This document shows, one piece after another, positions 1 through 64,000 of a stretch of 64,000 bases of DNA (position 1 is the stretch's first letter; every line of letters starts with the position of its first letter). Under the pieces are notes generated by a model, which was not told where the DNA came from, did no database searches, and saw nothing but the letters and a program-made list of their open reading frames with translations. The translations under genes were made by a program, and so were the position numbers. Source of the stretch: Sphyrna mokarran (taxonomy: Eukaryota); assembly GCA_024679065.1 (NCBI GenBank), contig JAGIQG010000020.1, positions 8,990,001 to 9,054,000 of the forward strand. Direction: 5' to 3'.

Positions 1-149
1 GCATTTACACTCACTCTGGATAAATGATTTGCCTCAAATAAATGCAGAAAATACTAGAAAAATTCATCAGGCCAGACAACATTTGTGGAGAGAGAAAGAG
101 TGGAAACATTTTTTCTGCTTCTCTTTCTACGGGCGCTGTCAGCATTTTC

Positions 150-420
150 ATAGAATCATACAGTGCAAAAGGATGCCATTCAGTGCACAGACCACAACCC
201 CACCCAATAGCTAGCCCCACAATTTAGCCTAGCTAGCCCCCCTGACACTAAGGGGCAATTTAACGTGGCCAGTCCATCTGAGCCGCACTTTGGAAGGAAA
301 CCGGAACACCCGACGGAAACCACGGGGAAAATGTGCAAACTCCACGCAGACAGTAACCCATCGAACCGGGGTCCCTGGAGCTTTGAGGCAGCAGTGCTAA
401 CGACTATGCCACAGTGCCGT
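150..420 (-). mobile_element. V-SINE (HE1-like)
   Basis: Reverse-complement tRNA head and V core. Confidence 0.8.
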
Positions 421-774
421 CTATTTTTATTTTAGATTTCCAGCATTTGCAGTATTTTGCTTGTGTTCAAATAACCTAACATTGCTATTCATTTTTAACC
501 TTGCTATTTCAGTCCTCCCAAACTTTCCCTTTTCTTATTCCTCCTCTTCTGTTACGGCGACTTAAAAGTCTACCCAATTACTACTTTCTGAAAAAGAAAC
601 CAAATTCGGCTCAGAACACTTTCTGTCTTCAGGAATCCTGCCAGAGGCTCTGAGTATGTCTAACAATTCATTTGCTTGGACAGAAGGATTGCTCCCATGC
701 TTTCCTCCCCAGCTTGTTCCTTCAGCGGTCCTTTCCAGGTAGGTGGTTTTCTCACTGAGGGCAGCAATGCCAAT

Positions 775-1700
775 TCGGAACTTCCGTAGCTTACCACATC
801 ATTGTAATTCCCTTCAGACTCCCCACGAATTGCCGAATGGTGCAAATTGCAAAATGGAAAGTTTCATTCCTTCGACCACGAAGCTGAGTGTGGTGCCCTG
901 GCCGGAAGAAAGTGGCATCACCGCACACCAGGTGCCTTGAAAGAAATAAAATTAGACCGCAGAAGAAATAATGTAATGGTTATTGTTCATGTCCGCGGAC
1001 CTCGACAGCGAATTCGTGTCTGTGGGGAGCTGGGGGAAAAAGAGGAATGCAGAGATTCCAATTCAGAAATGGTCACTGTTCCACAATTATCCTGAATGCA
1101 GATATATTCTATAGGCTCACTTCCTTGTACCAGCTACTGTGTCCCCCCTCCGCCCCCAACCACCCCCCAATTACCCCTTCATTACTGTCTGTGTGACTGG
1201 CAGGAACCGAGAGAAATAATGCATTGTCATTGAGTGGAATGTTCCAAACTGCCTCTCTGAGCTTACCTCCCACCAGAATCTATATTTATTCATCTACTCA
1301 CAAAGCGAAGGCTTTCGTAGTTTGAATTCGACGCAGAAATTAATGTTGATTTTACCGACAATTGTGGAAAAAAATTAACTTTCGTTAAACTGGATTTACT
1401 TTCATTCAACGTTTCTCTAGATGCGTTTGGACCAATTGGAACTTATCAATCATGCAACGATTAAACAGGGCTGAATGTGAAAGGGTGAAGGGGAGGAATC
1501 AAAGCCTCTTTGATGATGTTTCTGCACTGCAGCAGTTCGGTGCTGGATATCACAAGTTTCAACGTTGCTCCTTGCGGTGGGAGTCTGTTTATCTGACAAT
1601 ACACAGCACAGTATTGGGCTTCAAAACCCACACGTAACTAGTAAGCGGCGGCGGCGGGTTATCTGCAAACTCCCCACGTCCCACATCCGCACGCAGCAGT
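775..1700 (+). promoter_or_regulatory. Putative lymphoid-type promoter/enhancer of the Ig receptor gene
   Basis: RUNX-type sites ACCACA 793, TGTGGT 889, ACCGCA 920, TGCGGT 1573 and ETS-type CTTCCG 781, CCGGAAG 902, CACTTCCT 1118 in largely non-repetitive DNA upstream of the V exon. Confidence 0.35.
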
Positions 1701-1783
1701 GAGAAAGATGAACAGAAGCCAAGTGTCTCACCTTCTGCTAACTCTTACAAATCTTAATACTGGTGTTCTGTCGTCTCCTTAAC

Positions 1784-2198
1784 ATGAACGGCCTGACATT
1801 AATATGGATACACACGTCGAGTTTCTGGCCAGTCTGGATGCTGAGTGTCGCTGAAGGGATTTCCATTGACCAGAGGCCAGATGTTGTCGATGTGGCCGAA
1901 GGAGGTGCAGCAAATTTGACCTGTATGTATTCTGCTGCTGAAATTAAAGACTTTGAAATCAACTGGATGCACCAACCAAATGGAACTCATCAGTCCTATA
2001 TTTTTTACATGGGCAATTACAAGGTAAATCGACCAATTCAAGTGGTACATACAAATGGCCAAAATCAGAATGTATCCCAGATATTCATGACCCAACTTCA
2101 GGTGGGAGACGGCGGCGTATATTATTGTGAATTCAGAATTCTCAGTGCAGTGTCCAATGAAACAATAAAGGGGAGTGGGAGCAGATTGATATTTAAAG
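1784..2198 (+). CDS. Ig receptor exon: signal peptide + V-set domain
   Basis: Canonical Cys-Trp-Cys with Cys residues 68 codons apart, DxGxYYC, GxG motif, four N-glycosylation sequons (NLT, NGT, NVS, NET); phase-1 donor AAAG|GTAGGT at 2198/2199. Confidence 0.9.
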
Positions 2199-3992
2199 GT
2201 AGGTCCTGCTTTCTATATTTCAAAATGTATTTGTTTTTAATTCTTATTTTATGGAACATCGGATGCTACGGCAAGGCCAGTATTTGTTGCCAATTCCTAA
2301 TCGCCCTTGAACTAAGTGGATTGCTAGGCCATTGCAGAGGGCAGCAACATTGCTGTGAGTCTGGGGTGATCAGGTCAGCAAGGTAAATATTGTTCCCTAA
2401 AGGACATCAGTGAACCAAGTCTTGCTTTCATAGGAATCGATAATAGTTTCATGGTCACCATTACTGAGACTAGCTGATCAATCCATCACATCACTACATT
2501 CATGACCAAGTCCTTATTAGTGATGTGATGGTAACATACAAACCAGAAGCAGGAGTAAGCCATTTGGCCATTCGAGCCTATTCCGCCATTCATTTTGATC
2601 ATGGCTGGTCATTAAATTCCATGTCCTGATCCCATCATCCCTCCATATCCCTTGACCCTTTTACCTCCACTGGGCTGAGTTCCATGATCTGTGTCAGGAG
2701 CCAGTGATCAGGGGTGCAATTGGTGAAGCGCACTGTCTGGGGAGGGCGAATGGTCAGCAGTGGTGTTTCTGGTCAGGATCCAATCTCAGTGCCTCTTGCT
2801 GGAAAGTGGTGTGGTGTAAGGTATGACGCCAGTAGCGGGTTGGAGCAAGGATCAGGAAGGATTGCCAGTGCAAGAATTGAGAATGGGCGCTTGGTGTCTA
2901 TTGAACTTTCATCCAGCAACAAACAAGACGTGCAGGGGAAGAATGAGAGAAAGTGGGTATAAAATATGGAAATGCTCAACATGCAACTAGTCTCAGTGAA
3001 TACACATGGACAATCTGACTCCAATTGCACTTCAATAAAAGAATACTGCGGCTGCTGGAAGTCTGGATGTGTTCAAAATGCAATTGGTTTCAGTGAATAA
3101 ATGTAGATAATTTGCATCCAATTGTAGTTTAATGAAAGCAAGATACTGCGGAAATATGAGCACAAAGTGCTGAAAAAAATCATCAGGTCAGGCTGCATTT
3201 GTGGAGAGAGAAACAGGGTTGGACAGTTGTTTCAAATTCGTCTAACTCTTTTTCAGAGTCATATGAACTCTTCTATTCCTCCCTCCTCAGGTGCCCCCAG
3301 GCCTGTTGAGTTTCACCAGCATTTGCTGTTTTATTTACAATTTTACTTCACATTGATTCAGTCATTGGCAGAGATGTGGTTAGTGTGTCAGCAGCATTTC
3401 AGCCTAAACACATGTTATAATATTTATTACAGACCCGTCCATCATTTCCACATCAGGTTGTAAGTGGTTAGATAGTACCTTTCCAACAATTATTCTGTTA
3501 CTCGCAATTTCATTCCGAAATCAGGATTTGCACCACCTCCTCGGCCTGTGAGGGAATTGTGACTGTCAAAACAGCTGGAACTTCATCCTAAGTTTGGAGA
3601 GTAACGGTTTTGGCGACAAGTTGTCATCCACACTAATAGATGTGAGATTCTCATTGATATCGCCAGAAGAAGTTATGATCTCTAAACTAAGACTTAAAAT
3701 CTTAAGATGGAGAAGAATGTCGAATCCATCATGTGTAAATATGTGGTTGTAAACAGGCAGAACTATATTTAATCCATAATTTTGTTGATATTTTCAGAAC
3801 ACAATTTGGAATGTTAGGTTTTACTGGGGTCATTGTTGACCTTATGCTATTTATTTGATTGTTGTTCTATTTTCAGGGGAAACAAGTCTTATATAAGCAA
3901 TTAGTGTCACAAACCAATAAGAATTAACGTGTCCGTTAAATTATCTCACTAAAATCCTGCCCCGTAGTCTTCATTTCTACCTCCCCTCTCCC

Positions 3993-4028
<36 letters not shown>

Positions 4029-7000
4029 CCAAATGAAGACAAAATTCAAGCTGTCCAACTACGATATTTGGATGATCAACACTCAACTTGCTGCAAATTC
4101 GTCGGTCAGAATTTTTGGAAGAAGTGCTAAACTGAAATAGGATAAAGGAGCTGAGAGGGGAAATACAGGCTAACGCCTCAGCGGAACCTCAAAACCCCGG
4201 CGTCATACTCTGTGCTGGAACCATGTAATTAAATGATATATTGTAAAGGAACCCATTAAGAAATACACAGCCTGGGATTATCACACAGTGAGAGGAGCAA
4301 TGGCGATAATTTCACTTGTGCATGTTCTCAATTCAAATCTTTTAAATCGAAGGATATATTGCTTGGCAGAGTTTTTTTTACATCCAATTGTGTTAAATAT
4401 GTACAAATTTATTTTATAGGACACATTTCCCAAAAAACCAAACATTCGTCGTTTTATCTGTGGCTGTTTCTACCAGTAATTGTATGCGTTACTCTGCTTG
4501 TGGCTATTTTCCGCTGGAAAACGAAACGTGAGTATTATACGTTCATTGGCAACGTTAGGTGTGTGATATACAACTTTCATTATAAATATCAAATAATCTA
4601 ATCAATTAATGTTATGGCGTCGTTGTTCTTGGTCATAAAATAATACCGAATCACGGAGAGATGTAGCTGGAATGTATTGATGGAGACTAAAATTTATCGA
4701 GATTTATAGTTGCAGCGTAGCTTTTATAACATGCATCAGTGAAATTCCACAAATCCTAACTTAATTTTTAAAGCTCTGCTTTGAGCTAATTCATCGAAAA
4801 GAATTAGCCAATGGAGTATATCCAGGATTTAATTCGCAATCCATGGTCATATCTACTTAAGCAATAGTGACATTCTCTTGCTTACAAAAGCGCATCAGCT
4901 ATCGTGTATCACAGGATAATTATTAGCTATATCCGAATTACTATGTCTACCTGTAACTCTCATCTCTGTCCTCAGTAGATTTTTTTTTGTCCTTTTTAAC
5001 TTTTTTTTTCCTGAGAGTTTGTTCGGTTGCTCTGCGTTTTAAATAGTCCTTCGTGTCTTCTACTTCTCGGCTCGTTGTCGCTTACATTTCCAGTATACAT
5101 GTGTCTCGGCAGTTTAAAATCTAGACTTTGACCCAATTTCAATTCCTAAATGAAAATAAATAGAGCTGTCTAAAACTTTGCATCCTGAGACTGGATGTTT
5201 CAAAATGAAGATGGGGGCCCACGGTGTCACACTGTGGGCTCACAGTAATAGAGACCCATTGCTTGTTCACACGGTTTATCTGTATCCGCGTGTGTTTCTT
5301 CTGGGGGTTCCGGTTTCCCTCCCACAGTCCAGGGATATGCTGGTTAGGTGGATTGGCCACCCTAAATTGCCCCTCAGTGTCAGGGGGACTAGTTAGGTAA
5401 TGGGGATAGGGCGGGATTGTGGTCGGTGCAGGACTCAATGGGCCGAATGGCCTTCTTCTGCACTGTAGATATTTAAGTTAGAAATAGTTTTGGAGTCTAA
5501 CGGTATCTAGAGATATGAGAGGAATCAGAGCATTGAATTTGATGATCGGCCATGATCAAAATAAATGGCGGAGCAGGTCATTCGAAGGTCGAACGGCGTG
5601 CTCCTGCTTCTATTTTCTATGTTGAGCCAAGTTGTCTATCTGTCCAACCCGACACAGCAATAAGCTCATGGTTAGAATAGGTCGTTCAATTTGTCCCCTC
5701 ATTAACTGGAAAATATTTGCGCTCAAGCACTTTTCTATTTCAAGGATTGTAATCAAATGACCTTTTGTGGAACATTTAAACGTTTACCACGTTTCCAACT
5801 GTGTTATTTTAATACGCATGTTAAAATGGAGCCTGGTTACTCCTGGAAATCTAGTCTTATTTAGTGATAGTGGGTATATCCCGATGCTGCGCCGGCCTGG
5901 TTCCATGGTTTCACGGTCGTGGTAAAATTAGACTATCGTTTATTCTATTTTTGTTCCAATTTAGCTTACATTTATTTACACCAAATTCCAAATCATTGCT
6001 TTGGGCCATCTGTTCTAATGATTTACGACTGCAAGGATTCTCATTTCTTCTTATGCACAAGTTGTACATTAATATTGCAGCGTACAGCTGGACTGGATTA
6101 GGTTTTTCGGCGTTATATGTGATTCAAAGAACAACGCTGCTATTACTATCCTGTGTATGGTCGGCCCTGTTACCTGTAATATTATAGGTATTTTGTCTTA
6201 TCCTGATCCTGTAGATAAGCGTGTATGGCATACATGAGTTTGTGGACCAAACAGATATACATTGCCAGCATAATAGTCCAAATAACAGCATAAGGGCACA
6301 AATACATTCAATCGCTTTCTTATAAACGTTGAAAATATTGTCTCTTAACGCCTTGTAAATCTCATTGATCACTACTATAATTATCTTTCCATGAGTTAGT
6401 ATTTAACTGTTATGCACTCATTCCACTCGTTTACAATTGAGTAAAAATAACCTTAATTCAGGTCTCAGAGTAATGTTGCTCCATGTTTTGTGTCGTTTTT
6501 GGACAAAAATATTTGCGTTTCTAGTTTATAAAAAGATTCTGTTGAAATAACACTTTTCACTTGTTATTTCAAGTGAAACTGAGACACATTCTCAGTTTCA
6601 GAGCGATGCAATGCAACAAATTCTGTTTTTTTTTTCTCGCTGATTTTAATTAAGTTACAGTTTTGGCACAACAGGAATCTTTGGCATGTTGTCATTTTCC
6701 GTTGTTTTCTCATTCCAGGAAAGCAATTAGTTGAATACAACGCCCCGTCTGCCGATACCGCCCCAGAGGTACTGTACCTGTAAAAAGCAGTTGTATCATG
6801 TCCTACACCTGGGGCATTAGTCTGACGGGGAAGTAAAACGCATGGGAATGTTTATGTTAAGATTTAACCGTAAATCACAGATCTTTTGTTCCGTTGTTCG
6901 GTAGTTCACTTTCTCGTTTTGCTTTGAAATGCGACATTATTTAATGAAAGCTCGGATCAAATCCATAATTTTTGTGACTTGGGGTTTATCACCTGATGAG

Positions 7001-9413
7001 GATCGAAACAGAAGTTCCTAAGAACGAGCAAAATAAATTGCAAGATGAGCTAAAACAGTAAATAGAGGGAGACAACCCCCACAAGGAGGAAAGCAATAAT
7101 TTTCATTTATGCCTGAACTTCAGAATTCATGAGCGCTTCGTGGACAGTGCGTTGAAGATTGAAAATTGTGTCGGTATAATGTCATTCTAACTCAGATAGC
7201 CAATGTCCCCAGGAAATATCCGATTTTAAAAAGGGTGAAAATAGGAGGAGTTGAGTTCTGCACCGGGGATTTTATTTTCGCGGAAGTTGTAACGATTCCT
7301 CGGGCCCAAGTCCCTGATGTGACAAAGGACGTAAACAGGCGTTTAGGGAGGATTTCAACAGGTGGACTAGGAAGGGTGAAAGATGACCTTGTGGACGGGA
7401 TATAGGCACCTGAGACGATGCAAGTGGAGAATTTGACACTGTAATGTGGGTAAAACAGGAAGAGAAAATAAAATGAGAGAAAATGAGGGATAAGTCAGCA
7501 AATGGGATCCAAGAGGCTTTGGCCTCGTGGATCCAGAACTGGCTTGCCGGCAGAAGGCAGAGAGTGGTTGTGGATGGGTCTTGTTCTGCATGGAGGTCGG
7601 TAACCAGTGGAGTGCCCCAGGGATCTGTTCTGGGACCCCTGCTGTTTGTCATTTTCATAAATGACCTGGATGAGGAAGTGGAGGGATGGGTTAGTAAGTT
7701 CGCTGACGATACAAAGGTCGGTGATGTTGTGGATGGTCTGGAGGGATGCCAAAAGTTGCAGCGGGACATAGACAGGATGCAAGACTGGGCAGAGAAGTGG
7801 CAGATGGACTTCAACGCGGATAAATGTGTAGTGGTCCATTTTGGCAGGAATAATGGGATGAAGGAGTACAATACAAGGGGTAGGAGTCTTAGCTGTGTTG
7901 TAGAGCAGAAGGATCTCGGGGTCTGGGTCCATAGGACTCTTAAATCGCAGGCGGAGGAAGTGGTCAAGAAGGCGTATGGTGTACTGGCCTTCATTAATCG
8001 AGGAATAGAGTTTAGGAGTCAGGAGGTAATGATGCAGCCTTATAAGACTCTTGTCAGACCCCACTTGGAGTATTGTGCACAGTTCTGGTTGCCTCACTAT
8101 AGGAAGGATGTAGAGGCTATTGAAAGAGTGCAGAGGAGATTTACAAGGATGCTGCCTGGATTGGGAGGCAGGTCTTATGAAGATAGGTTGAGGGAGCTGG
8201 GACTCTTCTCACTGGAGAGACGTAGGTTGAGAGGCGACCTGATAGAGGTTTATAAAATGTTGAGAGGAATAGATAGGGTGGACTCTCAGAGACTATTTCC
8301 CCGAGCTGAAATGGTCACTACGAGAGGACACAGATTTAAGGTGCAGGGAAGCAAATACAAAGGAGATGTCAGGGGTAGGTTTTTCACTCAGAGGGTGGTG
8401 AGTGAATGGAACCGACTGCCGTCGGAGGTTGTTGAGGCAAACTCACTGGGGTCTTTTAAGAGACTTCTGGATGAGTATATGGAAAAGAATAGGATAGGGG
8501 GTTATAGATAGGTCTGTGGATTGGTAGATGTGATCGGCGCAACTCGTGGGCCGAAGGGCCTGTTTGTGCTGTATTGTTCTATGTTTCAAAACGGTAGAGC
8601 CTCGAGGCGTATACTTATCTCAATCGTTAATCATTTACTAAAGTTAACTTCACGCTATTTTAATTAGCACCTTTTTTTGTCATTCGATTTTGTAAAATAA
8701 TATTACCAACTTAACATTGTTTTATCTTTGGCGGTAGTACCAGACTGGTCGCCAGTAAATGTCTATCGCACTAATCGTTAGCGCCTTTATTGCTGATTCT
8801 TTCCAGGACACTTCAAGAGCGGATCGAACAATATATGCTGTCATTGCTTCTGCAAGAATGAAAGAAACCTCGCCCAGTTTAGAGATAGTTTATTCTGATC
8901 CGCTGGTGGAAAGAAACGCGCCCAATAGGTCAACAGCTAAGGTGCGTTGGTTTAAGCAATGAACATAGATTTTGAATTAAGTAGCGTATCCTGCCAGGTA
9001 TCTGGTTATCCGGCGCTTAATGGAGATAATAACTTCATGCAACAAGCAATTAAAATTAACGAAGCACTTATTTGGCGAGTTACACGCAAAGAATGTTTCA
9101 AAAGTCAATGAATACATGTGAACCTACTTACCGCTATTTTGTGGTCCATTTGAAGTCACGCCTACGAGGAATTTGTTCTGCCTCGTGCAGACTAAAGACG
9201 ATTTAAAAAGTAAATAAAAGCTTGCTAAATTCTCCATATATTAAATATATGGACCATTAATGCATTGTTCTACGTTTACAGGCGGACTGTTTAGCCGTGG
9301 ATATCTGCAAAGCAGATACTGAGACAGAAGGTGAACATGAGGAGCCAACAGTTTACTCCCGGCTGCATTTTCAGGAGAAGGAAGCTCCGTTTCTCAGCCC
9401 ATGCTTACAGTAA
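1784..9413 (+). CDS. Single Ig V-set type I transmembrane receptor with ITSM/ITIM-like tail (VJ-type domain; CD28/PD-1/NKp30/NITR-like architecture, orthology unresolved). Exons 1784-2198, 4420-4527, 6719-6768, 8807-8941, 9282-9413; 279 aa
   Basis: All introns are GT-AG with matching phases (1,1,0,0), giving an 840-nt open frame ending in TAA at 9411-9413. V domain has LTC (1922), INW, DGGVYYC (Cys 2126) and a J-like GSGSRLIF. TM is FYLWLFLPVIVCVTLLVAIF followed by RWKTKRK. Tail contains TIYAVI, IVYSDP and TVYSRL. The start codon is uncertain (see findings). Confidence 0.85.
3877..4287 (+). pseudogene. Probable decayed second Ig-domain exon (pseudoexon) of the Ig receptor
   Basis: Strong acceptor ttctattttcag|3877 and phase-1 donor A|GTGAGA at 4288. 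Fragments read ELTC...(15 aa)...SLHFY, NPGVILCAG and CKGTH*EIH. Contains stops, frameshifts and a poly-C expansion. Confidence 0.45.
3994..4027. repeat. Poly-C tract
   Basis: About 34 consecutive C. Confidence 0.9.
4420..4527 (+). CDS. Ig receptor exon: stalk + transmembrane helix
   Basis: ttttatag|GA acceptor, GHISQKTKHSSFYLWLFLPVIVCVTLLVAIFRWKTK, C|GTGAGT donor. Confidence 0.88.
5215..5470 (+). mobile_element. V-SINE (HE1-like)
   Basis: V core and GGCCGAATGGCCT tail. Confidence 0.75.
6719..6768 (+). CDS. Ig receptor small cytoplasmic exon (RKQLVEYNAPSADTAPE)
   Basis: ttttctcattccag acceptor, GAG|GTACTG donor; bridges phase 1 to phase 0 as the model requires. Confidence 0.75.
7490..8587 (+). 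mobile_element. 5'-truncated CR1 LINE (RT C-terminal half intact) in an intron of the Ig receptor
   Basis: ORF 7483-8511 with [28 protein letters not shown]; CR1 3' tail GGGCCGAAGGGCCTGT...TGTTCTATG. Confidence 0.93.
8807..8941 (+). CDS. Ig receptor cytoplasmic exon with ITSM TIYAVI and ITIM-like IVYSDP
   Basis: ttctttccag acceptor, AAG|GTGCGT donor, 45 open codons. Confidence 0.85.
9282..9413 (+). CDS. Ig receptor terminal coding exon with TVYSRL motif
   Basis: gtttacag acceptor; ADCLAVDICKADTETEGEHEEPTVYSRLHFQEKEAPFLSPCLQ*. Confidence 0.8.
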   Translation, partial: ADCLAVDICKADTETEGEHEEPTVYSRLHFQEKEAPFLSPCLQ

Positions 9414-9749
9414 GCTGCAACTTTACAGCCCTGACCGCAGGCGCTGAGAATGTAAAATTAAATCAGAAAATACAGAAGACACTCAGCAGGTCAGGCAGCA
9501 TCTGTAGGGGGAGAAAGAATGATACATTCTCACTTCATGTTAACTTGTACCGTCATTTAATCACTCCTGTCTTTCACCCTATCTCATTTCTTGACTTCCT
9601 ATCTCCGTTTTGCTCCACAATCTGCTGATTATCTCCAGAATCTTTCGCTTTTTTTTACTGGAGCTGCCACATCATTATTTAAGTGGAGATTACTTGTCAC
9701 GGTTCCCTTTCTGTCATTCCACGTACTATTCTGTAATATTTTTGTAATA

Positions 9750-11975
9750 GAATCATAGAGGTTTACAGTATGGAAACAGGCCCTTCGGCCTAACTTGTTC
9801 ATGTCGCCCTTTTTTTAAACCCCTAAGCTAATCCCAATTGCCCACATTTGGCCCATGTCCCTCTATACCCATCTTACCCATGTAACTATCTAAATGCTTT
9901 TTAAATGATAAAAGGGCTGGAATGGTTACAAAGAACAAAGAACAACACAGCACGGGAAACAGACCCTTCGGCCCAACGAGCCTGTGCCGCCATCCTAACG
10001 TCTTAATGCCATATAGGGACCAAAAGAGGGACAATTTGTTACCCAATCAGCCTAAGAGCACATTTTGGGGATGTGGGAGGAAACCGGAGCACCCGGAGAA
10101 AACCCACGCAACCACAGGGAGAACGCGCTAACTCCTGCAGACACAGGCCCAAATCCATGTGTCTGCACAGCAACAGCAATAGTCTCTGAGCTGTAATGTT
10201 GCCCATCTGATGGTCCAGTTTAAGCATACACTAACGACGTGAAGCACTAGGCCACTCCTGAAGCAACATCCAAGAGCAGCCCTCGCATGACCTACCGAAT
10301 GCATGCACCTTGTTGGTCAACAAGGTGGATCGAATAGCCTGTGGAAACAAATAAGATATTTAGACAGTCCTGTTATATCCCTCTATCTGCAGACCGCTCA
10401 TGTGGCTGTCCAAGAGACCCTTAAACAACCCTAGCATGCCTGCTCCCACCACCTTACTCGGTAGCGCATTCCACACCCCTACTACCCTTTGTGTGAAAAA
10501 CTGCCCTCTAATATTCGTCTTATACATAGCCCCCCTCATCCTAAGGCCATGACCCCTCGTTCTATCCATTTCTAATGGTGGAAAAAGCTTACCACCATTT
10601 ACTCTATCTATACCCCTCACAATCTTATATACCTCTAATAGACCCCTTCTCTATGAGAGGACATGCTCATGAGAGTTGCTATAAGAGGACACAGGTTTAA
10701 GGTGCTATGGAGCAAGTGCAGAAGAGATATCAGGAGTAAGTTTTTCACTCAGAGGATGGTGGATGAGTGGAATCGGCTGCCGTCAGTAGTGGTGGGGGCA
10801 AATTTGATAGGGTCTTTTAAGAGACTTCTGAATGAGTACATGGAATTTAATAGAATTGAGGGTTATAGATAAGCCTAGTAGGAATGGATATAATCGGTGC
10901 AAATTGTGGGTGAAGGGCCTGTTTGTGCTGTAGTTTTTCTGTGTTCTATGTTCTGTGTTTTACCTCTGCAACTTGTCCCAGACACTCACCACCCTCTGTG
11001 TGAAAAAATTGCCCCTCTGGACACTTTTGCATCTCTCCCTTCTCACCTTAAACCTATGCCCTCTAGTTTTAGGCTCCCTTACATTTGGGAAAAGATATTG
11101 ACTATCTACTTATCTACGCCAATCATTATTTTATAGACCTCTATAAGGTCACCCCTCAGCCGCCTACGCTCCAGAGAAAAAAGTCCCAGTCTATTGAGCC
11201 TCTCCTTATAACTCAATCCATCAAATCTCGGTAACATCCTAATAAATCTTTTCTGCACTCTTTCTAGTTTAATAATATCATTTCTATAAGAGAGTGACAA
11301 GAATCGTACACAATATTCCCAAGTGTGGCCTTACCAATGACTTGTACAACTTTCCAGCTCCTGTATTCAATATTCTGACTGATGAAACCAAGCATGCTTA
11401 ATGACTTCTTCACCACTCTGTCCACCTGTGACTTCACTTTCAAGGAACTATGAACATATGCCCCTAAATCCCTTTGCTCTGTAACTGTCCCCAGTGCCTA
11501 CCATTAACTGAGCAAGTCCTGCTCTGGTTCAATCTACCAAAACATATCATCTTGCATTTGTCTAAATTAAACTCCATTTGCCATTCATCAGCCTAATGGC
11601 CCAATTGATCAAGATCTCATTGCAATTGGAGATAACTTTCTTCACTGTCCACTACATCACCAATTCTGGTGTCATCTGCAAACTTACTAATCATGTCCCC
11701 TATATTCTCATCCAAATTTTTATAAATGACAAATAACAGTGGGCCCAACACTGATCCCTGAGACACACCATTGGTCACAGGCCTCCAGTTTGAAAAACAA
11801 CTCTCTACAATCACCCTTTTTTTGTATCCACTTAGATACCTCACCCTGGATCCTATGAGATTTGACCTTATGCAACAACCTACCATGCGATACTTTGTCA
11901 AAGTCCAACTAGACAACATCAACTACACTGTCTTTAGCTATCTTCTTGTCTACCCCTTCAAAAAACTCAACAAAA
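9750..11975 (-). mobile_element. Nested CR1 cluster: older minus-strand CR1 (9750-9920 + 10960-11975) interrupted by a minus CR1 (9927-10640) and a plus CR1 fragment (10660-10960)
   Basis: RT peptide fragments in ORFs 10360-10620, 10663-10872, 11106-11300, 11617-11922; host element sequence resumes across the inserts. Confidence 0.8.
9927..10640 (-). mobile_element. CR1 3' end with extended 3'UTR (acceptor + hairpins + V-SINE core), copy 1
   Basis: ORF2 end ...IEGYNRTV* at 10360, followed by an about 430-nt UTR shared with four other copies. Confidence 0.85.
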
Positions 11976-12224
11976 TTTTGGGACATGTTTATAATTGTAT
12001 AACTTGAGAGGCTAAGTTTCAAGTTATTGAAGAGTAAGATGCTGACTTGCTGTAGACTGGGGACACATCATTATCTGGCATACTTGTCTACAGAAGACAA
12101 ATAGCTTTGGAATTTGCCATAGTAATGATGGTAACAATGTCAGTGTTTATCATCACTATTCTTCAGAACAAGACAGTAACTTTTACAGTCCATGTATCCG
12201 CATTAAACATGGAAATTGCTATCA

Positions 12225-12600
12225 GAGAGAGCCAAGCATGGGTTAAAGAGAACTGTATTGTCTCCAGCCAGGGCAGTTTAGTGAGATTTTGTAAGCTCAG
12301 GCAAGTCATGTAGGTTACAGATAGTGTGACATTTAACATGTGCTTGGCCCTCCCTCCACTCACATTGTCTGTACCTTTAAGCCTGGATTACATGTAAAGA
12401 CTCACATTCTAACCATTACTTGTAAATTAAGTTTGTGTCTTTATATGTCCTGTTTGTGAACACAAGTCGTCGTTAACCTGATGAAGGTGCTTAAGATTCT
12501 GAAAGCTAGTGCTGCCAAATAAACTTGTTGGACTTTAACCTGGTGTTGTGAGACTTCTTACTGTGCTTGCCCCAATCCAATGCTGGCATCTCCACATCTC
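12225..12600 (+). mobile_element. Penelope-like element 3' end with internal inversion and degenerate hammerhead core
   Basis: 12230-12332 on - reads MSHYL* (end of a GIY-YIG-type ORF). The plus part has CTGATGA 12478 ... GAAAGCTA 12501 and the terminal repeat ending GGCATCTCCACATC. Confidence 0.65.
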
Positions 12601-13562
12601 GATGACAGAAGACAGAGATGGTTGTGAAGGATTGTTTTTCAAACTAGAGGCCTATGGCCAACAGTGTACCTCAAGGATCAGTGCTGGGTTCTCTGTTATT
12701 TGTTATTTATATTAATGATTTGGATGAGAATTTAGGAGGCAAGGCTAATGAGTTTGCAGATACACCAAGATTGATGGCATAGTGGGTAGTGAAGACGTTA
12801 GGATGGTGGCACGGGCTCGTTGGGCCGAAGGGCCTGTTTCCCATGCTGTGTTGTTCTTTGTTCTTTGTTCTTTGTTGTCTCAGGTTGCAATGGGATCTTG
12901 ATCAATTGAAACAATGGGCTGATGAATGGCAGATGGAATTTAATTTAGGTAAATGCGAAAAGATGCATTTTGATAGATCAAACCAAGGCAGACTTACTCA
13001 GTTACTGGTAAGGTGTTGGGGAGAGTTACAGAACAAATAGATCTCGGGGTATATGTTCATAGGTCCTTGAAGATGAAGTCAGAGGTGGACATAGTGATGA
13101 AGAAGGCATTCAGCATGTTTGGTTTCATTGGTCAGAGTGTTGAATACTGAAGTGGGACATCTTCTGAAAGTTGTACACGACATTGTTGAGGTCACACTTA
13201 TAATAATGAGTAGAGTTCTGATCCCCTTATTATAGAAAAGATATTATTAACTGAGAAAGAGTGCAGAAAAGATTTACTAGGATATTATTGGTACTTGATG
13301 ATTTGAGTTATAAGGAAAGACTGGATAGACAGGGACTTTTTTCCTGGACTTAGAGGTGATCTTATAGAGGTTTATAAAATATTGTGGGGCATAGATCAGT
13401 TAGATAGTCAACATCTTTTCCCAAAAATTGTGGAGTGTTAAACTAGAGGATGTAGGTTTAAGATGAGAGATGTGAAAGAGTTCAGAGGAGCAATTTTTTC
13501 ACATAGTGGGTGGTCAGCGTCTGGAACAAGCTGCCAGAGGTAGTAATGGAGGTGACTACATG
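12600..13562 (+). mobile_element. Degenerate CR1 RT fragment containing a 75-bp CR1 tail insertion (about 12797-12872)
   Basis: PQGSVLG-like and WADEWQMEFN peptides. Confidence 0.8.
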
Positions 13563-14064
13563 TGCTGAGGTGAGGTGAGGGGAGGGGGTGGTGCAGTTTA
13601 GAACTCCAGCAGGAAATGTGGAGCTCCAGAATAGGTAAGTACTGTAATTGCCATACCTTGGAAAATTCTGTCCATAAATATTTTTCAAAACTTCTAAGTA
13701 ATATTTGACTGTAGCCCCATGCATCTGCCACCATCATTTTTTTTTTCCTATCTGTAAAATTTCAAATTAAATGGCAGGCAATTTTGACAGATTTTGCTTT
13801 CTGGTTTGCTGTCTGTGAGAAAGGCTGAGTCTGATTTGTTGCTTGGTCTGCTTGATGACATCACTGCTGCTGGAAAATCATGATCCGCTTAGCTTGGCAC
13901 AGCTCCAAACTGAGGAAAGGAAGTTGCTCCTTCTTTGTAGGCAGTTTCCCTCCAGGCCAGAGATATGTGCCTCAGTACTGACAGCAGAAATCCAGCCCAA
14001 AAATTATTAATATCTTCCAAAAAATTGTTTCATTCATACAGTTTCACTCATATTAAAGATCAAA

Positions 14065-15440
14065 TTGTGAGGGAGAGAGACAGTGTGAGGGTGAAAGAGT
14101 GTGAGGGAGAGAGAATCTGAAGGAGAAAGCGTGAGAGAGTCAGAATGAAGGGGATTGTGAGCGTGAGAAAGGAAGTGTGTGGGGGAGAAAGTGTGTGAGG
14201 GAGAATGATTAGATTAGATTAGATTAGAGCAACACAGCACGGGAAACAGGCCCTTCGGCCCAACAAGCCCGCGCCGCCGTCATAACTATGTAGTAACAAT
14301 TCCATTATCCTATTCTAATTTTAAGTTATTCCTAATATGGAAGAGTCTCAATGTAGGGACAATTTGTTTCCCAATCAGCCTAAGAGCGAATTTTTTGGGA
14401 TGTGGGAGGAAACCGGAGCGCCCGGAGAAAACCCACGCAACCACGGGGAGAACGCGCAAACTCCCGCAGACACCGGCCCAATTCCAAGTGTCTGCACAGC
14501 TACAGCGATAGTCACTGAGCTGTCATGGTGCCCTTCAGATGGTCCAGATAAAGCACTCATTTACGACATGAAGCACCAGGCAACCCATGAATCAACATCC
14601 AACAGCTGTCCTCGCACAACCTGCCGAATGCATGCTCCTTGTTGGTCAAGTATGGACCGAATTACCTGTGGGAAAAAAAGCCATAGTTAAACAGTCCTAC
14701 TATATCCCTCTATCTGCATAATGAGTGTGAGGAAGAGACAGTGTGTGGTGTGAGTGTGAGGGAGAGAAAATGTGAGGGAGAGTGTGAGGAAGAGAGAGTG
14801 TGAGGGACAAAGTGTATAAGAGGTGGGCGAAAGTGAGTGAGGGTGTGAGGGACAGAGTGTGTAAAGGAGAGAGAGCATGGAGTGTGAGTGTGAGGGAGAG
14901 ACAATGTGAGGGATAGTGTGAGGAAGGGAGAGTGTAAGGGAGAGAGTGTGTAAGGAGTGGGAGACAGTGAGTGAGGGTGTGAGGGAAAGAAAGTGTGAGG
15001 GAGAGAGTGTGTTAAGGGTGTGAGGAAGAGAGTGAGAGGAAGAGAGAGTGTGAGGAAGAGAGAGTGTGAAGAGTGGGAGAGTGTGAGGGAGAGTGTGTAT
15101 GAACGATGGGAGAGTGTGGGGGAGAGAGAATGTGTGGGGTTGTGTGTGAAGAAGTGAGAGTATGAAGGAGAGAATGTGTGAGGGGTGTGTGTGTGAGGGG
15201 CAGAGAATGAGAGTGAGAGAGAGTGTGAGGGAAAGAGTGTGAGGAAGAGAGAGTGTGAAGGAGAGAATGTGTGAGGGGTGGCAGAGTGTGAGGGAGAGAT
15301 AGTGTGAGGGGTGTGAGTGTGAGGGACAGAGAATGAGAGGGAGGGACAGAGAGTGTGAGGGAGTTAAAAATTGATGAGGGCAGGGTGTGTGTGGTTTAGA
15401 AATTGTGAGAGGGAGGAGAGAGAGAGTGTGTGTAGTTGGG
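14065..15440. repeat. (GA/GT)-rich imperfect simple repeat (GTGTGAGGGAGAGA-like), interrupted by a CR1 3' end
   Basis: Low-complexity purine-rich tandem repeat seen directly. Confidence 0.9.
14206..14718 (-). mobile_element. CR1 3' end with extended 3'UTR, copy 2, (TCTAA)n tail
   Basis: MQIEGYSRTV* at 14687, shared UTR module, GATTA repeats at about 14207-14226. Confidence 0.85.
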
Positions 15441-16074
15441 GCAGAGGGTATCCATAAGGCTAACTCACTCCCAGTATCAGAGTCACTCGCCCTTCCTCAT
15501 GCAGCACCATGATGCATTCTCACAGTGGGTGAGTGAACGAGTGAGCAGCCTGACACTGTGAGTGAGCTGAACACACACCATCCTGTAACACTCTAATACT
15601 CATTTGCACATAATGCTCATTTTTATTCAGAAGGTTACTTTGTTTCATAACTTAGTTTTTTAAATTTATTTCTAAAATTGCTTTTTAGACAATAATTGAT
15701 CTTTTTAAAATTTTCTGAAAATGCTGGTTTAGCCTGTATTTATCTCAAAATTCTACATTGGTAAAGGAGTTGAAGATAATGATTGAAAGAGTGACTTGTG
15801 GCTTTTTGAAACAGTGGACTGCCACTTTAAACATCTGCTAGCACTCCTTAAGAAGTTACACAGCATGTGAATACGGCCAGTATTTCGGATGACCATTCCT
15901 TAGAGCAGCCAGCTGTTTGAGAGTAAACAAGAGAATGAGTAAATATTTGAGAATGTCAATTTCAAACGCCACTTAAAGGGAAATTCACCACTTCATGATC
16001 ATCACTGCTGGATCTGTGAAGGGAATCTCTCAAACACATCAACAGACTTTCTGGGACATTTGCCAAGACTTAGA

Positions 16075-16690
16075 AATCACAGTATCCCTAAAGTGCAGAA
16101 GGAGGCCATTTGACCCATAGAGTCTGCAGAGACAACAAATCCACCCAAGCCCTATCCCCACATGTTTGCCCTGCTCTAACCAACCCATGAGCGGCAAGGT
16201 AGCACAGCGGTGAGCACTGCTGCTTCACAGCTCCAGGGTCCTGGGTTCGATTCCCGGCTTGGGTCACTGTCTGTGCGGAGTTTGCACATTTTCCTCGTGT
16301 CTGCGTGGGTTTCCTCTGGGTGCTCTGGTTTCCTCCTACGGTCCGAAGATGTGCGGGTTAAGTTGATTGGCCATGCTAAGAAATTGTCCCTCAGTGTCCA
16401 GGGATCTGTAGATTAGTGGGAATAACATGTAGGGAACTGGCGGTAGTGCCTGGATGGGATTGTGTTCGGTGCAGACTCGATTGGCCGAAGGGCCTCTTCC
16501 TGCACTATGAACATCCCGGGACACTAAGGGCAAGTTAGTATGGCTGATGCATCTATCTCGCACATCTTTGGACTATAGAAGGAAACCGGAGCACACCCAC
16601 ACAGACAAGGGGAGAAAATGCAAACTCCAAACAGTCACCCGCGGCCGGAATTGAACCTGGGTCCCTGGCCACTGTGCTAGCGTGCTGCCC
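16075..16690. mobile_element. Two nested tRNA-derived V-SINEs (HE1-like): + copy about 16192-16510 inside a - copy
   Basis: A/B-box head (GGTAGCACAGCGG...GGGTTCGATTCCC), V core GTGCGGAGTTTGCACATT...GGTTTCCTCC, CR1-like tail. Confidence 0.85.
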
Positions 16691-16856
16691 ATTAACTTTA
16701 ACCAATATTTCTTCTGGAAGTTCTCTGAGGACTTCACCTTAAGAACTGTAAGTGTTTTATTATTTCACCTTATAGGAAGCAGCAGGAGAACGCCTTAGCC
16801 ACGGCCACTTGCCCTTTGATCTGGAAAATGATTTGAAGGTCACCAGCTTATGCAGT

Positions 16857-18256
16857 GGATTGGCACATGAGAGGGTAGGAGGGCATATTTGCCGCCTGAG
16901 GGAGAATACATTCCTCCTCTTCCTCTCGACTTCTGCACGAGAATCTGTAACGCTGTATTTTAGCCCCCTCTCCCACAGTCACCCCTGTCTGCTAATAGAG
17001 TGGAGGTGTCTGCTTCTCAAACATTGTGCTTTACTCAACATTTCGGTGCAAAACCCGTGGATGTGTATTTAATACCGGCAGGCAAATTCAAATCATGGTA
17101 ATCAACAGTTAGGATCAAATCTGGAACACAAATTTTCAAACGGGTAATCACCATTACTACGTCTACTAAACCCCTATTTTTATCTTCAGACAAAATAACC
17201 GCCCTTGCCCATATATAACTAACTGTAGTTATTAAGTCAGGATTTCTAGCAGTAATACACAGCTATTGCTTAGCTAGCCAAAGGCAGAGCCCGAAACCCT
17301 ACCAGAAAAAGTGAAGCCAAACCCAGTTTTGACGCGGCCCCAACTCCGACGCAGCACCTCCAAAGTTTTCGATATTAAAATACTTCCCGTCGCAATCACT
17401 ACCCCCTCTCCGCTTTCTCTCGTTTTGACCCTGTTTCCTCCCGCCAAAGTTAACACGATTCGCCATCGTTGTAACTTTCTGTCCCATCTTATTGGCACGC
17501 ATGGGACGAGGACAACGTGTGCAATACAAAAATAAAATCGGTGAAAAGAGGAAGGAAAAGGATTGAAGTATATATATATATATATGCACATCACACACAC
17601 TATGCGTGCAGACAGTAGCAACACGTCTGGGTGGAACACAGACATATATGAAACAAATACATTTGCCCACGCTGTCTGTCTCATCGCACCTACAATTGGT
17701 TTCTCCGTCTGCAGAGTAATGACAATTCTGAATACTGTTATGACTAACATTTTATGTGGAAAGGGGAAGTTTTAAACATTATTTATATCTTTGCGCGTGT
17801 TTATAAATTGGGGCCACACAGATCTGTATAACACATGCAATCCACAATTTTAACACGGATACCTCACACAAGTGATAATTAAGTCTTTACTTCACAATTA
17901 ACAACATGAGTCTCCTGATTTTTTGTAATAAGAAGTCTCGCAACGCCAGGTTAAAATCCAACAGATTTATTTGGAAGCAAACGCCACTAAGCTTTTCACA
18001 GTATATTGTCGGCATCTCCACGTCCTGATTTTCGTTGGATTGGCACGAGAGGGTAGGAGGGAATATTTGCCCCCTGAGGGGGAATACATTCCTCCTCCTC
18101 CTCTCGACTTCTGCATGAGAACCTGTAACGCTGTATTTCAGCTCCGTCTCCCACCGTCCCACAGTCGCCCTGCTCTCTGCTAATCGAGTGGAGGTGTCTG
18201 CAAACAGCCCACACCCTGCTTCTCAAACATTGTGCCTTACTCAGCATTTCGGTGCA
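16857..18256 (+). repeat. Local direct duplication of about 200 bp (16857-17052 and 18037-18256)
   Basis: Visible alignment GGATTGGCAC..GAGAGGGTAGGAGG..ATATTTGCC.CCTGAGGG.GAATACATTCCTCCTC...CATTTCGGTGCAA. Confidence 0.9.
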
Positions 18257-19742
18257 ATTACCAAAGGGTAGAACTTTCCACTCTGAGCTGCTCCCCATGT
18301 GGACCTGAGCCCTTTTTATCACAATGGACAAAAACTCCCTTCCTGGCCATGACTGAGCGGATCCCCGAGTTAGTCCTGGATCAGCTCCCAAGCACCAACT
18401 TGAAATTGGGCGGAAACTCAAACTCAGCGGGTAACTGGGGAAAGAAATCTGCCAATCTCCAGCAGAAAAAATTCCAGGTGAATTTCGCCTTTGGAATACA
18501 GATGTGAGGAGGATGCACAGGCAGTGTAACAAAAGAAAGGCGACAAAGTATAACCGATTTACTGTCATGTTCTCAATAAAAACTAGCTTTCTATTTATGA
18601 TACAATTCTGGATTCACGCAGAACTGAACAGGACAATCTTAAAGGTATTTCTTAACCATTGTTGTTGATATTGTTCACAATAATGTTGATAAACAAAACA
18701 TGTTGATAAAATAAAACAAAACCAGTTTTATTTTACATTTGCATCTTATTCACTAGTTTAATATTAAAACAGGCCCAACAACCGTACACAAATTCATTTA
18801 CCATTTCTATTCTCTGTAAGTCTTTGTAAACAGCTAAATTAAGTCAAATTAATTCTGCTGATACTTTTTATGTGGTAACTGCCCAGCTAGGTAATTCAAT
18901 CTGATGGCTGATTGAAGTGATACAAAGACACGGAAAATTAGTTGTACGGAAGAAAATCAGACACAAAGCGAAATAAAGGGGGAGATGGACGAAGGCGCTG
19001 CCTGATTGCACCATGTAAAGCTCTAGTCAATATTAATTATGCAACACACAAGTTCGATTGCTTTTGACCCATGGTGGGAATGCACTTTCACACAAGCCCT
19101 CAGAGCTGAGAATTTCGCACGTTTTAATAATTTTAGTGAAACGATAACACCTCTCACCGCAACACATCAACTGTTGGAGCCGTGTCTGCACAGGGCTTCT
19201 ATATATTGATGCCATCAGATGGGACTTAGTAATAGCAAGACAGGTCTTAAAGGTCACAACTGCTAAACTACACTTTGTGCCACATCCTTTGATTGCAAAA
19301 TGTACAATCACAATGAAAGGTGCAGATTGTTTACTGACCACATTCGAGTCTTTTTTTTTAAAGTCTAAACATGATTAAAGGGTGAATAAAGGATATCACT
19401 ATCCTGCATTTGAGTTTTAGAGCCTAACTACATCCTGGCCATCACAAAGTTCAGCTACTTAGATCTTGGAGTATTGTAGGTCTCTTTCTCGACCTCAGCC
19501 CGCTGATTGTCAGTCCTATATTCCTGATATTGGTACCTCCAGAATCCACTATTTCAGTTCTGTTCTGGTCAAACCAATACTTTTCATCCTCCATAAGTAT
19601 CAGCTAATCGAAACGGCTACCCAACTACTATCAAGACATCCTTATCCCTTTGCTTTCTCATCTGCACTGGCTCCCAATGCACCATCATCTCCAGTTTCAA
19701 ATTCTCCTCCTTGTAGTCAAATCACTCTACCGCCCCCACTCT

Positions 19743-19769
19743 CCCCCCCCCCCCCCCCCCCCCCCCCCC
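19743..19769. repeat. Poly-C tract
   Basis: About 27 consecutive C. Confidence 0.9.
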
Positions 19770-20221
19770 ACCCCTGCCTTGTCAGTGCTCTAGAATATGT
19801 TTGTCAGTCCTGTTTCTTCCCACTCCGGTAAAAAACAGTTTTTAAAATCCTGACCAGAACCTTAAGCTATACAAGCAAAGTTAAACTAAGTGAGTCTGGC
19901 CATTAATATTGCAGTCTTGGTCATAAATGCTCACTACTTATTCTGAGCATGTAGTTCGGCTGCACCTCAGTGAAAGGCTACTGACCCCATCGCACGGCCC
20001 CTTTGATGATAGCTTCCTCAACTGAAAACCTAGCTTTGATAGAGCCATTGCTATTTGGAAATACAAGCACTCAACTGTGATTTACTGGAACACTTGGATA
20101 AATAACTGGATCTGAACATTATTCTGCAATGCCTCCATTTTAAAATCCTCATCAAACTCTTAAATATGTCTATGGCCTTGCCATCCCTTATCCCTGTAAC
20201 CTGCTGAACTGGCATCATTCC

Positions 20222-20822
20222 TAAGAAATACTTAGATGGGCACATGAACAGAATGGGAATGGAGGGGTATAGAAAACTGATTTAAAATAGGGATCATGAG
20301 CCTTCGGAGTCCCTGGGAAGTGTGTAAATAGATGATGATATTGATGTACTTGTTTTTACCCTACAGATGCTTTGGTCCACCTTGTTGTCTAACGAGGGGC
20401 ATACACGTGATGGGTCGTGAGAGGGCTGCTCTTAGATTTTTTTTTCGAGAGTATCATAGTGCTTCACGTCATTAGTGCGTGCTTGACCTGGACCATTTGA
20501 TGGGCAACACGACAGCTCAGTGACTATCGCTGTGCTGTGCAGATACATGGATTTGGGCCTGTGTCTGTGGGAGTTTGCGCATTCTCCCCGTTCTTGCGTG
20601 GGTTTTCTCCGGGTGCTCCGGTTTCCTCCCACATCCCAAAGATGTGCTCTTAGGCTAATTGGCAAAACAAATTCTCCCTAAATTGTCTCAAATTTGGTTT
20701 TTAATCCATAGATCTACAAACATGGACAGGGATCACAGGTAGAGGTGGGAACATTGGGGTGGCGGCGCGGGCTCGTTGGTACGAAGGGCCTGTTTCGCAT
20801 GCTGTTTTGTTCTTTGTTCTAA
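20222..20822 (+). mobile_element. CR1 3' end with extended 3'UTR, copy 3
   Basis: KKYLDGHMNRMGMEGYRKLI* then shared UTR module; nearly identical to the copy at 25083-25680. Confidence 0.88.
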
Positions 20823-21799
20823 TTACCCCTCATGCCCTGTCTGAATTTATCATGTCCTTTAGGCTCCCTTCCTGCTCCCTTCATTCTTTTTCCATAAAAA
20901 TGCCGACCACCCACCCTCCCTTCTGGTTACCCATGTTAGCTGATATTGTTAATAGCTCTCTCTCTTCAGGTAAGATCTCTCTCTCCTTAAAAACTGTGGT
21001 CATCACTTCTACACCTTTAAAAAAGACTGACACAACAATCCTTGTTAATAACTGCCTCATCCTCAAATCCCTTCTGTTTCCTAAGTTCTGGAATGTGGTG
21101 CTTTCTCCTAACTATATAAACCTATCTTTACAGGATTTCTATTTTGAATCCCATCAGCCAAGTTTCTACTTCAGTCACAACACCAACACGGCTCTTATCA
21201 AAATCACAAATGACTTCTTAAGTGAATTCTCAAAATAAACTATCCCTTCTTATACACTTCCATCTGCTTACAATCTTTGGCATTGGACCACATTAACCTC
21301 TTCCAATTCCTATCTGCCATCATTTGATTTGGTGATATTGAATTTGCTGATTCCATTTTTAACTAGATTATCATAACATGAAGATTGCTGAAAAGGGACA
21401 TGCTACCAAAGCTTTTCATTTTGTACTGCTCTGGACAAATGTAAGAATGCCAAATTCCAGATGATCACAACAATTTATACTATAAGTGGAAATGGAGTAC
21501 TTGTTGGTTGGCAAGGTGATGGAGTGGGACTTGCCAAATAAATAGCTGGGAGTTTGATGACTGAGGTATTCTTGCAGTTTATTCTTTTCCACAAATAAAT
21601 CAAATTTTGGTTGAATTTAGCATTTAACTAAATTTACCATTTAACTTAAATTGCAATTTCTTTCAGTCTTAAGCAAGGAAAAAGATATTCTCTACTGGAG
21701 AGCAGCTATACAAAAATAGTTAATTAGGAAGCTAGATTAATCTAGTTTTGGTAGATGCAATAAACTGATTGCTCTCTGTGTCTCAGTATAATAAATACA

Positions 21800-23930
21800 A
21801 GTGCCTCAGTGCAACTTGCATTGAGACTTGACAGGATGGGAAGTTGGTAGTGGCGAGGTTAGGGGAAGAGAGGAAGGAGCTGCTCCTTTCTTCTTATACC
21901 ATTTTCAGTGTCTAGTGTTTAGTTCTTACTTTGGTACAGAACAATAAGCTGATTGGAGAATAAGCAATAAATTATTCTTATTGGACATGTAACGGATAGT
22001 TGGCAACATTAAGGTATGGTGAGCAGCTTGACTGAGTGGGATGTGCATCCTATGGCATGTGGGAAGCATAGACATGCCACGTCTCTAGACATCTGCAGAA
22101 AGTGTCACTGGCTGCATCTCCAAGACAGAGAATTACATGGATAGCACTTTTAAGGAAGTGGTCACACCACAAATTAGGAGCAATTAGGCAGAGAGGCAAT
22201 AGGTAATCACCACTCAGTTTAAGAGAACAGGCAGATAGTTCAGGAGTCCTCTGGGTTGGCCTCACTCACTAAATCTCACCACAGCAGGCACTGGAATTCA
22301 ATAATATCTAGAATTAAGAACCTACTGATCACCATGAAACCATTGTCAATTGTCTGAAAAACCCAACTGGTTTACCAATATCTTTTAGAGAAAAAAATCT
22401 GCTGACCTTACCTGGTCTGGCCCACATGTGACTCCTGAGCCACAGCAATGTGGTTGATCCTCAACTGACCTGCAAGGGCAATTAGGGATGGGCAATAAAT
22501 GCTGGTCAGCCGGAGGTGCCAATAATGAATTTAAAAAAATGGTTTTCCATTTTGGATACTGGTGGGGCTGATGTTTCTTCAGCGGGGTACATCAAGAACC
22601 AAGTCTATGGCATCATAGATGACTCAGCTCCATGGCAGGGGGAAGAATAGAGTGTAATAGTAATAGGGGATTCATTAGCTAGGGAAGCAGGCAGGAATTT
22701 CTGCTACTGATGGCTGCATGCGCAGAGCATTCTTCTGGGCGAGGGTGAACAATCAGAAGTTGTATTCTACATTTGCACCAACATGGTAAGAAGTGGGAAA
22801 AGGCCCTGAAACTTACTAGTAGAGTGTAAAAAAATATATTGTAAAGCAGTAATTTCAGGATTATTCTCAATAACAAATTCTAGGGAGAACAACTATACGA
22901 GAGTTGAGTGATTGAGCACATAACTGGAGAATTATTATAAAAGGGAGGGCATCAAGAAGCACTGGGACTAGTTCTGAGGCAGCTGGGACCTATGCAATGT
23001 GGATAGATTTCACCTTAGCAAGATCAGTAACTCTGCAACAAAGATACATCATTCCAAGACACAAAAACTCATCAGGAAAAGTGAATCTGTCACTAACAAA
23101 ATGAGTTAAATATTGCATTAGATGAAAATAAGTGGATTATAAGGTGTGAAGTTACTGGCTTCAATTAAAAAAACCTTAGAAGCAAATTATTTCTTAAATG
23201 GTGAGATGTTGGAAGAGTTGACGTACAAACAGGCTGAGATGACCTTGATCAGGAGGTATTAAAAGATAGCATTTAGGCCAAAAAGCAATTAGAAATGCAT
23301 GTGGTGTATTGGCCTACATCACAAGAGGACTCAAGTACAGGAGTAAAAATGTCTTGCTGTAATTGCATAGAGCCTTGATGAGACCACACACGGAGTTTGG
23401 ACACAGTATTGGTCTCCTTATCTAAGGAAGGATATACATGCCATAGAGAGAGTGCTATGGAGGTTCATCAGATTAATCCCTGGAATGGCAGGATTGTCTT
23501 ATGAGTAACAATTGAGGAAACTGGGTTTGTATTTTCTAGAGTTTTGAAGAATGAGAGGTGAACTTATTGAAATTGATAAAATTCCTATTGGGCTTGACAG
23601 GGTAGAAGTAGCTAGAATGTTTCTGCTGGCTGGTACGTCTAGAATCAGGGGACTTCATATCAGAATAAAAGGTAGGCGATTTAAGACTGCGATGAGAAGA
23701 AATTTGTTCGCTCAGAAGTGAATCTTTGGAAATCTCTATCTTAGAAAACTGTGGAAGTGCAATCATAGAGAAGAATCAAGACAGAAATGGATGGACTTCT
23801 GCATACTAATGACACCAAGGTATATGGAGATAGTGAGGCAAAGTAGTGCTGAGGTAGATGATTAGCCATGATTTCATTGAATAACAGCACAGAGTCATGT
23901 GAGCTAAATGGTTTCTCCAGTTCCTAGGTT
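21800..23930 (+). mobile_element. Ancient, internally deleted CR1 with ORF1 (Zn-finger, esterase-like IGDS) and ORF2 remnants
   Basis: CASYGMWE..CRKC-like peptide near 22040, VIVIGDS near 22655, ORF2 3' remnants at 23190-23900. Confidence 0.6.
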
Positions 23931-24624
23931 GATCCTGATTGGCTGAGCCTTTGCCATGGTGAAAGAATGATAGGCTCTGCATGTTATTGAAAAAAATGGA
24001 CAAGACTTGATTATATACCTTTCGTTTGTAGAGAACAGGTCCCTGCATATGAATGTATATTATTTCTAGCAAGCATAAATGATTAGGAGTATTAGGAGCT
24101 TGACTGATCATCTTAAATTGGTTGGGGTGGCTCTTGGTAGCTATTGTCACACTCCAGATTGCTCAGCAAGTGCTGCCCTATCACAAATTCATATCTAACA
24201 GCAGATACTTTCTTTGGGATTTTACAAACATTATCAGTTGAGTACTATCTATAATCTTTGCCTGTTATGAACAGGCAAATTCAAATGTTGTTTGACCTGA
24301 TTAGTCAATAACTGGTATGTGCAGCTTATGCACCTCACATTTCACAGTACCTACTATCAATATAATTCATACACAACAGCCCAGACTCTGCAAACAAAAG
24401 AAACATGTTCAAGCTTGGCACCTTTATTGAATTACCCAGAGTCTTTAGTGCCCAATTGCTTTATCTGTAGCAATGCCTCAGCCAATCAAAACACTTTCCC
24501 TCCTGGAATATGAATTGTTGTGATAATTTGAAATTGAGCATTCATGCATTTGGCTCACTAAGTGGAAGATATAAGCTTCAACAATATATCTCTGTTCTAA
24601 GCAATATCTTAGAATATTGGATGG

Positions 24625-24950
24625 TAGGGTGACACAGTGGTTAACACTGCTGCCTTGCAGTGCCAGGGACCCAGGTTCAATTCCAGCTTTGGAATTGCCT
24701 GCGTGAGTGTTTTCCCTGACTCTTGTGGTTTTCCTCCAGGTGCCCCTGTTTCCTCCCACAGTCCAAAGATGTGCAAATTAGATAGATTGGCCATGATAAA
24801 TTGCCTGTTAGTGTCCCGAGATGTGTAGGTTAGGGGAATTGGCAAGGTAAATATGTGGGGTTAGGGGATAGCACCGGTGTTAGATGCTCCATCAGAGTTG
24901 GTACAAACTGAATGGACTGAATGGCCTCCTTCTGCAATATAGAGATTCTA
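24625..24950 (+). mobile_element. V-SINE (HE1-like)
   Basis: tRNA head, V core, CR1-like tail. Confidence 0.8.
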
Positions 24951-25082
24951 TGATGAGGAAGAGTGCAACATTCCCAAATTTTAATTTGGGATGAACAAAT
25001 AGCAGACAAGTCAGAAATGTTTCTCTTACCTATGTGATTGATTTCATTTGAATTTAAGGTTCTTCCTTGGGAGTGGACTATA

Positions 25083-26575
25083 TCAAAGATCAAAGAACAA
25101 AACAGCATGGGAAACAGGCCCTTCAGCCCAATGAGCCCGCGCCACCACCCCGATGTTCCCACCTCTATCCGTGATCCCTGTTCATGTTTATAGATCTATG
25201 GATCAAAAACCAAATTTGAGACAATTTAGGGAGAATTTATTTTGCCAATTAGCCTAAGACACATCTTTGGGATGTGGGAGGAAACTGGAGTGCCCGGAGA
25301 AAACCCATGCAAGCACGGGGAGAATGCACAAACTCCCACAGACACAGGCCCAAATCCATGTATCTGCACAGCACAGCGATGGTCACTGAGTTGTTGTGTT
25401 GCCCATCAAATGGTCCGGGTCAAGCGTACACTAACGATGTGAAGCACTAGGATACTCTCGAAAAAGATCCAAGAGCAGTCCTCTCACGACCCATCGCGTG
25501 TATGCCCCTCGTTAGACAACAAGATGGACCAAAGCACCTGTAGGATAAAAACAAGTACATCAATATCATCATCTATTTACACACTTCCCAGGGACTCCCA
25601 AGGCTCATGATCCCTATTTTAAATCAGTTTTCTATACCCCTCCATTCCCATTCTGTTCATGTGCCCATCTAAGTATTTCTTAAATAACTCCAGAGTGCCT
25701 GCCTCCACCACTTTACTTGGCAGCGCATTCCATACCTCCATCACCCTCTGTGTGAAAAAACTCCCTCTAGCATCCAAATTATACCTTACCCCCCTCACCC
25801 TAAGCCCGTGACCCCTCGTGCTATTCAAGTCCATTCTAGGAAAAAGCTTAACCCTGTTTACTCTATCTATACCCCTCATAATCTTGTACACCTCTATTAG
25901 ATCTCTTCTAAGTCTACGTCTTTCTAAGGAAAGCAGTCCCAATTTGCCTAACCTCTCCTCGTAACTCAGACCTTCCATACCAGGCAGCATCCTGGTAAAC
26001 CTCCTCTGCACTCTCTCCAGAGTCTCGACGTCCTTCCGGTAGTAAGGCGACCAGAACTGGACACAGTATTCCAAATGAGGTCTAACCAACATTTTATACA
26101 ACTGCAACATTAAAGGTCACCTCTTGGACTCTATACCCCTTTCTATAAAGGCTAACATACTATATGCTTTCTTCACAACCTTCTCCACTTGCTCTGCCAC
26201 CTTCAGAGACTTGTTCACCTGAACCCCCAGGTCCCTCTGCATTTCTATACTCTTAATAGGTCTACCCTTTATCATATACCTCCCCCCTACATTCTTTCTC
26301 CCGAAATGCATCACCTCACATTTACCAGGATTGAATTCCATCTGCCCAAGCTACCAGTCTATCTATGTCCTGCTGCATCACCTGACAACGCTCTTCACTA
26401 TCCGCAAGTCCAGCCATCTTTGTATCATCTGCAAACATGCTGATCACTCCACTTACTCCCTCTTCCAAATCATTTATACATATTACAAATAGAAGAGGTC
26501 CCAGTACTGAGCCCTGCGGCACACCGCTAGTGACCGACCTCCAGCTAGAAAAACACCCTTTCACTATTACTATCT
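25083..26575 (-). mobile_element. CR1 LINE (RT 3' half with frameshifts) with extended 3'UTR, copy 4
   Basis: ORFs 26322-26564, 26117-26341, 25619-26110; UTR 25618-25083. Confidence 0.92.
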
Positions 26576-27587
26576 GTCAATTTCAAATATCAATTTCAAA
26601 TGTAATATGGAATACAAATAAGTTATGATCACTTTTTCCAAACGATCTTTTACTTTAAGTTTACTAGTGAATTTTGCCTTATTGCAAAATACTAGACCTA
26701 AAATAGATTTATACCTCAGCTCTGAAGGAAACTTGAAACATTAACTCTGTTTCTTTCTCCAAAGATGCTGCCAGACCTGCTGGGTTTTTCCAGCAGTTTC
26801 TGTTTTTATTTCAGATTTCCAGCATCCAGAGTAATTTGCTTTCTATTTAGCTTTATTCCACAACATATTGCTCCAGGAAACACTCATGAAACCATTCTAC
26901 AAACTAACTCATCTTCCAAAATAACTTTACTAATTTAACATTTCCACTTGATATGAACACCAATATTCCCTTGAGATCATAGTAGCAGGAGTAGGCCATT
27001 CTGCCCCACCTTTCAATAACATTTTGGCTGATCTGATTGTGACCTTAACATCAATTTCCTGCCTGTGCTCCCTAACCTTAGATTCTGTAATAGATCAAAA
27101 TTCTAGTTCACTGCCTTGAACCTACTCAATGACCCAGCCTCCCTGGTCTCTGGGGAAGGATGTTCCAGAGATTAACATTATGCTGGGAGAAGACATTTCT
27201 CCATCTTAAATTTAATTTTAAATTATGCCTCCTAGTTTTGTGTTACCTTAAGAGGAAAAACATCCCCTCGGTATCTACCACATCAAATTGTCTCAGAATC
27301 TTTTATATTTTAGTAGGATCACCCCTCATTCTTTTAAACTTCAATGAGTACAGGCCAACTTGATTAAACTTCCCTCGTAAGAGAAGGCTTTCATTTCAGG
27401 AATTAGCCTACTGGTTAAGTATCTTTTATTTGCAAATCCGACAACTGAACTATAAAAGCCAGGCACGCTTCAGACATCATCAAGAGGCTGACGACTTTAT
27501 TACTAAAGTAATAAACTAAAACTATTAGATATTTATAAATAAATATAAAGATATTTATTGATAATGAGCAGTGAGCCCACACTGCAC

Positions 27588-27920
27588 AGTGGCACAGTGG
27601 TTAACACTGCTGCTTCACAGCTCCAGGGACGTGGGTTCGATTCCCAGCTTGGGTCACTCATTGTCTGTTGGAGTTTGCACATTCTCCTCGTGCTTGCATG
27701 GGTTTCCTCCAGGTGGTCCGGTTTCCCCACAACGTCCAAAGATGTGCGGGTTAGACCATGCTAAAAATTGCCCCTTAGAGTCATATGATGTGTAGGTTAA
27801 AGGGATTAGTGGATAAATATGTACGGATATGGAGGTAGGGCCTGGGTGGGATTGCAGTCGGTGTAAGCTTTATGGGCTGAATGGCCTCCTTCTGCATTGT
27901 ATGGTTTCTAGGACTCTATG
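27588..27920 (+). mobile_element. V-SINE (HE1-like)
   Basis: GGCACAGTGGTTAACACTGCTGC head, GGGTTCGATTCCC B box, V core. Confidence 0.85.
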
Positions 27921-29299
27921 AGATTGCAGCCTTAGGCCGCCTGGAGCAGTGATTCAGCTTTTGAATGTCCATTACATGGTTAGCTCCTAACCAAGAGAAC
28001 TTCACTTGTTCTCAGTTTCCACTGGTCCTTCAAGAACGTTGACCCACTTCTGCTGTACTGTCATAAAGGGATAGGTCACACAAACACATCAAAAAATTCC
28101 ACTTTCTTTCACATCATTGACCTTTAGTGCAAGAAACCACTGACCTGAGCCAACACCAACAAATAAACACAAACCTCACCAACTCACACCCAACTTTTAG
28201 CGCACAAAGTTTAATTGTTTGCCTGCACTGTTTCCTTTGCAAACACACTCCTACAAAGCTGAATCACAGGTGGCGCCACAGGTGAGACCCTATTACAGAT
28301 AGCCTGCATTTAGTAATCAGTGGTACATCTTATTTTTCTATCCATTTTCTTTTCAATAGATTATACTGAACCTAGGCTTCAGTCATTGTAATGCAAGTCA
28401 CTGAGGCCTATCAAAATTATGTGAAATCTGAAACAAAATTGACCCCAAGGGCTTCCAATAAAAGTTACTCCATCAGTAGTTAACCTTCTTTGAACTACTT
28501 CCAATGGAAGTATATCCCTCCTTAAGTAAGGAGTCCATGACTGTACATTGCATTCTGCTTGCAGTCTCACCACTAACACATTGTATGGCTGTTGTAAGAC
28601 TTCAATGGAACAATCAGGTGGGCAGGACAGTAACAAGTGAGCTTCAATCCAGAGACGTCCGATGCATTTGGAGAAAACAAACAAGAATAAGGTAACAAGA
28701 AGTAAAATATTGTGAGGTTCTGATGAAGAGAGGGACATTGGATTGCATGTCCACAGATTCCTGAAGAGTGGATGAGGTGGCCAGGAAGGCATGTGGAATA
28801 CTCATTTATTTTGGTGAAGAAAATAAACAATTCGTAATGACACAAGTTTCATAAGTTTGTATATTTTCCTTCGTGTAACACGAACTGAGATTTCCTGGTT
28901 CAATTTTTCAAACTGCATGCTAACAGCAAATCACAATCATTTAGCAAACATAGTTTAAGCACTAATCATCACCATTTCAGTAAGTCATACCTAGCAGTAC
29001 CCAGACAAATGTTGGCAGAATATGAGTATTCGGCTGTGATGCCAAAATGACTAAAACGAAGACAGAAACACCTTCAGTGTAAATCCTAACAATCAACACT
29101 TCAATCAGTCGTCTGTAACTCAACCATGCCATCAACTGGAAGGTCAAAGTAAGGCAAGGTGCAAGATGCAGACAGTGCAATGCAATCATCAACCAATTTT
29201 TAGCCCTTTTAACTCTTGAAATGTCATCAGTGAAGGGACTCAGAATTCCAGTGTGAAATTACACCCATTACTACCTCCATTCACCATTACAATCAAAGA

Positions 29300-29562
29300 G
29301 GATTAGCACTGTTGTCTCACAGCACTAAGAACCCAGTCTGCATATTTTCCCCATGTCTGCGTGGGTTTTCTCTGGGTGCTCTGGTTTCCTCCCACAGTCC
29401 AAAGATGTGCAGATTAGGTTAATTGGCCATGCTAAATTGACTCCTAATGTTGGGGAAATTAGGAGAATGAATATGTGGGGTTATGGGATAGGACCGATCC
29501 TGGTGGGGATTGTGCAGGCTCAACGGGCCAAATGGCCTCCTTCTGCACTGTAGGATTCTATG
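29300..29562 (+). mobile_element. V-SINE (HE1-like), internally deleted
   Basis: V core and tail. Confidence 0.75.
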
Positions 29563-29861
29563 AAACAATAATCTTAAAGCAGTGATAATGGGTGACCTCA
29601 ATTATTTTAAAAGAATCTGTGATTAGGCTACTATCAGGTGGCCCATCCAATTTTATTCTTATTTGTCTTTCTGTAGTTGTTTGATGCAACTGAGTGGCTT
29701 GCTCAGCTGATTCAGAGAAATCATTTGTAATTCTTCCGGCTTTTGGAATACCTGTAATACTGCTCATTGTAAATCTAAGGAAAGATTGCACAAACATGAT
29801 CAATTATATATCATATAGGATTATTGAATCATAAAATTTCTATAGTGCGGAAGAAAACCAT

Positions 29862-31130
29862 TTTGTGGTTTTGTGAAGGGTAGGTCGTGCCTTACTAACC
29901 TTATTGAGTTTTTTGAAAAAGTGACCAAAGAGGTGGATGGGGGTAAGGCAGTTGATGTGGTATATATGGACTTTAGTAAGGCGTTCGATAAGGTGGCCCA
30001 TGGAAGCTTCTGCAGAAAATGCAGATGTATGGGATTGAGGGTGATTTAGCTAATTGGATTAGGAATTGGCTAGCAGATAGAAGACAGAGGGTGGTGGTTG
30101 ATGGGAGATATTCATCGTGGAGTTCAGTTACAAGTGGTGTACCTCAGGGGTCTGTTTTGGGGCCCCTGCTGTTTGTAATTTTTATAAATGATCTGGATGA
30201 GGGTATTGAAGGATGGATTAGTAAATTTGCAGATGACACTAAAGTCGGTGGAGTGGTAGATAGTGAAGAGGGGTGTTATAGTTTGCAGAGAGACTTGGAC
30301 AAGTTGCAGAGCTGGGCCGAGAGGTGGCAAATGGAGTTTAATGTGGAAAAGTGTGAGGTAATGCACTTTGGCAGGAATAATAAATGTGTAGAGTATAGGG
30401 CTAATGGTAGGATTCTTAATAGTGTTGATGAACAGAGGGATCTTGGTGTATATGTGCATAGATCCCTGAAAGTAGGCAGTCAAGTCGATAAGGGTGTTAA
30501 GAAGGCATACGGAGTCTTAGCTTTTATTGGTAGGGGGATTGAATTTCGGAGCCGCAACGTCATGTTGCAACTGTACAAAACTCTAGTGCGGCCGCACTTG
30601 GAGTATTGTGTGCAGTTCTGGTCCCCACATTATAAGAAAGATGTGGAGGCATTGGAGAGGGTACAGAGGAGGTTTACCAGGATGTCGCCTGGTATGGAGG
30701 GCAGGTCTTATGAAGAGAGGCTGAGGGATTTGAGGTTGTTTTCGTTAGAAAGGAGGCGGCTAAGAGGAGACCTTATCGAAACATATAAGATGATTAGAGG
30801 TTTAGATAGGGTGGACAGTGATAGCCTTTTTCCTAGGATGGAGAAAGCTAGCACGAGGGGACACAGCTTTAAATTAAGGGGTGATAGTTATAGGACGGAT
30901 ATCAGAGGTAGGTTCTTTACCCAAAGGGTGGTTAGGGAGTGGAATGCCCTGCCTGCGGCAGTTGTAGATGCGCCAAGTTTGGTGGCGTTTAAGAGGTTAG
31001 TTAATAAGTTTATGGAAGAGAAGGGAATGGTTTAGTTTGGAGGGTCATTGCTTTTTTTTTCATAATTGGTCGGCGCAACATCGAAGGCCGAAGGGCCTGT
31101 TCTGTGCTGTAATGTTCTATGTTCTATGTT
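29862..31130 (+). mobile_element. 5'-truncated young CR1 LINE
   Basis: Uninterrupted 338-aa RT ORF 30019-31035; tail (TGTTCTA)n at about 31113-31130. Confidence 0.93.
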
Positions 31131-31274
31131 CATTCAATCAATTGAGCATGCACCAATAACAATCCCACCAATCCTCATAGCTCTACATATTTACCCTTTT
31201 AATCCCACCAACACTAAGAGGCACTCTAACATGGCCAATCAACCTAACCCACGCACCTCTTTTCTCTTTCATCC

Positions 31275-33890
31275 TCATAGAGTCATAGAGGTTTACAACA
31301 TGGAAACAGGCCCTTTGGCCCAACTTGTCCATGCCACCCTTTTTTTTTAAACCCCTAAGTTAATCCAATTGCCCGCATTTGGCCCATATCCCTCTCGACC
31401 CATCTTACTCATGTAGCTAATTAAATGGTTTTTAAAAGACAACATTGTACCCGCCTCTATTACTACCTCTGACAGTTTATTCCAGACACTTATCATCCTC
31501 TGTGTGAAAAAACTGCCCCTCTGGACACTTTTGTATCTCTCCTCTCTCAACTTAATCCTATACCCTCTAGTTTTAGGCTACCTTTGGGAAACATAATGAC
31601 TATCTAGCTGATCTGGCTATTTTATAGACCTCTATGAGATCACCCCTCAGCCTCCTACACTCCAGAGAAAAAAGTCCCATTTGTCCAGCCTCTCTTTATA
31701 ACCCAAACAATCAAGTACCGGGAGCATCCTAGTAAATTTTTTATGCACTTTTTCTAGTTTAATAATGTTCTTTCTGTAATACTGTGTCACATTTCCTGTA
31801 TTCAATGTTCTGACTGATGAAACTAAGCATGCCAAATGCCTTCCTCACCACGTTGTCTGTCTGTAACTCTACTTTCAAAGAGCTATGAACATGTACCCCT
31901 AGGTCACTTTGTTCATTAAATCTCCCTAACGCTTTACCATTAACTGAGTAAGTCCTGTCCTGGTTCAATCTACCAATATGCATCATCTCGCATTTGGCTA
32001 AATTAAACTCCATCTGCCATTCATCAGCCCACTGACCCACTTGATCAAGATCTCATTGCAATTGGAAATAACTTTCTTCACTGTCCACTATGCCACCAAT
32101 CATAGTGTCATCTGCAAACTTATTAACCATGTTTGCTATATTCTCATCCAAATCATTAATATAAATGACAAACAACAGTGGAGCCAGCACTGATCCCTGA
32201 GGCAGACCACTGGTCATCGGCCTCCAGTTTGAAAAACAACTCTCTACAACCACCCTCTGGCATCTATCAAGAAGCCAATTTTGTATCCATCTGGCTACCT
32301 CACCCTGGATTTCATGGGATTTTACCTTATAGATCAAAGAACAAAACAGCATGGGAAACTGGCCCTTCAGCCCAACGAGCCCACGTGCACCACCTTGATG
32401 TTCTCACTTCTACCCGTGATCCCCGTCTATGTTTATAGATCTATGCATTGAAACCAAATCTGAGACAATTTAGGGAGAATTTGTTCTGCCAATCAGCCTA
32501 AGGGCACATCTTTGGGATGTGGGAGGAAACCGGAGAAAACCCATGCAAGCATGGGGAGAATGTGCAAACCCCACAGACACAGTCCCAAATCCATGTATCT
32601 GCACAGCACAGCGATAGTCACTGAGCTGTCGTGTTGTCCATCAAATGGTCCAGGTCAAGCGTACACTAACAACGTGAAGCATTAGGATATTCTCGAAAAT
32701 GTGATTACAATCAGATCAACCATTATCTTATTAAATAATTCAAAGTCTGAGTGGCCTATCCTGCGTCTAGTTCTTATGTTCACCTAATCTTCTCTCATTT
32801 GTACATTATTCCTATCCTCAAACCTGCCTCCACCTCAATAACATTCAGTTCCTATCCACCTGCATTTCAGGCAGAAAAGGACTAACCTGAGGTGGTGATG
32901 GGCTTTCTTAACTATAGCATTGGCTTGGAGAAACCAAGACAGGTTGTTGGTGATCTGGGCACCAAGAAACTTGAAGCTCTCAACTCTCTCAAGAGGTTAG
33001 TGAAATCTGGCACGTCCACTACAACTTTTCCCAATTTTCACTGATGCACCATAGAAAGTATCCCTATCTGGTTGCATCACAGCTTGGTATGGCTCCTACT
33101 CTGACCAAGACTGCAAGAAACTACAAAGGGTTATGAATGTAGCCCAGTGCATCATGCGAACCAGACCCCACCCCCATCCATTGACCCCATCTACACTTCC
33201 AGCTGCCAGCATAATCAAGGATCCCATGACCCCAGAAACACACTCTTTGATAAGAAAAAAGATACAAAAATCTGAAAATATGTACCAATAGACTCAAGAA
33301 AGTCTTCCCTGCTGTATCCAACTTTTGAATTGTCCTAGCATATATTAAGCTGATCTTTTGCTTAATGCTACCTGTAACTGCAACACTATATTCTACACTC
33401 TATCGTTTTTTTTTTCCCAATGCATATCATGACTGGTACCTTTTGTCTGTATAGACATTTCACTGCCTGGTACGTATAGCAATCAAAGAAATCAAGTTCT
33501 TACCGTCCCTAGTGCCTTACGCAATAACCTACCATGTGATATCTTGTCAAAGGCCTTGCTAAAGTCAATGTAGACAACATCAACTTCACTGCCCTCATCT
33601 ACCTTCTTGGTTACCCTTTCAAAAAACTCAAAACAAATTTGTGAGACATGATTTTCCATTCACAAAGCCATGCTATCTGTCCCTAATCAGTCCTTGCAAC
33701 TCTAAATGCCTGTAGATCGTGTCTCTCAAAATATGTTCCATTCACCCACCACAAATGTAAGGCTCACTGGCCTGTAGTTCCCAGGCTTTTCCCTGCAGCC
33801 CTTTTTAAACAAAGGCACAACATTAGCCACCCTCCAATCTTCAGTCACCTCATCCACAGCTATCAATGATTCAAATATCTTGGCCTCTTT
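31275..33890 (-). mobile_element. Minus-strand CR1 (31275-32330, 33500-33890) interrupted by extended-UTR CR1 copy 5 (32331-32700) and a Rex1/Babar fragment (32870-33495)
   Basis: RT peptides in ORFs 31647-32352; shared UTR module; TIESILSGCITAWYG-like Rex peptide. Confidence 0.75.
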
Positions 33891-34329
33891 AACTTGCAGA
33901 AACTCTTTCCGTCTGCCTTAAGACCTGTGAACGCCCATTCTGGGTTACCCGAATTCCTATAGCTTCCTCCAGCACTTTTAACATCTTTTGACTCAAGCAA
34001 TTTTGCCTGACTGCTGGAAGTATTATTGTACAAGATACCGTTAATGCTTTCAATTCCCTGTTCAGTTCATGCATTCTTCTTTAGTAAGCTTCCTTTTCTA
34101 CCCTTCTCTTTTCCCAATTTTTAGAGGTCTAACCGTGTTCTCAGCAATTCTATTTATTTTTGTAACGCTGCCTTACATTTGCAACAAAGTTTTCCGAACC
34201 ACACCGTAACACTATCATCTCATATTTAAGGGAATCTCTATTTGTAAGTAGCTAGATATTTCTTTTATCTCTAAAAGGAATAAAATCTTTCAATCCTCAA
34301 GTCTTAAAGTGGCCGACAATGTGAGTGGA

Positions 34330-34672
34330 CGGAGCACTGAGCACAGGTTAAAGAGATGTGTATTGTCTCTAGACAGCACAGTGAGGTTTTGCAAACCCAG
34401 GCAAGTCATGGGGCTTACAGATAGTGTGACATGAATCCAAGACCAAAGGCTTGAATAGCAGGTTAGGTGTAAAGATTTGCTTTCTAACCAATAATCCGTA
34501 AACAGTCTGTGCTGCTTTATATGCTGTTTGAGACCAGAACACCTCATTCACCCGACAAAGAGGACACCTCAAAATCTTGAGAGTTTACTATCAAATAAAT
34601 TGGTCGGACTTAAACCTGTTGCCAGACTTCTGTGTTTACCTCAGTCCAATGTCGGCATCTCTACATCATGAC
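34330..34672 (+). mobile_element. Penelope-like element 3' end with inversion (degenerate)
   Basis: Minus strand LGFMSHYL*; plus part ends GGCATCTCTACATCATG; homologous to 12225-12600. Confidence 0.6.
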
Positions 34673-34869
34673 ATGTGGAGTACGCAGTTTGGACTAAGTG
34701 TAATGGCTTCATTGAAAAGTAATTTCTGTGTTCGAGCCACGTGATTAGTTTCTGGTGAGACAGTTGGCTGGATGACAAGAGAATCTTCCACAAGCAAATG
34801 GAGAATTGTGGAGAAGGCATGAGTCCTTTGTTTGGTAGCAATAATCCAAGAGACCAACAATCAAAGTAG

Positions 34870-35485
34870 GACAGGGCGAGAGCTTCTAGTTTTTAGGTGT
34901 CCAGATCACCAACAACCTGTCCTGATTCTCCCATGCCAAGACTATAGCTAAGAAAGTCCACCAATGCCTCTACTTTCTCAGACTAAGGAAATTTGGCATT
35001 CAGCGATAACTCTCACCAACTTTTACAGATACACCATAGAAAGCATTCTTTCTGGCTGTATCACAACTTGGTATGGCTCCTGCTCTACCCACATCCACAA
35101 CTACAAAAAGTCATGAATGAAGCCCAATCCATCAAGCAAACCAGCCTCCCATCTATTGGCTCTGTCTACACTTCCTGCTTCCTCAGCAAAGCAACTATCA
35201 TAATTAAGGGTCCCACACAACCTGAACATTTTCCTGAAGGTGAAGAGAGAAAGATACAAAAGTCTGAGGTCACATACCAACCAATTCAAGAACAGCTTCT
35301 TCCCTGCTGCTGTCAGATTTTTGAATGGACTTAATGTGTTAAGTTGATCTTTCTCTACACTCTATGACTGTAACACTACATTCTGCACTCACCATTCATA
35401 GAGAAGGGAATGAGAATGTTTTATCTGTACAGCACTCAAGAAACAATACTTTTCACTATGTTAACATATGACAATAATAAATCAT
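34870..35485 (+). mobile_element. Rex1/Babar LINE 3' fragment
   Basis: HQCLYFLR.LRKFG...TIESILSGCITTWYG...AQSIKQTSLPSI; tail ATAATAAATCA. Confidence 0.8.
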
Positions 35486-37257
35486 CACAAGACTTTGTAC
35501 CCTGAAGGATGCAGAGAGAACTAGATTCTACATTGAAAATATTTCTTGGCCAAGGTTTTCCTAAACTCAGTAGTATCTATTTTCAGTTAAGTATCTAGTT
35601 TAAGTTGATGTTGAGTTAAAGTTCAGTAAAGAGTTAATGAGCAACTGTTTGAGTTGATGCCAGAAGTGTTAAATAAAGAAATAAAATTACTGTCCTTGTC
35701 TCATTAAACTGGAACATTTGGAAGGTATTTAACTTATATCTGCATTACACAGTACTTGACAGGCTTTTCACTTCGGCTGAACAACGGTTCAATTAGTTCC
35801 CTTCCATGAACTCTTTTGCACTCAGATGAATTGGTTCTAACACTAAGTTCCCTTTCAATTCCATTTACTTCCACATGGGTCCCAGCTATGCATTTTTCTC
35901 TTTTCAAAACTGGCTGGTTTTTGAAATCAGGTTTTACTTTATTTCACCAAATCGCCTAGCAACCAGCACTTCCCGAGCTGACTTTCAATTGACAGCACTA
36001 TTTCCAACTCCACTGGGAAACAAGTGAATGCTTTACTCTGCATTCCCCACTGTGGGTATATTTACCACAGCCATAAGGTGCTTGTGTTTCCTCTGGCCAA
36101 TTCTCAGTTCACTTTGTGATTCTGCTCAGAATAACTCCAGGACCTCTGCTAACAAGCACAAAATACAGATTTGCAAGCTAACGTATCAAGTCACCAGATA
36201 TCAAATATTACATCTTACCCAGACATGATCCACCAAAAGAATATTCCAGTTCTCAACTCTCCCAAAGGGGCATCTAATCTTCAACAAATTTCAGAGGAGT
36301 GGTATGGTGAATTACAGACACCAAAATTAACTATTTTGAGGAGACAAAAAGCCTCCTGGTAAACATCTCTATACCTTCTCTACTGCAATTACATCCTTCC
36401 TGTAATGTGGACCAGAACTGTATAGTCAATTTCAGACCTAAGTTGATATAATTCCAACAAAATCTTCCTGCTCTTATATTTCATTACTCAGTAAATAGAA
36501 GAATTCTATGTGCCTTCTTAATCATCTTACCAAGCCATCTTGCTAACTTCAGAAATGTAGACATTCACTTCTTCCGCATCAGCAGCCTCCCCTTTATCAT
36601 GCAAACCTTTTGCCTTGTTTGACCTGCCCAAATGCATCACCTTACACTTCTCTGGGTTAAATTCCAATTGCTACTTTTGTGCCCCCCTGACCAGTTCAGT
36701 GATATATTCCTGCAGTCCCCAGGCACCATCCTATCCACTGCACAGTCAATTTTGGTGTTGCTTGCAAACTGCCTGATCATTCCCCGACATTTAAATCTAA
36801 AACATATCACAAAAAAAAAGGGGGGGGGGGAAAGAGGCCAAGCACTGAGCGCTGTAGAATCCTCACTGAGTAACAGCCTTCCAGTCACAAATAATATCCA
36901 TTAACAATAACGCTGTGACCCCTGCTACTGTGTAATTTTGTGTTAGAGAGTGAGAGGCAATACATCTTGATAGCCAATGTTAAAGAGGATGGAACAATGG
37001 ATGTCTCGAGGCTGTTGGCAACAAATCTCTGAAGATGACCAGACAGGTTAACAAGGTACTTAATAAATCAAATGGAATCACTAGGCTTTATAAATAAGAG
37101 TACAATATCCAGGGAATTGTGCTAAATCCATACAAGACACAAGATCTGTGCCAGTTGGATTAGTGTCTCCAATTCTGGGCAATGAGAGGGAAAAAACGGT
37201 AAACTATTAAACACAAATAATCGTGAGCATACAAACTCATTTCTGTAGATAAAATGT

Positions 37258-37285
37258 TTTATTTGGGTTAGGCTCTTCATTTATT
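37258..37285 (-). terminator. RPLP0: RPLP0 polyadenylation signals (two AATAAA)
   Basis: TTTATT on + at 37280-37285 and 37258-37263, 15-40 nt after the stop. Confidence 0.85.
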
Positions 37286-37299
37286 CACAACAGCTGGTT

Positions 37300-43262
<5,963 letters not shown>

Positions 43263-46200
43263 CTTTAAGTGCTTCCAAGGATTGCCACAAACTGGTTTAA
43301 AGACAAGATTTTACTGCAGGACAATGAGGGAAAAATACAATGAGGCAAGGAACAACAAGACAACAAAAATGCGAAGCAAAAATAAAAGCAAAATACTGTG
43401 AATGCTGGAATCTGAAATGAAAACAGAAAATGCTGGATAATCTCAGCAGGTCTGACAGCATCTGTGGGGACAGGATACTTGTGGAGATTTTCCAAAACAA
43501 AGCAATAAGGTACCACCCATTTTCAGGTATAAAGTTTTAAATTTATTTATAAGTATCGCAAGCAGGCTTATATTTTACTGCAAATATTATGAAGATCCCC
43601 CAGTCATCACACTTCAGCACCTGTTCATGTACACTGAGGGAGAATTTAGCAATGTACCTAACCTGCTTTTCTCAGGCCGTGAGTTGATACCGGAGCACTC
43701 TCAGACTACGCACAGATAGTGCTAGGAATTGAACCTGGGTCTTTGTCACTGTAAGGCAGCAGTGCTAACCACTATGCCACCATGCATGTAAAAGCTACAA
43801 TCCCTTCAATAGCAGCAATTAACATGTATGCCAAGTCAAATTAGCCAAGATATGAAACCCTGTCTAAAACCAAACTCTTCTGGAAAGTACAAGAGAGTGG
43901 AAAGACGGAACCAGATTGGGTTGAAGTGCTCCCTTCTGTAGCTTTAACAGCTTGTCAATATTCATAACTTGCCAGTGAACTACCCACATTCATATCCTTT
44001 ATACCCCAACATTAGTCATCTTCAGGCAATCGGACCAAATTCCCAAGATTGTTTTCAGCAGATTTATCTAGTGAGCCATTAAAGTCAGAAGGTACCACTT
44101 GTCATTCCTACACCATCCAGTTAGCTGGACACAGCCAAAACTCATTAAATCAAAATAAAAACAATCACCTGTATTTACTTAGCACCTTTTATAACTTCAG
44201 CACATCCTAAAGCACTTTACAGCCACGGAAGCATACTCAAGATGCAATCACCGTGATGTCAGAAAACACCAGCTAACGTGTACACCACAAACTCTCTCAA
44301 TGAGTCAAAGGACAATCAGTTGGTTGGGCATAAATATTGGCACAAAAACCCATCTGATCTTCCTCAATTATTGACATGGGATGTTCCCATCCATTTGATA
44401 GGACAAATGAAGGCCCGGAATTTTAAAATCAATACTATTCAGAAACACGACGAGATCATACTGAGAAATAAGATTCCAGGGTAAGTGGAGTTGACAGCAT
44501 TTATAGAAGATATTTTCCCTTTGTGAGAGGATCTAGACCCACGATGCACTGGATTCCCCATTTGAGATCAAGGCAAGGAAAAATTTCTACTGGGCACGAT
44601 TAATCTTCGGAACTCTCGATCCCAAAAGGCAGTGGAGCTCCCAAGTTGAAAATATTCAAGGCTGAGAATATAAGCTACACGGGAATCAAGTGTTATTTGG
44701 GGTCAGAGGGAGGGGAAAATCAGGTAGTAAAGTGGAGCACTAATCAAATCAGTCACGATTTTATTGAATGGTAGAACTGGCACAAAGAGGAAAATGGCCT
44801 CTTCCTGTTACTATTTTGTGTGATTCTCAAAATAGGTGCTCCAGTCTGAGGGGACTTGAACCCACGACTCACTGATTTAAAAAGAAAGTGCTACTGCTGC
44901 ACCATTGATTGAATCAGGTAGATTCTCTGCTAGCAAACTCTGCCAAAAGCTTAAGTGAGCAGCTTATACATATTTTCCCTCCACTATTTGTCATAGTACA
45001 TTATGAAGAAATCCCTAGCCTGTGTCCACCTTCAATCCAATCCAAAGTTGTAAAAAGATTTCTGAATTCCAGGCCAAGTTTGCAGCCTAGCAGGCAGACG
45101 ACAGTATTTCTGGCTGGAAGCTTTACCGCACCAGTGATCCACAAACATTTTTCCTACCTCCTTGCTAGAACCAAGACTCAAGTCTAACTGCAAAAAGCAG
45201 TAGTCAAACTAAATTTTTTCATATCTAAACACTGAAAGTCTTTTGATATCAAGGCATTAGGAAGGATGCAAAACTTTGGTCACATAGAAAGATTGGAGAA
45301 GTTGAGATTGTTATCTTTGCAGAAAGGAAGGTTGAGAAGAAATGTGATGAAGGGAGTCAAAATCATGAAGGGTTTGAACAGTATAGATAGAAATAAACTG
45401 TTCATGTTTGTAAAAGTATCAAGGACCAGAGAGCAGAATCAAAGTAAATGGCAGAAGAAGCAATGGCACAAAGTGAGGAATAAGCCTTTCGTGCAGTGGT
45501 TAGGATCTAGAATGTACTGGCTGAGAGTATGGCGAAGGCAGATTTAATTGAGGCTTTTAAAAAATACTTGGATCATAATCATGAAAAAAAGAAAATTGCA
45601 GAAAAGCTAGAGGAATGCTACCAATACATTACTTCTTCAGAGAGACAACACAACACAATGGACCAAATGGCCTACTTCTGTGCTGTGCACAACAGGACAA
45701 TAATTTGATGCATGGACGCAGAGAGGCAAGTTCATATTTAAGAGTAGACCTGCAACCAAAAAAGAACTACTCTACTGAAACTGATGGGAAGCAAATAAAA
45801 AATTTAAACTCTAGACAGGTTTGGGGAAAGGGATTAAATGAATACATCTTGCAGTGTTGCCACAGGTACAATAGCCCCAATCCACATTGTCAACTTGGTT
45901 TAGTGGTGGAATCAAGTCAGATGATGATAACAAAGAAGCAGTCCTGAATGTCAGGCACATAATCCTGACACGTGTAGAATTGATGGCAATGCTGCATTTC
46001 GTTTCATTTGACACATCAAACCGTGACCCAGTCTAACCTTTCAAATGAAAGGAGCAGGGGATTACTCTACAGCCTCCTGTCAATATCTACCCTATATTCA
46101 GAATTATCAGATTGCACATAATCCCAATTCCTACTACCCTTTATTTAGAGGAAGTGCTTGATTTGACTTATTGTCAAATGTATTAACATGTAGTGAAAAA

Positions 46201-46719
46201 AATTTTGTTTCTTATGCACTATACAGACAAAACATACCATTCACAGAGAAGGAAATGAGAGTGCAGAGTGTAGTTTTACAGTCATAGCTAGGATGTAGAG
46301 AAAGATCAACTTAAGGCAAGTCCATTCAAAGGTTTGACAGCAGTAGAGAAGTAACTGTTCTTGAATCAGTAATAAAGTATAGACTTCATTACTATACTGC
46401 TTGGCTTAACTTGAAAATTATGCCTCACTCTGGAATTCACTACGGGATGAAATAATTTTAATTTACCCTTTCAAATGATCTTAAGAGTTAAAGTTAAATC
46501 ATTGCTCAATCTGACAATTGTACAACGTGCCTTAGTAACGTAATTTGCTAAAAGCATTCCATTACAATAGGGATTACATTTTAAAAGGAGGCAGCAAAAA
46601 AAAAAGACGTTGAAAAATCAGGAGTTGTGAGCATGCATATTCTTTATTCCTGACTCAGAAATGAAGTAGTGCTTTGGAAATAATTTCAGGACGATCAGCA
46701 GTGAATGAGGGTGAAAGAA

Positions 46720-47430
46720 CCGGGCTTAATAAAGCAGCATGGCCCTGCCGCTCAGCGGGTTAGAGCCCAGGAGGCTGGTCTCAACTTGGGCCGTTGAGAG
46801 GCACCGGGACCGCCAACGTGGGGTGGGGGGGTTTGGAGTGCTGTGGCCTGAAGTAACAGGAACTGGGACACGTGTCCGGCAGCGGGTGAACGCTGTCGCG
46901 ATGCAGCATCGCCGAGGGTGCGAACCGAGGCCTCTGGAGCCTAACCGCGAGGCCACACTAGGGCAGCTCGGGTCCGCTCCCAGGGCCGGGGCTCCTCGGG
47001 GTTGCTCTCCCCACCCCCGCCCGGGATCCGGGACCCGGGACGCCCTCTGCCTCCCCCTGGCTCAGAGCCCCTCTCCTCACTTCCCCGGCCAAGGGCCACT
47101 CTCAATCTCTCGCACTCACCTCGAGCTCCGGAAAGAAAGAGAGAGGCGCGGCCCGCGACGTCCCATTAGCCACGGCGCCGCCGCCAACTGACCAATCACC
47201 GCACACATTGCGGTGAGGATTAACCAATCACACAGCGCGGAGTATGGAGCCGACCAATCGACAAAAGATTTTTTTGGAAGGGACAGCCAATCTCAGAGCG
47301 GACCGCATCACAATGGACCAATCAGACAGCGGAGAAGGCTGACACTAGGACAGGCTCCGTCCAATCAAATGCCGCAGGTGCTTCCTCCCAATGAGAGGGA
47401 AGGAGCGAAAGGTCGACCAATTGGAGGAGG
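46720..47430 (-). promoter_or_regulatory. RPLP0: RPLP0 CpG island promoter with eight CCAAT boxes
   Basis: GC/CpG-rich; CCAAT at 47192, 47224, 47254, 47287, 47318, 47361, 47388, 47417. Confidence 0.85.
47120..47146 (-). promoter_or_regulatory. RPLP0: RPLP0 non-coding exon 1 with 5' terminal oligopyrimidine (TOP/TCT) start
   Basis: Minus strand CCTCTCTCTTTCTTTCCGGAGCTCGAG|GTGAGT inside a CpG-rich island. Confidence 0.85.
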
Positions 47431-48714
47431 TTCCACTTTGAGTACAGAGGTGTTTGAGAGACAATGAATGGTTGGTTTCTCACCTTCCAGACAGTAAATA
47501 TATGTGACAATAATAAATCAAATCAAATCCATTGGGCATTCAACAAAGAAGCTGCAACAAGGACATTTTATCTTCTGGAGTTTCAAGCTGCTACATTTTA
47601 GGGTAAGGGATGGGAGATAAATTAATAAGGTCTGAGAAAAAATAATTTCACTGAGAAGGTAATGGAGACCAAAACCTTACAACCTTTAAAAAGTATTTGG
47701 GTAAGCACTTGAAACATCATAACATTCAAGGATATGGGACAAGTGCTGGAAAATGGGATTAGCAATTAGCACAATTTTCGTTGGTAGTTATTGCTTGTAC
47801 AGACTCGATGGGCTAAAGGGCCTTTTCTGTGATGCATGATTCTAAGTTAGTGGAGTGAACAAGTTATACAACTTGCAGAATGTGCTGCTCAATTTGTACA
47901 AGAAATTTCAAAAATAGACTGCATTCTAAGCAGCAGATGTATCGCAGGTTGAATTTGAACAGTGCAGGCTGCATGGTGCAACCAAGAAACATAGCGCATT
48001 CATTTCGAACTGGCAGTGAAAGATGAACATAGTCTGCATCTGGCAGGAATCTCTATAAGGGTCTGATAAAGAGAATTTCCTCAAAACAGTTTTTCTTAGA
48101 TTAAGCTTTGATGTTTGACACATTTGACACAAACTCAGCATAGTCAGAGTGTTTGCAGAAATGCACAAAAATGATTGCGTATGGGGACAACTTGATCTTT
48201 CACAGCATGCAGTACGAGTGGACAGAAAGATTGCACTGACACAAAAACTTACTGGAAGACAAAATTGCAAAGAGCAGGAAATGTTTGGAATGGTTTTGTT
48301 ATAGAGCAACAGCAAGATTAGCACCATTAACTGTCAGCAGGTTCTTAACAGACTTGGTCATAATTTAAAAAATTGAATGTTTACAACCATGTCATTGAAA
48401 AGCTCTCATTCAGTTTCTGAAATCCAATTCAAGTATACATCTCTGATCAGAAGTCAGGAGGTCCCCACGCCCACCCTACTAACCACATAACCCCTCCCAC
48501 CAACCAACACCTTCTCCGATCGTCTAACACCCGCTCCCTAATCCTAACCCTTCCCCTAATGATCACCCAACTCTGCCCACACTGATCATCTGGTAACACC
48601 CACCAATCTTCCAAAATATCCAACTCCCACAGACCACCTCTCTCACTAACCATGCATCCATTCCCCCCGCAGCCCCGCCTCCCGCCATTACTCCTGAACC
48701 CATTCCACTCCTAT

Positions 48715-49100
48715 CCACTTACCTCCTCAACTGCTTCACTGGGCAGGGAATTCCACAGATTCACAACCCTTTGTGGAAGAAGTTCCTCCTCAACTCAGTC
48801 CTAAATCTGCTTCCTCTCATTTTGAGGCTATGCCCCCTAGTCCCAGTTTCACCTGCCAGTGGAAACAACTTCCCTGCCTCTATCTTATATATTCCTTTCA
48901 TATTCTTATATGTATCAATACGATCTTCCCTCATTCTTCTGAATTCCAAAGAGTATAGCCCCAGTCTACTCAGTCTCTCTTCATAAGCCAACACTTTCAA
49001 CTCCAGAATCAACCTAGTGAATCTCCTCTGCACCCCCTCCAGTACCAGTATATCCTTTCTCAAATAAGGAAATAAAGACTGTACACACTATTCCAAGTGT
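48715..49100 (-). mobile_element. CR1 ORF2 fragment
   Basis: VQRRFTRLI...YEERLSRLGLYSLE. Confidence 0.8.
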
Positions 49101-49929
49101 ACACACTATTCCAAGTGGAATGCTCCAAGTAGTTGGACTGTGCTATATCACCTGCCTCTCATGAAAAAAATTATGTGGAACAGCACCTTTGAACACAAGT
49201 CCATCAGGCAGTTGTCATCCAAATGAAAACTTAAACCTTTTTCCCACGGATTTTCCCCGTGTGCGACAAACCAAAGGACAAAGAGTCGACTCAAATTTCA
49301 TTTTTCTCTTGATTCAATAATTCCCAACATTAGTTGCAACATTTATTTTAACTCCTTTGACTTCAACTTTCTAATTCATTTAGCTTTAACCCTTTTAACT
49401 CAACTTCTTTTGATTGAAAATTAATACTACCTCTGAGCAAACTGGCCAGGCTCGCTCTTTGATATGAATCTCCCTCATGATTTTTCAATTTCTTCTCTAA
49501 AGGTGTTTTCCAGGGCATACATTGCAAATATGATTCTCGAGTTTCCACTGAAGATAAAGACCCAAAGCACATCTTGAACTTTGCATGTTTTCCAGAAGGC
49601 TTTCTGTCACTCAGCCTATGATACCACTGAAAACTGATCAATGTTGGATTATATCATTGGAATTACTGGTAAACAACTCAATGTTTATATCAAGCTGCAT
49701 GTTAAATTACATAGCGTTACCATATATAGAATTGATGGCTCCAGCAAGTTTAACATCAATCCAAATAATCATCTATATTTGATCAACACAGAAAATGACA
49801 GGTCACATCTCACAGGACAGGTCATGATAGGCTGCAGTCTTCCCTGACCTGCACTTATATTTAATACGTGACCAACATTCCCGGCTTCCTCGGCTTGTCA
49901 CTGTTGTGCTATTGGACACGCAGCCAGAA

Positions 49930-50365
49930 AGTGATGTACACGGAATGTCCAACCCAACACCATGGCCCAGGACTACACGTGACGAGTGTACTGAAGTTTG
50001 GGCAGCCATTGCAGAGGCACAATGGGGAAGGTCACTATCTAAGATCTTTTAGCCACAGTGAACTAAGGGGAGCAGAAGCCCTTGGGCTGAATGAATATTG
50101 TATACAGTGAATATTACCTGTACCTTAGTTGTACTGAAGCACCTTGGTGTGCAACTTGTTATATGTGAACAACTTTTAAATATCTTTGTACCATTTGTAA
50201 TGACCATTTTGAAATGCCTGTAATGTTTCTTTGACTATTGAAGCACCTCAGAGTGAAACTTGGTACTTATTTATTGCAGTGTGAGAGATAGCCATTTTAG
50301 ATTTTTTCTAATGTTCTTTCAAATAAATATGAATTTACACTATGAATAAAGTATATTTTGTTTTA
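49930..50365 (+). mobile_element. Probable Tx1/L1-type LINE 3' end
   Basis: QDY...VLKFG..AEAQWG-like terminal peptide followed by an AT-rich UTR with AATAAA. Confidence 0.45.
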
Positions 50366-50675
50366 CATTGCACTGTACTTAAGCAATGCAGCTACAACTC
50401 CCTTCAAAGCACAGTTTTGTTGGATTTGATCAGATTTCAAACCTCGAAACTTCAGCTGTTCTCCAGGGACTGAGTCTGTGCCAACATCTGGCAGGTGTGG
50501 TAGTGCACTTGGCAGAGACAGACAGGGGAGCTGCAAGACAATCTCCCCAGACTGCCAATTTCATAAGCATCAGACACTTGCTGCCCTGGGAAGAAAACAT
50601 GTGGGAAAATCTGCAATTTTAATGAACAATCTTGCAAAGAAACAGGACAGTTGGTCATTCTGGAGAGATCATATC

Positions 50676-50930
50676 GGGTGGCAAGGTGATTAGCACTGCT
50701 GCTCACAGTGCTAGGGACCCTGGTTCCATTCCAGCCTTGGGTGACTGTGTAGAATTTGTATGTTCTCCCTCTGTTTATATGGGTTTCTTCTGGGTTCTTT
50801 GATTTCCTCCACAGCCCAAAGATATGCAGGTTAGGTGGAGTGGCTATGGTAGAAGAAAAATGCCCCTTAGTGTCCCAAGGTGCATGAGTTTAGATGGATT
50901 AGCCATAGTAAAGGTGTGGGATAATAGGGA
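50676..50930 (+). mobile_element. V-SINE (HE1-like)
   Basis: tRNA head and V core. Confidence 0.75.
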
Positions 50931-52249
50931 TTTCCTCAAAATCGTTCAGATGTTCCAATTGTCAACTGTTCCCTTGTTGCGCAACACTGAAACCAATCAA
51001 ACTATCAAGTATAGACTGCAAAAGAATTTTGTGATCAGTCCTATCAACTAGATCTCAATGACAGCACTGACATCAAGGGCATAGCATACCTCCTGATTTT
51101 TTTTTAATCAGATGTGACAAATTTGAAATCACAGAGGATTTTTATCAATAGAGTCAATGAAAGGGATAGCGCAGCGATCGGATTTGTAAATGTGTATCTG
51201 GCTGCATTGAATGGCTGAAGCCTGGCTGCATCAAAATAGCAAAATATGACCACGGATGGATCACCAAATTTAACTGGGAAAACAATTGGTTAGCAAAACA
51301 GCAAGGCTTACATGCTGGTATGTGTGTTACTTGTTCTCCAGCCTCCAGATTATGTCTGGAGTGAGATACCTATTTACTAGCATGTCCCAAATACAGTCTT
51401 CAGAAAGAAAGAAAGTAAGAAGCCTAAGTTGACAACTGCCTACTCATCTCTGTCAGTGTAGCTCTGCCCATTCACATGACTTCTTGTCAATCAACCTAAT
51501 TAAACCCCACTCAAACGCCAGAGCACAACCTAAAAAAAAATAACAAAACTGCATTAACTCAGATTAAGACAAACACCCCAGTAACCAGAAGCAATTATTT
51601 TTCTGCATTATCAGTAGGAGGGCTGCAGAGTGGACAAGGCAGCACAGTTTAACAGAGTTGAATCTTAACATCTCCTTGACAAGAAACAACACACAAAATA
51701 CGTGTCTTAAGGGCACAGTAACATTACACTCACTTCAACAGTACTGACAGGTACATTGAGTGTCCCATGGTGGTGGGAAATGCAATGGAAATACATCACT
51801 TCAACAAGTCCACGTGTTAGCAAGTTCCATATTCTGCCTAAACTTAGAACAAAGACATTTTCCTGAGTTATTAGACTTATTTAATATGTATTTATTTGAT
51901 GAAATCAAGACTCATCATATAGTCTCTAACTGAACATATTCTTGTAAACTCCTCTCTTCAATCCTTCCTTCCAATCTCTGCAGACTTAAAAATCAAGTTT
52001 GGTCTCAAGTCTGCATTGTAGGGATTCGCTGGTTCTAACTAATAACTTTGTCCAGATTTACTACATTTTCTTCTACTCTGATGTACAGACAATTGCTCCT
52101 TCATCTAGATTTCTAATTTTAAAAGTATGCAAGCCAACTGCACCAACAAGCCTCCAACCAGACAACTGCAAAAATAGATGTACTGGATTAATTTGATCCT
52201 TTAACAGATGAAAATAAATCCAACGAATTAAGTAAAGTGAAAAGCAACT

Positions 52250-52255
52250 TTTATT
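52250..52255 (-). terminator. PXN: Likely PXN polyadenylation signal (3'UTR about 1.5 kb)
   Basis: AATAAA on - followed by U-rich sequence, at the end of a repeat-free stretch after the stop. Confidence 0.5.
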
Positions 52256-53781
52256 GGCTAAAAACCATGAGATTATATGTGCAAGCCATGATTAAAGGAT
52301 GTACAAAGATGTAGTTAAACACAGGTAATTATCATTGATCACAGAGCAGGAATCTTGACTATTTCTCTCATTCTCAAGTGATTCCCTTTGGTTTAATGGC
52401 AGATTGAATCAATGCATTGTAAACACTGGTTTAATTAGGCTTCAGTTGAATGGATTGTGACCTACTAAATAGCACTACAATGCTTATAACATCTTCTGTT
52501 ACCATTGTTTTTATAAAATGAATCATTCATAAGATGAAAGACAAAATTATTACAACACATTTTCAGGGAAGACCCAAAAAAGCTCCGCAGCAGGAATTAA
52601 GACTTCTCATAAAAAGATAAATTATTGGCAAATTAGGCAATGGAGGAACTTGATAAAAATACAGCAGGCTCACAAATGCAAAATGTTCTGTTCATGATAT
52701 TAGGTTAGGACATGCCTCAAAGATTAAAACCATTTTTGTGCTATAAAAGTGAATAGGCGATGTCCTGTCTAACAGTCCTTTGGGTTTTCCATTTAAGAAT
52801 CAGTCATTAGTATTGTAAGAAAGCACAAAAATTACCAACTATACAATGAATCACCATCGCCTACACATCAGATGTGTGTTTTACAAAAGCAGTTGGCATG
52901 TTTTTAAAATCACAAAGCTCAGACATGAAAATTCAGAATTACGAGATCTTTTTGATAACTGAACCCAAGGATAAAAAGGTACAGTACTGTAAAGTTTCTA
53001 TCAAATACATCTACAGAAGGAGACTCCCCTGTGTGCGTACACAGGACAGTGCGATTGTGGCCATCGCTGAGAAATATTATTGCTTCAGTTACAATCAAAG
53101 GCATTACTGAAATCAAGGAGACACTGGTGTACAATGAAGTGAACTTTCTCAAAAGATACCTCTGCTTTCCAGCACCTTCATCCACATTTCATAGCTTCTT
53201 TCCAGTTTAACTGGGCTCATTTTGGGACTGTTCCGGTGTAGCTGGTTTTGCCAAGTTCTTCAGGCTTGTTCAATTACGGTTATGGTACTCAGTGTTTAGT
53301 TTATCTTTACGACACAAAACCACCTGCATGACATTTTATTGTGTTGCTGTCTTTGATGTCACGAAATTAGAACGGTTTGTGCAGTTCTTGAAAAGTAATC
53401 TAGTAAGAACTGCGCTGGATTGAGATAAACGGCCTTTCTTCATTGTGATTTACGTTCTATTGCCAATTATGGATTCCAGTCATTGGATCTGCTAACTCTT
53501 CAACCAGTCTATGACAAAAGGCTATTGGCTTGGCGTTCAACACCTTGGTTGGGGGAAGCAGGGTGGGGGGGGGGGCAGCATTATGGCACTATTACCACCT
53601 CATTCAGAGAACTTTCTTTTTCTCAGCCTCTGTAAAGGAAAGGTGATTTATGCGTAAAGTGTTTAGTTCAGTTCAAGATCTGTATTACCCCTAAGAGCTG
53701 GAGTTGGCTGTTCCATTGGCATGTGCGTAAGTGTGGAATTGCAGGAATGATTGAACTGAACAAGTGGTTGGTGGGATGGAT

Positions 53782-54048
53782 CTAACAGAAGAGCTTGACA
53801 AAGCAGTTGTGACAATAGGGTTTGTCATTCTGCTCCTTGAAGGTGCCCTTGTTGAGCTGTTTCAAGCAGAAAGCACAGACAAAATGCTCTGGGTGGAACT
53901 TCTTCCCCATGGCGGTGATACAGCGTCCTGTGATAGGCTTCTGGCATCCGGAGCAAAGTGAGTTGCGACGCTCGTGATAATGCATCTCACAGTATGGCTG
54001 CCCCTCATGTTCAAAAAAGCTGCCATTTATGAAGGGGGTGAAACATTC
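53782..54048 (-). CDS. PXN: PXN terminal coding exon (LIM3-LIM4)
   Basis: [88 protein letters not shown]. Confidence 0.96.
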
Positions 54049-57000
54049 CTGGAAGTAAAACAGAAAATTACATTTCAAAATATCTTATTATAATAAAACT
54101 GCCATCAATACATGCAGATCATACACTCAGTATGATATTGTGAATTACAGCAGCAATATTCTTGAATTATTTTGTTTTCAATGTGTGCTAATATAGTGAG
54201 TTAATTAGACCATTAGATTATAATTTGCAAGCAACATTTCATTAAAAAGTTTTCCAATTAGACATTGTAGAAAAACACTTTACCTCCACCCACTACTACC
54301 ACCTATTCTCATTCCCACTATGGTTATATAATAAATTATTCCACAACATTTTTTGAGTAAAATTTTTAGGAAACAGAATTTTTTTCACAATATTGCTTAA
54401 GATTACAAACGGTATACTGATACAGAGGAAATTAACTGAATACGATAACATACATCACTTTTTAGGCAAACTCTGCTCACAAGTATTAAAGTGCCAACAG
54501 ATAAAAATGAGTCATTTTTGCACAAGTATGTATCTGGATTTGAAAAATTCAATATAACCATTACAGAAATACAACCACAGTTAAAAATGCTCAAAGTTTA
54601 GACTGAGCCCAGGCTCAAAAGAAAACTGGGAATTTAGGAACAGAAATTGTCCAATATGTTCCCTCTGAAGTTTTTTTAAAATTTAAGTTTCCTTATTAAT
54701 GTGACAAGTAGACATACATTAACATTGCGCCCATTCAGAGTCATTGAGGGACTATTTAGCATGGCCAATGTATCTAATCAGCAACCTGTGCAATTGGATA
54801 AGCTGTTTACAGTTCTCTCACTGACCCCTGTTATTTCAGTTTCCATATACTAGTTTTTCAGACATTTCACCTCATTAAAATGCCTATATAAATGCAAGGT
54901 CATATAGTCTAAGAAGTATCTGAAAGGAATAGTAGTGAAGATGTGGAGAGCTTTAGAGAGGAAATTCCAGAGGATATAAATTAGGAAACTGAACACACGG
55001 CTGAATGAGTTTACAGAGATAGAATAGGACAAGGAGAATTATAATTGCTCACTGGATGTACAAATGCAGACACAATGGGCCCAATGACCTCTTTCTGCAC
55101 AGTAACACTTCTATCAGTTTGAGGGCAGGTAGGGATTTGAAAACAGGAAAGAGAATATTAAAATTAGCTCCTGTATTATAGAAAATCTCAATGAAGGTCA
55201 ACAAATATATGGGGAACATGATTTGATGACAGTTAGGATATGGATAGTGGGGTTTTGGATGAATTTGTCTATTGAGAGCGCAAGATAGAAGATCAGCACT
55301 TGAATAGTTGAGTTTAGAGATTACAAAACCAGCAACAGTTGAGCTAAGGCAGGGATTGAGCCATGCAATGTTACAGCCTATGTTAAGAACAACTACAGAG
55401 GAAACATTTATCAGTGAGAAGTTGTGAAGGTTTGGCAATTCATTGTGGGTAGAATACTATGTATTACTCCGATCAAGAAACAATATTGAGAGTAACCAAG
55501 GTTGAAGAATAAAGTTAGTGGAGGATATAGTGTAGTTTGGAATGCTATGGAGGCAGCTGGGATGACGAAATAAAAAGATCAGATTGTTTTTGTGGGTTGT
55601 CAAAGACAGATTGTGCCTGGTTGAGTTTTTTGAAGATGTGATTAAACACATTGACGAAGAAAGAGCGGTAGATGTGGCATATATAGATTTCAGAAAGACA
55701 TTCGATAAGGTCTCCCATATAAGGTTTATTGAGAAAATGAGGGGGCATGGGATCCAAGAGGGCATTGCTTTGTGCATCCAGAACTGGCTTGCCCGCAGAA
55801 GGCAAAGAGTGGTTATAGATGGGTCTTTTTCTGCATAGAGGTCGGTCACCAGTGGAGTGTCCCAGGGATCTGTTCTGGGACCGTGGCTGTTCGTGAATTT
55901 TTCATAAATGACCTAGATGAGGAAGTGGAGGGATGGGTGATAAGTTGCCGATGACATGAAGGTTGGAGGTGTTGTGGGTATTTTGGAGAGGTGTCGTGGA
56001 TATTTTGGAGAGGTGTCAGAAGTCGCAGCAAGGCATAGATAGGATGCAAGACTGGGCGGAGAAGTGGCAGATGGACTTCAACCTGGGTAAGTGTGTGGTA
56101 GTTCATTTTGGCAGGTCAAATGGGATGAAGGAATATAATATTAAGGGTAAGACTTTTAGCAGTGTGGAAGATCAGAAGGATCTTGGGGTCCAAGTTCATA
56201 GGACTCTCAAATCGGCTTCGCAGGTAAAGGATGTGATTAAGAAAGCGTATGGTGCACTGGCCTTCATTAATCGAGGAACTGAGTTTAGGAGTCGGGAGAT
56301 AATGCTGCAGCTGTATAAGATCCTGGTCAAACCCCACTTGGAGTACTATGCTCAGTCTGGTCACCTCATTAAAGGAAGAATGTAGAAGCCATTGAAAGGG
56401 TGCAGAGGAGATTTACAGGGACATTGCCTGGATTGGGTGGCATGCCTTATGAGGATAGGTTGAGAGAGCTCAATCTTTTCTCTTTGGAGAGATGAAGGAT
56501 GAGAGGTGACCTGATAGAAGTGTACAAGATGTTGAGAGGTATTGTTCAGATGGATTCTCAAAGGCTTTTTCCCACAGCTGAAATGGCTGCAATAAGAGGA
56601 CACAGGTTTAGGGTGTTGGGGAGTAAGTACAGAGGAGGTGCCAGGGGTAAGTTTTTCACTCAGAGGGTGATGAATGAGTGGAATCGGCTGCCATTGGTGG
56701 TGGTGGAAGCAAACTAGCTGGGGTCTTTTAAAAGACTTCTGGATGAGTACATAGGATTGAGGGTTATAGATAGGCCTGGTAGGTAGGGATATGATCGGTG
56801 CAACTTGTGGGCCGAAGAGCCTGTTTGTGCTGTAGTGTTCTATGTTTTAAGTTGTTAGTTATTGGTGGAATTAAGAGTACATCCTGTCAACTAAGAGATA
56901 TTTTAAACAATTTATTCTTCCTTACTTTTATTTATTAGTGCCATAAGTAGGCCTACATTAACATCGTAATGAAGTTATTTTTGAACAGGATCTAGGTGAG

Positions 57001-60000
57001 GAACTGGAGGAATATTTTACTTTCAAAGTATATTTTTTGTTCTTAAAAGGCAACATCTACTTTTAATAACTTATGTGAAATGGTAATTAAATAAATACAA
57101 CTGAAGAATTTCTGACATGTGGGAACTACGAGTATCACCACAATATTCCTAGATCATCAGGAATATTAATTGAACTGCTCCTCAGTGCTCCTCCAATTGA
57201 AACAGGACTTTGGAAACTATACAACAATGCAATTTCCTTTTAATGATCACATTTGCAGTGCCCATGCAGATATTTGCTCACTTGCTCAAACAATGAGAGA
57301 CACAGTACAGGAAAGAGATAGAGAATCTGGTGAAGTGGTGCAATGACAATAACCTTTCCCTCAGTTTCAACAAAATGAAGGAAACAGTCAACTAATTCAA
57401 GAAGCGTAGTGGAGGGCATGCCGCTGTCTATATTAGTTGAGAGCCAACGGAGATAAAGTAATGGTTGAGAGCTTCAAGTTTTTTGGTGTCTTGATTATCA
57501 ACGTGTCCTGCTACCTCTATGTGCACGCTGTTGTTAAGAAAACCCACCAACACCTCTACTTTCTCAGGAGTCTAAGGAAATTTGGTGTATCTGCTATAAC
57601 TCTCTCCAACTTCTACAGATGCACATAGAAGGCATTTTTTCCTGTTGTATCACAGCTTGGTACAACTCCTGCTCTATCCAAGACCGCAAGGAACTACAAA
57701 GGGTTGTGAACAAAGTCCAATTCATCACTCAAACCCATCCACAGGCTCTCAACCACTTATGCTGTTTACACTTCCCATTGCCTTGGAAAAGCAGCCAGCA
57801 TAACCAAAGACTCCGTGGACATACTCTCTTCCACCTTCTTCAATCAGGAAAAAAACATACAAAAGTCTGAGGTCATGTACTAACCGACTCAACAACAGCT
57901 TCTTCCCTGCTGCCATCAGACTTTTGAATGAACCTACCTCTCATTAAGTTGATTCTTCTCTCACCCTAGTTATGACCATAACACTACATTCTGCATTCTC
58001 TCTTTTCCTTCCCTATGTACAATATGCTTTGTCTGTATAGCGTGCAAGAAGCAATATTTGTTTACTGTATAAATATATGTGACAATAATAAATCAAATCA
58101 AACTTGCCAAATCCCATCTATGTTAGATATATTTTCTATCATGTACTAATGCTTTGTGCTGCAATCTCCCACTGAATGCAGCAGATTAACATTGTTGTTA
58201 TGGTTGGTGCTTTGAACCATAAATATCTTGTTAATCAGTTGTCCTATCTTCCTAATTATTTTAATTCTTCTCTGGTTACATTTACTTATAGGCAAAAAGC
58301 AGCAGTCAGAATGTAGCACTATCCAACACCTAACTGTACATTAAAGAGCTGACCATTGCATTAACAGTGTTATTTCAACATCCTATGTCAATTATAATAT
58401 AAAGTAGCAACTAGCATTAATCAGCCTTATTCAGCTACTGCCCACAATTACATTTTGTTGCAGTTCAAATGTTGACATGTACTTAAGTTATTTGCCAGAT
58501 CCAATAGAACCTCGTGCCTTAATGGTGCACCAGTAACATTAATTGTAAAATTATACTTATTTTCCATTTATGTTTTTATTTAACATGATACACTATATTG
58601 TATTTCATTCAAAAGTAACATGTCTAATGTACAACATCCATTCATGAGAGATCCCATAGCCCACCACCCAGCTTCAACCTTTCATGTCAGCACTGGACTC
58701 CTCAACTGTTCCCGCACTGGCAAAGGCTTTTGTGCAGCAAAATGGTACAAATGGGGTCTTGCAGGGAACTCAGCCTGCAGCTGTAGTGCACCCTAATCAA
58801 TCTCTCACATCACTGAAGATTGCCTCTTGACAAAATTCAACAGAAAGCTCCACTTAGACTCTACAGAAGCTATTGCCTGGCATGGCGATTACTGCATCAC
58901 ACAATTTCAATAATGAAGAATAGATATTCTGCTATACATTCAAGATCTTTGTATTTTCTTACCCGGCAGACAAAGCACTCTGGGTGCCACAGTGAATTTA
59001 GGGCAGAGATGTAGTTTTCCAGAATAGCCCGTGCACAGCCACCGCATTTTGGGGCAAACATATCAAAATAATCTTTACGACAATAGGCCTTCCCATCCTT
59101 TTCATGGAATCCTGCAAATGAACAACAAGTGATGTCAAAGCAAAAGGATTTGAGATAATTCACATTATAACCCAGTAAAAACTTCAGCGATATTGCCACT
59201 GTTCTTTAAGTAAAATAAATTAAACCCACAATGTAAAAGGTTTTACATAATGCAGGTAGGTGTCTTATTAAAATTACATAATGAACGAAGACTAATGAAA
59301 AGGCCTGTTCAGAACTCCCAAACCCAAATGCAGTGTTATGAGAATGTGATACATAATTAGTGTTCTGGTGCAGCTCCAATAGATAAATATCATTAGTTAA
59401 TACTAAAAGAAGTGACTTAAACTTAAGGATAATGCCACTACCACTCCCCAAGATAAACGTAACACTCTATGATTATTTGATTATTTGATTCCAAATTCTG
59501 GCAAATTCTGCAGAGGTAACAGCATTCGTGTATAGCAGTTTGATATCCTTCCTCTATCATCAGCATTCCCAAGATTTTGGTAGCTTACAAAATCAGTTTC
59601 CAATGCTTTGATTGAAAAATCAACTTCTGTGGTCTATCTATACAGTAGCTTATAGCAAAATCCATGCACATGGGCTTGCAGATGTTCAACACAATAATCA
59701 ACCTCAACATCAATCAAAAATTCCAAATCAAGGAAACCCTTGGTGGTAGCTGGTCATTCTATATGCCTGGATTTACTTTGAAAATTCATAATTGACCAGA
59801 TTAAATGTCACACTATGGAATAAAACATTGCCATTTCATAGAGAAAACTGCATAGAATATCTTGGGAGCATTTGGTTGACATTGTGCCAATGGATTCAAA
59901 TAGAAGCTCACAAAATATAGGCTTACTACATTTCCTTGCATTTCCATGGCGCAGAAGCTTGAATTTTTAAAAAACAAGTGTGTCAGATAGCCAGCATTTT

Positions 60001-62436
60001 TTTCACATCTGCTGGCAGTATAAAGGTTAAATGTGATTAGTAACCCTATCCCTATTTTCAATTTGGTGAAATATAGCCTGCTATGTGGCCTGGCCAAACA
60101 CGGCATTGAAATAATGTAAGTTTACTGATTTTAGAATACATGGTATGTTAGCAATTACATTGTACAATACTAACACACAGAATCTGTAATGACCAAACTA
60201 CATGAGACAAAGTATACTAGAGAGAGCATTGTACCATCTGGTCCAAAGAAGGCTCCACACTGGGCACAGAAGAAGTGCTCAGGATGCCAAGTTTTATCCA
60301 GTGCTGTCACTACTTTCTGTAATGTAGAAAACAGAGGAGGCATTAGTATGGCAAAGCAAAACGCATCCACCTTATTCCTTATACTATTTAGCCAAACACA
60401 AGCGAACCAGATAAAGGTCCACTGTACTGCTCTCATTTCTCATAACAAGTAAAACCAAGGCTCCAATATACTGTCACCCTTCTAACAGCTAGGTCTGACA
60501 CTACTTCATGCTACACTCAATGAAATAAATCCATTTGTAAAAGCAAACCAATTTAACTTTGGTACAGTAAAGTCCTGCTATTCGTGACTTGCTCTTTAGT
60601 GAATTCACTTAAACCAGGTAAAAGTCTTTGTAGTCTACATTGCCCACTGCAGACACACATGTTCACTTATCCATGGTTTGAAAAATAATTAACAGAAGCC
60701 AACTTTAGCAAATGCTGGAAAGTAAAACCTAAATGAAGTTCGGAAAGTATGTCCATGACATATTTCTTTTATTAGAAAATATGTGAGTCATCAGCCTTGT
60801 TGCTTCCATCTAATTTCTGATCACAGTTCACTTCCACTCTCAAATGCAATACTATGAGTGTGACAGATATCATAATTTTCTTTTTTTTCAACTATTTGTC
60901 CAGTAAATTTATCTCTAAATTAATGAAAAACATAGCTTTTATTGCCTTTATGAATGTCAAATTTGGCTGCAACCTACCTAATTGACTCTCACTATAGAGT
61001 ATGTTCGCTGTTCACCATTTTGCTATTTGTAAGGTTTTGCGGGAATTTAACTTTTGTGAACAGCAGGACTTCACTATGCTATTCCCAGAAAATACAGGAA
61101 TGGCTGTTAGCTCCAAGTGCACTGTACTTATTCATATTTGTCACTTGCAGATGAAGTACCCAGTATCCTCACTTTTCAACCCCCTCACAAGAGTAACCAT
61201 TTCATTTTAAATAAATTTGAGATACTTACATCCAGAATGGGTCCATTGCAGTAGTAACAGCGGGGAGAGAATAGGTTGTGATAGTCTTTCTCACAGTATG
61301 GCTGCCCATCTCGTTCAAAGAAATTCCGAGAACCAATCTCCTCTTGGCAATGGATACAAACGAAGTGCTCTGGGTGCCAGGTACGACCCATTGCAGTGAC
61401 AACCTGACAGAAAAGAAACATTTTTAAATTGCTTCATAAATGTAGAAGGCAGCAAATAATTCTACCTGCTCAATCACATCTAGGTAATATCCTTTTATAA
61501 TTATATAATAAGCAAATTCATTAATGAAATTTGCACAACTCTTGACATACTTATGTGGTCTTTATTTGTTCAGATGCTGCATCTCTGCAGAGGATAATAA
61601 TGCATGTTTTTGGAGTGCAATATAGCCTCCTCTGGTGAAAGGAAAACATCAATATGTTGAGGAAGCGTGCTGACACAGTATGTAGCATTGCTACCTTACA
61701 GTGCCAGGGACCAGGGCTCAATTCTGGCCTCAGGTCACTGTCTGCTGGAGTTTGCACATTGCCCCAATATCTGCGTAGGTTTCCTTTCACAGTCCAAAGT
61801 TATGTAGGTTAGGTTGATTGGTCATGCTAAATTGACCCTGGTATCAGAAGATTATCAGGGTAAATATGTGCAGTTATGGGAATAGCGCCTGGGTGGGATT
61901 ATAGTTAGCACAGACTTGATGGGCCAAATGGCCTCCGTCTGCACTGTTGGAATTTTACAATAATAACTTGATTTATCTCTTTATACATGCTGATTGATTT
62001 GTATATTCCCAGAATCTTGTATTATTATCAAACAGTTGTGTTAAACAGGCTGTCATGGATACACACAGCAGTAGTATTTCATTCCCTTGCCTCATTGTGT
62101 TTCACTGCAGAGATCAGATACAAATTTGAGCAGCATGCTAATAAATGCAGCAAGAATGGACTCAAATTGCAAGCTTACTCAGTAAGCTTCTCAGAGATTG
62201 CTTCTATTGACTTTTGCAAACTGTTGAGACACTTCATATACTGAGAAAGTTCTTCTCACCTGTCCAGCAATAGGCTTCTTGCATGCAGCACACACTCCTT
62301 TTGCAACAGTCGCAACCCCCAGCTTATTCAGTCCAACATGAAGTTCATCTAGCATGTTATCCAGCTGGCTTCCAGCTTTTTGAGGACCTGCAACAGCGGA
62401 GGAGCCACCATGCTTTCCTTTAGACCCTGACATCAT
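53782..62436 (-). CDS. PXN: Paxillin, 3' part (LD5 + LIM1-4). Exons 62436-62260, 61403-61230, 60316-60235, 59111-58963, 54048-53782; 5' exons lie beyond the window
   Basis: [24 protein letters not shown] / [16 protein letters not shown]... / ...[18 protein letters not shown]; GT-AG junctions in frame; adjacent to RPLP0 as in other vertebrates. Confidence 0.96.
55585..56850 (+). mobile_element. CR1 LINE fragment in the last PXN intron (same subfamily as 7490-8587)
   Basis: Frameshifted RT ORFs 55584-56717 with CR1 tail. Confidence 0.9.
57288..58102 (+). mobile_element. Rex1/Babar LINE 3' fragment
   Basis: [17 protein letters not shown]...NFYRCT, CITAWY...[10 protein letters not shown]; tail AATAAATCAAATCAAA. 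Confidence 0.85.
58650..58900 (+). mobile_element. Vingi/Ingi-like LINE 3' end remnant
   Basis: [28 protein letters not shown]...SACSC...SHITEDC (CCHC knuckle)...EAIAW. Confidence 0.6.
58963..59111 (-). CDS. PXN: PXN exon (LIM2-LIM3)
   Basis: [50 protein letters not shown]. Confidence 0.96.
60235..60316 (-). CDS. PXN: PXN exon (LIM2)
   Basis: [27 protein letters not shown]. Confidence 0.95.
61230..61403 (-). CDS. PXN: PXN exon (LIM1-LIM2)
   Basis: [58 protein letters not shown]. Confidence 0.96.
61670..61950 (+). mobile_element. V-SINE in PXN intron
   Basis: Head, V core, tail. Confidence 0.75.
62260..62436 (-). CDS. PXN: PXN exon (LD5 + start of LIM1)
   Basis: [59 protein letters not shown]; cacag acceptor, GTGAG donor. 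Confidence 0.93.
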
Positions 62437-63015
62437 CTGTGAACAGAAGGAGGGAGGAAAAAAATTATGTTAAATACTCACTGGGTTTCAGCACTGCTAT
62501 CCTGTTGAATTATAGATGATTTTGAGGTGTGTTAATTCACTGATGTAGTTTTAATCATTTTTGGTCCAACTTTAGATACAAGTTATTCTCCAAAAGGCTG
62601 CCTAGGTCACAAACTATGCTTAATGTAACTTTTCTTTTGGTGATATCTTCCAGATAGAACCTACCTAATTCACACAGGAGTAATCTTTAGTTCTTTTGAC
62701 AAGAATAGCACTCACACTTTTATGACATACATAGACTTGCAAATATCTGTCTGTTAATTTATTACTAGACACTATGGGTGGGATTCCTGCTGTGGCATAC
62801 ACCACGAGGAGCAGGCTCACTTAATCATGGTAGTGGCCAGCAGCAAACAAAAAGCTTCCCCAATTAAGGTGAACTGGCTAATGGCAGGTTCCTGGTCAGT
62901 GGTGGTGGAATGACTATTAGGTGAGAGGCACTGTGTCCCAACTGGTCTTGCTTCCAACGCATGAGCACACGCATGCACACCCCCTTCCCTCCAGCAGCTG
63001 TCATTGTTCCCACTG

Positions 63016-63269
63016 TAGTCATGATGTAAAGATGCCGGCGTTGGATTGGGGTGGTAAGAACTCAGTAAGAATTTAGCAACACCAATTATTAGTCCAACCG
63101 ATTTATTTGATAGTAAATCCGCGAGCTTTCAACACTCTTGTATCTTCCTCAGGCAAGTGCAGTGTTCACTGCACTTGCCTGAGGAAGACACAAGAGTGTT
63201 GAAAGCTCGCGGATTTACTATCAAATAAATCGGTTGGACTAATAATTGGTGTTGCTAAATTCTTACTGA
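63016..63269. mobile_element. Penelope-like inverted terminal-repeat insertion with 13-bp TSD
   Basis: Arms 63062-63164 and 63167-63269 (1 mismatch); ATTGTTCCCACTG at 63003-63015 and 63270-63282. Confidence 0.85.
63174..63213 (+). ncRNA. Minimal type I hammerhead ribozyme motif (mirror copy on - at about 63118-63157)
   Basis: TTGC-CTGAGGA-A-GACAC(AAGA)GTGTT-GAAA-GC-TC-GCGG: CUGANGA, stem II, GAAA, palindromic AGCT stem III, UC cleavage site. Confidence 0.75.
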
Positions 63270-64000
63270 ATTGTTCCCACTGGCAGTGATAGCAATGAGG
63301 CACTGCTGGCCTCCTGATCGGTCAGCAGCTGTGTGTGTAGGACTTCATCTGCTGAGGATTCAAATTCATATAAGGTCTAACAGTAGCCATTCAAGAGCTC
63401 GAAGAGCACTTAGTAACATCTGTCTTTCTAGGGGTTCCACTTAGTTCACTAAGAGGTGGGTAAGACTCCTAAATTCAGCTCTATATTTGACATGCCAAAA
63501 TTGTTAAAAGATTTATTTCTGTGGTTTACATACACAAATAGGAATGATGTCTTTATTGCAAGATTTATGCAATACCTCCACACATCACAAAATTATGCAG
63601 CAGGGATATTTAACATTGTTAACTGCCTTTGTAGGTGCATGAAGCATGCAGTCAGATGCTAAATAGAGGATTGGTGGACCATACTGTTTTGATCAATAAA
63701 CACTATCAATAAGTACTGACTGCTAATTAAAGCCTTCTTGAGTTAACATGAATCAAAGTAAAATTACTTGACTGGTGGATCTGAATTTTACTGACCAACC
63801 CGCAGCTTTAATTGATTAGCGATGGGCCTGTTGGTGCATAGGGTGAGGAAGGACAATTTGATAAGTGTTTTGTATTACATTCTTACTTTACATGAAACAA
63901 AGTCTACACGTTTTAGATAACAGAATTTTTCACTGTTAAAAGAAATCAATTAACATGATTAAAATTAAATTATAAAAGAGTTACAAATTAAAAATTCAGA

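Follow-up and report, generated by a model that had tools for sequence, protein, structure and literature searches.

The 3' UTR of CR1 retrotransposons usually consists of just a short tail. In other retroelements, RNA export elements are described for MusD (MTE), MPMV/SRV (CTE), IAP and the 3' part of LINE-1, the last of which is drawn past the final ORF and ahead of the 3' end (PMC4588558, Fig. 1 legend). In the stringent LINEs that have been studied (ZfL2-1/ZfL2-2), ORF2p binds a stem-loop in the tail (PMC4176376). HE1, a V-SINE, is the partner of the CR1-type LINE HER1 in sharks and rays (PMC3747384), and the function of SINE central domains is stated as an open question (PMC4824008). The canonical vertebrate CR1 has an esterase domain in ORF1, and a 2026 CR1 survey speaks of the UTR once and never of splicing (PMC13343379). 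No description of the CR1 3' UTR presented below was found in the open literature, although a repeat catalogue may already contain a consensus of the family. The RNA fold located in this chimeric 3' UTR is real, probably selected and apparently undescribed.

The window, that is, the whole 64,000-nt stretch of DNA analysed here, comes from the 2.77-Gb genome of Sphyrna mokarran, which is rich in tRNA-derived SINEs and in LINEs of the CR1 type. Positions 9927-10650 of the minus strand belong to a 5'-truncated CR1 bearing a module with copies near 10.1, 14.4, 20.4 and 25.3 kb, and a fifth copy (32.6 kb) is itself 5'-truncated. A sequence-only reading had proposed that three hairpins, A, B and C, form one covarying and selected RNA of about 200 nt in which no reading frame is conserved. 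The hairpin strings quoted there are all present in the copies named. The frame-0 lengths of 35, 34, 17 and 35 codons and a 2-nt frameshift in family B confirmed the lack of a conserved frame, and on the same grounds the module was rejected as a coding exon. In element sense, the ORF2 stop is followed by a spacer ending in a pyrimidine tract and CAG/G, 134 nt that contain hairpins A and B, a degenerate SINE head bearing hairpin C, a SINE central domain, a variable linker and the CR1 tail. The features are as follows.

10360-10650, minus strand: 3' remnant of CR1 ORF2 in a 5'-truncated family A copy, with 10360-10362 as the stop codon
10339-10359, minus strand: pyrimidine tract and CAG, a candidate 3' splice acceptor with 10338 as the first base of the exon
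10212-10331, minus strand: predicted three-way junction of 120 nt; P1, 10326-10331 with 10212-10217; P2 (hairpin A), 10308-10325; P3, 10223-10307, with hairpin B (10249-10282) as its cap
10167-10204, minus strand: degenerate tRNA-related SINE head (A-box region) with its own predicted hairpin; aligns with free SINE heads in the window, and this part of the profile matches free SINEs in the random sample
10137-10166, minus strand: hairpin C, occupying the place of the SINE B box in comparison with free SINEs
10027-10136, minus strand: SINE central domain (V-domain-like), strongly conserved among subfamilies and common to free SINEs
9927-9985, minus strand: CR1 3' tail with a hairpin (9956-9974) and short T-rich repeats, common to sister CR1s and free SINEs
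14454-14672, minus strand: copy 2, family B
20360-20580, plus strand: copy 3, family C
25326-25544, minus strand: copy 4, family C
32562-32698, minus strand: copy 5, whose 5' truncation falls inside the module

The full-length relative L193 encodes an ORF2 of 989 aa with the reverse transcriptase (RVT_1, E 2e-32) and AP endonuclease (Exo_endo_phos, E 1e-9) that characterise CR1 LINEs. Its ORF1 matches Lipase_GDSL_2 with E 2.6e-7 and 31.7 bits, slightly below the cut-off of 32.9, and was counted as an esterase. The 3' hairpin, the short terminal repeats and the 5' truncation are those of a CR1 LINE as well. A profile search for the module in 80 stretches of 10 kb, placed at round coordinates, returned 13 copies, which extrapolates to about 45,000 copies per genome. 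In total, 218 distinct whole-module copies were collected, most of them by similarity search and thus biased towards the queries. Four subfamilies, A-D, are mutually 76-87% identical, and the first 137 copies diverge from their own majority by 1.3-5.8%. A module copy at L379:2373-2830 lies between families C and D and probably represents a fifth subfamily. Some family B copies carry a tandem repeat of the initial 160 nt of their 5' UTR (L193:4666-4821 and seven other full-length loci). Two family C copies in the window (20222-20820 and 25087-25682) are inverted relative to each other, 92-96% alike and about 4.3 kb apart, and could give long dsRNA if co-transcribed. Elsewhere in the window, positions 63051-63280 form a near-perfect inverted repeat (arms of 114 nt, 96% complementary, spacer of 2 nt), and an open frame with an Ig V-set domain (1742-2386, plus strand, E 1e-13) is probably an exon of a host immune-type gene.

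Hairpin C is SINE-derived and hairpins A and B are not, therefore the proposed 200 nt consist of two parts of different origin. The idea of one hairpin module holds for A and B as arms of a larger predicted fold, whose closing helix P1 and long P3 had been missed, and fails for C, which belongs to the captured SINE head. Free SINEs contain nothing that corresponds to the A/B junction. A covariance model built from 18 copies and run over 864 kb recovered the 18 known copies together with weak SINE-head matches, and no distant homolog of the junction. The idea that the module start derives from a CR1 tail in inverted orientation was also considered and rejected, as its best score of 26 was not significant against control maxima of 28 and 30.

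The downstream part resembles the HE1/HER1 pair (PMC3747384, PMC4824008) in its tRNA-related head, central domain and CR1-common tail, and free SINEs of this build occur in the window. In contrast to HE1, the SINE is here fixed inside the 3' UTR of an autonomous LINE, its B box is lost and its central domain is under strong constraint. The captured SINE and the free SINEs are presumably HE1-like, and the central segment is what we take to be the 80-bp V-domain of an HE1-type V-SINE. A V-SINE possesses an intact Pol III B box and a tail common with its partner CR1; the tail is present, whereas the B-box motif was found in 0/218 module copies as compared with three of the four free SINE heads examined. 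ARAGORN reported no tRNA gene in the window. Despite the loss of the B box, the central domain accumulated only 0.13 steps per site, compared with 0.54 at fourfold sites of ORF2 (p = 1e-6). The CR1 tail showed 0 steps in 45 columns across the four subfamilies. LINE-derived parts of SINE bodies (PMC5786205) likewise reflect a mosaic exchange between LINE UTRs and SINEs, as far as that source describes it, but its direction, from LINE to SINE, is reversed here, where a whole SINE now resides in a LINE UTR.

In a random sample of 46 ORF2 ends, the tail hairpin is reached after 14-55 nt in 24, the whole block is present in 10, and a tail match is absent from 12. The block was gained by one CR1 lineage, in which the 3' UTR was lengthened by 350-480 nt comprising the acceptor motif, the predicted junction and the captured SINE. 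It would have been acquired when transcription read through into a SINE lying downstream, or when the template was switched onto one, and the CR1-type tail of this SINE would then have become the new 3' end.

Copy 1 alone folds with a z-score of -1.62 in sense (14/200 shuffles were as good) and -1.32 in antisense, so a single copy proves nothing. For the upstream 134 nt, the majority sequences of the subfamilies gave z-scores of -4.8, -3.2, -3.6 and -1.6 in sense, the weakest being that of family D, and of +0.1, -0.3, -2.0 and -0.9 in antisense. One three-way junction was predicted from all four majorities, with P1 (6 bp) closing P2 and P3, an 85-nt interrupted stem. Among the majorities, the stems changed at 0.28 per site, the loops at 0.51 and fourfold ORF2 sites at 0.54; paired sites differed from unpaired ones with p = 0.04 and from fourfold sites with p = 0.006. 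Changes acquired after insertion were equal in stems and loops (0.033 vs 0.036), which indicates that the contrast between them arose in the source elements. When the same substitutions were placed randomly in a neutral simulation, 0/500 runs kept the fold as well, on each of four measures. The module scored z -6.2 in sense and -1.1 in antisense, as compared with -2.9 to +1.6 for the ORF2 controls (22 values, from 11 windows on both strands, with four gap-rich windows skipped); most control windows had z below 0, and the starting sequence was reconstructed from the same four rows. The SINE window reached -4.8 in sense and -5.1 in antisense, with no strand preference. Moreover, non-CpG variants broke a pair in 5/26 cases if present in at least five copies and in 79/176 cases if rare (p = 0.018). 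P1 and outer P3, which the sequence-only reading had not picked, contained 6 broken cells vs 11.6 in simulation (p = 0.037), and single helices were each non-significant (p 0.06-0.22).

These comparisons of aligned copies, with four independent source lineages behind the fold tests, make it highly probable that the fold is under selection. The notion of a selected structured RNA is thereby sustained for the upstream 134 nt and not for the 200 nt as one unit. The claim of covariation was an overstatement. Pairing is indeed kept in the sense strand, mostly by one-sided G-U exchange, but two-sided change occurred in 3/38 pairs with a covariation term of -0.01 kcal/mol (8 copies). In 18 copies, 7/66 pairs showed two-sided change vs 5.6 after shuffling, and 120/500 shuffles were as high. 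On a four-leaf tree, no compensatory pair arose on a single branch in the upstream module, in which 11 one-sided changes kept pairing, 5 restored it, 8 broke it and 1 was an alignment artefact.

The block could also be a neutral passenger, i.e., a captured host intron end with a structured exon and a SINE, lodged between ORF2 and the tail, whose fold was inherited and not selected. Such an origin would fit the neutral rate of the loops, the total of 49 changes per 134 nt, which is like that of ORF2 windows, and the fact that hairpin A can be lost: in family B it has 4 bp in a shifted register, and a common deletion removed it from 2/72 B copies. The region was, moreover, chosen for its hairpins, and the lineages are few. 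However, neutrality does not account for the deficit of changes in stems or for the rarity of pair-breaking among widely held variants. The folding energy held through 48 substitutions, from -50.8 kcal/mol at the start to values between -49.9 and -57.1 kcal/mol in the descendants, and in the copies compared deletions gather on either side of the block and spare its interior. The passenger origin is therefore regarded as improbable.

A selected fold in the 3' UTR of source elements, less than 400 nt from the tail, might assist the tail hairpin in RNP assembly or reverse transcription, through ORF1p/ORF2p binding or template handling, and RT recognition had been among the functions originally suggested. 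The point of likeness to the tail of stringent LINEs (PMC4176376) is a structured RNA that lies in the 3' UTR of a CR1-group element and is maintained by selection for retrotransposition. There, however, ORF2p binds the tail stem-loop, and such a role maps here to the separate invariant hairpin at 9956-9974, with the module lying 250-400 nt upstream. A LINE tail stem-loop is, furthermore, located at the extreme 3' end and common to all mobilised relatives, and the module is absent from the 24 short-UTR CR1 ends and from free SINEs. Sister CR1s have the same tail hairpin and lack the block, which makes the block unlikely as an RT-recognition signal. The local fold is more stable by 6-11 kcal/mol than a long-range pairing between the module start and the tail, and the acceptor motif would be left unexplained. 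A function in RNP assembly or reverse transcription is thus considered slightly less probable still than the passenger origin.

The three-way junction topology and the size of P3, an interrupted stem of about 85 nt comparable to a pri-miRNA, could also suggest that a self-cleaving ribozyme or a Microprocessor substrate processes the transcript. An Rfam search with three copies, however, gave nothing near threshold (best 17.4 bits, gathering 50), and hammerhead and hairpin-ribozyme cores occurred in 0/218 copies. This agrees with the earlier statement that no hammerhead or HDV core is recognisable, and gives no support to the catalytic role offered beside it. The junction strands vary at a neutral rate, and cleavage at this place would leave the ORFs without the tail on which reverse transcription depends, so processing of this kind appears very improbable. 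Other core motifs were found in sense in few of the 218 copies (SECIS 3, IRE 2, histone stem-loop 0, ENE 0), and the module does not qualify as any of these.

Seven nucleotides ahead of the fold lies the polypyrimidine-CAG/G motif, which had been overlooked. Its AG is kept in 214/218 copies and the pyrimidine fraction of the tract is 0.84-0.89, so that in sequence it has both the pyrimidine tract and the YAG/G of a 3' splice site. The letters of the tract changed at 0.95 steps per site vs 0.17 at positions -5 to +1, the alignment of the tract being uncertain. The spacer between the ORF2 stop and the acceptor measures about 22 nt in families A and B, 85 nt in C and about 150 nt in D, and neither of the two separate deletions that shortened it crossed the pyrimidine tract. 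Loose ends of contigs in other runs display further variants of the tract. Contigs of runs X2 and X3 contain a CR1 with the same ORF2 end and a different pyrimidine-rich, AG-ending sequence past the stop, which suggests another family with its own acceptor-like motif.

One RNA-seq contig (116 nt, depth 4.5) joins foreign letters to the first base of the module; the RNA runs derive from other or unidentified organisms, their RNA nature is partly guessed, and contig depth says nothing of expression. The 26 foreign letters have 35 matches in one genomic cluster, 15 of them exact, and 0 in the reversed control. They represent the end of a TRIM coiled-coil exon, and GTGAG comes next in 30/30 paralogs examined. 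A TRIM donor joined exactly to the exact acceptor base is what splicing predicts, with the caveat of a 6-nt microhomology (AG-GTGA) on both sides, and the junction may instead have arisen by template switch or truncated insertion. No matching intronic source copy was found 1.5-2.5 kb downstream in 30 of the 35 TRIM paralogs. The cluster (G000:C1548:102.6-110.8 Mb, L371-L400) comprises at least 35 near-identical RING-B-box-coiled-coil paralogs, one of which has a sense module-bearing CR1 0.83 kb past the exon donor. This copy, at L379, belongs to a different subfamily and was rejected as the source of the contig.

Donor-like sites are present upstream. Among 30 family B copies, most have a GTGAGT in the 5' UTR, with a pyrimidine-rich AG about 54 nt further on, which means that the full-length element RNA has splice sites to pass unspliced. 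A consensus GTAAGT follows the ORF1 stop in 2/3 family A-type copies (L184, L187), and the same site reads GTAACA in 42 family B copies. On inspection of the 5' UTRs of L067 and L193, two GTAAGT were also noted in the 5' UTR of an unrelated CR1. The fold might therefore regulate the splicing of a real subgenomic RNA, in which a donor in the 5' UTR or past ORF1 is joined to the acceptor, removing both ORFs or ORF2 only (ORF1-only mRNA). Copia-type LTR elements make Gag mRNA by comparable splicing. The position of the acceptor, 22 nt past the ORF2 stop in families A and B, the two kinds of donor and the TRIM-module contig, suggestive of a working acceptor, all point in this direction. On the other hand, spliced retrocopies were found in 0/30 copies with a 5' UTR, in 0/30 family B copies from an exon query, in 0/167 copies with an intact exon start (an overlapping set, biased to spacer-holding queries) and in 0/20 family D copies from an exon query (20 of 40 matches). 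The acceptor was the end of 0/15 joints among those listed for four runs, and the GTAACA of family B speaks against a donor past ORF1. An apparent joint of 5' UTR to module at L245 proved to be two elements across an assembly gap. The element resembles SpIREs, the spliced L1 retrocopies (PMC5860796), as a LINE with internal donor and acceptor sites, and differs from them in that no spliced retrocopy was found here and in that the acceptor lies past the ORF2 stop and is conserved across subfamilies. Regulation of a subgenomic RNA is accordingly judged unlikely.

The anatomy, the chimeric 3' half, the slower change of stems than of loops in the source lineages, the folding in sense and the retention of the acceptor as the spacer shrank from about 150 through 85 to 22 nt are established. 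The explanation favoured for them, still tentatively, is that the junction may act in cis as a post-transcriptional element that raises the amount of full-length element RNA through nuclear export, 3'-end processing or stability. The acceptor would recruit 3' splice-site factors and set up a terminal exon, and the fold behind it would bind a host factor or damp the acceptor, which would allow the unspliced RNA to survive. More full-length RNA could then be processed and exported. We infer this mechanism from the position of the block, selection, the preference for one strand, the fact that sister CR1s do without the block, and the upstream donor-like sites. As 24 of the 46 ORF2 ends lack the block, CR1 mobility as such does not require it, in keeping with an accessory enhancer. 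The likeness to retroelement export elements, as far as these are presented in PMC4588558, consists in a multi-stem cis RNA (a predicted fold in the present case) placed past the final ORF, ahead of the 3' end, in a transcript that has to stay unspliced. In contrast to these elements, the CR1 module has no sequence or Rfam match and no CTE-type loop motif (0/218 copies in sense), is about 120 nt long, opens 7 nt past an acceptor motif and is hosted by a CR1 LINE, and its export role is putative.

Summarizing, the lineage with the module accounts for about one fifth of the CR1 3' ends sampled (10/46), and the predicted fold together with the acceptor motif has been kept through at least four subfamilies. 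It thus offers a compact and mutable candidate for the study of RNA export and splicing handling in a vertebrate non-LTR element. As the SINE central domain sits here inside an autonomous element devoid of a Pol III B box, its function becomes testable by simple assays of retrotransposition. Host transcripts could, moreover, be truncated by the tens of thousands of copies that bear the acceptor, as the TRIM contig hints. A bolder reading, which seems rather unlikely but conceivable, is that an autonomous CR1 made itself a selected terminal exon, with a working acceptor behind ORF2, a three-way RNA element of a new class for the control of splicing or export, and a Pol III-dead SINE with a constrained central domain. 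If this were true, a spliced subgenomic RNA would be made, host exons would be trapped at tens of thousands of loci, and SINE central domains would prove to be active as RNA without any need for Pol III.

Follow-up and report, generated by a model that had tools for sequence, protein, structure and literature searches.

A CR1 lineage of Sphyrna mokarran with a captured V-SINE core and a putative 3′ splice site in its 3′ untranslated region

Results

The locus and its CR1 copies

The window analysed here is the whole 64,000-nt stretch of Sphyrna mokarran DNA at positions 8,990,001-9,054,000 (forward strand) of contig JAGIQG010000020.1, assembly GCA_024679065.1. Self-comparison of these 64 kb revealed six copies (A-F) of a module that forms the 3′ end of a CR1 retrotransposon lineage. 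All of them sit between a V-set Ig exon and an RPLP0-like gene, four on the minus and two on the plus strand (uninformative as to strand bias), and among 19 high-scoring acceptors inspected across the window no host exon spanning the six copies was found. The features are as follows:

1787-2200, plus strand: V-set Ig exon with a J-like GxGxxL motif within the same exon
9930-10652, minus strand: copy C, second subfamily; 96 ORF2 codons and 3′ UTR; stop TAA 10362-10360, acceptor G at 10339
12788-12876, plus strand: copy F, C type; tail alone
14206-14720, minus strand: copy D, second subfamily; own linker and tail repeat; stop TAA 14689-14687, acceptor G at 14666
20222-20822, plus strand: copy A, whole; 5′-truncated, A/B subfamily
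20222-20285, plus strand: copy A, ORF2 remnant, the last ~21 CR1 ORF2 codons; stop TAA 20283-20285
20286-20340, plus strand: copy A, subfamily-specific spacer, ~60 nt longer than in C and D and unalignable across subfamilies
20341-20366, plus strand: copy A, predicted 3′ splice site; branch-point-like TTGAT (A at 20344), pyrimidine tract, CAG
20367-20500, plus strand: copy A, segment X; predicted three-way junction, no conserved reading frame
20501-20561, plus strand: copy A, SINE head, remodelled, with an A-box-like remnant and a destroyed B box
20562-20678, plus strand: copy A, V-SINE central (V) domain, assigned by identity to free SINEs
20679-20760, plus strand: copy A, variable linker, 39-53% identity between subfamilies
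20761-20822, plus strand: copy A, CR1 3′ tail; stem-loop region and short TGTTCT-type repeats
25084-26576, minus strand: copy B, subfamily of A; ~950 nt of ORF2 and the entire 3′ UTR; stop TAA 25621-25619, acceptor G at 25538
32330-32700, minus strand: copy E, A/B type; 5′-truncated within segment X, ~77 nt past the AG position
37300-47200, minus strand: RPLP0-like gene with a CpG-rich start near 47.2 kb and Pfam RL10P_insert at 41100-40955
38440-38740, plus strand: CR1-like 5′ UTR and ORF1-start remnant, antisense within the RPLP0-like gene
53800-62440, minus strand: LIM-domain gene, paxillin-like by eye; LIM domains

The RPLP0-like and LIM-domain genes lie side by side, as RPLP0 and paxillin do in human. 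Upstream of the V-set exon, on the opposite strand, there is a degenerate J-like motif (~850-1030, minus strand); the region of this exon may hold several V-J receptor genes in a cluster, each with a single exon.

Copies A and B share 93% identity in an alignment of 599 nt which extends into ORF2, and copies C and D share 85% over 366 nt. The four copies with the acceptor-like site thus represent two subfamilies (A/B and C/D) and not four independent cases. All six copies are 5′-truncated, the ORF2 part retained by A, C, and D comprising only 30-290 nt, and no target-site duplications were evident by eye at any of the six.

The window is dense in CR1 pieces, and other repeats adjoin several of the copies. 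Copy D is inserted into a CT-rich low-complexity repeat of ~1.4 kb (14060-15500). Copy A adjoins a decayed reverse-transcriptase-like fragment (20860-21350, plus strand), L2-like by eye and without a Pfam match; galeomorph sharks are reported to be without L2s in a survey of vertebrate CR1s (PMC13343379). Copies C and E (at 9747-11871 and 31277-32790, respectively) are each nested in, or abut, another CR1 of the minus strand, and both come right after the inverted 3′ end of a CR1 from a third family. Such CR1-in-CR1 nesting may represent a target preference.

Affiliation of the element with CR1

The C-terminal 165 aa of the copy B ORF2 match CR1 reverse transcriptases, with no match in Pfam. 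Identity of this C-terminus is 66-79% to the nearest CR1 proteins in the database and ~55% to those of birds; for the CR1 ORF2 pieces of the window the values are 65-71% to Stegostoma and Mustelus proteins and ~55% to bird ones. In the tree of ORF2 C-termini (42 rows), copies B and C form a clade (support 98/97) with three proteins from ENA contigs (P0123, P0125, and P0126), apart from the CR1 families of the window with short UTRs. The C-terminal residues of P0126 are those encoded by the last codons of copy D. The lineage also possesses the CR1 3′ stem-loop region and short terminal repeats without poly(A). By its ORF2 and its tail, the long-UTR element is to be classed as a CR1. Since the ORF2s of B and C share one clade, the module represents, most simply, a single and old acquisition.

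Searches with ORF2 gave 55 and 10 loci at 34-71% identity, none from viral contigs, and in these 65 loci the module was absent by blastn and by a covariance model. The module pattern had no matches in metagenome and viral contigs. Among 24 sequencing runs compared by words, one holds over half of the words; the small shares were not used as evidence. Vertebrate CR1 ORF2 sequences also occur under bacterial names in short contigs (P0085, P0087, P0108, and loci L056-L062), which is likely a host contamination of bacterial assemblies.

Composition of the 3′ UTR

The 3′ UTR of this lineage is 421-528 nt long, versus 74-95 nt in two other CR1 families. After the AG of the acceptor-like site it includes the following parts: segment X (131-134 nt), the head (61-62 nt), the V domain (116-117 nt), the linker (36-82 nt), and the tail (53 nt). 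Two thirds of this module consist of a captured V-SINE whose B box is destroyed. The acceptor-like site, segment X, and the SINE parts are absent from all six short-UTR CR1 ends of the window.

The V domain of copy A is identical to those of five free SINEs of the window, which we take to be HE1, in 70/98 to 95/117 positions (71-81%). By eye, it also resembles the V_HCD row in the supplement of PMC6887750. Similarity of the head to free SINE heads is weak (24-28 of 41-45 nt), exceeding that of shuffles in three of five comparisons (4, 2, and 14 of 300) and not in the other two. Scored against a box consensus, the B box has 4-5 mismatches of 11 in all four heads (A, C, D, and E), versus 0-3 in seven free SINEs, and no tRNA was called in the window. 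The tail is nearer to CR1: copy A matches the short-UTR CR1 at 8.5 kb in 44/51 positions, versus 28/37 for the best free SINE tail, and over the module tails the values are 44-46/51 for the same CR1 copy versus 28/37 and 32/43 for the best free SINE tails.

None of the six copies starts at the SINE head: four are joined to ORF2 and two are truncated within the module. Because both the promoter (A and B boxes) and an independent 5′ end fail, the module is not a V-SINE in its own right, and we rejected its interpretation as a free one. Hence, a V-SINE head and body lie within the CR1 3′ UTR, preceded by the ORF2 stop and followed by the CR1 tail. This composite anatomy, resulting from a single capture, is the part of our interpretation which we regard as highly probable.

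Segment X

In all four copies with complete segment X its folding is stronger than that of shuffled sequences (z -3.0, -3.2, -2.2, and -2.3). The consensus fold is a predicted three-way junction composed of a closing stem, a short hairpin, and an 86-nt hairpin, which in copy A are positioned as follows:

20374-20379 and 20489-20494, plus strand: closing stem (predicted fold)
20380-20397, plus strand: short hairpin (predicted fold)
20398-20483, plus strand: 86-nt hairpin (predicted fold)

The closing stem begins 7 nt after the AG; the lowest-energy fold of copy C is without it. In the consensus of 43 pairs, 93% of the cells are paired and four pairs have changes on both sides. When the alignment was slid, 38-47% were paired, and the covariation was matched by 12-14 of 500 shuffles. 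Transfer of the fold across subfamilies gave P<0.05 in four of eight directions and 0.06-0.14 in the other four. We consider the three-way junction likely, short of established.

No Rfam match was found for segment X: copy A had none at E≤5, and copy D gave one chance match (E 6.5) outside the segment. Cores of HDV-like and hammerhead ribozymes were not seen in it by eye. The first helix of an HDV-like ribozyme can be drawn in A and B and not in C and D, and this candidate was rejected. A coding role was rejected as well, since the open frames span 0-35 codons and differ between the subfamilies. A covariance model of segment X found, within the window, the known copies and one palindrome only; the match to the latter, at 63.1 kb (E 0.04-0.13, both strands), was discarded as belonging to another repeat. 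That repeat family carries a near-perfect long palindrome at 63071-63260 and has relatives at 12.5, 17.9, 34.6, 38.2, and 39.7 kb. No sequence related to segment X which could represent its source was found in Rfam or by the covariance model over the window and the 65 loci.

Conservation between the subfamilies

The first-pass annotation placed the beginning of inter-copy homology exactly at the AG. This does not hold: the ORF2s are homologous across the subfamilies, with 211/288 positions identical between B and C, the alignment of copies A and B runs back into ORF2, and it is the spacer alone which is unalignable. By codon position, 75, 77, and 59 of 96 sites in B and C are identical (61% at third positions), and 15/24 at four-fold sites.

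Several parts of the 3′ UTR are conserved above this level. Between the subfamilies, 51-56 of 61 positions are identical in the head (84-92%), 97-105 of 115-116 in the V domain (84-91%), and 45-46 of 53 in the tail (85-87%), followed by segment X (68-75%) and by the linker, which at 39-53% is unalignable. Compared with ORF2 third positions by the Fisher test (A vs C for the 3′ UTR segments, B vs C for ORF2), the P values are 2e-5 for the head, 4e-6 for the V domain, 0.003 for the tail, and 0.04 for segment X. Since A and B differ by 7% within one subfamily, the head and V domain have diverged little beyond the decay of individual copies.

Conservation of the head and V domain above ORF2 third positions suggests selection on RNA, and the unalignable linker between two conserved blocks makes such selection preferable to a recent wholesale swap. 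That a V-SINE core devoid of its promoter is kept in a LINE by selection, as suggested by these comparisons, is the best-supported new point of this work.

The acceptor-like site after the ORF2 stop

The pyrimidine tract with CAG which the first-pass annotation noticed in four copies is present in each of them (G at 20366 on the plus strand and at 25538, 10339, and 14666 on the minus strand). Its description of the preceding spacers is also borne out: the distance from the stop to the AG is 81 nt in A and B and 21 nt in C and D, and the two types do not align.

The sites were scored by an untrained, approximate vertebrate 3′ splice-site matrix, which was applied to the 8,492 AGs on both strands of the window. 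With this approximate matrix, copies A, B, C, and D score 6.3, 7.9, 7.9, and 8.2 and rank 58, 20, 21, and 10 (top 0.1-0.7%). Motif strength alone is not rare, the score of the weakest site being equalled or exceeded at 58 of the 8,492 AGs. The values fall within the range of six host acceptors of the window, which score 4.3-10.5 with the same matrix (two exons confirmed by Pfam, four by eye). No AG above -2.4 was found in the six short-UTR CR1 ends. In one short-UTR family the stop is followed by a T9 run without an AG, which indicates that T-rich spacers arise anyway. A strong acceptor-like site (9.4 at 9502, minus strand) occurs also in another dispersed repeat (9443-9520, 26751-26848, and 43380-43473).

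Of the features of a U2-type 3′ splice site, the tract, the YAG, and the zone of 20 nt free of AG are found in all four copies, and a branch-point-like yUnAy motif ~22 nt upstream in three, copy C being without it. In copy D this motif, TTAAC, overlaps the stop TAA. Resemblance to an intron/exon boundary, proposed in the first reading of the sequence, is partly supported by the matrix score, the AG-free zone, the retention described below, and the restriction to one clade, and does not extend to the branch-point-like motif in copy C.

Between the subfamilies, 14-18 of the 30 nt before the AG are identical. Within the 22 nt before the junction there are 8-10 differences, and CCACAG/CTACAG is retained despite them. 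Under random change, retention of the observed score has a probability of 0.007-0.033, and that of a score of at least 6 a probability of 0.02-0.10, in a post hoc test based on the approximate matrix and on 2-3 lineages. Such retention through 8-10 changes suggests selection, and the site resembles a 3′ splice site under selection, one confined to the CR1 clade of B and C.

Donors, spliced copies, and spliced peptides

All four copies which reach the AG are unspliced, and the absence of a spliced junction among them excludes only a spliced share above 53%; no copy of the six starts at AG+1. Searches for database proteins with a post-AG peptide covered two frames, the remaining ones being too short: for frame 1 of A/B there were 35 candidates, none at E≤10, and frame 0 of copy C gave two unrelated repeat proteins only. 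These negatives are also expected from an ORF-less RNA, which gives no peptide.

The ORF2 remnants of B and C have no strong donor in common, the best ones (4.1-4.2) being located at different places, so the donor would have to be in the absent 5′ part of the element. A small intron within the spacer was rejected, with no donor above 1.5 in the ORF2 end and spacer of copy A.

Donor motifs were sought by eye in the catshark CR1 consensuses of the PMC13343379 supplement. GTRAGT occurs within the first 400 nt in 9 of the 12 consensuses which start in the 5′ UTR and in 1 of the 11 which start in coding sequence (P 0.003; 0.19 expected per 400 nt), these 23 consensuses being mutually related families, none of them linked to the clade of B and C. 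In the same supplement, ScyCan_CR1-7a and -11a have a pyrimidine tract with AG just before the ORF1 start. Inside the window, the CR1-like leader remnant at 38440-38740 carries the consensus donor TTG/GTGAGT at 38512, and an acceptor-like site at 38538 which is too near to this donor for an intron. Judging from such motifs, shark CR1s in general may use splice signals.

A splicing role of the acceptor is plausible from its sequence, and its use in vivo seems to us slightly favoured. If it is used, the main donor would probably be in the 5′ leader, by analogy with the catshark consensuses. Frequency of donor motifs in shark CR1 5′ UTRs speaks for an ORF-less RNA rather than for one with ORF1 only or for trapping of host exons.

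Discussion

Proposed origin and use of the composite 3′ end

The best explanation of these data, which we advance tentatively and at a little under even confidence, is a composite CR1 3′ end whose acceptor pairs with a donor in the element’s own 5′ leader to yield an ORF-less RNA. The V-SINE head and body would have been captured once into the 3′ UTR, in the ancestor of the clade, and the captured SINE would now be transcribed within the element’s Pol II RNA and kept by RNA-level selection. Transcription of CR1 by Pol II from the leader is established (PMC2734521). The unspliced RNA would serve as the template for copying, and in a fraction of the RNA the leader would be spliced to the acceptor with the loss of both genes, giving a short non-coding RNA with the CR1 tail. 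Splicing would be partial, and the stem beginning 7 nt after the AG is a candidate modulator or export signal. The CR1 reverse transcriptase recognises the CR1 tail, which the spliced RNA composed of leader and module would keep, and this RNA could be copied in trans.

Since inheritance of the acceptor runs only through RNA which is left unspliced, it is the full-length element that must profit from it. The candidate benefits are dosage control, or definition of the 3′ end and last exon together with export. A bolder version, rather unlikely in our opinion, is that the SINE swapped its Pol III promoter for the spliceosome, forming a two-RNA CR1 clade in which a mobile structured V-domain RNA tunes the element. 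If this is true, a V domain deprived of the Pol III promoter would act at the level of retrotransposon RNA.

Alternative explanations

The composite UTR may be real and selected while its acceptor is unused: the U-rich tract would be kept for protein binding or by hitch-hiking, or the site would be a relic intron-exon boundary of captured host sequence. We consider this somewhat unlikely. It agrees with the lack of splicing in any of the four copies and of a spliced peptide in the searches, with the T-rich spacer without AG in another CR1 family, and with the probability of up to 0.10 that the score stays at 6 or more by chance. Against it, CCACAG/CTACAG, the AG-free zone, and the branch-point-like motif at about -22 were kept while 8-10 of 22 nt changed. 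Unspliced intron sequence can shield a transcript from silencing (PMC8770142), which also agrees with an unused acceptor; in the same study a spliced stuffer with splice sites alone gave no protection, and this weakened the interpretation of the splice signals as a shield from HUSH silencing. Another alternative accepts splicing and places the donor at the end of ORF1, so that an ORF1-only messenger supplies ORF1 protein in excess. In copia-type elements, spliced gag messages supply excess protein in this way. The gain for the full-length element would be direct, which would explain why the site is kept; every post-AG frame closes within 0-35 codons; and in vertebrate CR1s ORF1 codes for an esterase, or else the element clusters with relatives in which it does (PMC13343379). 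However, the post-AG frames are unconserved between the subfamilies, no protein ends in the peptides of the two tested frames, and the ORF2 remnants are without a strong common donor (best 4.1-4.2), so that we hold an ORF1-only messenger to be quite improbable.

That the acceptor serves chiefly to trap host genes, as a mobile last exon, appears very improbable. The 5′-truncated copies A, C, and D do keep the acceptor, and its score lies in the range of host acceptors. However, trapped RNAs would lose the acceptor on copying, so trapping cannot maintain it; none of the six copies is joined to a host exon, and no host exon was found at 9.9-32.7 kb (19 high-scoring acceptors of the window inspected, partial gene search). 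Trapping of host exons may nevertheless occur as a side effect. To the least probable reading, in which the module is an independent long SINE, repeatedly fused to CR1 by template switching or recently swapped between CR1 subfamilies, we give hardly any credence. High conservation would then reflect recent exchange and not selection, in agreement with the two different spacers between stop and AG, with the module being more alike than ORF2 between the subfamilies, and with the swapping of tails and modules described for SINEs and LINEs (PMC5786205). It is opposed by the occurrence of both ORF2 types in one clade, by the patchy identity along the module, which is not expected from one recent swap, by the lack of a free module with its own 5′ end among the six copies, and by the destroyed B box.

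Significance

Conservation of SINE central domains across animals is an open question (PMC6887750). The V domain described here is cut off from Pol III and is nevertheless 84-91% conserved, which points to a role in RNA or in copying. CR1-group elements comprise 22-34% of shark and ray genomes (PMC13343379); with this abundance and with six copies in 64 kb, a working acceptor would also truncate host transcripts frequently.

Should the acceptor be used, the element would be a LINE whose built-in splice takes out all of its coding sequence, and would offer a route to CR1 partners without ORFs. Balanced splicing is known from simple retroviruses, and the arrangement in this LINE would resemble it.

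Comparison with known systems

In the full-text literature, the scope of our search (Repbase, Dfam, the original V-SINE papers, and published shark consensus 3′ ends lying outside it), no description of a composite CR1 3′ UTR was found. Neither splicing nor the structure of the 3′ UTR came up in a keyword search of the main text of the 2026 vertebrate CR1 survey (PMC13343379). The composite 3′ UTR is apparently undescribed, and an unannotated consensus of the family may exist already.

With canonical vertebrate CR1s (the shark HER1 type and the short-UTR families of the window) the lineage shares ORF2, 5′ truncation, the 3′ stem-loop, and short terminal repeats; it differs by a 3′ UTR several times longer and by the acceptor, segment X, and SINE parts, which they lack. 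The shark V-SINE HE1 has HER1 as its partner LINE (PMC3747384). The order of head, V domain, linker, and CR1-type tail is the same as in V-SINEs; in contrast to them, the B box is destroyed here, the head is remodelled, the tail is nearer to CR1 tails, and the whole sits in sense orientation after a LINE ORF2 and is copied within the LINE.

A V-SINE was captured also by MER6/MER6A, a Mariner-derived MITE (PMC6887750). In both cases the V domain has been spread by another mobile element after its own promoter was lost. As presented in that paper, MER6/MER6A is a non-autonomous DNA transposon which has no RNA stage and took the body and tail without the head, whereas the host here is a coding retrotransposon lineage in which the V domain is apparently selected across subfamilies.

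Splicing of LINE RNA is represented by the SpIREs, for which a donor in the L1 5′ UTR is joined to internal acceptors, and the spliced RNA can be retrotransposed (PMC5860796). Human L1 spliced copies amount to ~2% of the full-length ones and are termed dead ends in the same paper. The L1 acceptors are located in the 5′ UTR or ORF1, whereas here the acceptor follows the ORF2 stop, and its use is predicted to remove all the coding sequence.

Non-autonomous LINEs which keep ORF1 (HeT-A, HAL1, and Ag-Sponge) and ORF-less bipartite LINEs composed of a 5′ end and a 3′ end (in RTE, Ingi, Vingi, and R2) are reviewed in PMC5786205, whose list has no ORF-less bipartite element of the CR1 clade. The predicted spliced product of the lineage described here, a leader joined to a tail, would be of the same bipartite kind; the difference is that the bipartite LINEs arose by internal deletion, whereas here the two ends would be joined by the spliceosome.

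Follow-up and report, generated by a model that had tools for sequence, protein, structure and literature searches.

The closest described systems to the locus reported here are the Penelope-like elements (PLEs), in whose insertions an inverted, 5'-truncated copy adjoins the 5' end and a tail of 30-40 bp is present at one end only (Craig et al., PMC8557442). The inverted pLTRs, likewise accompanied by a tail, lie between target-site duplications (TSDs) of 8-10 bp, head-to-head being the commonest arrangement and the palindromes at the junctions being read as self-priming (Arkhipova et al., PMC3846280). Frangieh et al. (PMC11167929) show that the tail spans the distance from one RT start site to the other and that cutting and extension affect both target strands; only the first steps of insertion are reconstituted in that work, and the formation of tandem and inverted structures is called undefined (PMC8557442). 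The minimal hammerhead ribozymes (min-HHRs) have a consensus marked by an extra nucleotide after A9, a palindromic 15.2-16.2 and a short stem I (Cervera and de la Pena 2014, PMC4209133), and those of PLEs cleave weakly as dimers (PMC4209133), such dimers being the subject of Lunse et al. 2016 (via the review PMC6765202). The hammerhead of the Anolis PLE PAc needs the PLE protein for cleavage, and insertion in vitro can do without it (Frangieh et al., PMC11167929).

The window analysed here, that is, the whole of a 64,000-nt stretch of DNA from Sphyrna mokarran (GCA_024679065.1, contig JAGIQG010000020.1, positions 8,990,001-9,054,000 of the forward strand; coordinates below are positions within it), contains an insertion in a paxillin (PXN) intron that we read, with a probability of roughly 0.88, as an ORF-less, dead-on-arrival copy of an endonuclease-bearing Penelope-like retrotransposon. 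The insertion and the nearest exon of its host gene comprise the following features.

62260-62436, minus strand: internal paxillin exon reaching the start of LIM1, 93-98% identical to named elasmobranch paxillins, with AG/GT boundaries
63003-63015, unstranded: left copy of the TSD, 13 bp, lying no more than 2-3 nt from the 3' end common to it and the 34.6-kb copy (the match reaches 63018)
63016-63061, minus strand: one-sided 46-nt tail, the 3' end of the element, outside the palindrome and homologous to the 3' ends at 12.5, 34.6, 38.2 and 39.7 kb
63062-63164, minus strand: tail-bearing arm, a 5'-truncated pLTR segment whose element sense is the PXN pre-mRNA sense
63119-63156, minus strand: minimal type I hammerhead with the same sense as PXN (C3 at 63152, C17 at 63123, predicted scissile bond after 63123; stem II with a U.G pair)
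63162-63169, minus strand: palindrome centre, GTG-AA-CAC on this strand, an 8-mer that the 12.5-kb copy also has, at 12456, upstream of its hammerhead core
63167-63269, plus strand: tail-less inverted arm, with element sense on plus, antisense to PXN
63175-63212, plus strand: minimal type I hammerhead on the strand opposite to PXN, with cleavage predicted after C63208
63270-63282, unstranded: right copy of the TSD, 13 bp, its first 11 nt equal to the element's own continuation at 8/11 positions

The arms, of 103 bp apiece, are separated by a 2-nt centre (63165-63166) and, followed outward, meet a single mismatch (A/C at 63142/63189) before the next at 63061/63270, as the initial annotation had described; the palindrome DNA fold has z = -31.5, and none of 200 shuffles was equally stable. 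That annotation had also placed a 13-bp direct repeat around a 208-bp palindrome. The repeat, ATTGTTCCCACTG, is indeed exact at both positions, which would happen by chance with a probability of about 1.4e-8 for a fixed site or 6e-6 if 10 nt of slack is allowed at both ends, but the span that it encloses is 254 bp, of which 46 nt (63016-63061) have no mirror and lie outside the palindrome. This tail, overlooked when the palindrome alone was taken for the insertion, belongs to the insertion; in the older copies it measures about 41 nt, as they lack a 5-nt subfamily-specific insertion of the PXN-intron copy. A MITE or other non-autonomous DNA transposon was rejected, since terminal inverted repeats do not abut the TSD at both ends, the 46-nt unpaired tail separating the left TSD from its arm. 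A hexamer, AATAAA, occurs once per arm (63102-63107, minus; 63224-63229, plus) and is kept in 4/5 older copies. A stop-free frame of 103 aa (62817-63128, minus) was rejected as a gene because it begins within the element and continues into the intron, and a scan for bacterial promoters and terminators, irrelevant for a vertebrate, stayed at chance level.

With its tail included, the insertion agrees closely with the Penelope/Poseidon and Neptune inverted pLTR insertions (Adineta vaga Pen2a/Pen3a, D. virilis Penelope; PMC3846280, PMC2377424, PMC8557442): an inverted, 5'-truncated copy is joined head-to-head at the 5' end through a palindromic junction and, as in EN+ PLE insertions, there are a tail at one end only, a TSD, 5' truncation and a hammerhead that sits in the pLTR a short way upstream of the tail. 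At 46 nt and 13 bp, tail and TSD somewhat exceed the 30-40 nt and 8-10 bp given in the cited papers, and the arms are nearly perfect with a 2-nt centre, unlike those insertions. Unlike EN+ PLEs, the PXN-intron copy keeps only the last 149 nt, with no ORF and no tandem pLTR; having 12 nt upstream of the core, it is probably without a promoter. No head-to-tail (direct pLTR) copy or tandem array is present at the locus, and since partial head-to-tail tandems, although not required of truncated inserts, are needed for expression, their absence marks this copy as inactive. The non-LTR retrozymes (bioRxiv 10.64898/2026.07.22.740005) resemble it in being non-coding, PLE-related and equipped with a type I hammerhead, and are reported from one chondrichthyan genome; retrozymes, however, form head-to-tail tandem repeats whose neighbours dimerise in cis, whereas the PXN-intron copy is a head-to-head solo with a TSD, and that class was rejected for want of a tandem array at the locus.

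The assignment to PLEs rests on anatomy, and the putative autonomous partner would lie elsewhere: a six-frame motif scan of the window and translation upstream of each copy gave nothing credible as a PLE RT/GIY-YIG ORF, and two scans of genome contigs, from a collection without eukaryotic DNA, returned 0 loci with the family's motifs. No description of this shark family was found in the titles and abstract openings of the PLE papers that literature searches listed, and the family may already be catalogued in Repbase or Dfam. The earlier proposal of a non-autonomous, PLE-derived insertion is upheld by arms, single tail, TSD and min-HHR, which together match the published PLE layout.

Its exons identify the host gene as elasmobranch paxillin, encoded by the minus strand. 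The best 45 matches of the exon at 62260-62436, the N-terminal part of which we take to be LD5, are shark and ray paxillins at 93-98% identity, as against 69-81% for non-elasmobranch matches, and in 40 of the 45 the exon motif was located over 100 residues in from the N-terminus. Downstream PXN exons map to 61.4, 60.3, 59.1 and 54.0 kb (tblastn, 6 proteins), two other exons have a paxillin of solved structure as best match in a PDB search (the exon nearest the insertion gave nothing informative there), and no separate upstream PXN exon was mapped in the window with the same 6 proteins. As the exon is internal in the proteins and the window holds no exon upstream of it, the insertion is intronic: it lies within a PXN intron, 567 nt from the acceptor, with the 5' end of the intron beyond the window. 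The intronic location given in the initial annotation is therefore confirmed, with the strand corrected to minus. At its 5' end (62430-62436, minus) the exon encodes MMSGSK, as in Mustelus entries, four other shark entries having MMTQSGSK, two residues more. Downstream of PXN, on the same strand, lies the last exon of an acidic ribosomal stalk protein (37300-37430, minus; best match uL10/RPLP0); PXN and RPLP0 are neighbours in other vertebrates.

The initial annotation had missed five older relatives of the PXN-intron insertion in the same window; with the tail, these relatives make its layout the standard one for PLEs and no oddity. A search with nhmmer and the tail-bearing arm returned 6 loci at E<0.001 (the PXN-intron copy and copies at about 12.5, 17.9, 34.6, 38.2 and 39.7 kb), and a common 17-mer pattern matched 6 times in the 64-kb window against 0.01 expected. 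The five older copies are the following.

12224-12599, plus strand: inverted head, longer pLTR, decayed hammerhead and tail (nhmmer, alignment)
17913-18032, minus strand: exact 10-bp TSD and the same layout of tail fragment inside and tail-less end outside, with the centre missing (nhmmer, TSD search)
34289-34673, plus strand: inverted head, decayed hammerhead and tail (nhmmer, alignment)
38194-38298, minus strand: short inverted head (nhmmer)
39706-39820, minus strand: 5'-truncated, without inverted head; possible 13-bp TSD with one mismatch

The family is thus dispersed, with a 3' end nearly common to four older copies and 5' start points that all differ. Upstream of the hammerhead core, two older copies continue for about 250 nt more, and decayed cores lie at 12478 and about 34552. 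Inverted heads are present at 5/6 loci including the PXN-intron copy (4/5 older copies): that at 38.2 kb measures 36 nt, whereas those at 34.6 kb (61 columns, E = 6e-7) and 12.5 kb (20/24) correspond, read backwards, to the upstream part of the pLTR. On the minus strand the latter two translate as ...GLGFMSHYL* and MSHYL*, very short peptides that we take to resemble PLE ORF ends and that are possibly the last codons of the parent ORF. The inverted arms vary in where they end: two reach the tail boundary, one falls short of it by about 10 nt and two end far upstream. At 17.9 kb, the exact 10-bp TSD (null 11/2000) encloses an inverted tail fragment and then a sense arm ending where the PXN-intron tail-less arm ends, so that this copy looks like the same structure after loss of its centre. 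A lenient TSD search, with a null of 179/2000 (9% false rate), found none for the 12.5-, 34.6- and 38.2-kb copies, and with that false rate the TSD at 39.7 kb is not relied on; that copy (39695-39831) lies between 13-bp repeats with one mismatch and may sit within another short repeat. A separate imperfect 61-bp palindrome (79%; 18046-18106) adjoins the 17.9-kb copy and falls outside the family.

The PXN-intron copy is 73-77% identical to the four tail-bearing older copies (59/81, 62/81, 58/75 and 51/66), three of which are 89-94% identical among themselves, a difference that makes it a member of a distinct subfamily. The sequences of stems I and II differ among the three core-keeping copies, which are partly decayed and too few for a covariation test, and stem II still pairs in the PXN intron and at 34.6 kb. 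As one of six family relics in 64 kb, with a layout already described for PLEs, the single locus matters little in itself; its value lies in being a clean, almost undecayed, ORF-less specimen that keeps both junctions.

Long near-perfect palindromes are a known class of artefact. Although PLE inversions trouble assemblies (PMC8557442), an assembly or library fold-back artefact is exceedingly improbable in this case, as it would not yield a TSD, a one-sided tail, an internal mismatch and unique flanks on both sides, and decayed copies in the window have the same layout.

Numbered by the established convention, the hammerhead of the plus strand consists of stem I (63175-78), CUGAGGA (63179-85), an extra A (63186), stem II (63187-91 pairing with 63196-200), GAAA (63201-04), GC, U63207, C63208 and stem I' (63209-12). 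The type I order, CUGANGA ... GAAA ... UH with the core closed by stem I, is accordingly present, with A63186 as the unpaired nucleotide between A9 and 10.1 and A-G-C-U (63204-63207) as the palindromic 15.2-16.2. In this combination of CUGANGA, unpaired nucleotide, stem II, GAAA, palindromic 15.2/16.2 and UH the motif is the same as metazoan PLE min-HHRs and the PAc hammerhead, and it further shares with them a stem I of 3-4 bp and the lack of an intramolecular stem III; dual min-HHRs on opposite strands, 100-700 bp apart, are also reported for Schistosoma (PMC4209133). A descriptor of the published min-HHR consensus matched only the two arm sites in 64 kb and 0/200 dinucleotide-shuffled windows. 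The hammerhead lies 12 nt from the palindrome centre in each arm, and the hammerhead that had been annotated on each strand is real as a motif, although its second copy follows automatically from the palindrome and is not an independent observation.

Several features set this hammerhead apart from the published min-HHRs. The pair at 10.1-11.1 is not G-C but G.U in both arms, a tolerated or decayed variant and a minority state (a G.U closing stem II was counted by eye in 6/44 alignment rows examined in the PMC4209133 supplement); stem I is weak, with 2 Watson-Crick pairs and 2 U.G only; and the ribozyme is predicted to be fully sequestered by its antisense. The G/C at 15.2/16.2 is identical in one row (turtle) of the same 44, again by eye, and the supplement file searched contains no shark row. 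The mismatch at 63142/63189 converts a C-G pair of stem II into U.G and, as had been claimed, leaves the stem pairable. The covariance-model scan proposed earlier reported no hammerhead family: none of the Rfam hammerhead families appears at E<=10 in 62500-64000 or 63165-63240, and none reaches gathering score anywhere in the window, possibly because the motif has no intramolecular stem III. Rfam miRNA and snoRNA matches were rejected as generic hairpin matches under gathering score, and a known miRNA precursor was rejected with them (best 50.8 bits against a gathering score of 90; none at gathering score in the window). As for the cleavage site, the cut expected after C63208 holds for an antisense transcript; because PXN lies on the minus strand, the ribozyme of the pre-mRNA is 63156-63119, and its cut would follow 63123.

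Whether either hammerhead could act in place was approached by folding, with equilibrium nearest-neighbour estimates that leave out tertiary contacts and proteins. The minus-strand hairpin has 102 pairs, the mismatch being read as G.U, at -186 kcal/mol; forcing stem II with a free core costs 50.2 kcal/mol on the minus and 47.2 on the plus strand, and P(stem II) is <= 1e-13 at 7/7 growing-transcript lengths tried. Given the head-to-head geometry, each read-through transcript contains one ribozyme preceded by its exact antisense, and with the antisense first in the RNA the hairpin of about 102 bp is predicted to zip so that the ribozyme does not fold. The proposed masking of the ribozyme by a pre-mRNA hairpin of about 100 bp is thus supported by prediction, and the ribozyme in place is predicted to be an inactive, silent passenger. 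For the motif taken in isolation, a misfold that pairs the core (-9.2 kcal/mol) is preferred to stems I+II (-5.8); the AGCU/AGCU duplex of a trans-dimer is worth only -2.5 kcal/mol, and even with the antisense arm left out the dimer-ready fold has P of about 1e-3 to 1e-4, as G7 and the UC site tend towards a misfold. With its misfold, weak stem I and G.U at 10.1-11.1, the PXN-intron copy may therefore be catalytically poor. Dimer-type cleavage, as suggested for the locus in the initial annotation, does not suit the arrangement found, since two hammerheads on opposite strands form no cis dimer of the tandem-PLE type. A lack of cleavage as a dimer would not count against PLE origin, because the published PLE min-HHRs are weak as dimers (PMC4209133) or protein-dependent (PMC11167929).

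The hairpin itself is likely to be A-to-I edited, to judge by analogy. According to PMC5625713, a palindromic Harbinger repeat of Xenopus tropicalis is heavily A-to-I edited and hyper-editing is extensive in elephant shark brain; like that repeat, the PXN-intron palindrome is a self-folding repeat of about 200 bp that gives dsRNA without a neighbour, although Harbinger is a DNA transposon with terminal symmetry and the symmetry of the PXN-intron insertion ends 46 nt short of one end. The hairpin would be readily available to ADAR as a substrate, in a lineage where hyper-editing is abundant. Dicer processing and cruciform extrusion are plausible, and the latter may be slow given the 45-52% GC of the palindrome centre. 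The fate of the insertion would likely be that of an A-to-I edited hairpin with no effect on the paxillin protein and an eventual collapse of its centre, as at 17.9 and 38.2 kb. Another potential source of dsRNA in the window is an inverted pair of 600-bp repeats (20222-20820 and 25087-25682), 93% identical and about 4.3 kb apart, which represents a young repeat.

A co-opted role in PXN regulation, as a hairpin-gated ribozyme, a source of small RNA or a splicing switch, is very improbable. The insertion does lie 567 nt from an acceptor that named shark isoforms reach from alternative upstream exons, pairing in the pre-mRNA hairpin is complete, with G.U at the mismatch on the minus strand, and an AATAAA stands in PXN sense at 63107. 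Against these points, the element looks young, the family is common enough (6 loci per 64 kb) for intronic insertions to be expected, the Rfam miRNA matches remain far under gathering score, and across the 7 transcript lengths no kinetic window for folding of the ribozyme is predicted. The AATAAA in PXN sense (63102-63107) sits buried inside the hairpin.

On the reading of the PXN-intron insertion as a dead-on-arrival PLE copy, its formation may be sketched as follows. A PLE RT/GIY-YIG protein encoded elsewhere would have cut the target with a 13-nt stagger, and synthesis of a first cDNA, with the plus-strand end at 63015 as primer and the distal (tail) start site on the RNA as its beginning, would have come to a halt about 150 nt on, where a GTG-NN-CAC mini-hairpin lies upstream of the ribozyme. 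If the 8-mer of the centre is template-derived, the plus strand through the tail-bearing arm would be this first cDNA, which would have ended in GTG-TT-CAC and could fold back and prime its own copying. The 8-mer occurs 3 times on both strands of the 64-kb window (12456, 41761 and 63169); its distance upstream of the core is 14 nt at 12.5 kb and 9 nt in the PXN-intron copy, a 5-nt difference in spacing. The junctions suggest that the tail-bearing arm is the first cDNA, folded back at a mini-hairpin of the template; the failure of the 34.6-kb copy to keep the 8-mer and the differing inverted-arm ends of the older copies speak against making too much of this. Alternatively, the second arm could be a second cDNA made from the other nick, one that begins from the proximal RT start site and anneals through the same 3-bp palindrome, a route that would explain the common end point of the 17.9-kb copy and the PXN-intron tail-less arm. 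Either way, joining of the second arm to the target would have taken place at the tail boundary; target and element are alike there at 8/11 positions (P about 0.002, post hoc), and a template jump may have landed at this point. Fold-back and priming from the second nick yield the same product, and one locus does not separate the two routes; comparing such inserts across the genome could tell self-priming by fold-back from priming at both nicks, with no bench work needed.

The same right-junction likeness, together with a 3-bp snap-back centre, would also fit template switching, and the palindrome might on that account have arisen after a plain 149-nt insertion, through fold-back repair or replication template switching. 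Such an origin is a very slim prospect: both arms lie exactly within the TSD, the tail-less end falls where it does in the independent copy at 17.9 kb, inverted heads are present at 5/6 loci, and the layout is the published norm for PLEs.

It is also conceivable, if quite improbable, that what moves is the palindrome as a whole, a MITE-like subfamily of non-autonomous retroposons whose transcript inserts again in hairpin form, so that many copies have one centre and the same ends in common. The PXN-intron copy does represent a separate, younger subfamily (73-77% against 89-94% among the three older copies), and PLE pLTRs act in trans (PMC3846280). Conversely, a second copy of this subfamily was not found in the 64 kb, the centres and arm lengths of the older copies differ as if the inversion were made anew at each insertion, and a hairpin of about 102 bp should be a poor RT template. 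A related and improbable reading has a young shark subfamily moving as a whole self-masking palindrome (a retro-MITE), with only the PLE protein or A-to-I editing able to release its ribozyme. Were it true, thousands of near-perfect copies would record the making of PLE arms and tails, the asymmetric centre showing which arm was the first-strand cDNA and the arm ends distinguishing fold-back from two-nick priming.

To return to the PLE copy in the PXN intron, its arms and TSD differ at 1 of 116 paired sites, which corresponds to 0.43% per copy (95% interval 0.011-2.4%). At the mutation rate given for the epaulette shark, 7e-10 per base per generation (PMC10587355), this amounts to about 6 million generations (0.16-34 million), an age that becomes zero if the mismatch is an RT error and that homogenisation of the arms would hide. 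Retention of CpG is no more than suggestive as an age marker: its observed/expected ratio is 0.78 against 0.34 for the window, but 40/429 tiles are as high and the marker is correspondingly weak. The insertion is hence young relative to the neighbouring copies but not demonstrably recent; "recent", as it had been called, is apt in comparison with the other copies, whereas the absolute age spans 0.16-34 million generations. It is a possible presence/absence marker for shark phylogeny.

Elsewhere in the window, fragments of LINE RT are numerous (Pfam RVT_1; for example, 7477-8511, 29992-31035, 25619-26576 and 55545-56850), with a mutual identity of 65-80%, and are presumably CR1-like. A purine-rich, degenerate 16-bp tandem array of about 40 units occupies 14723-15363. 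Lastly, an Ig V-set exon (1742-2386, plus; Pfam E 1.1e-13) ends with a J-like GSGSRL motif in the same exon and is followed downstream by a frame with a hydrophobic, transmembrane-like stretch (4260-4601, plus); the two are an unrearranged V-J-type immune receptor gene, which we assume to be NKp30/CD8-like.
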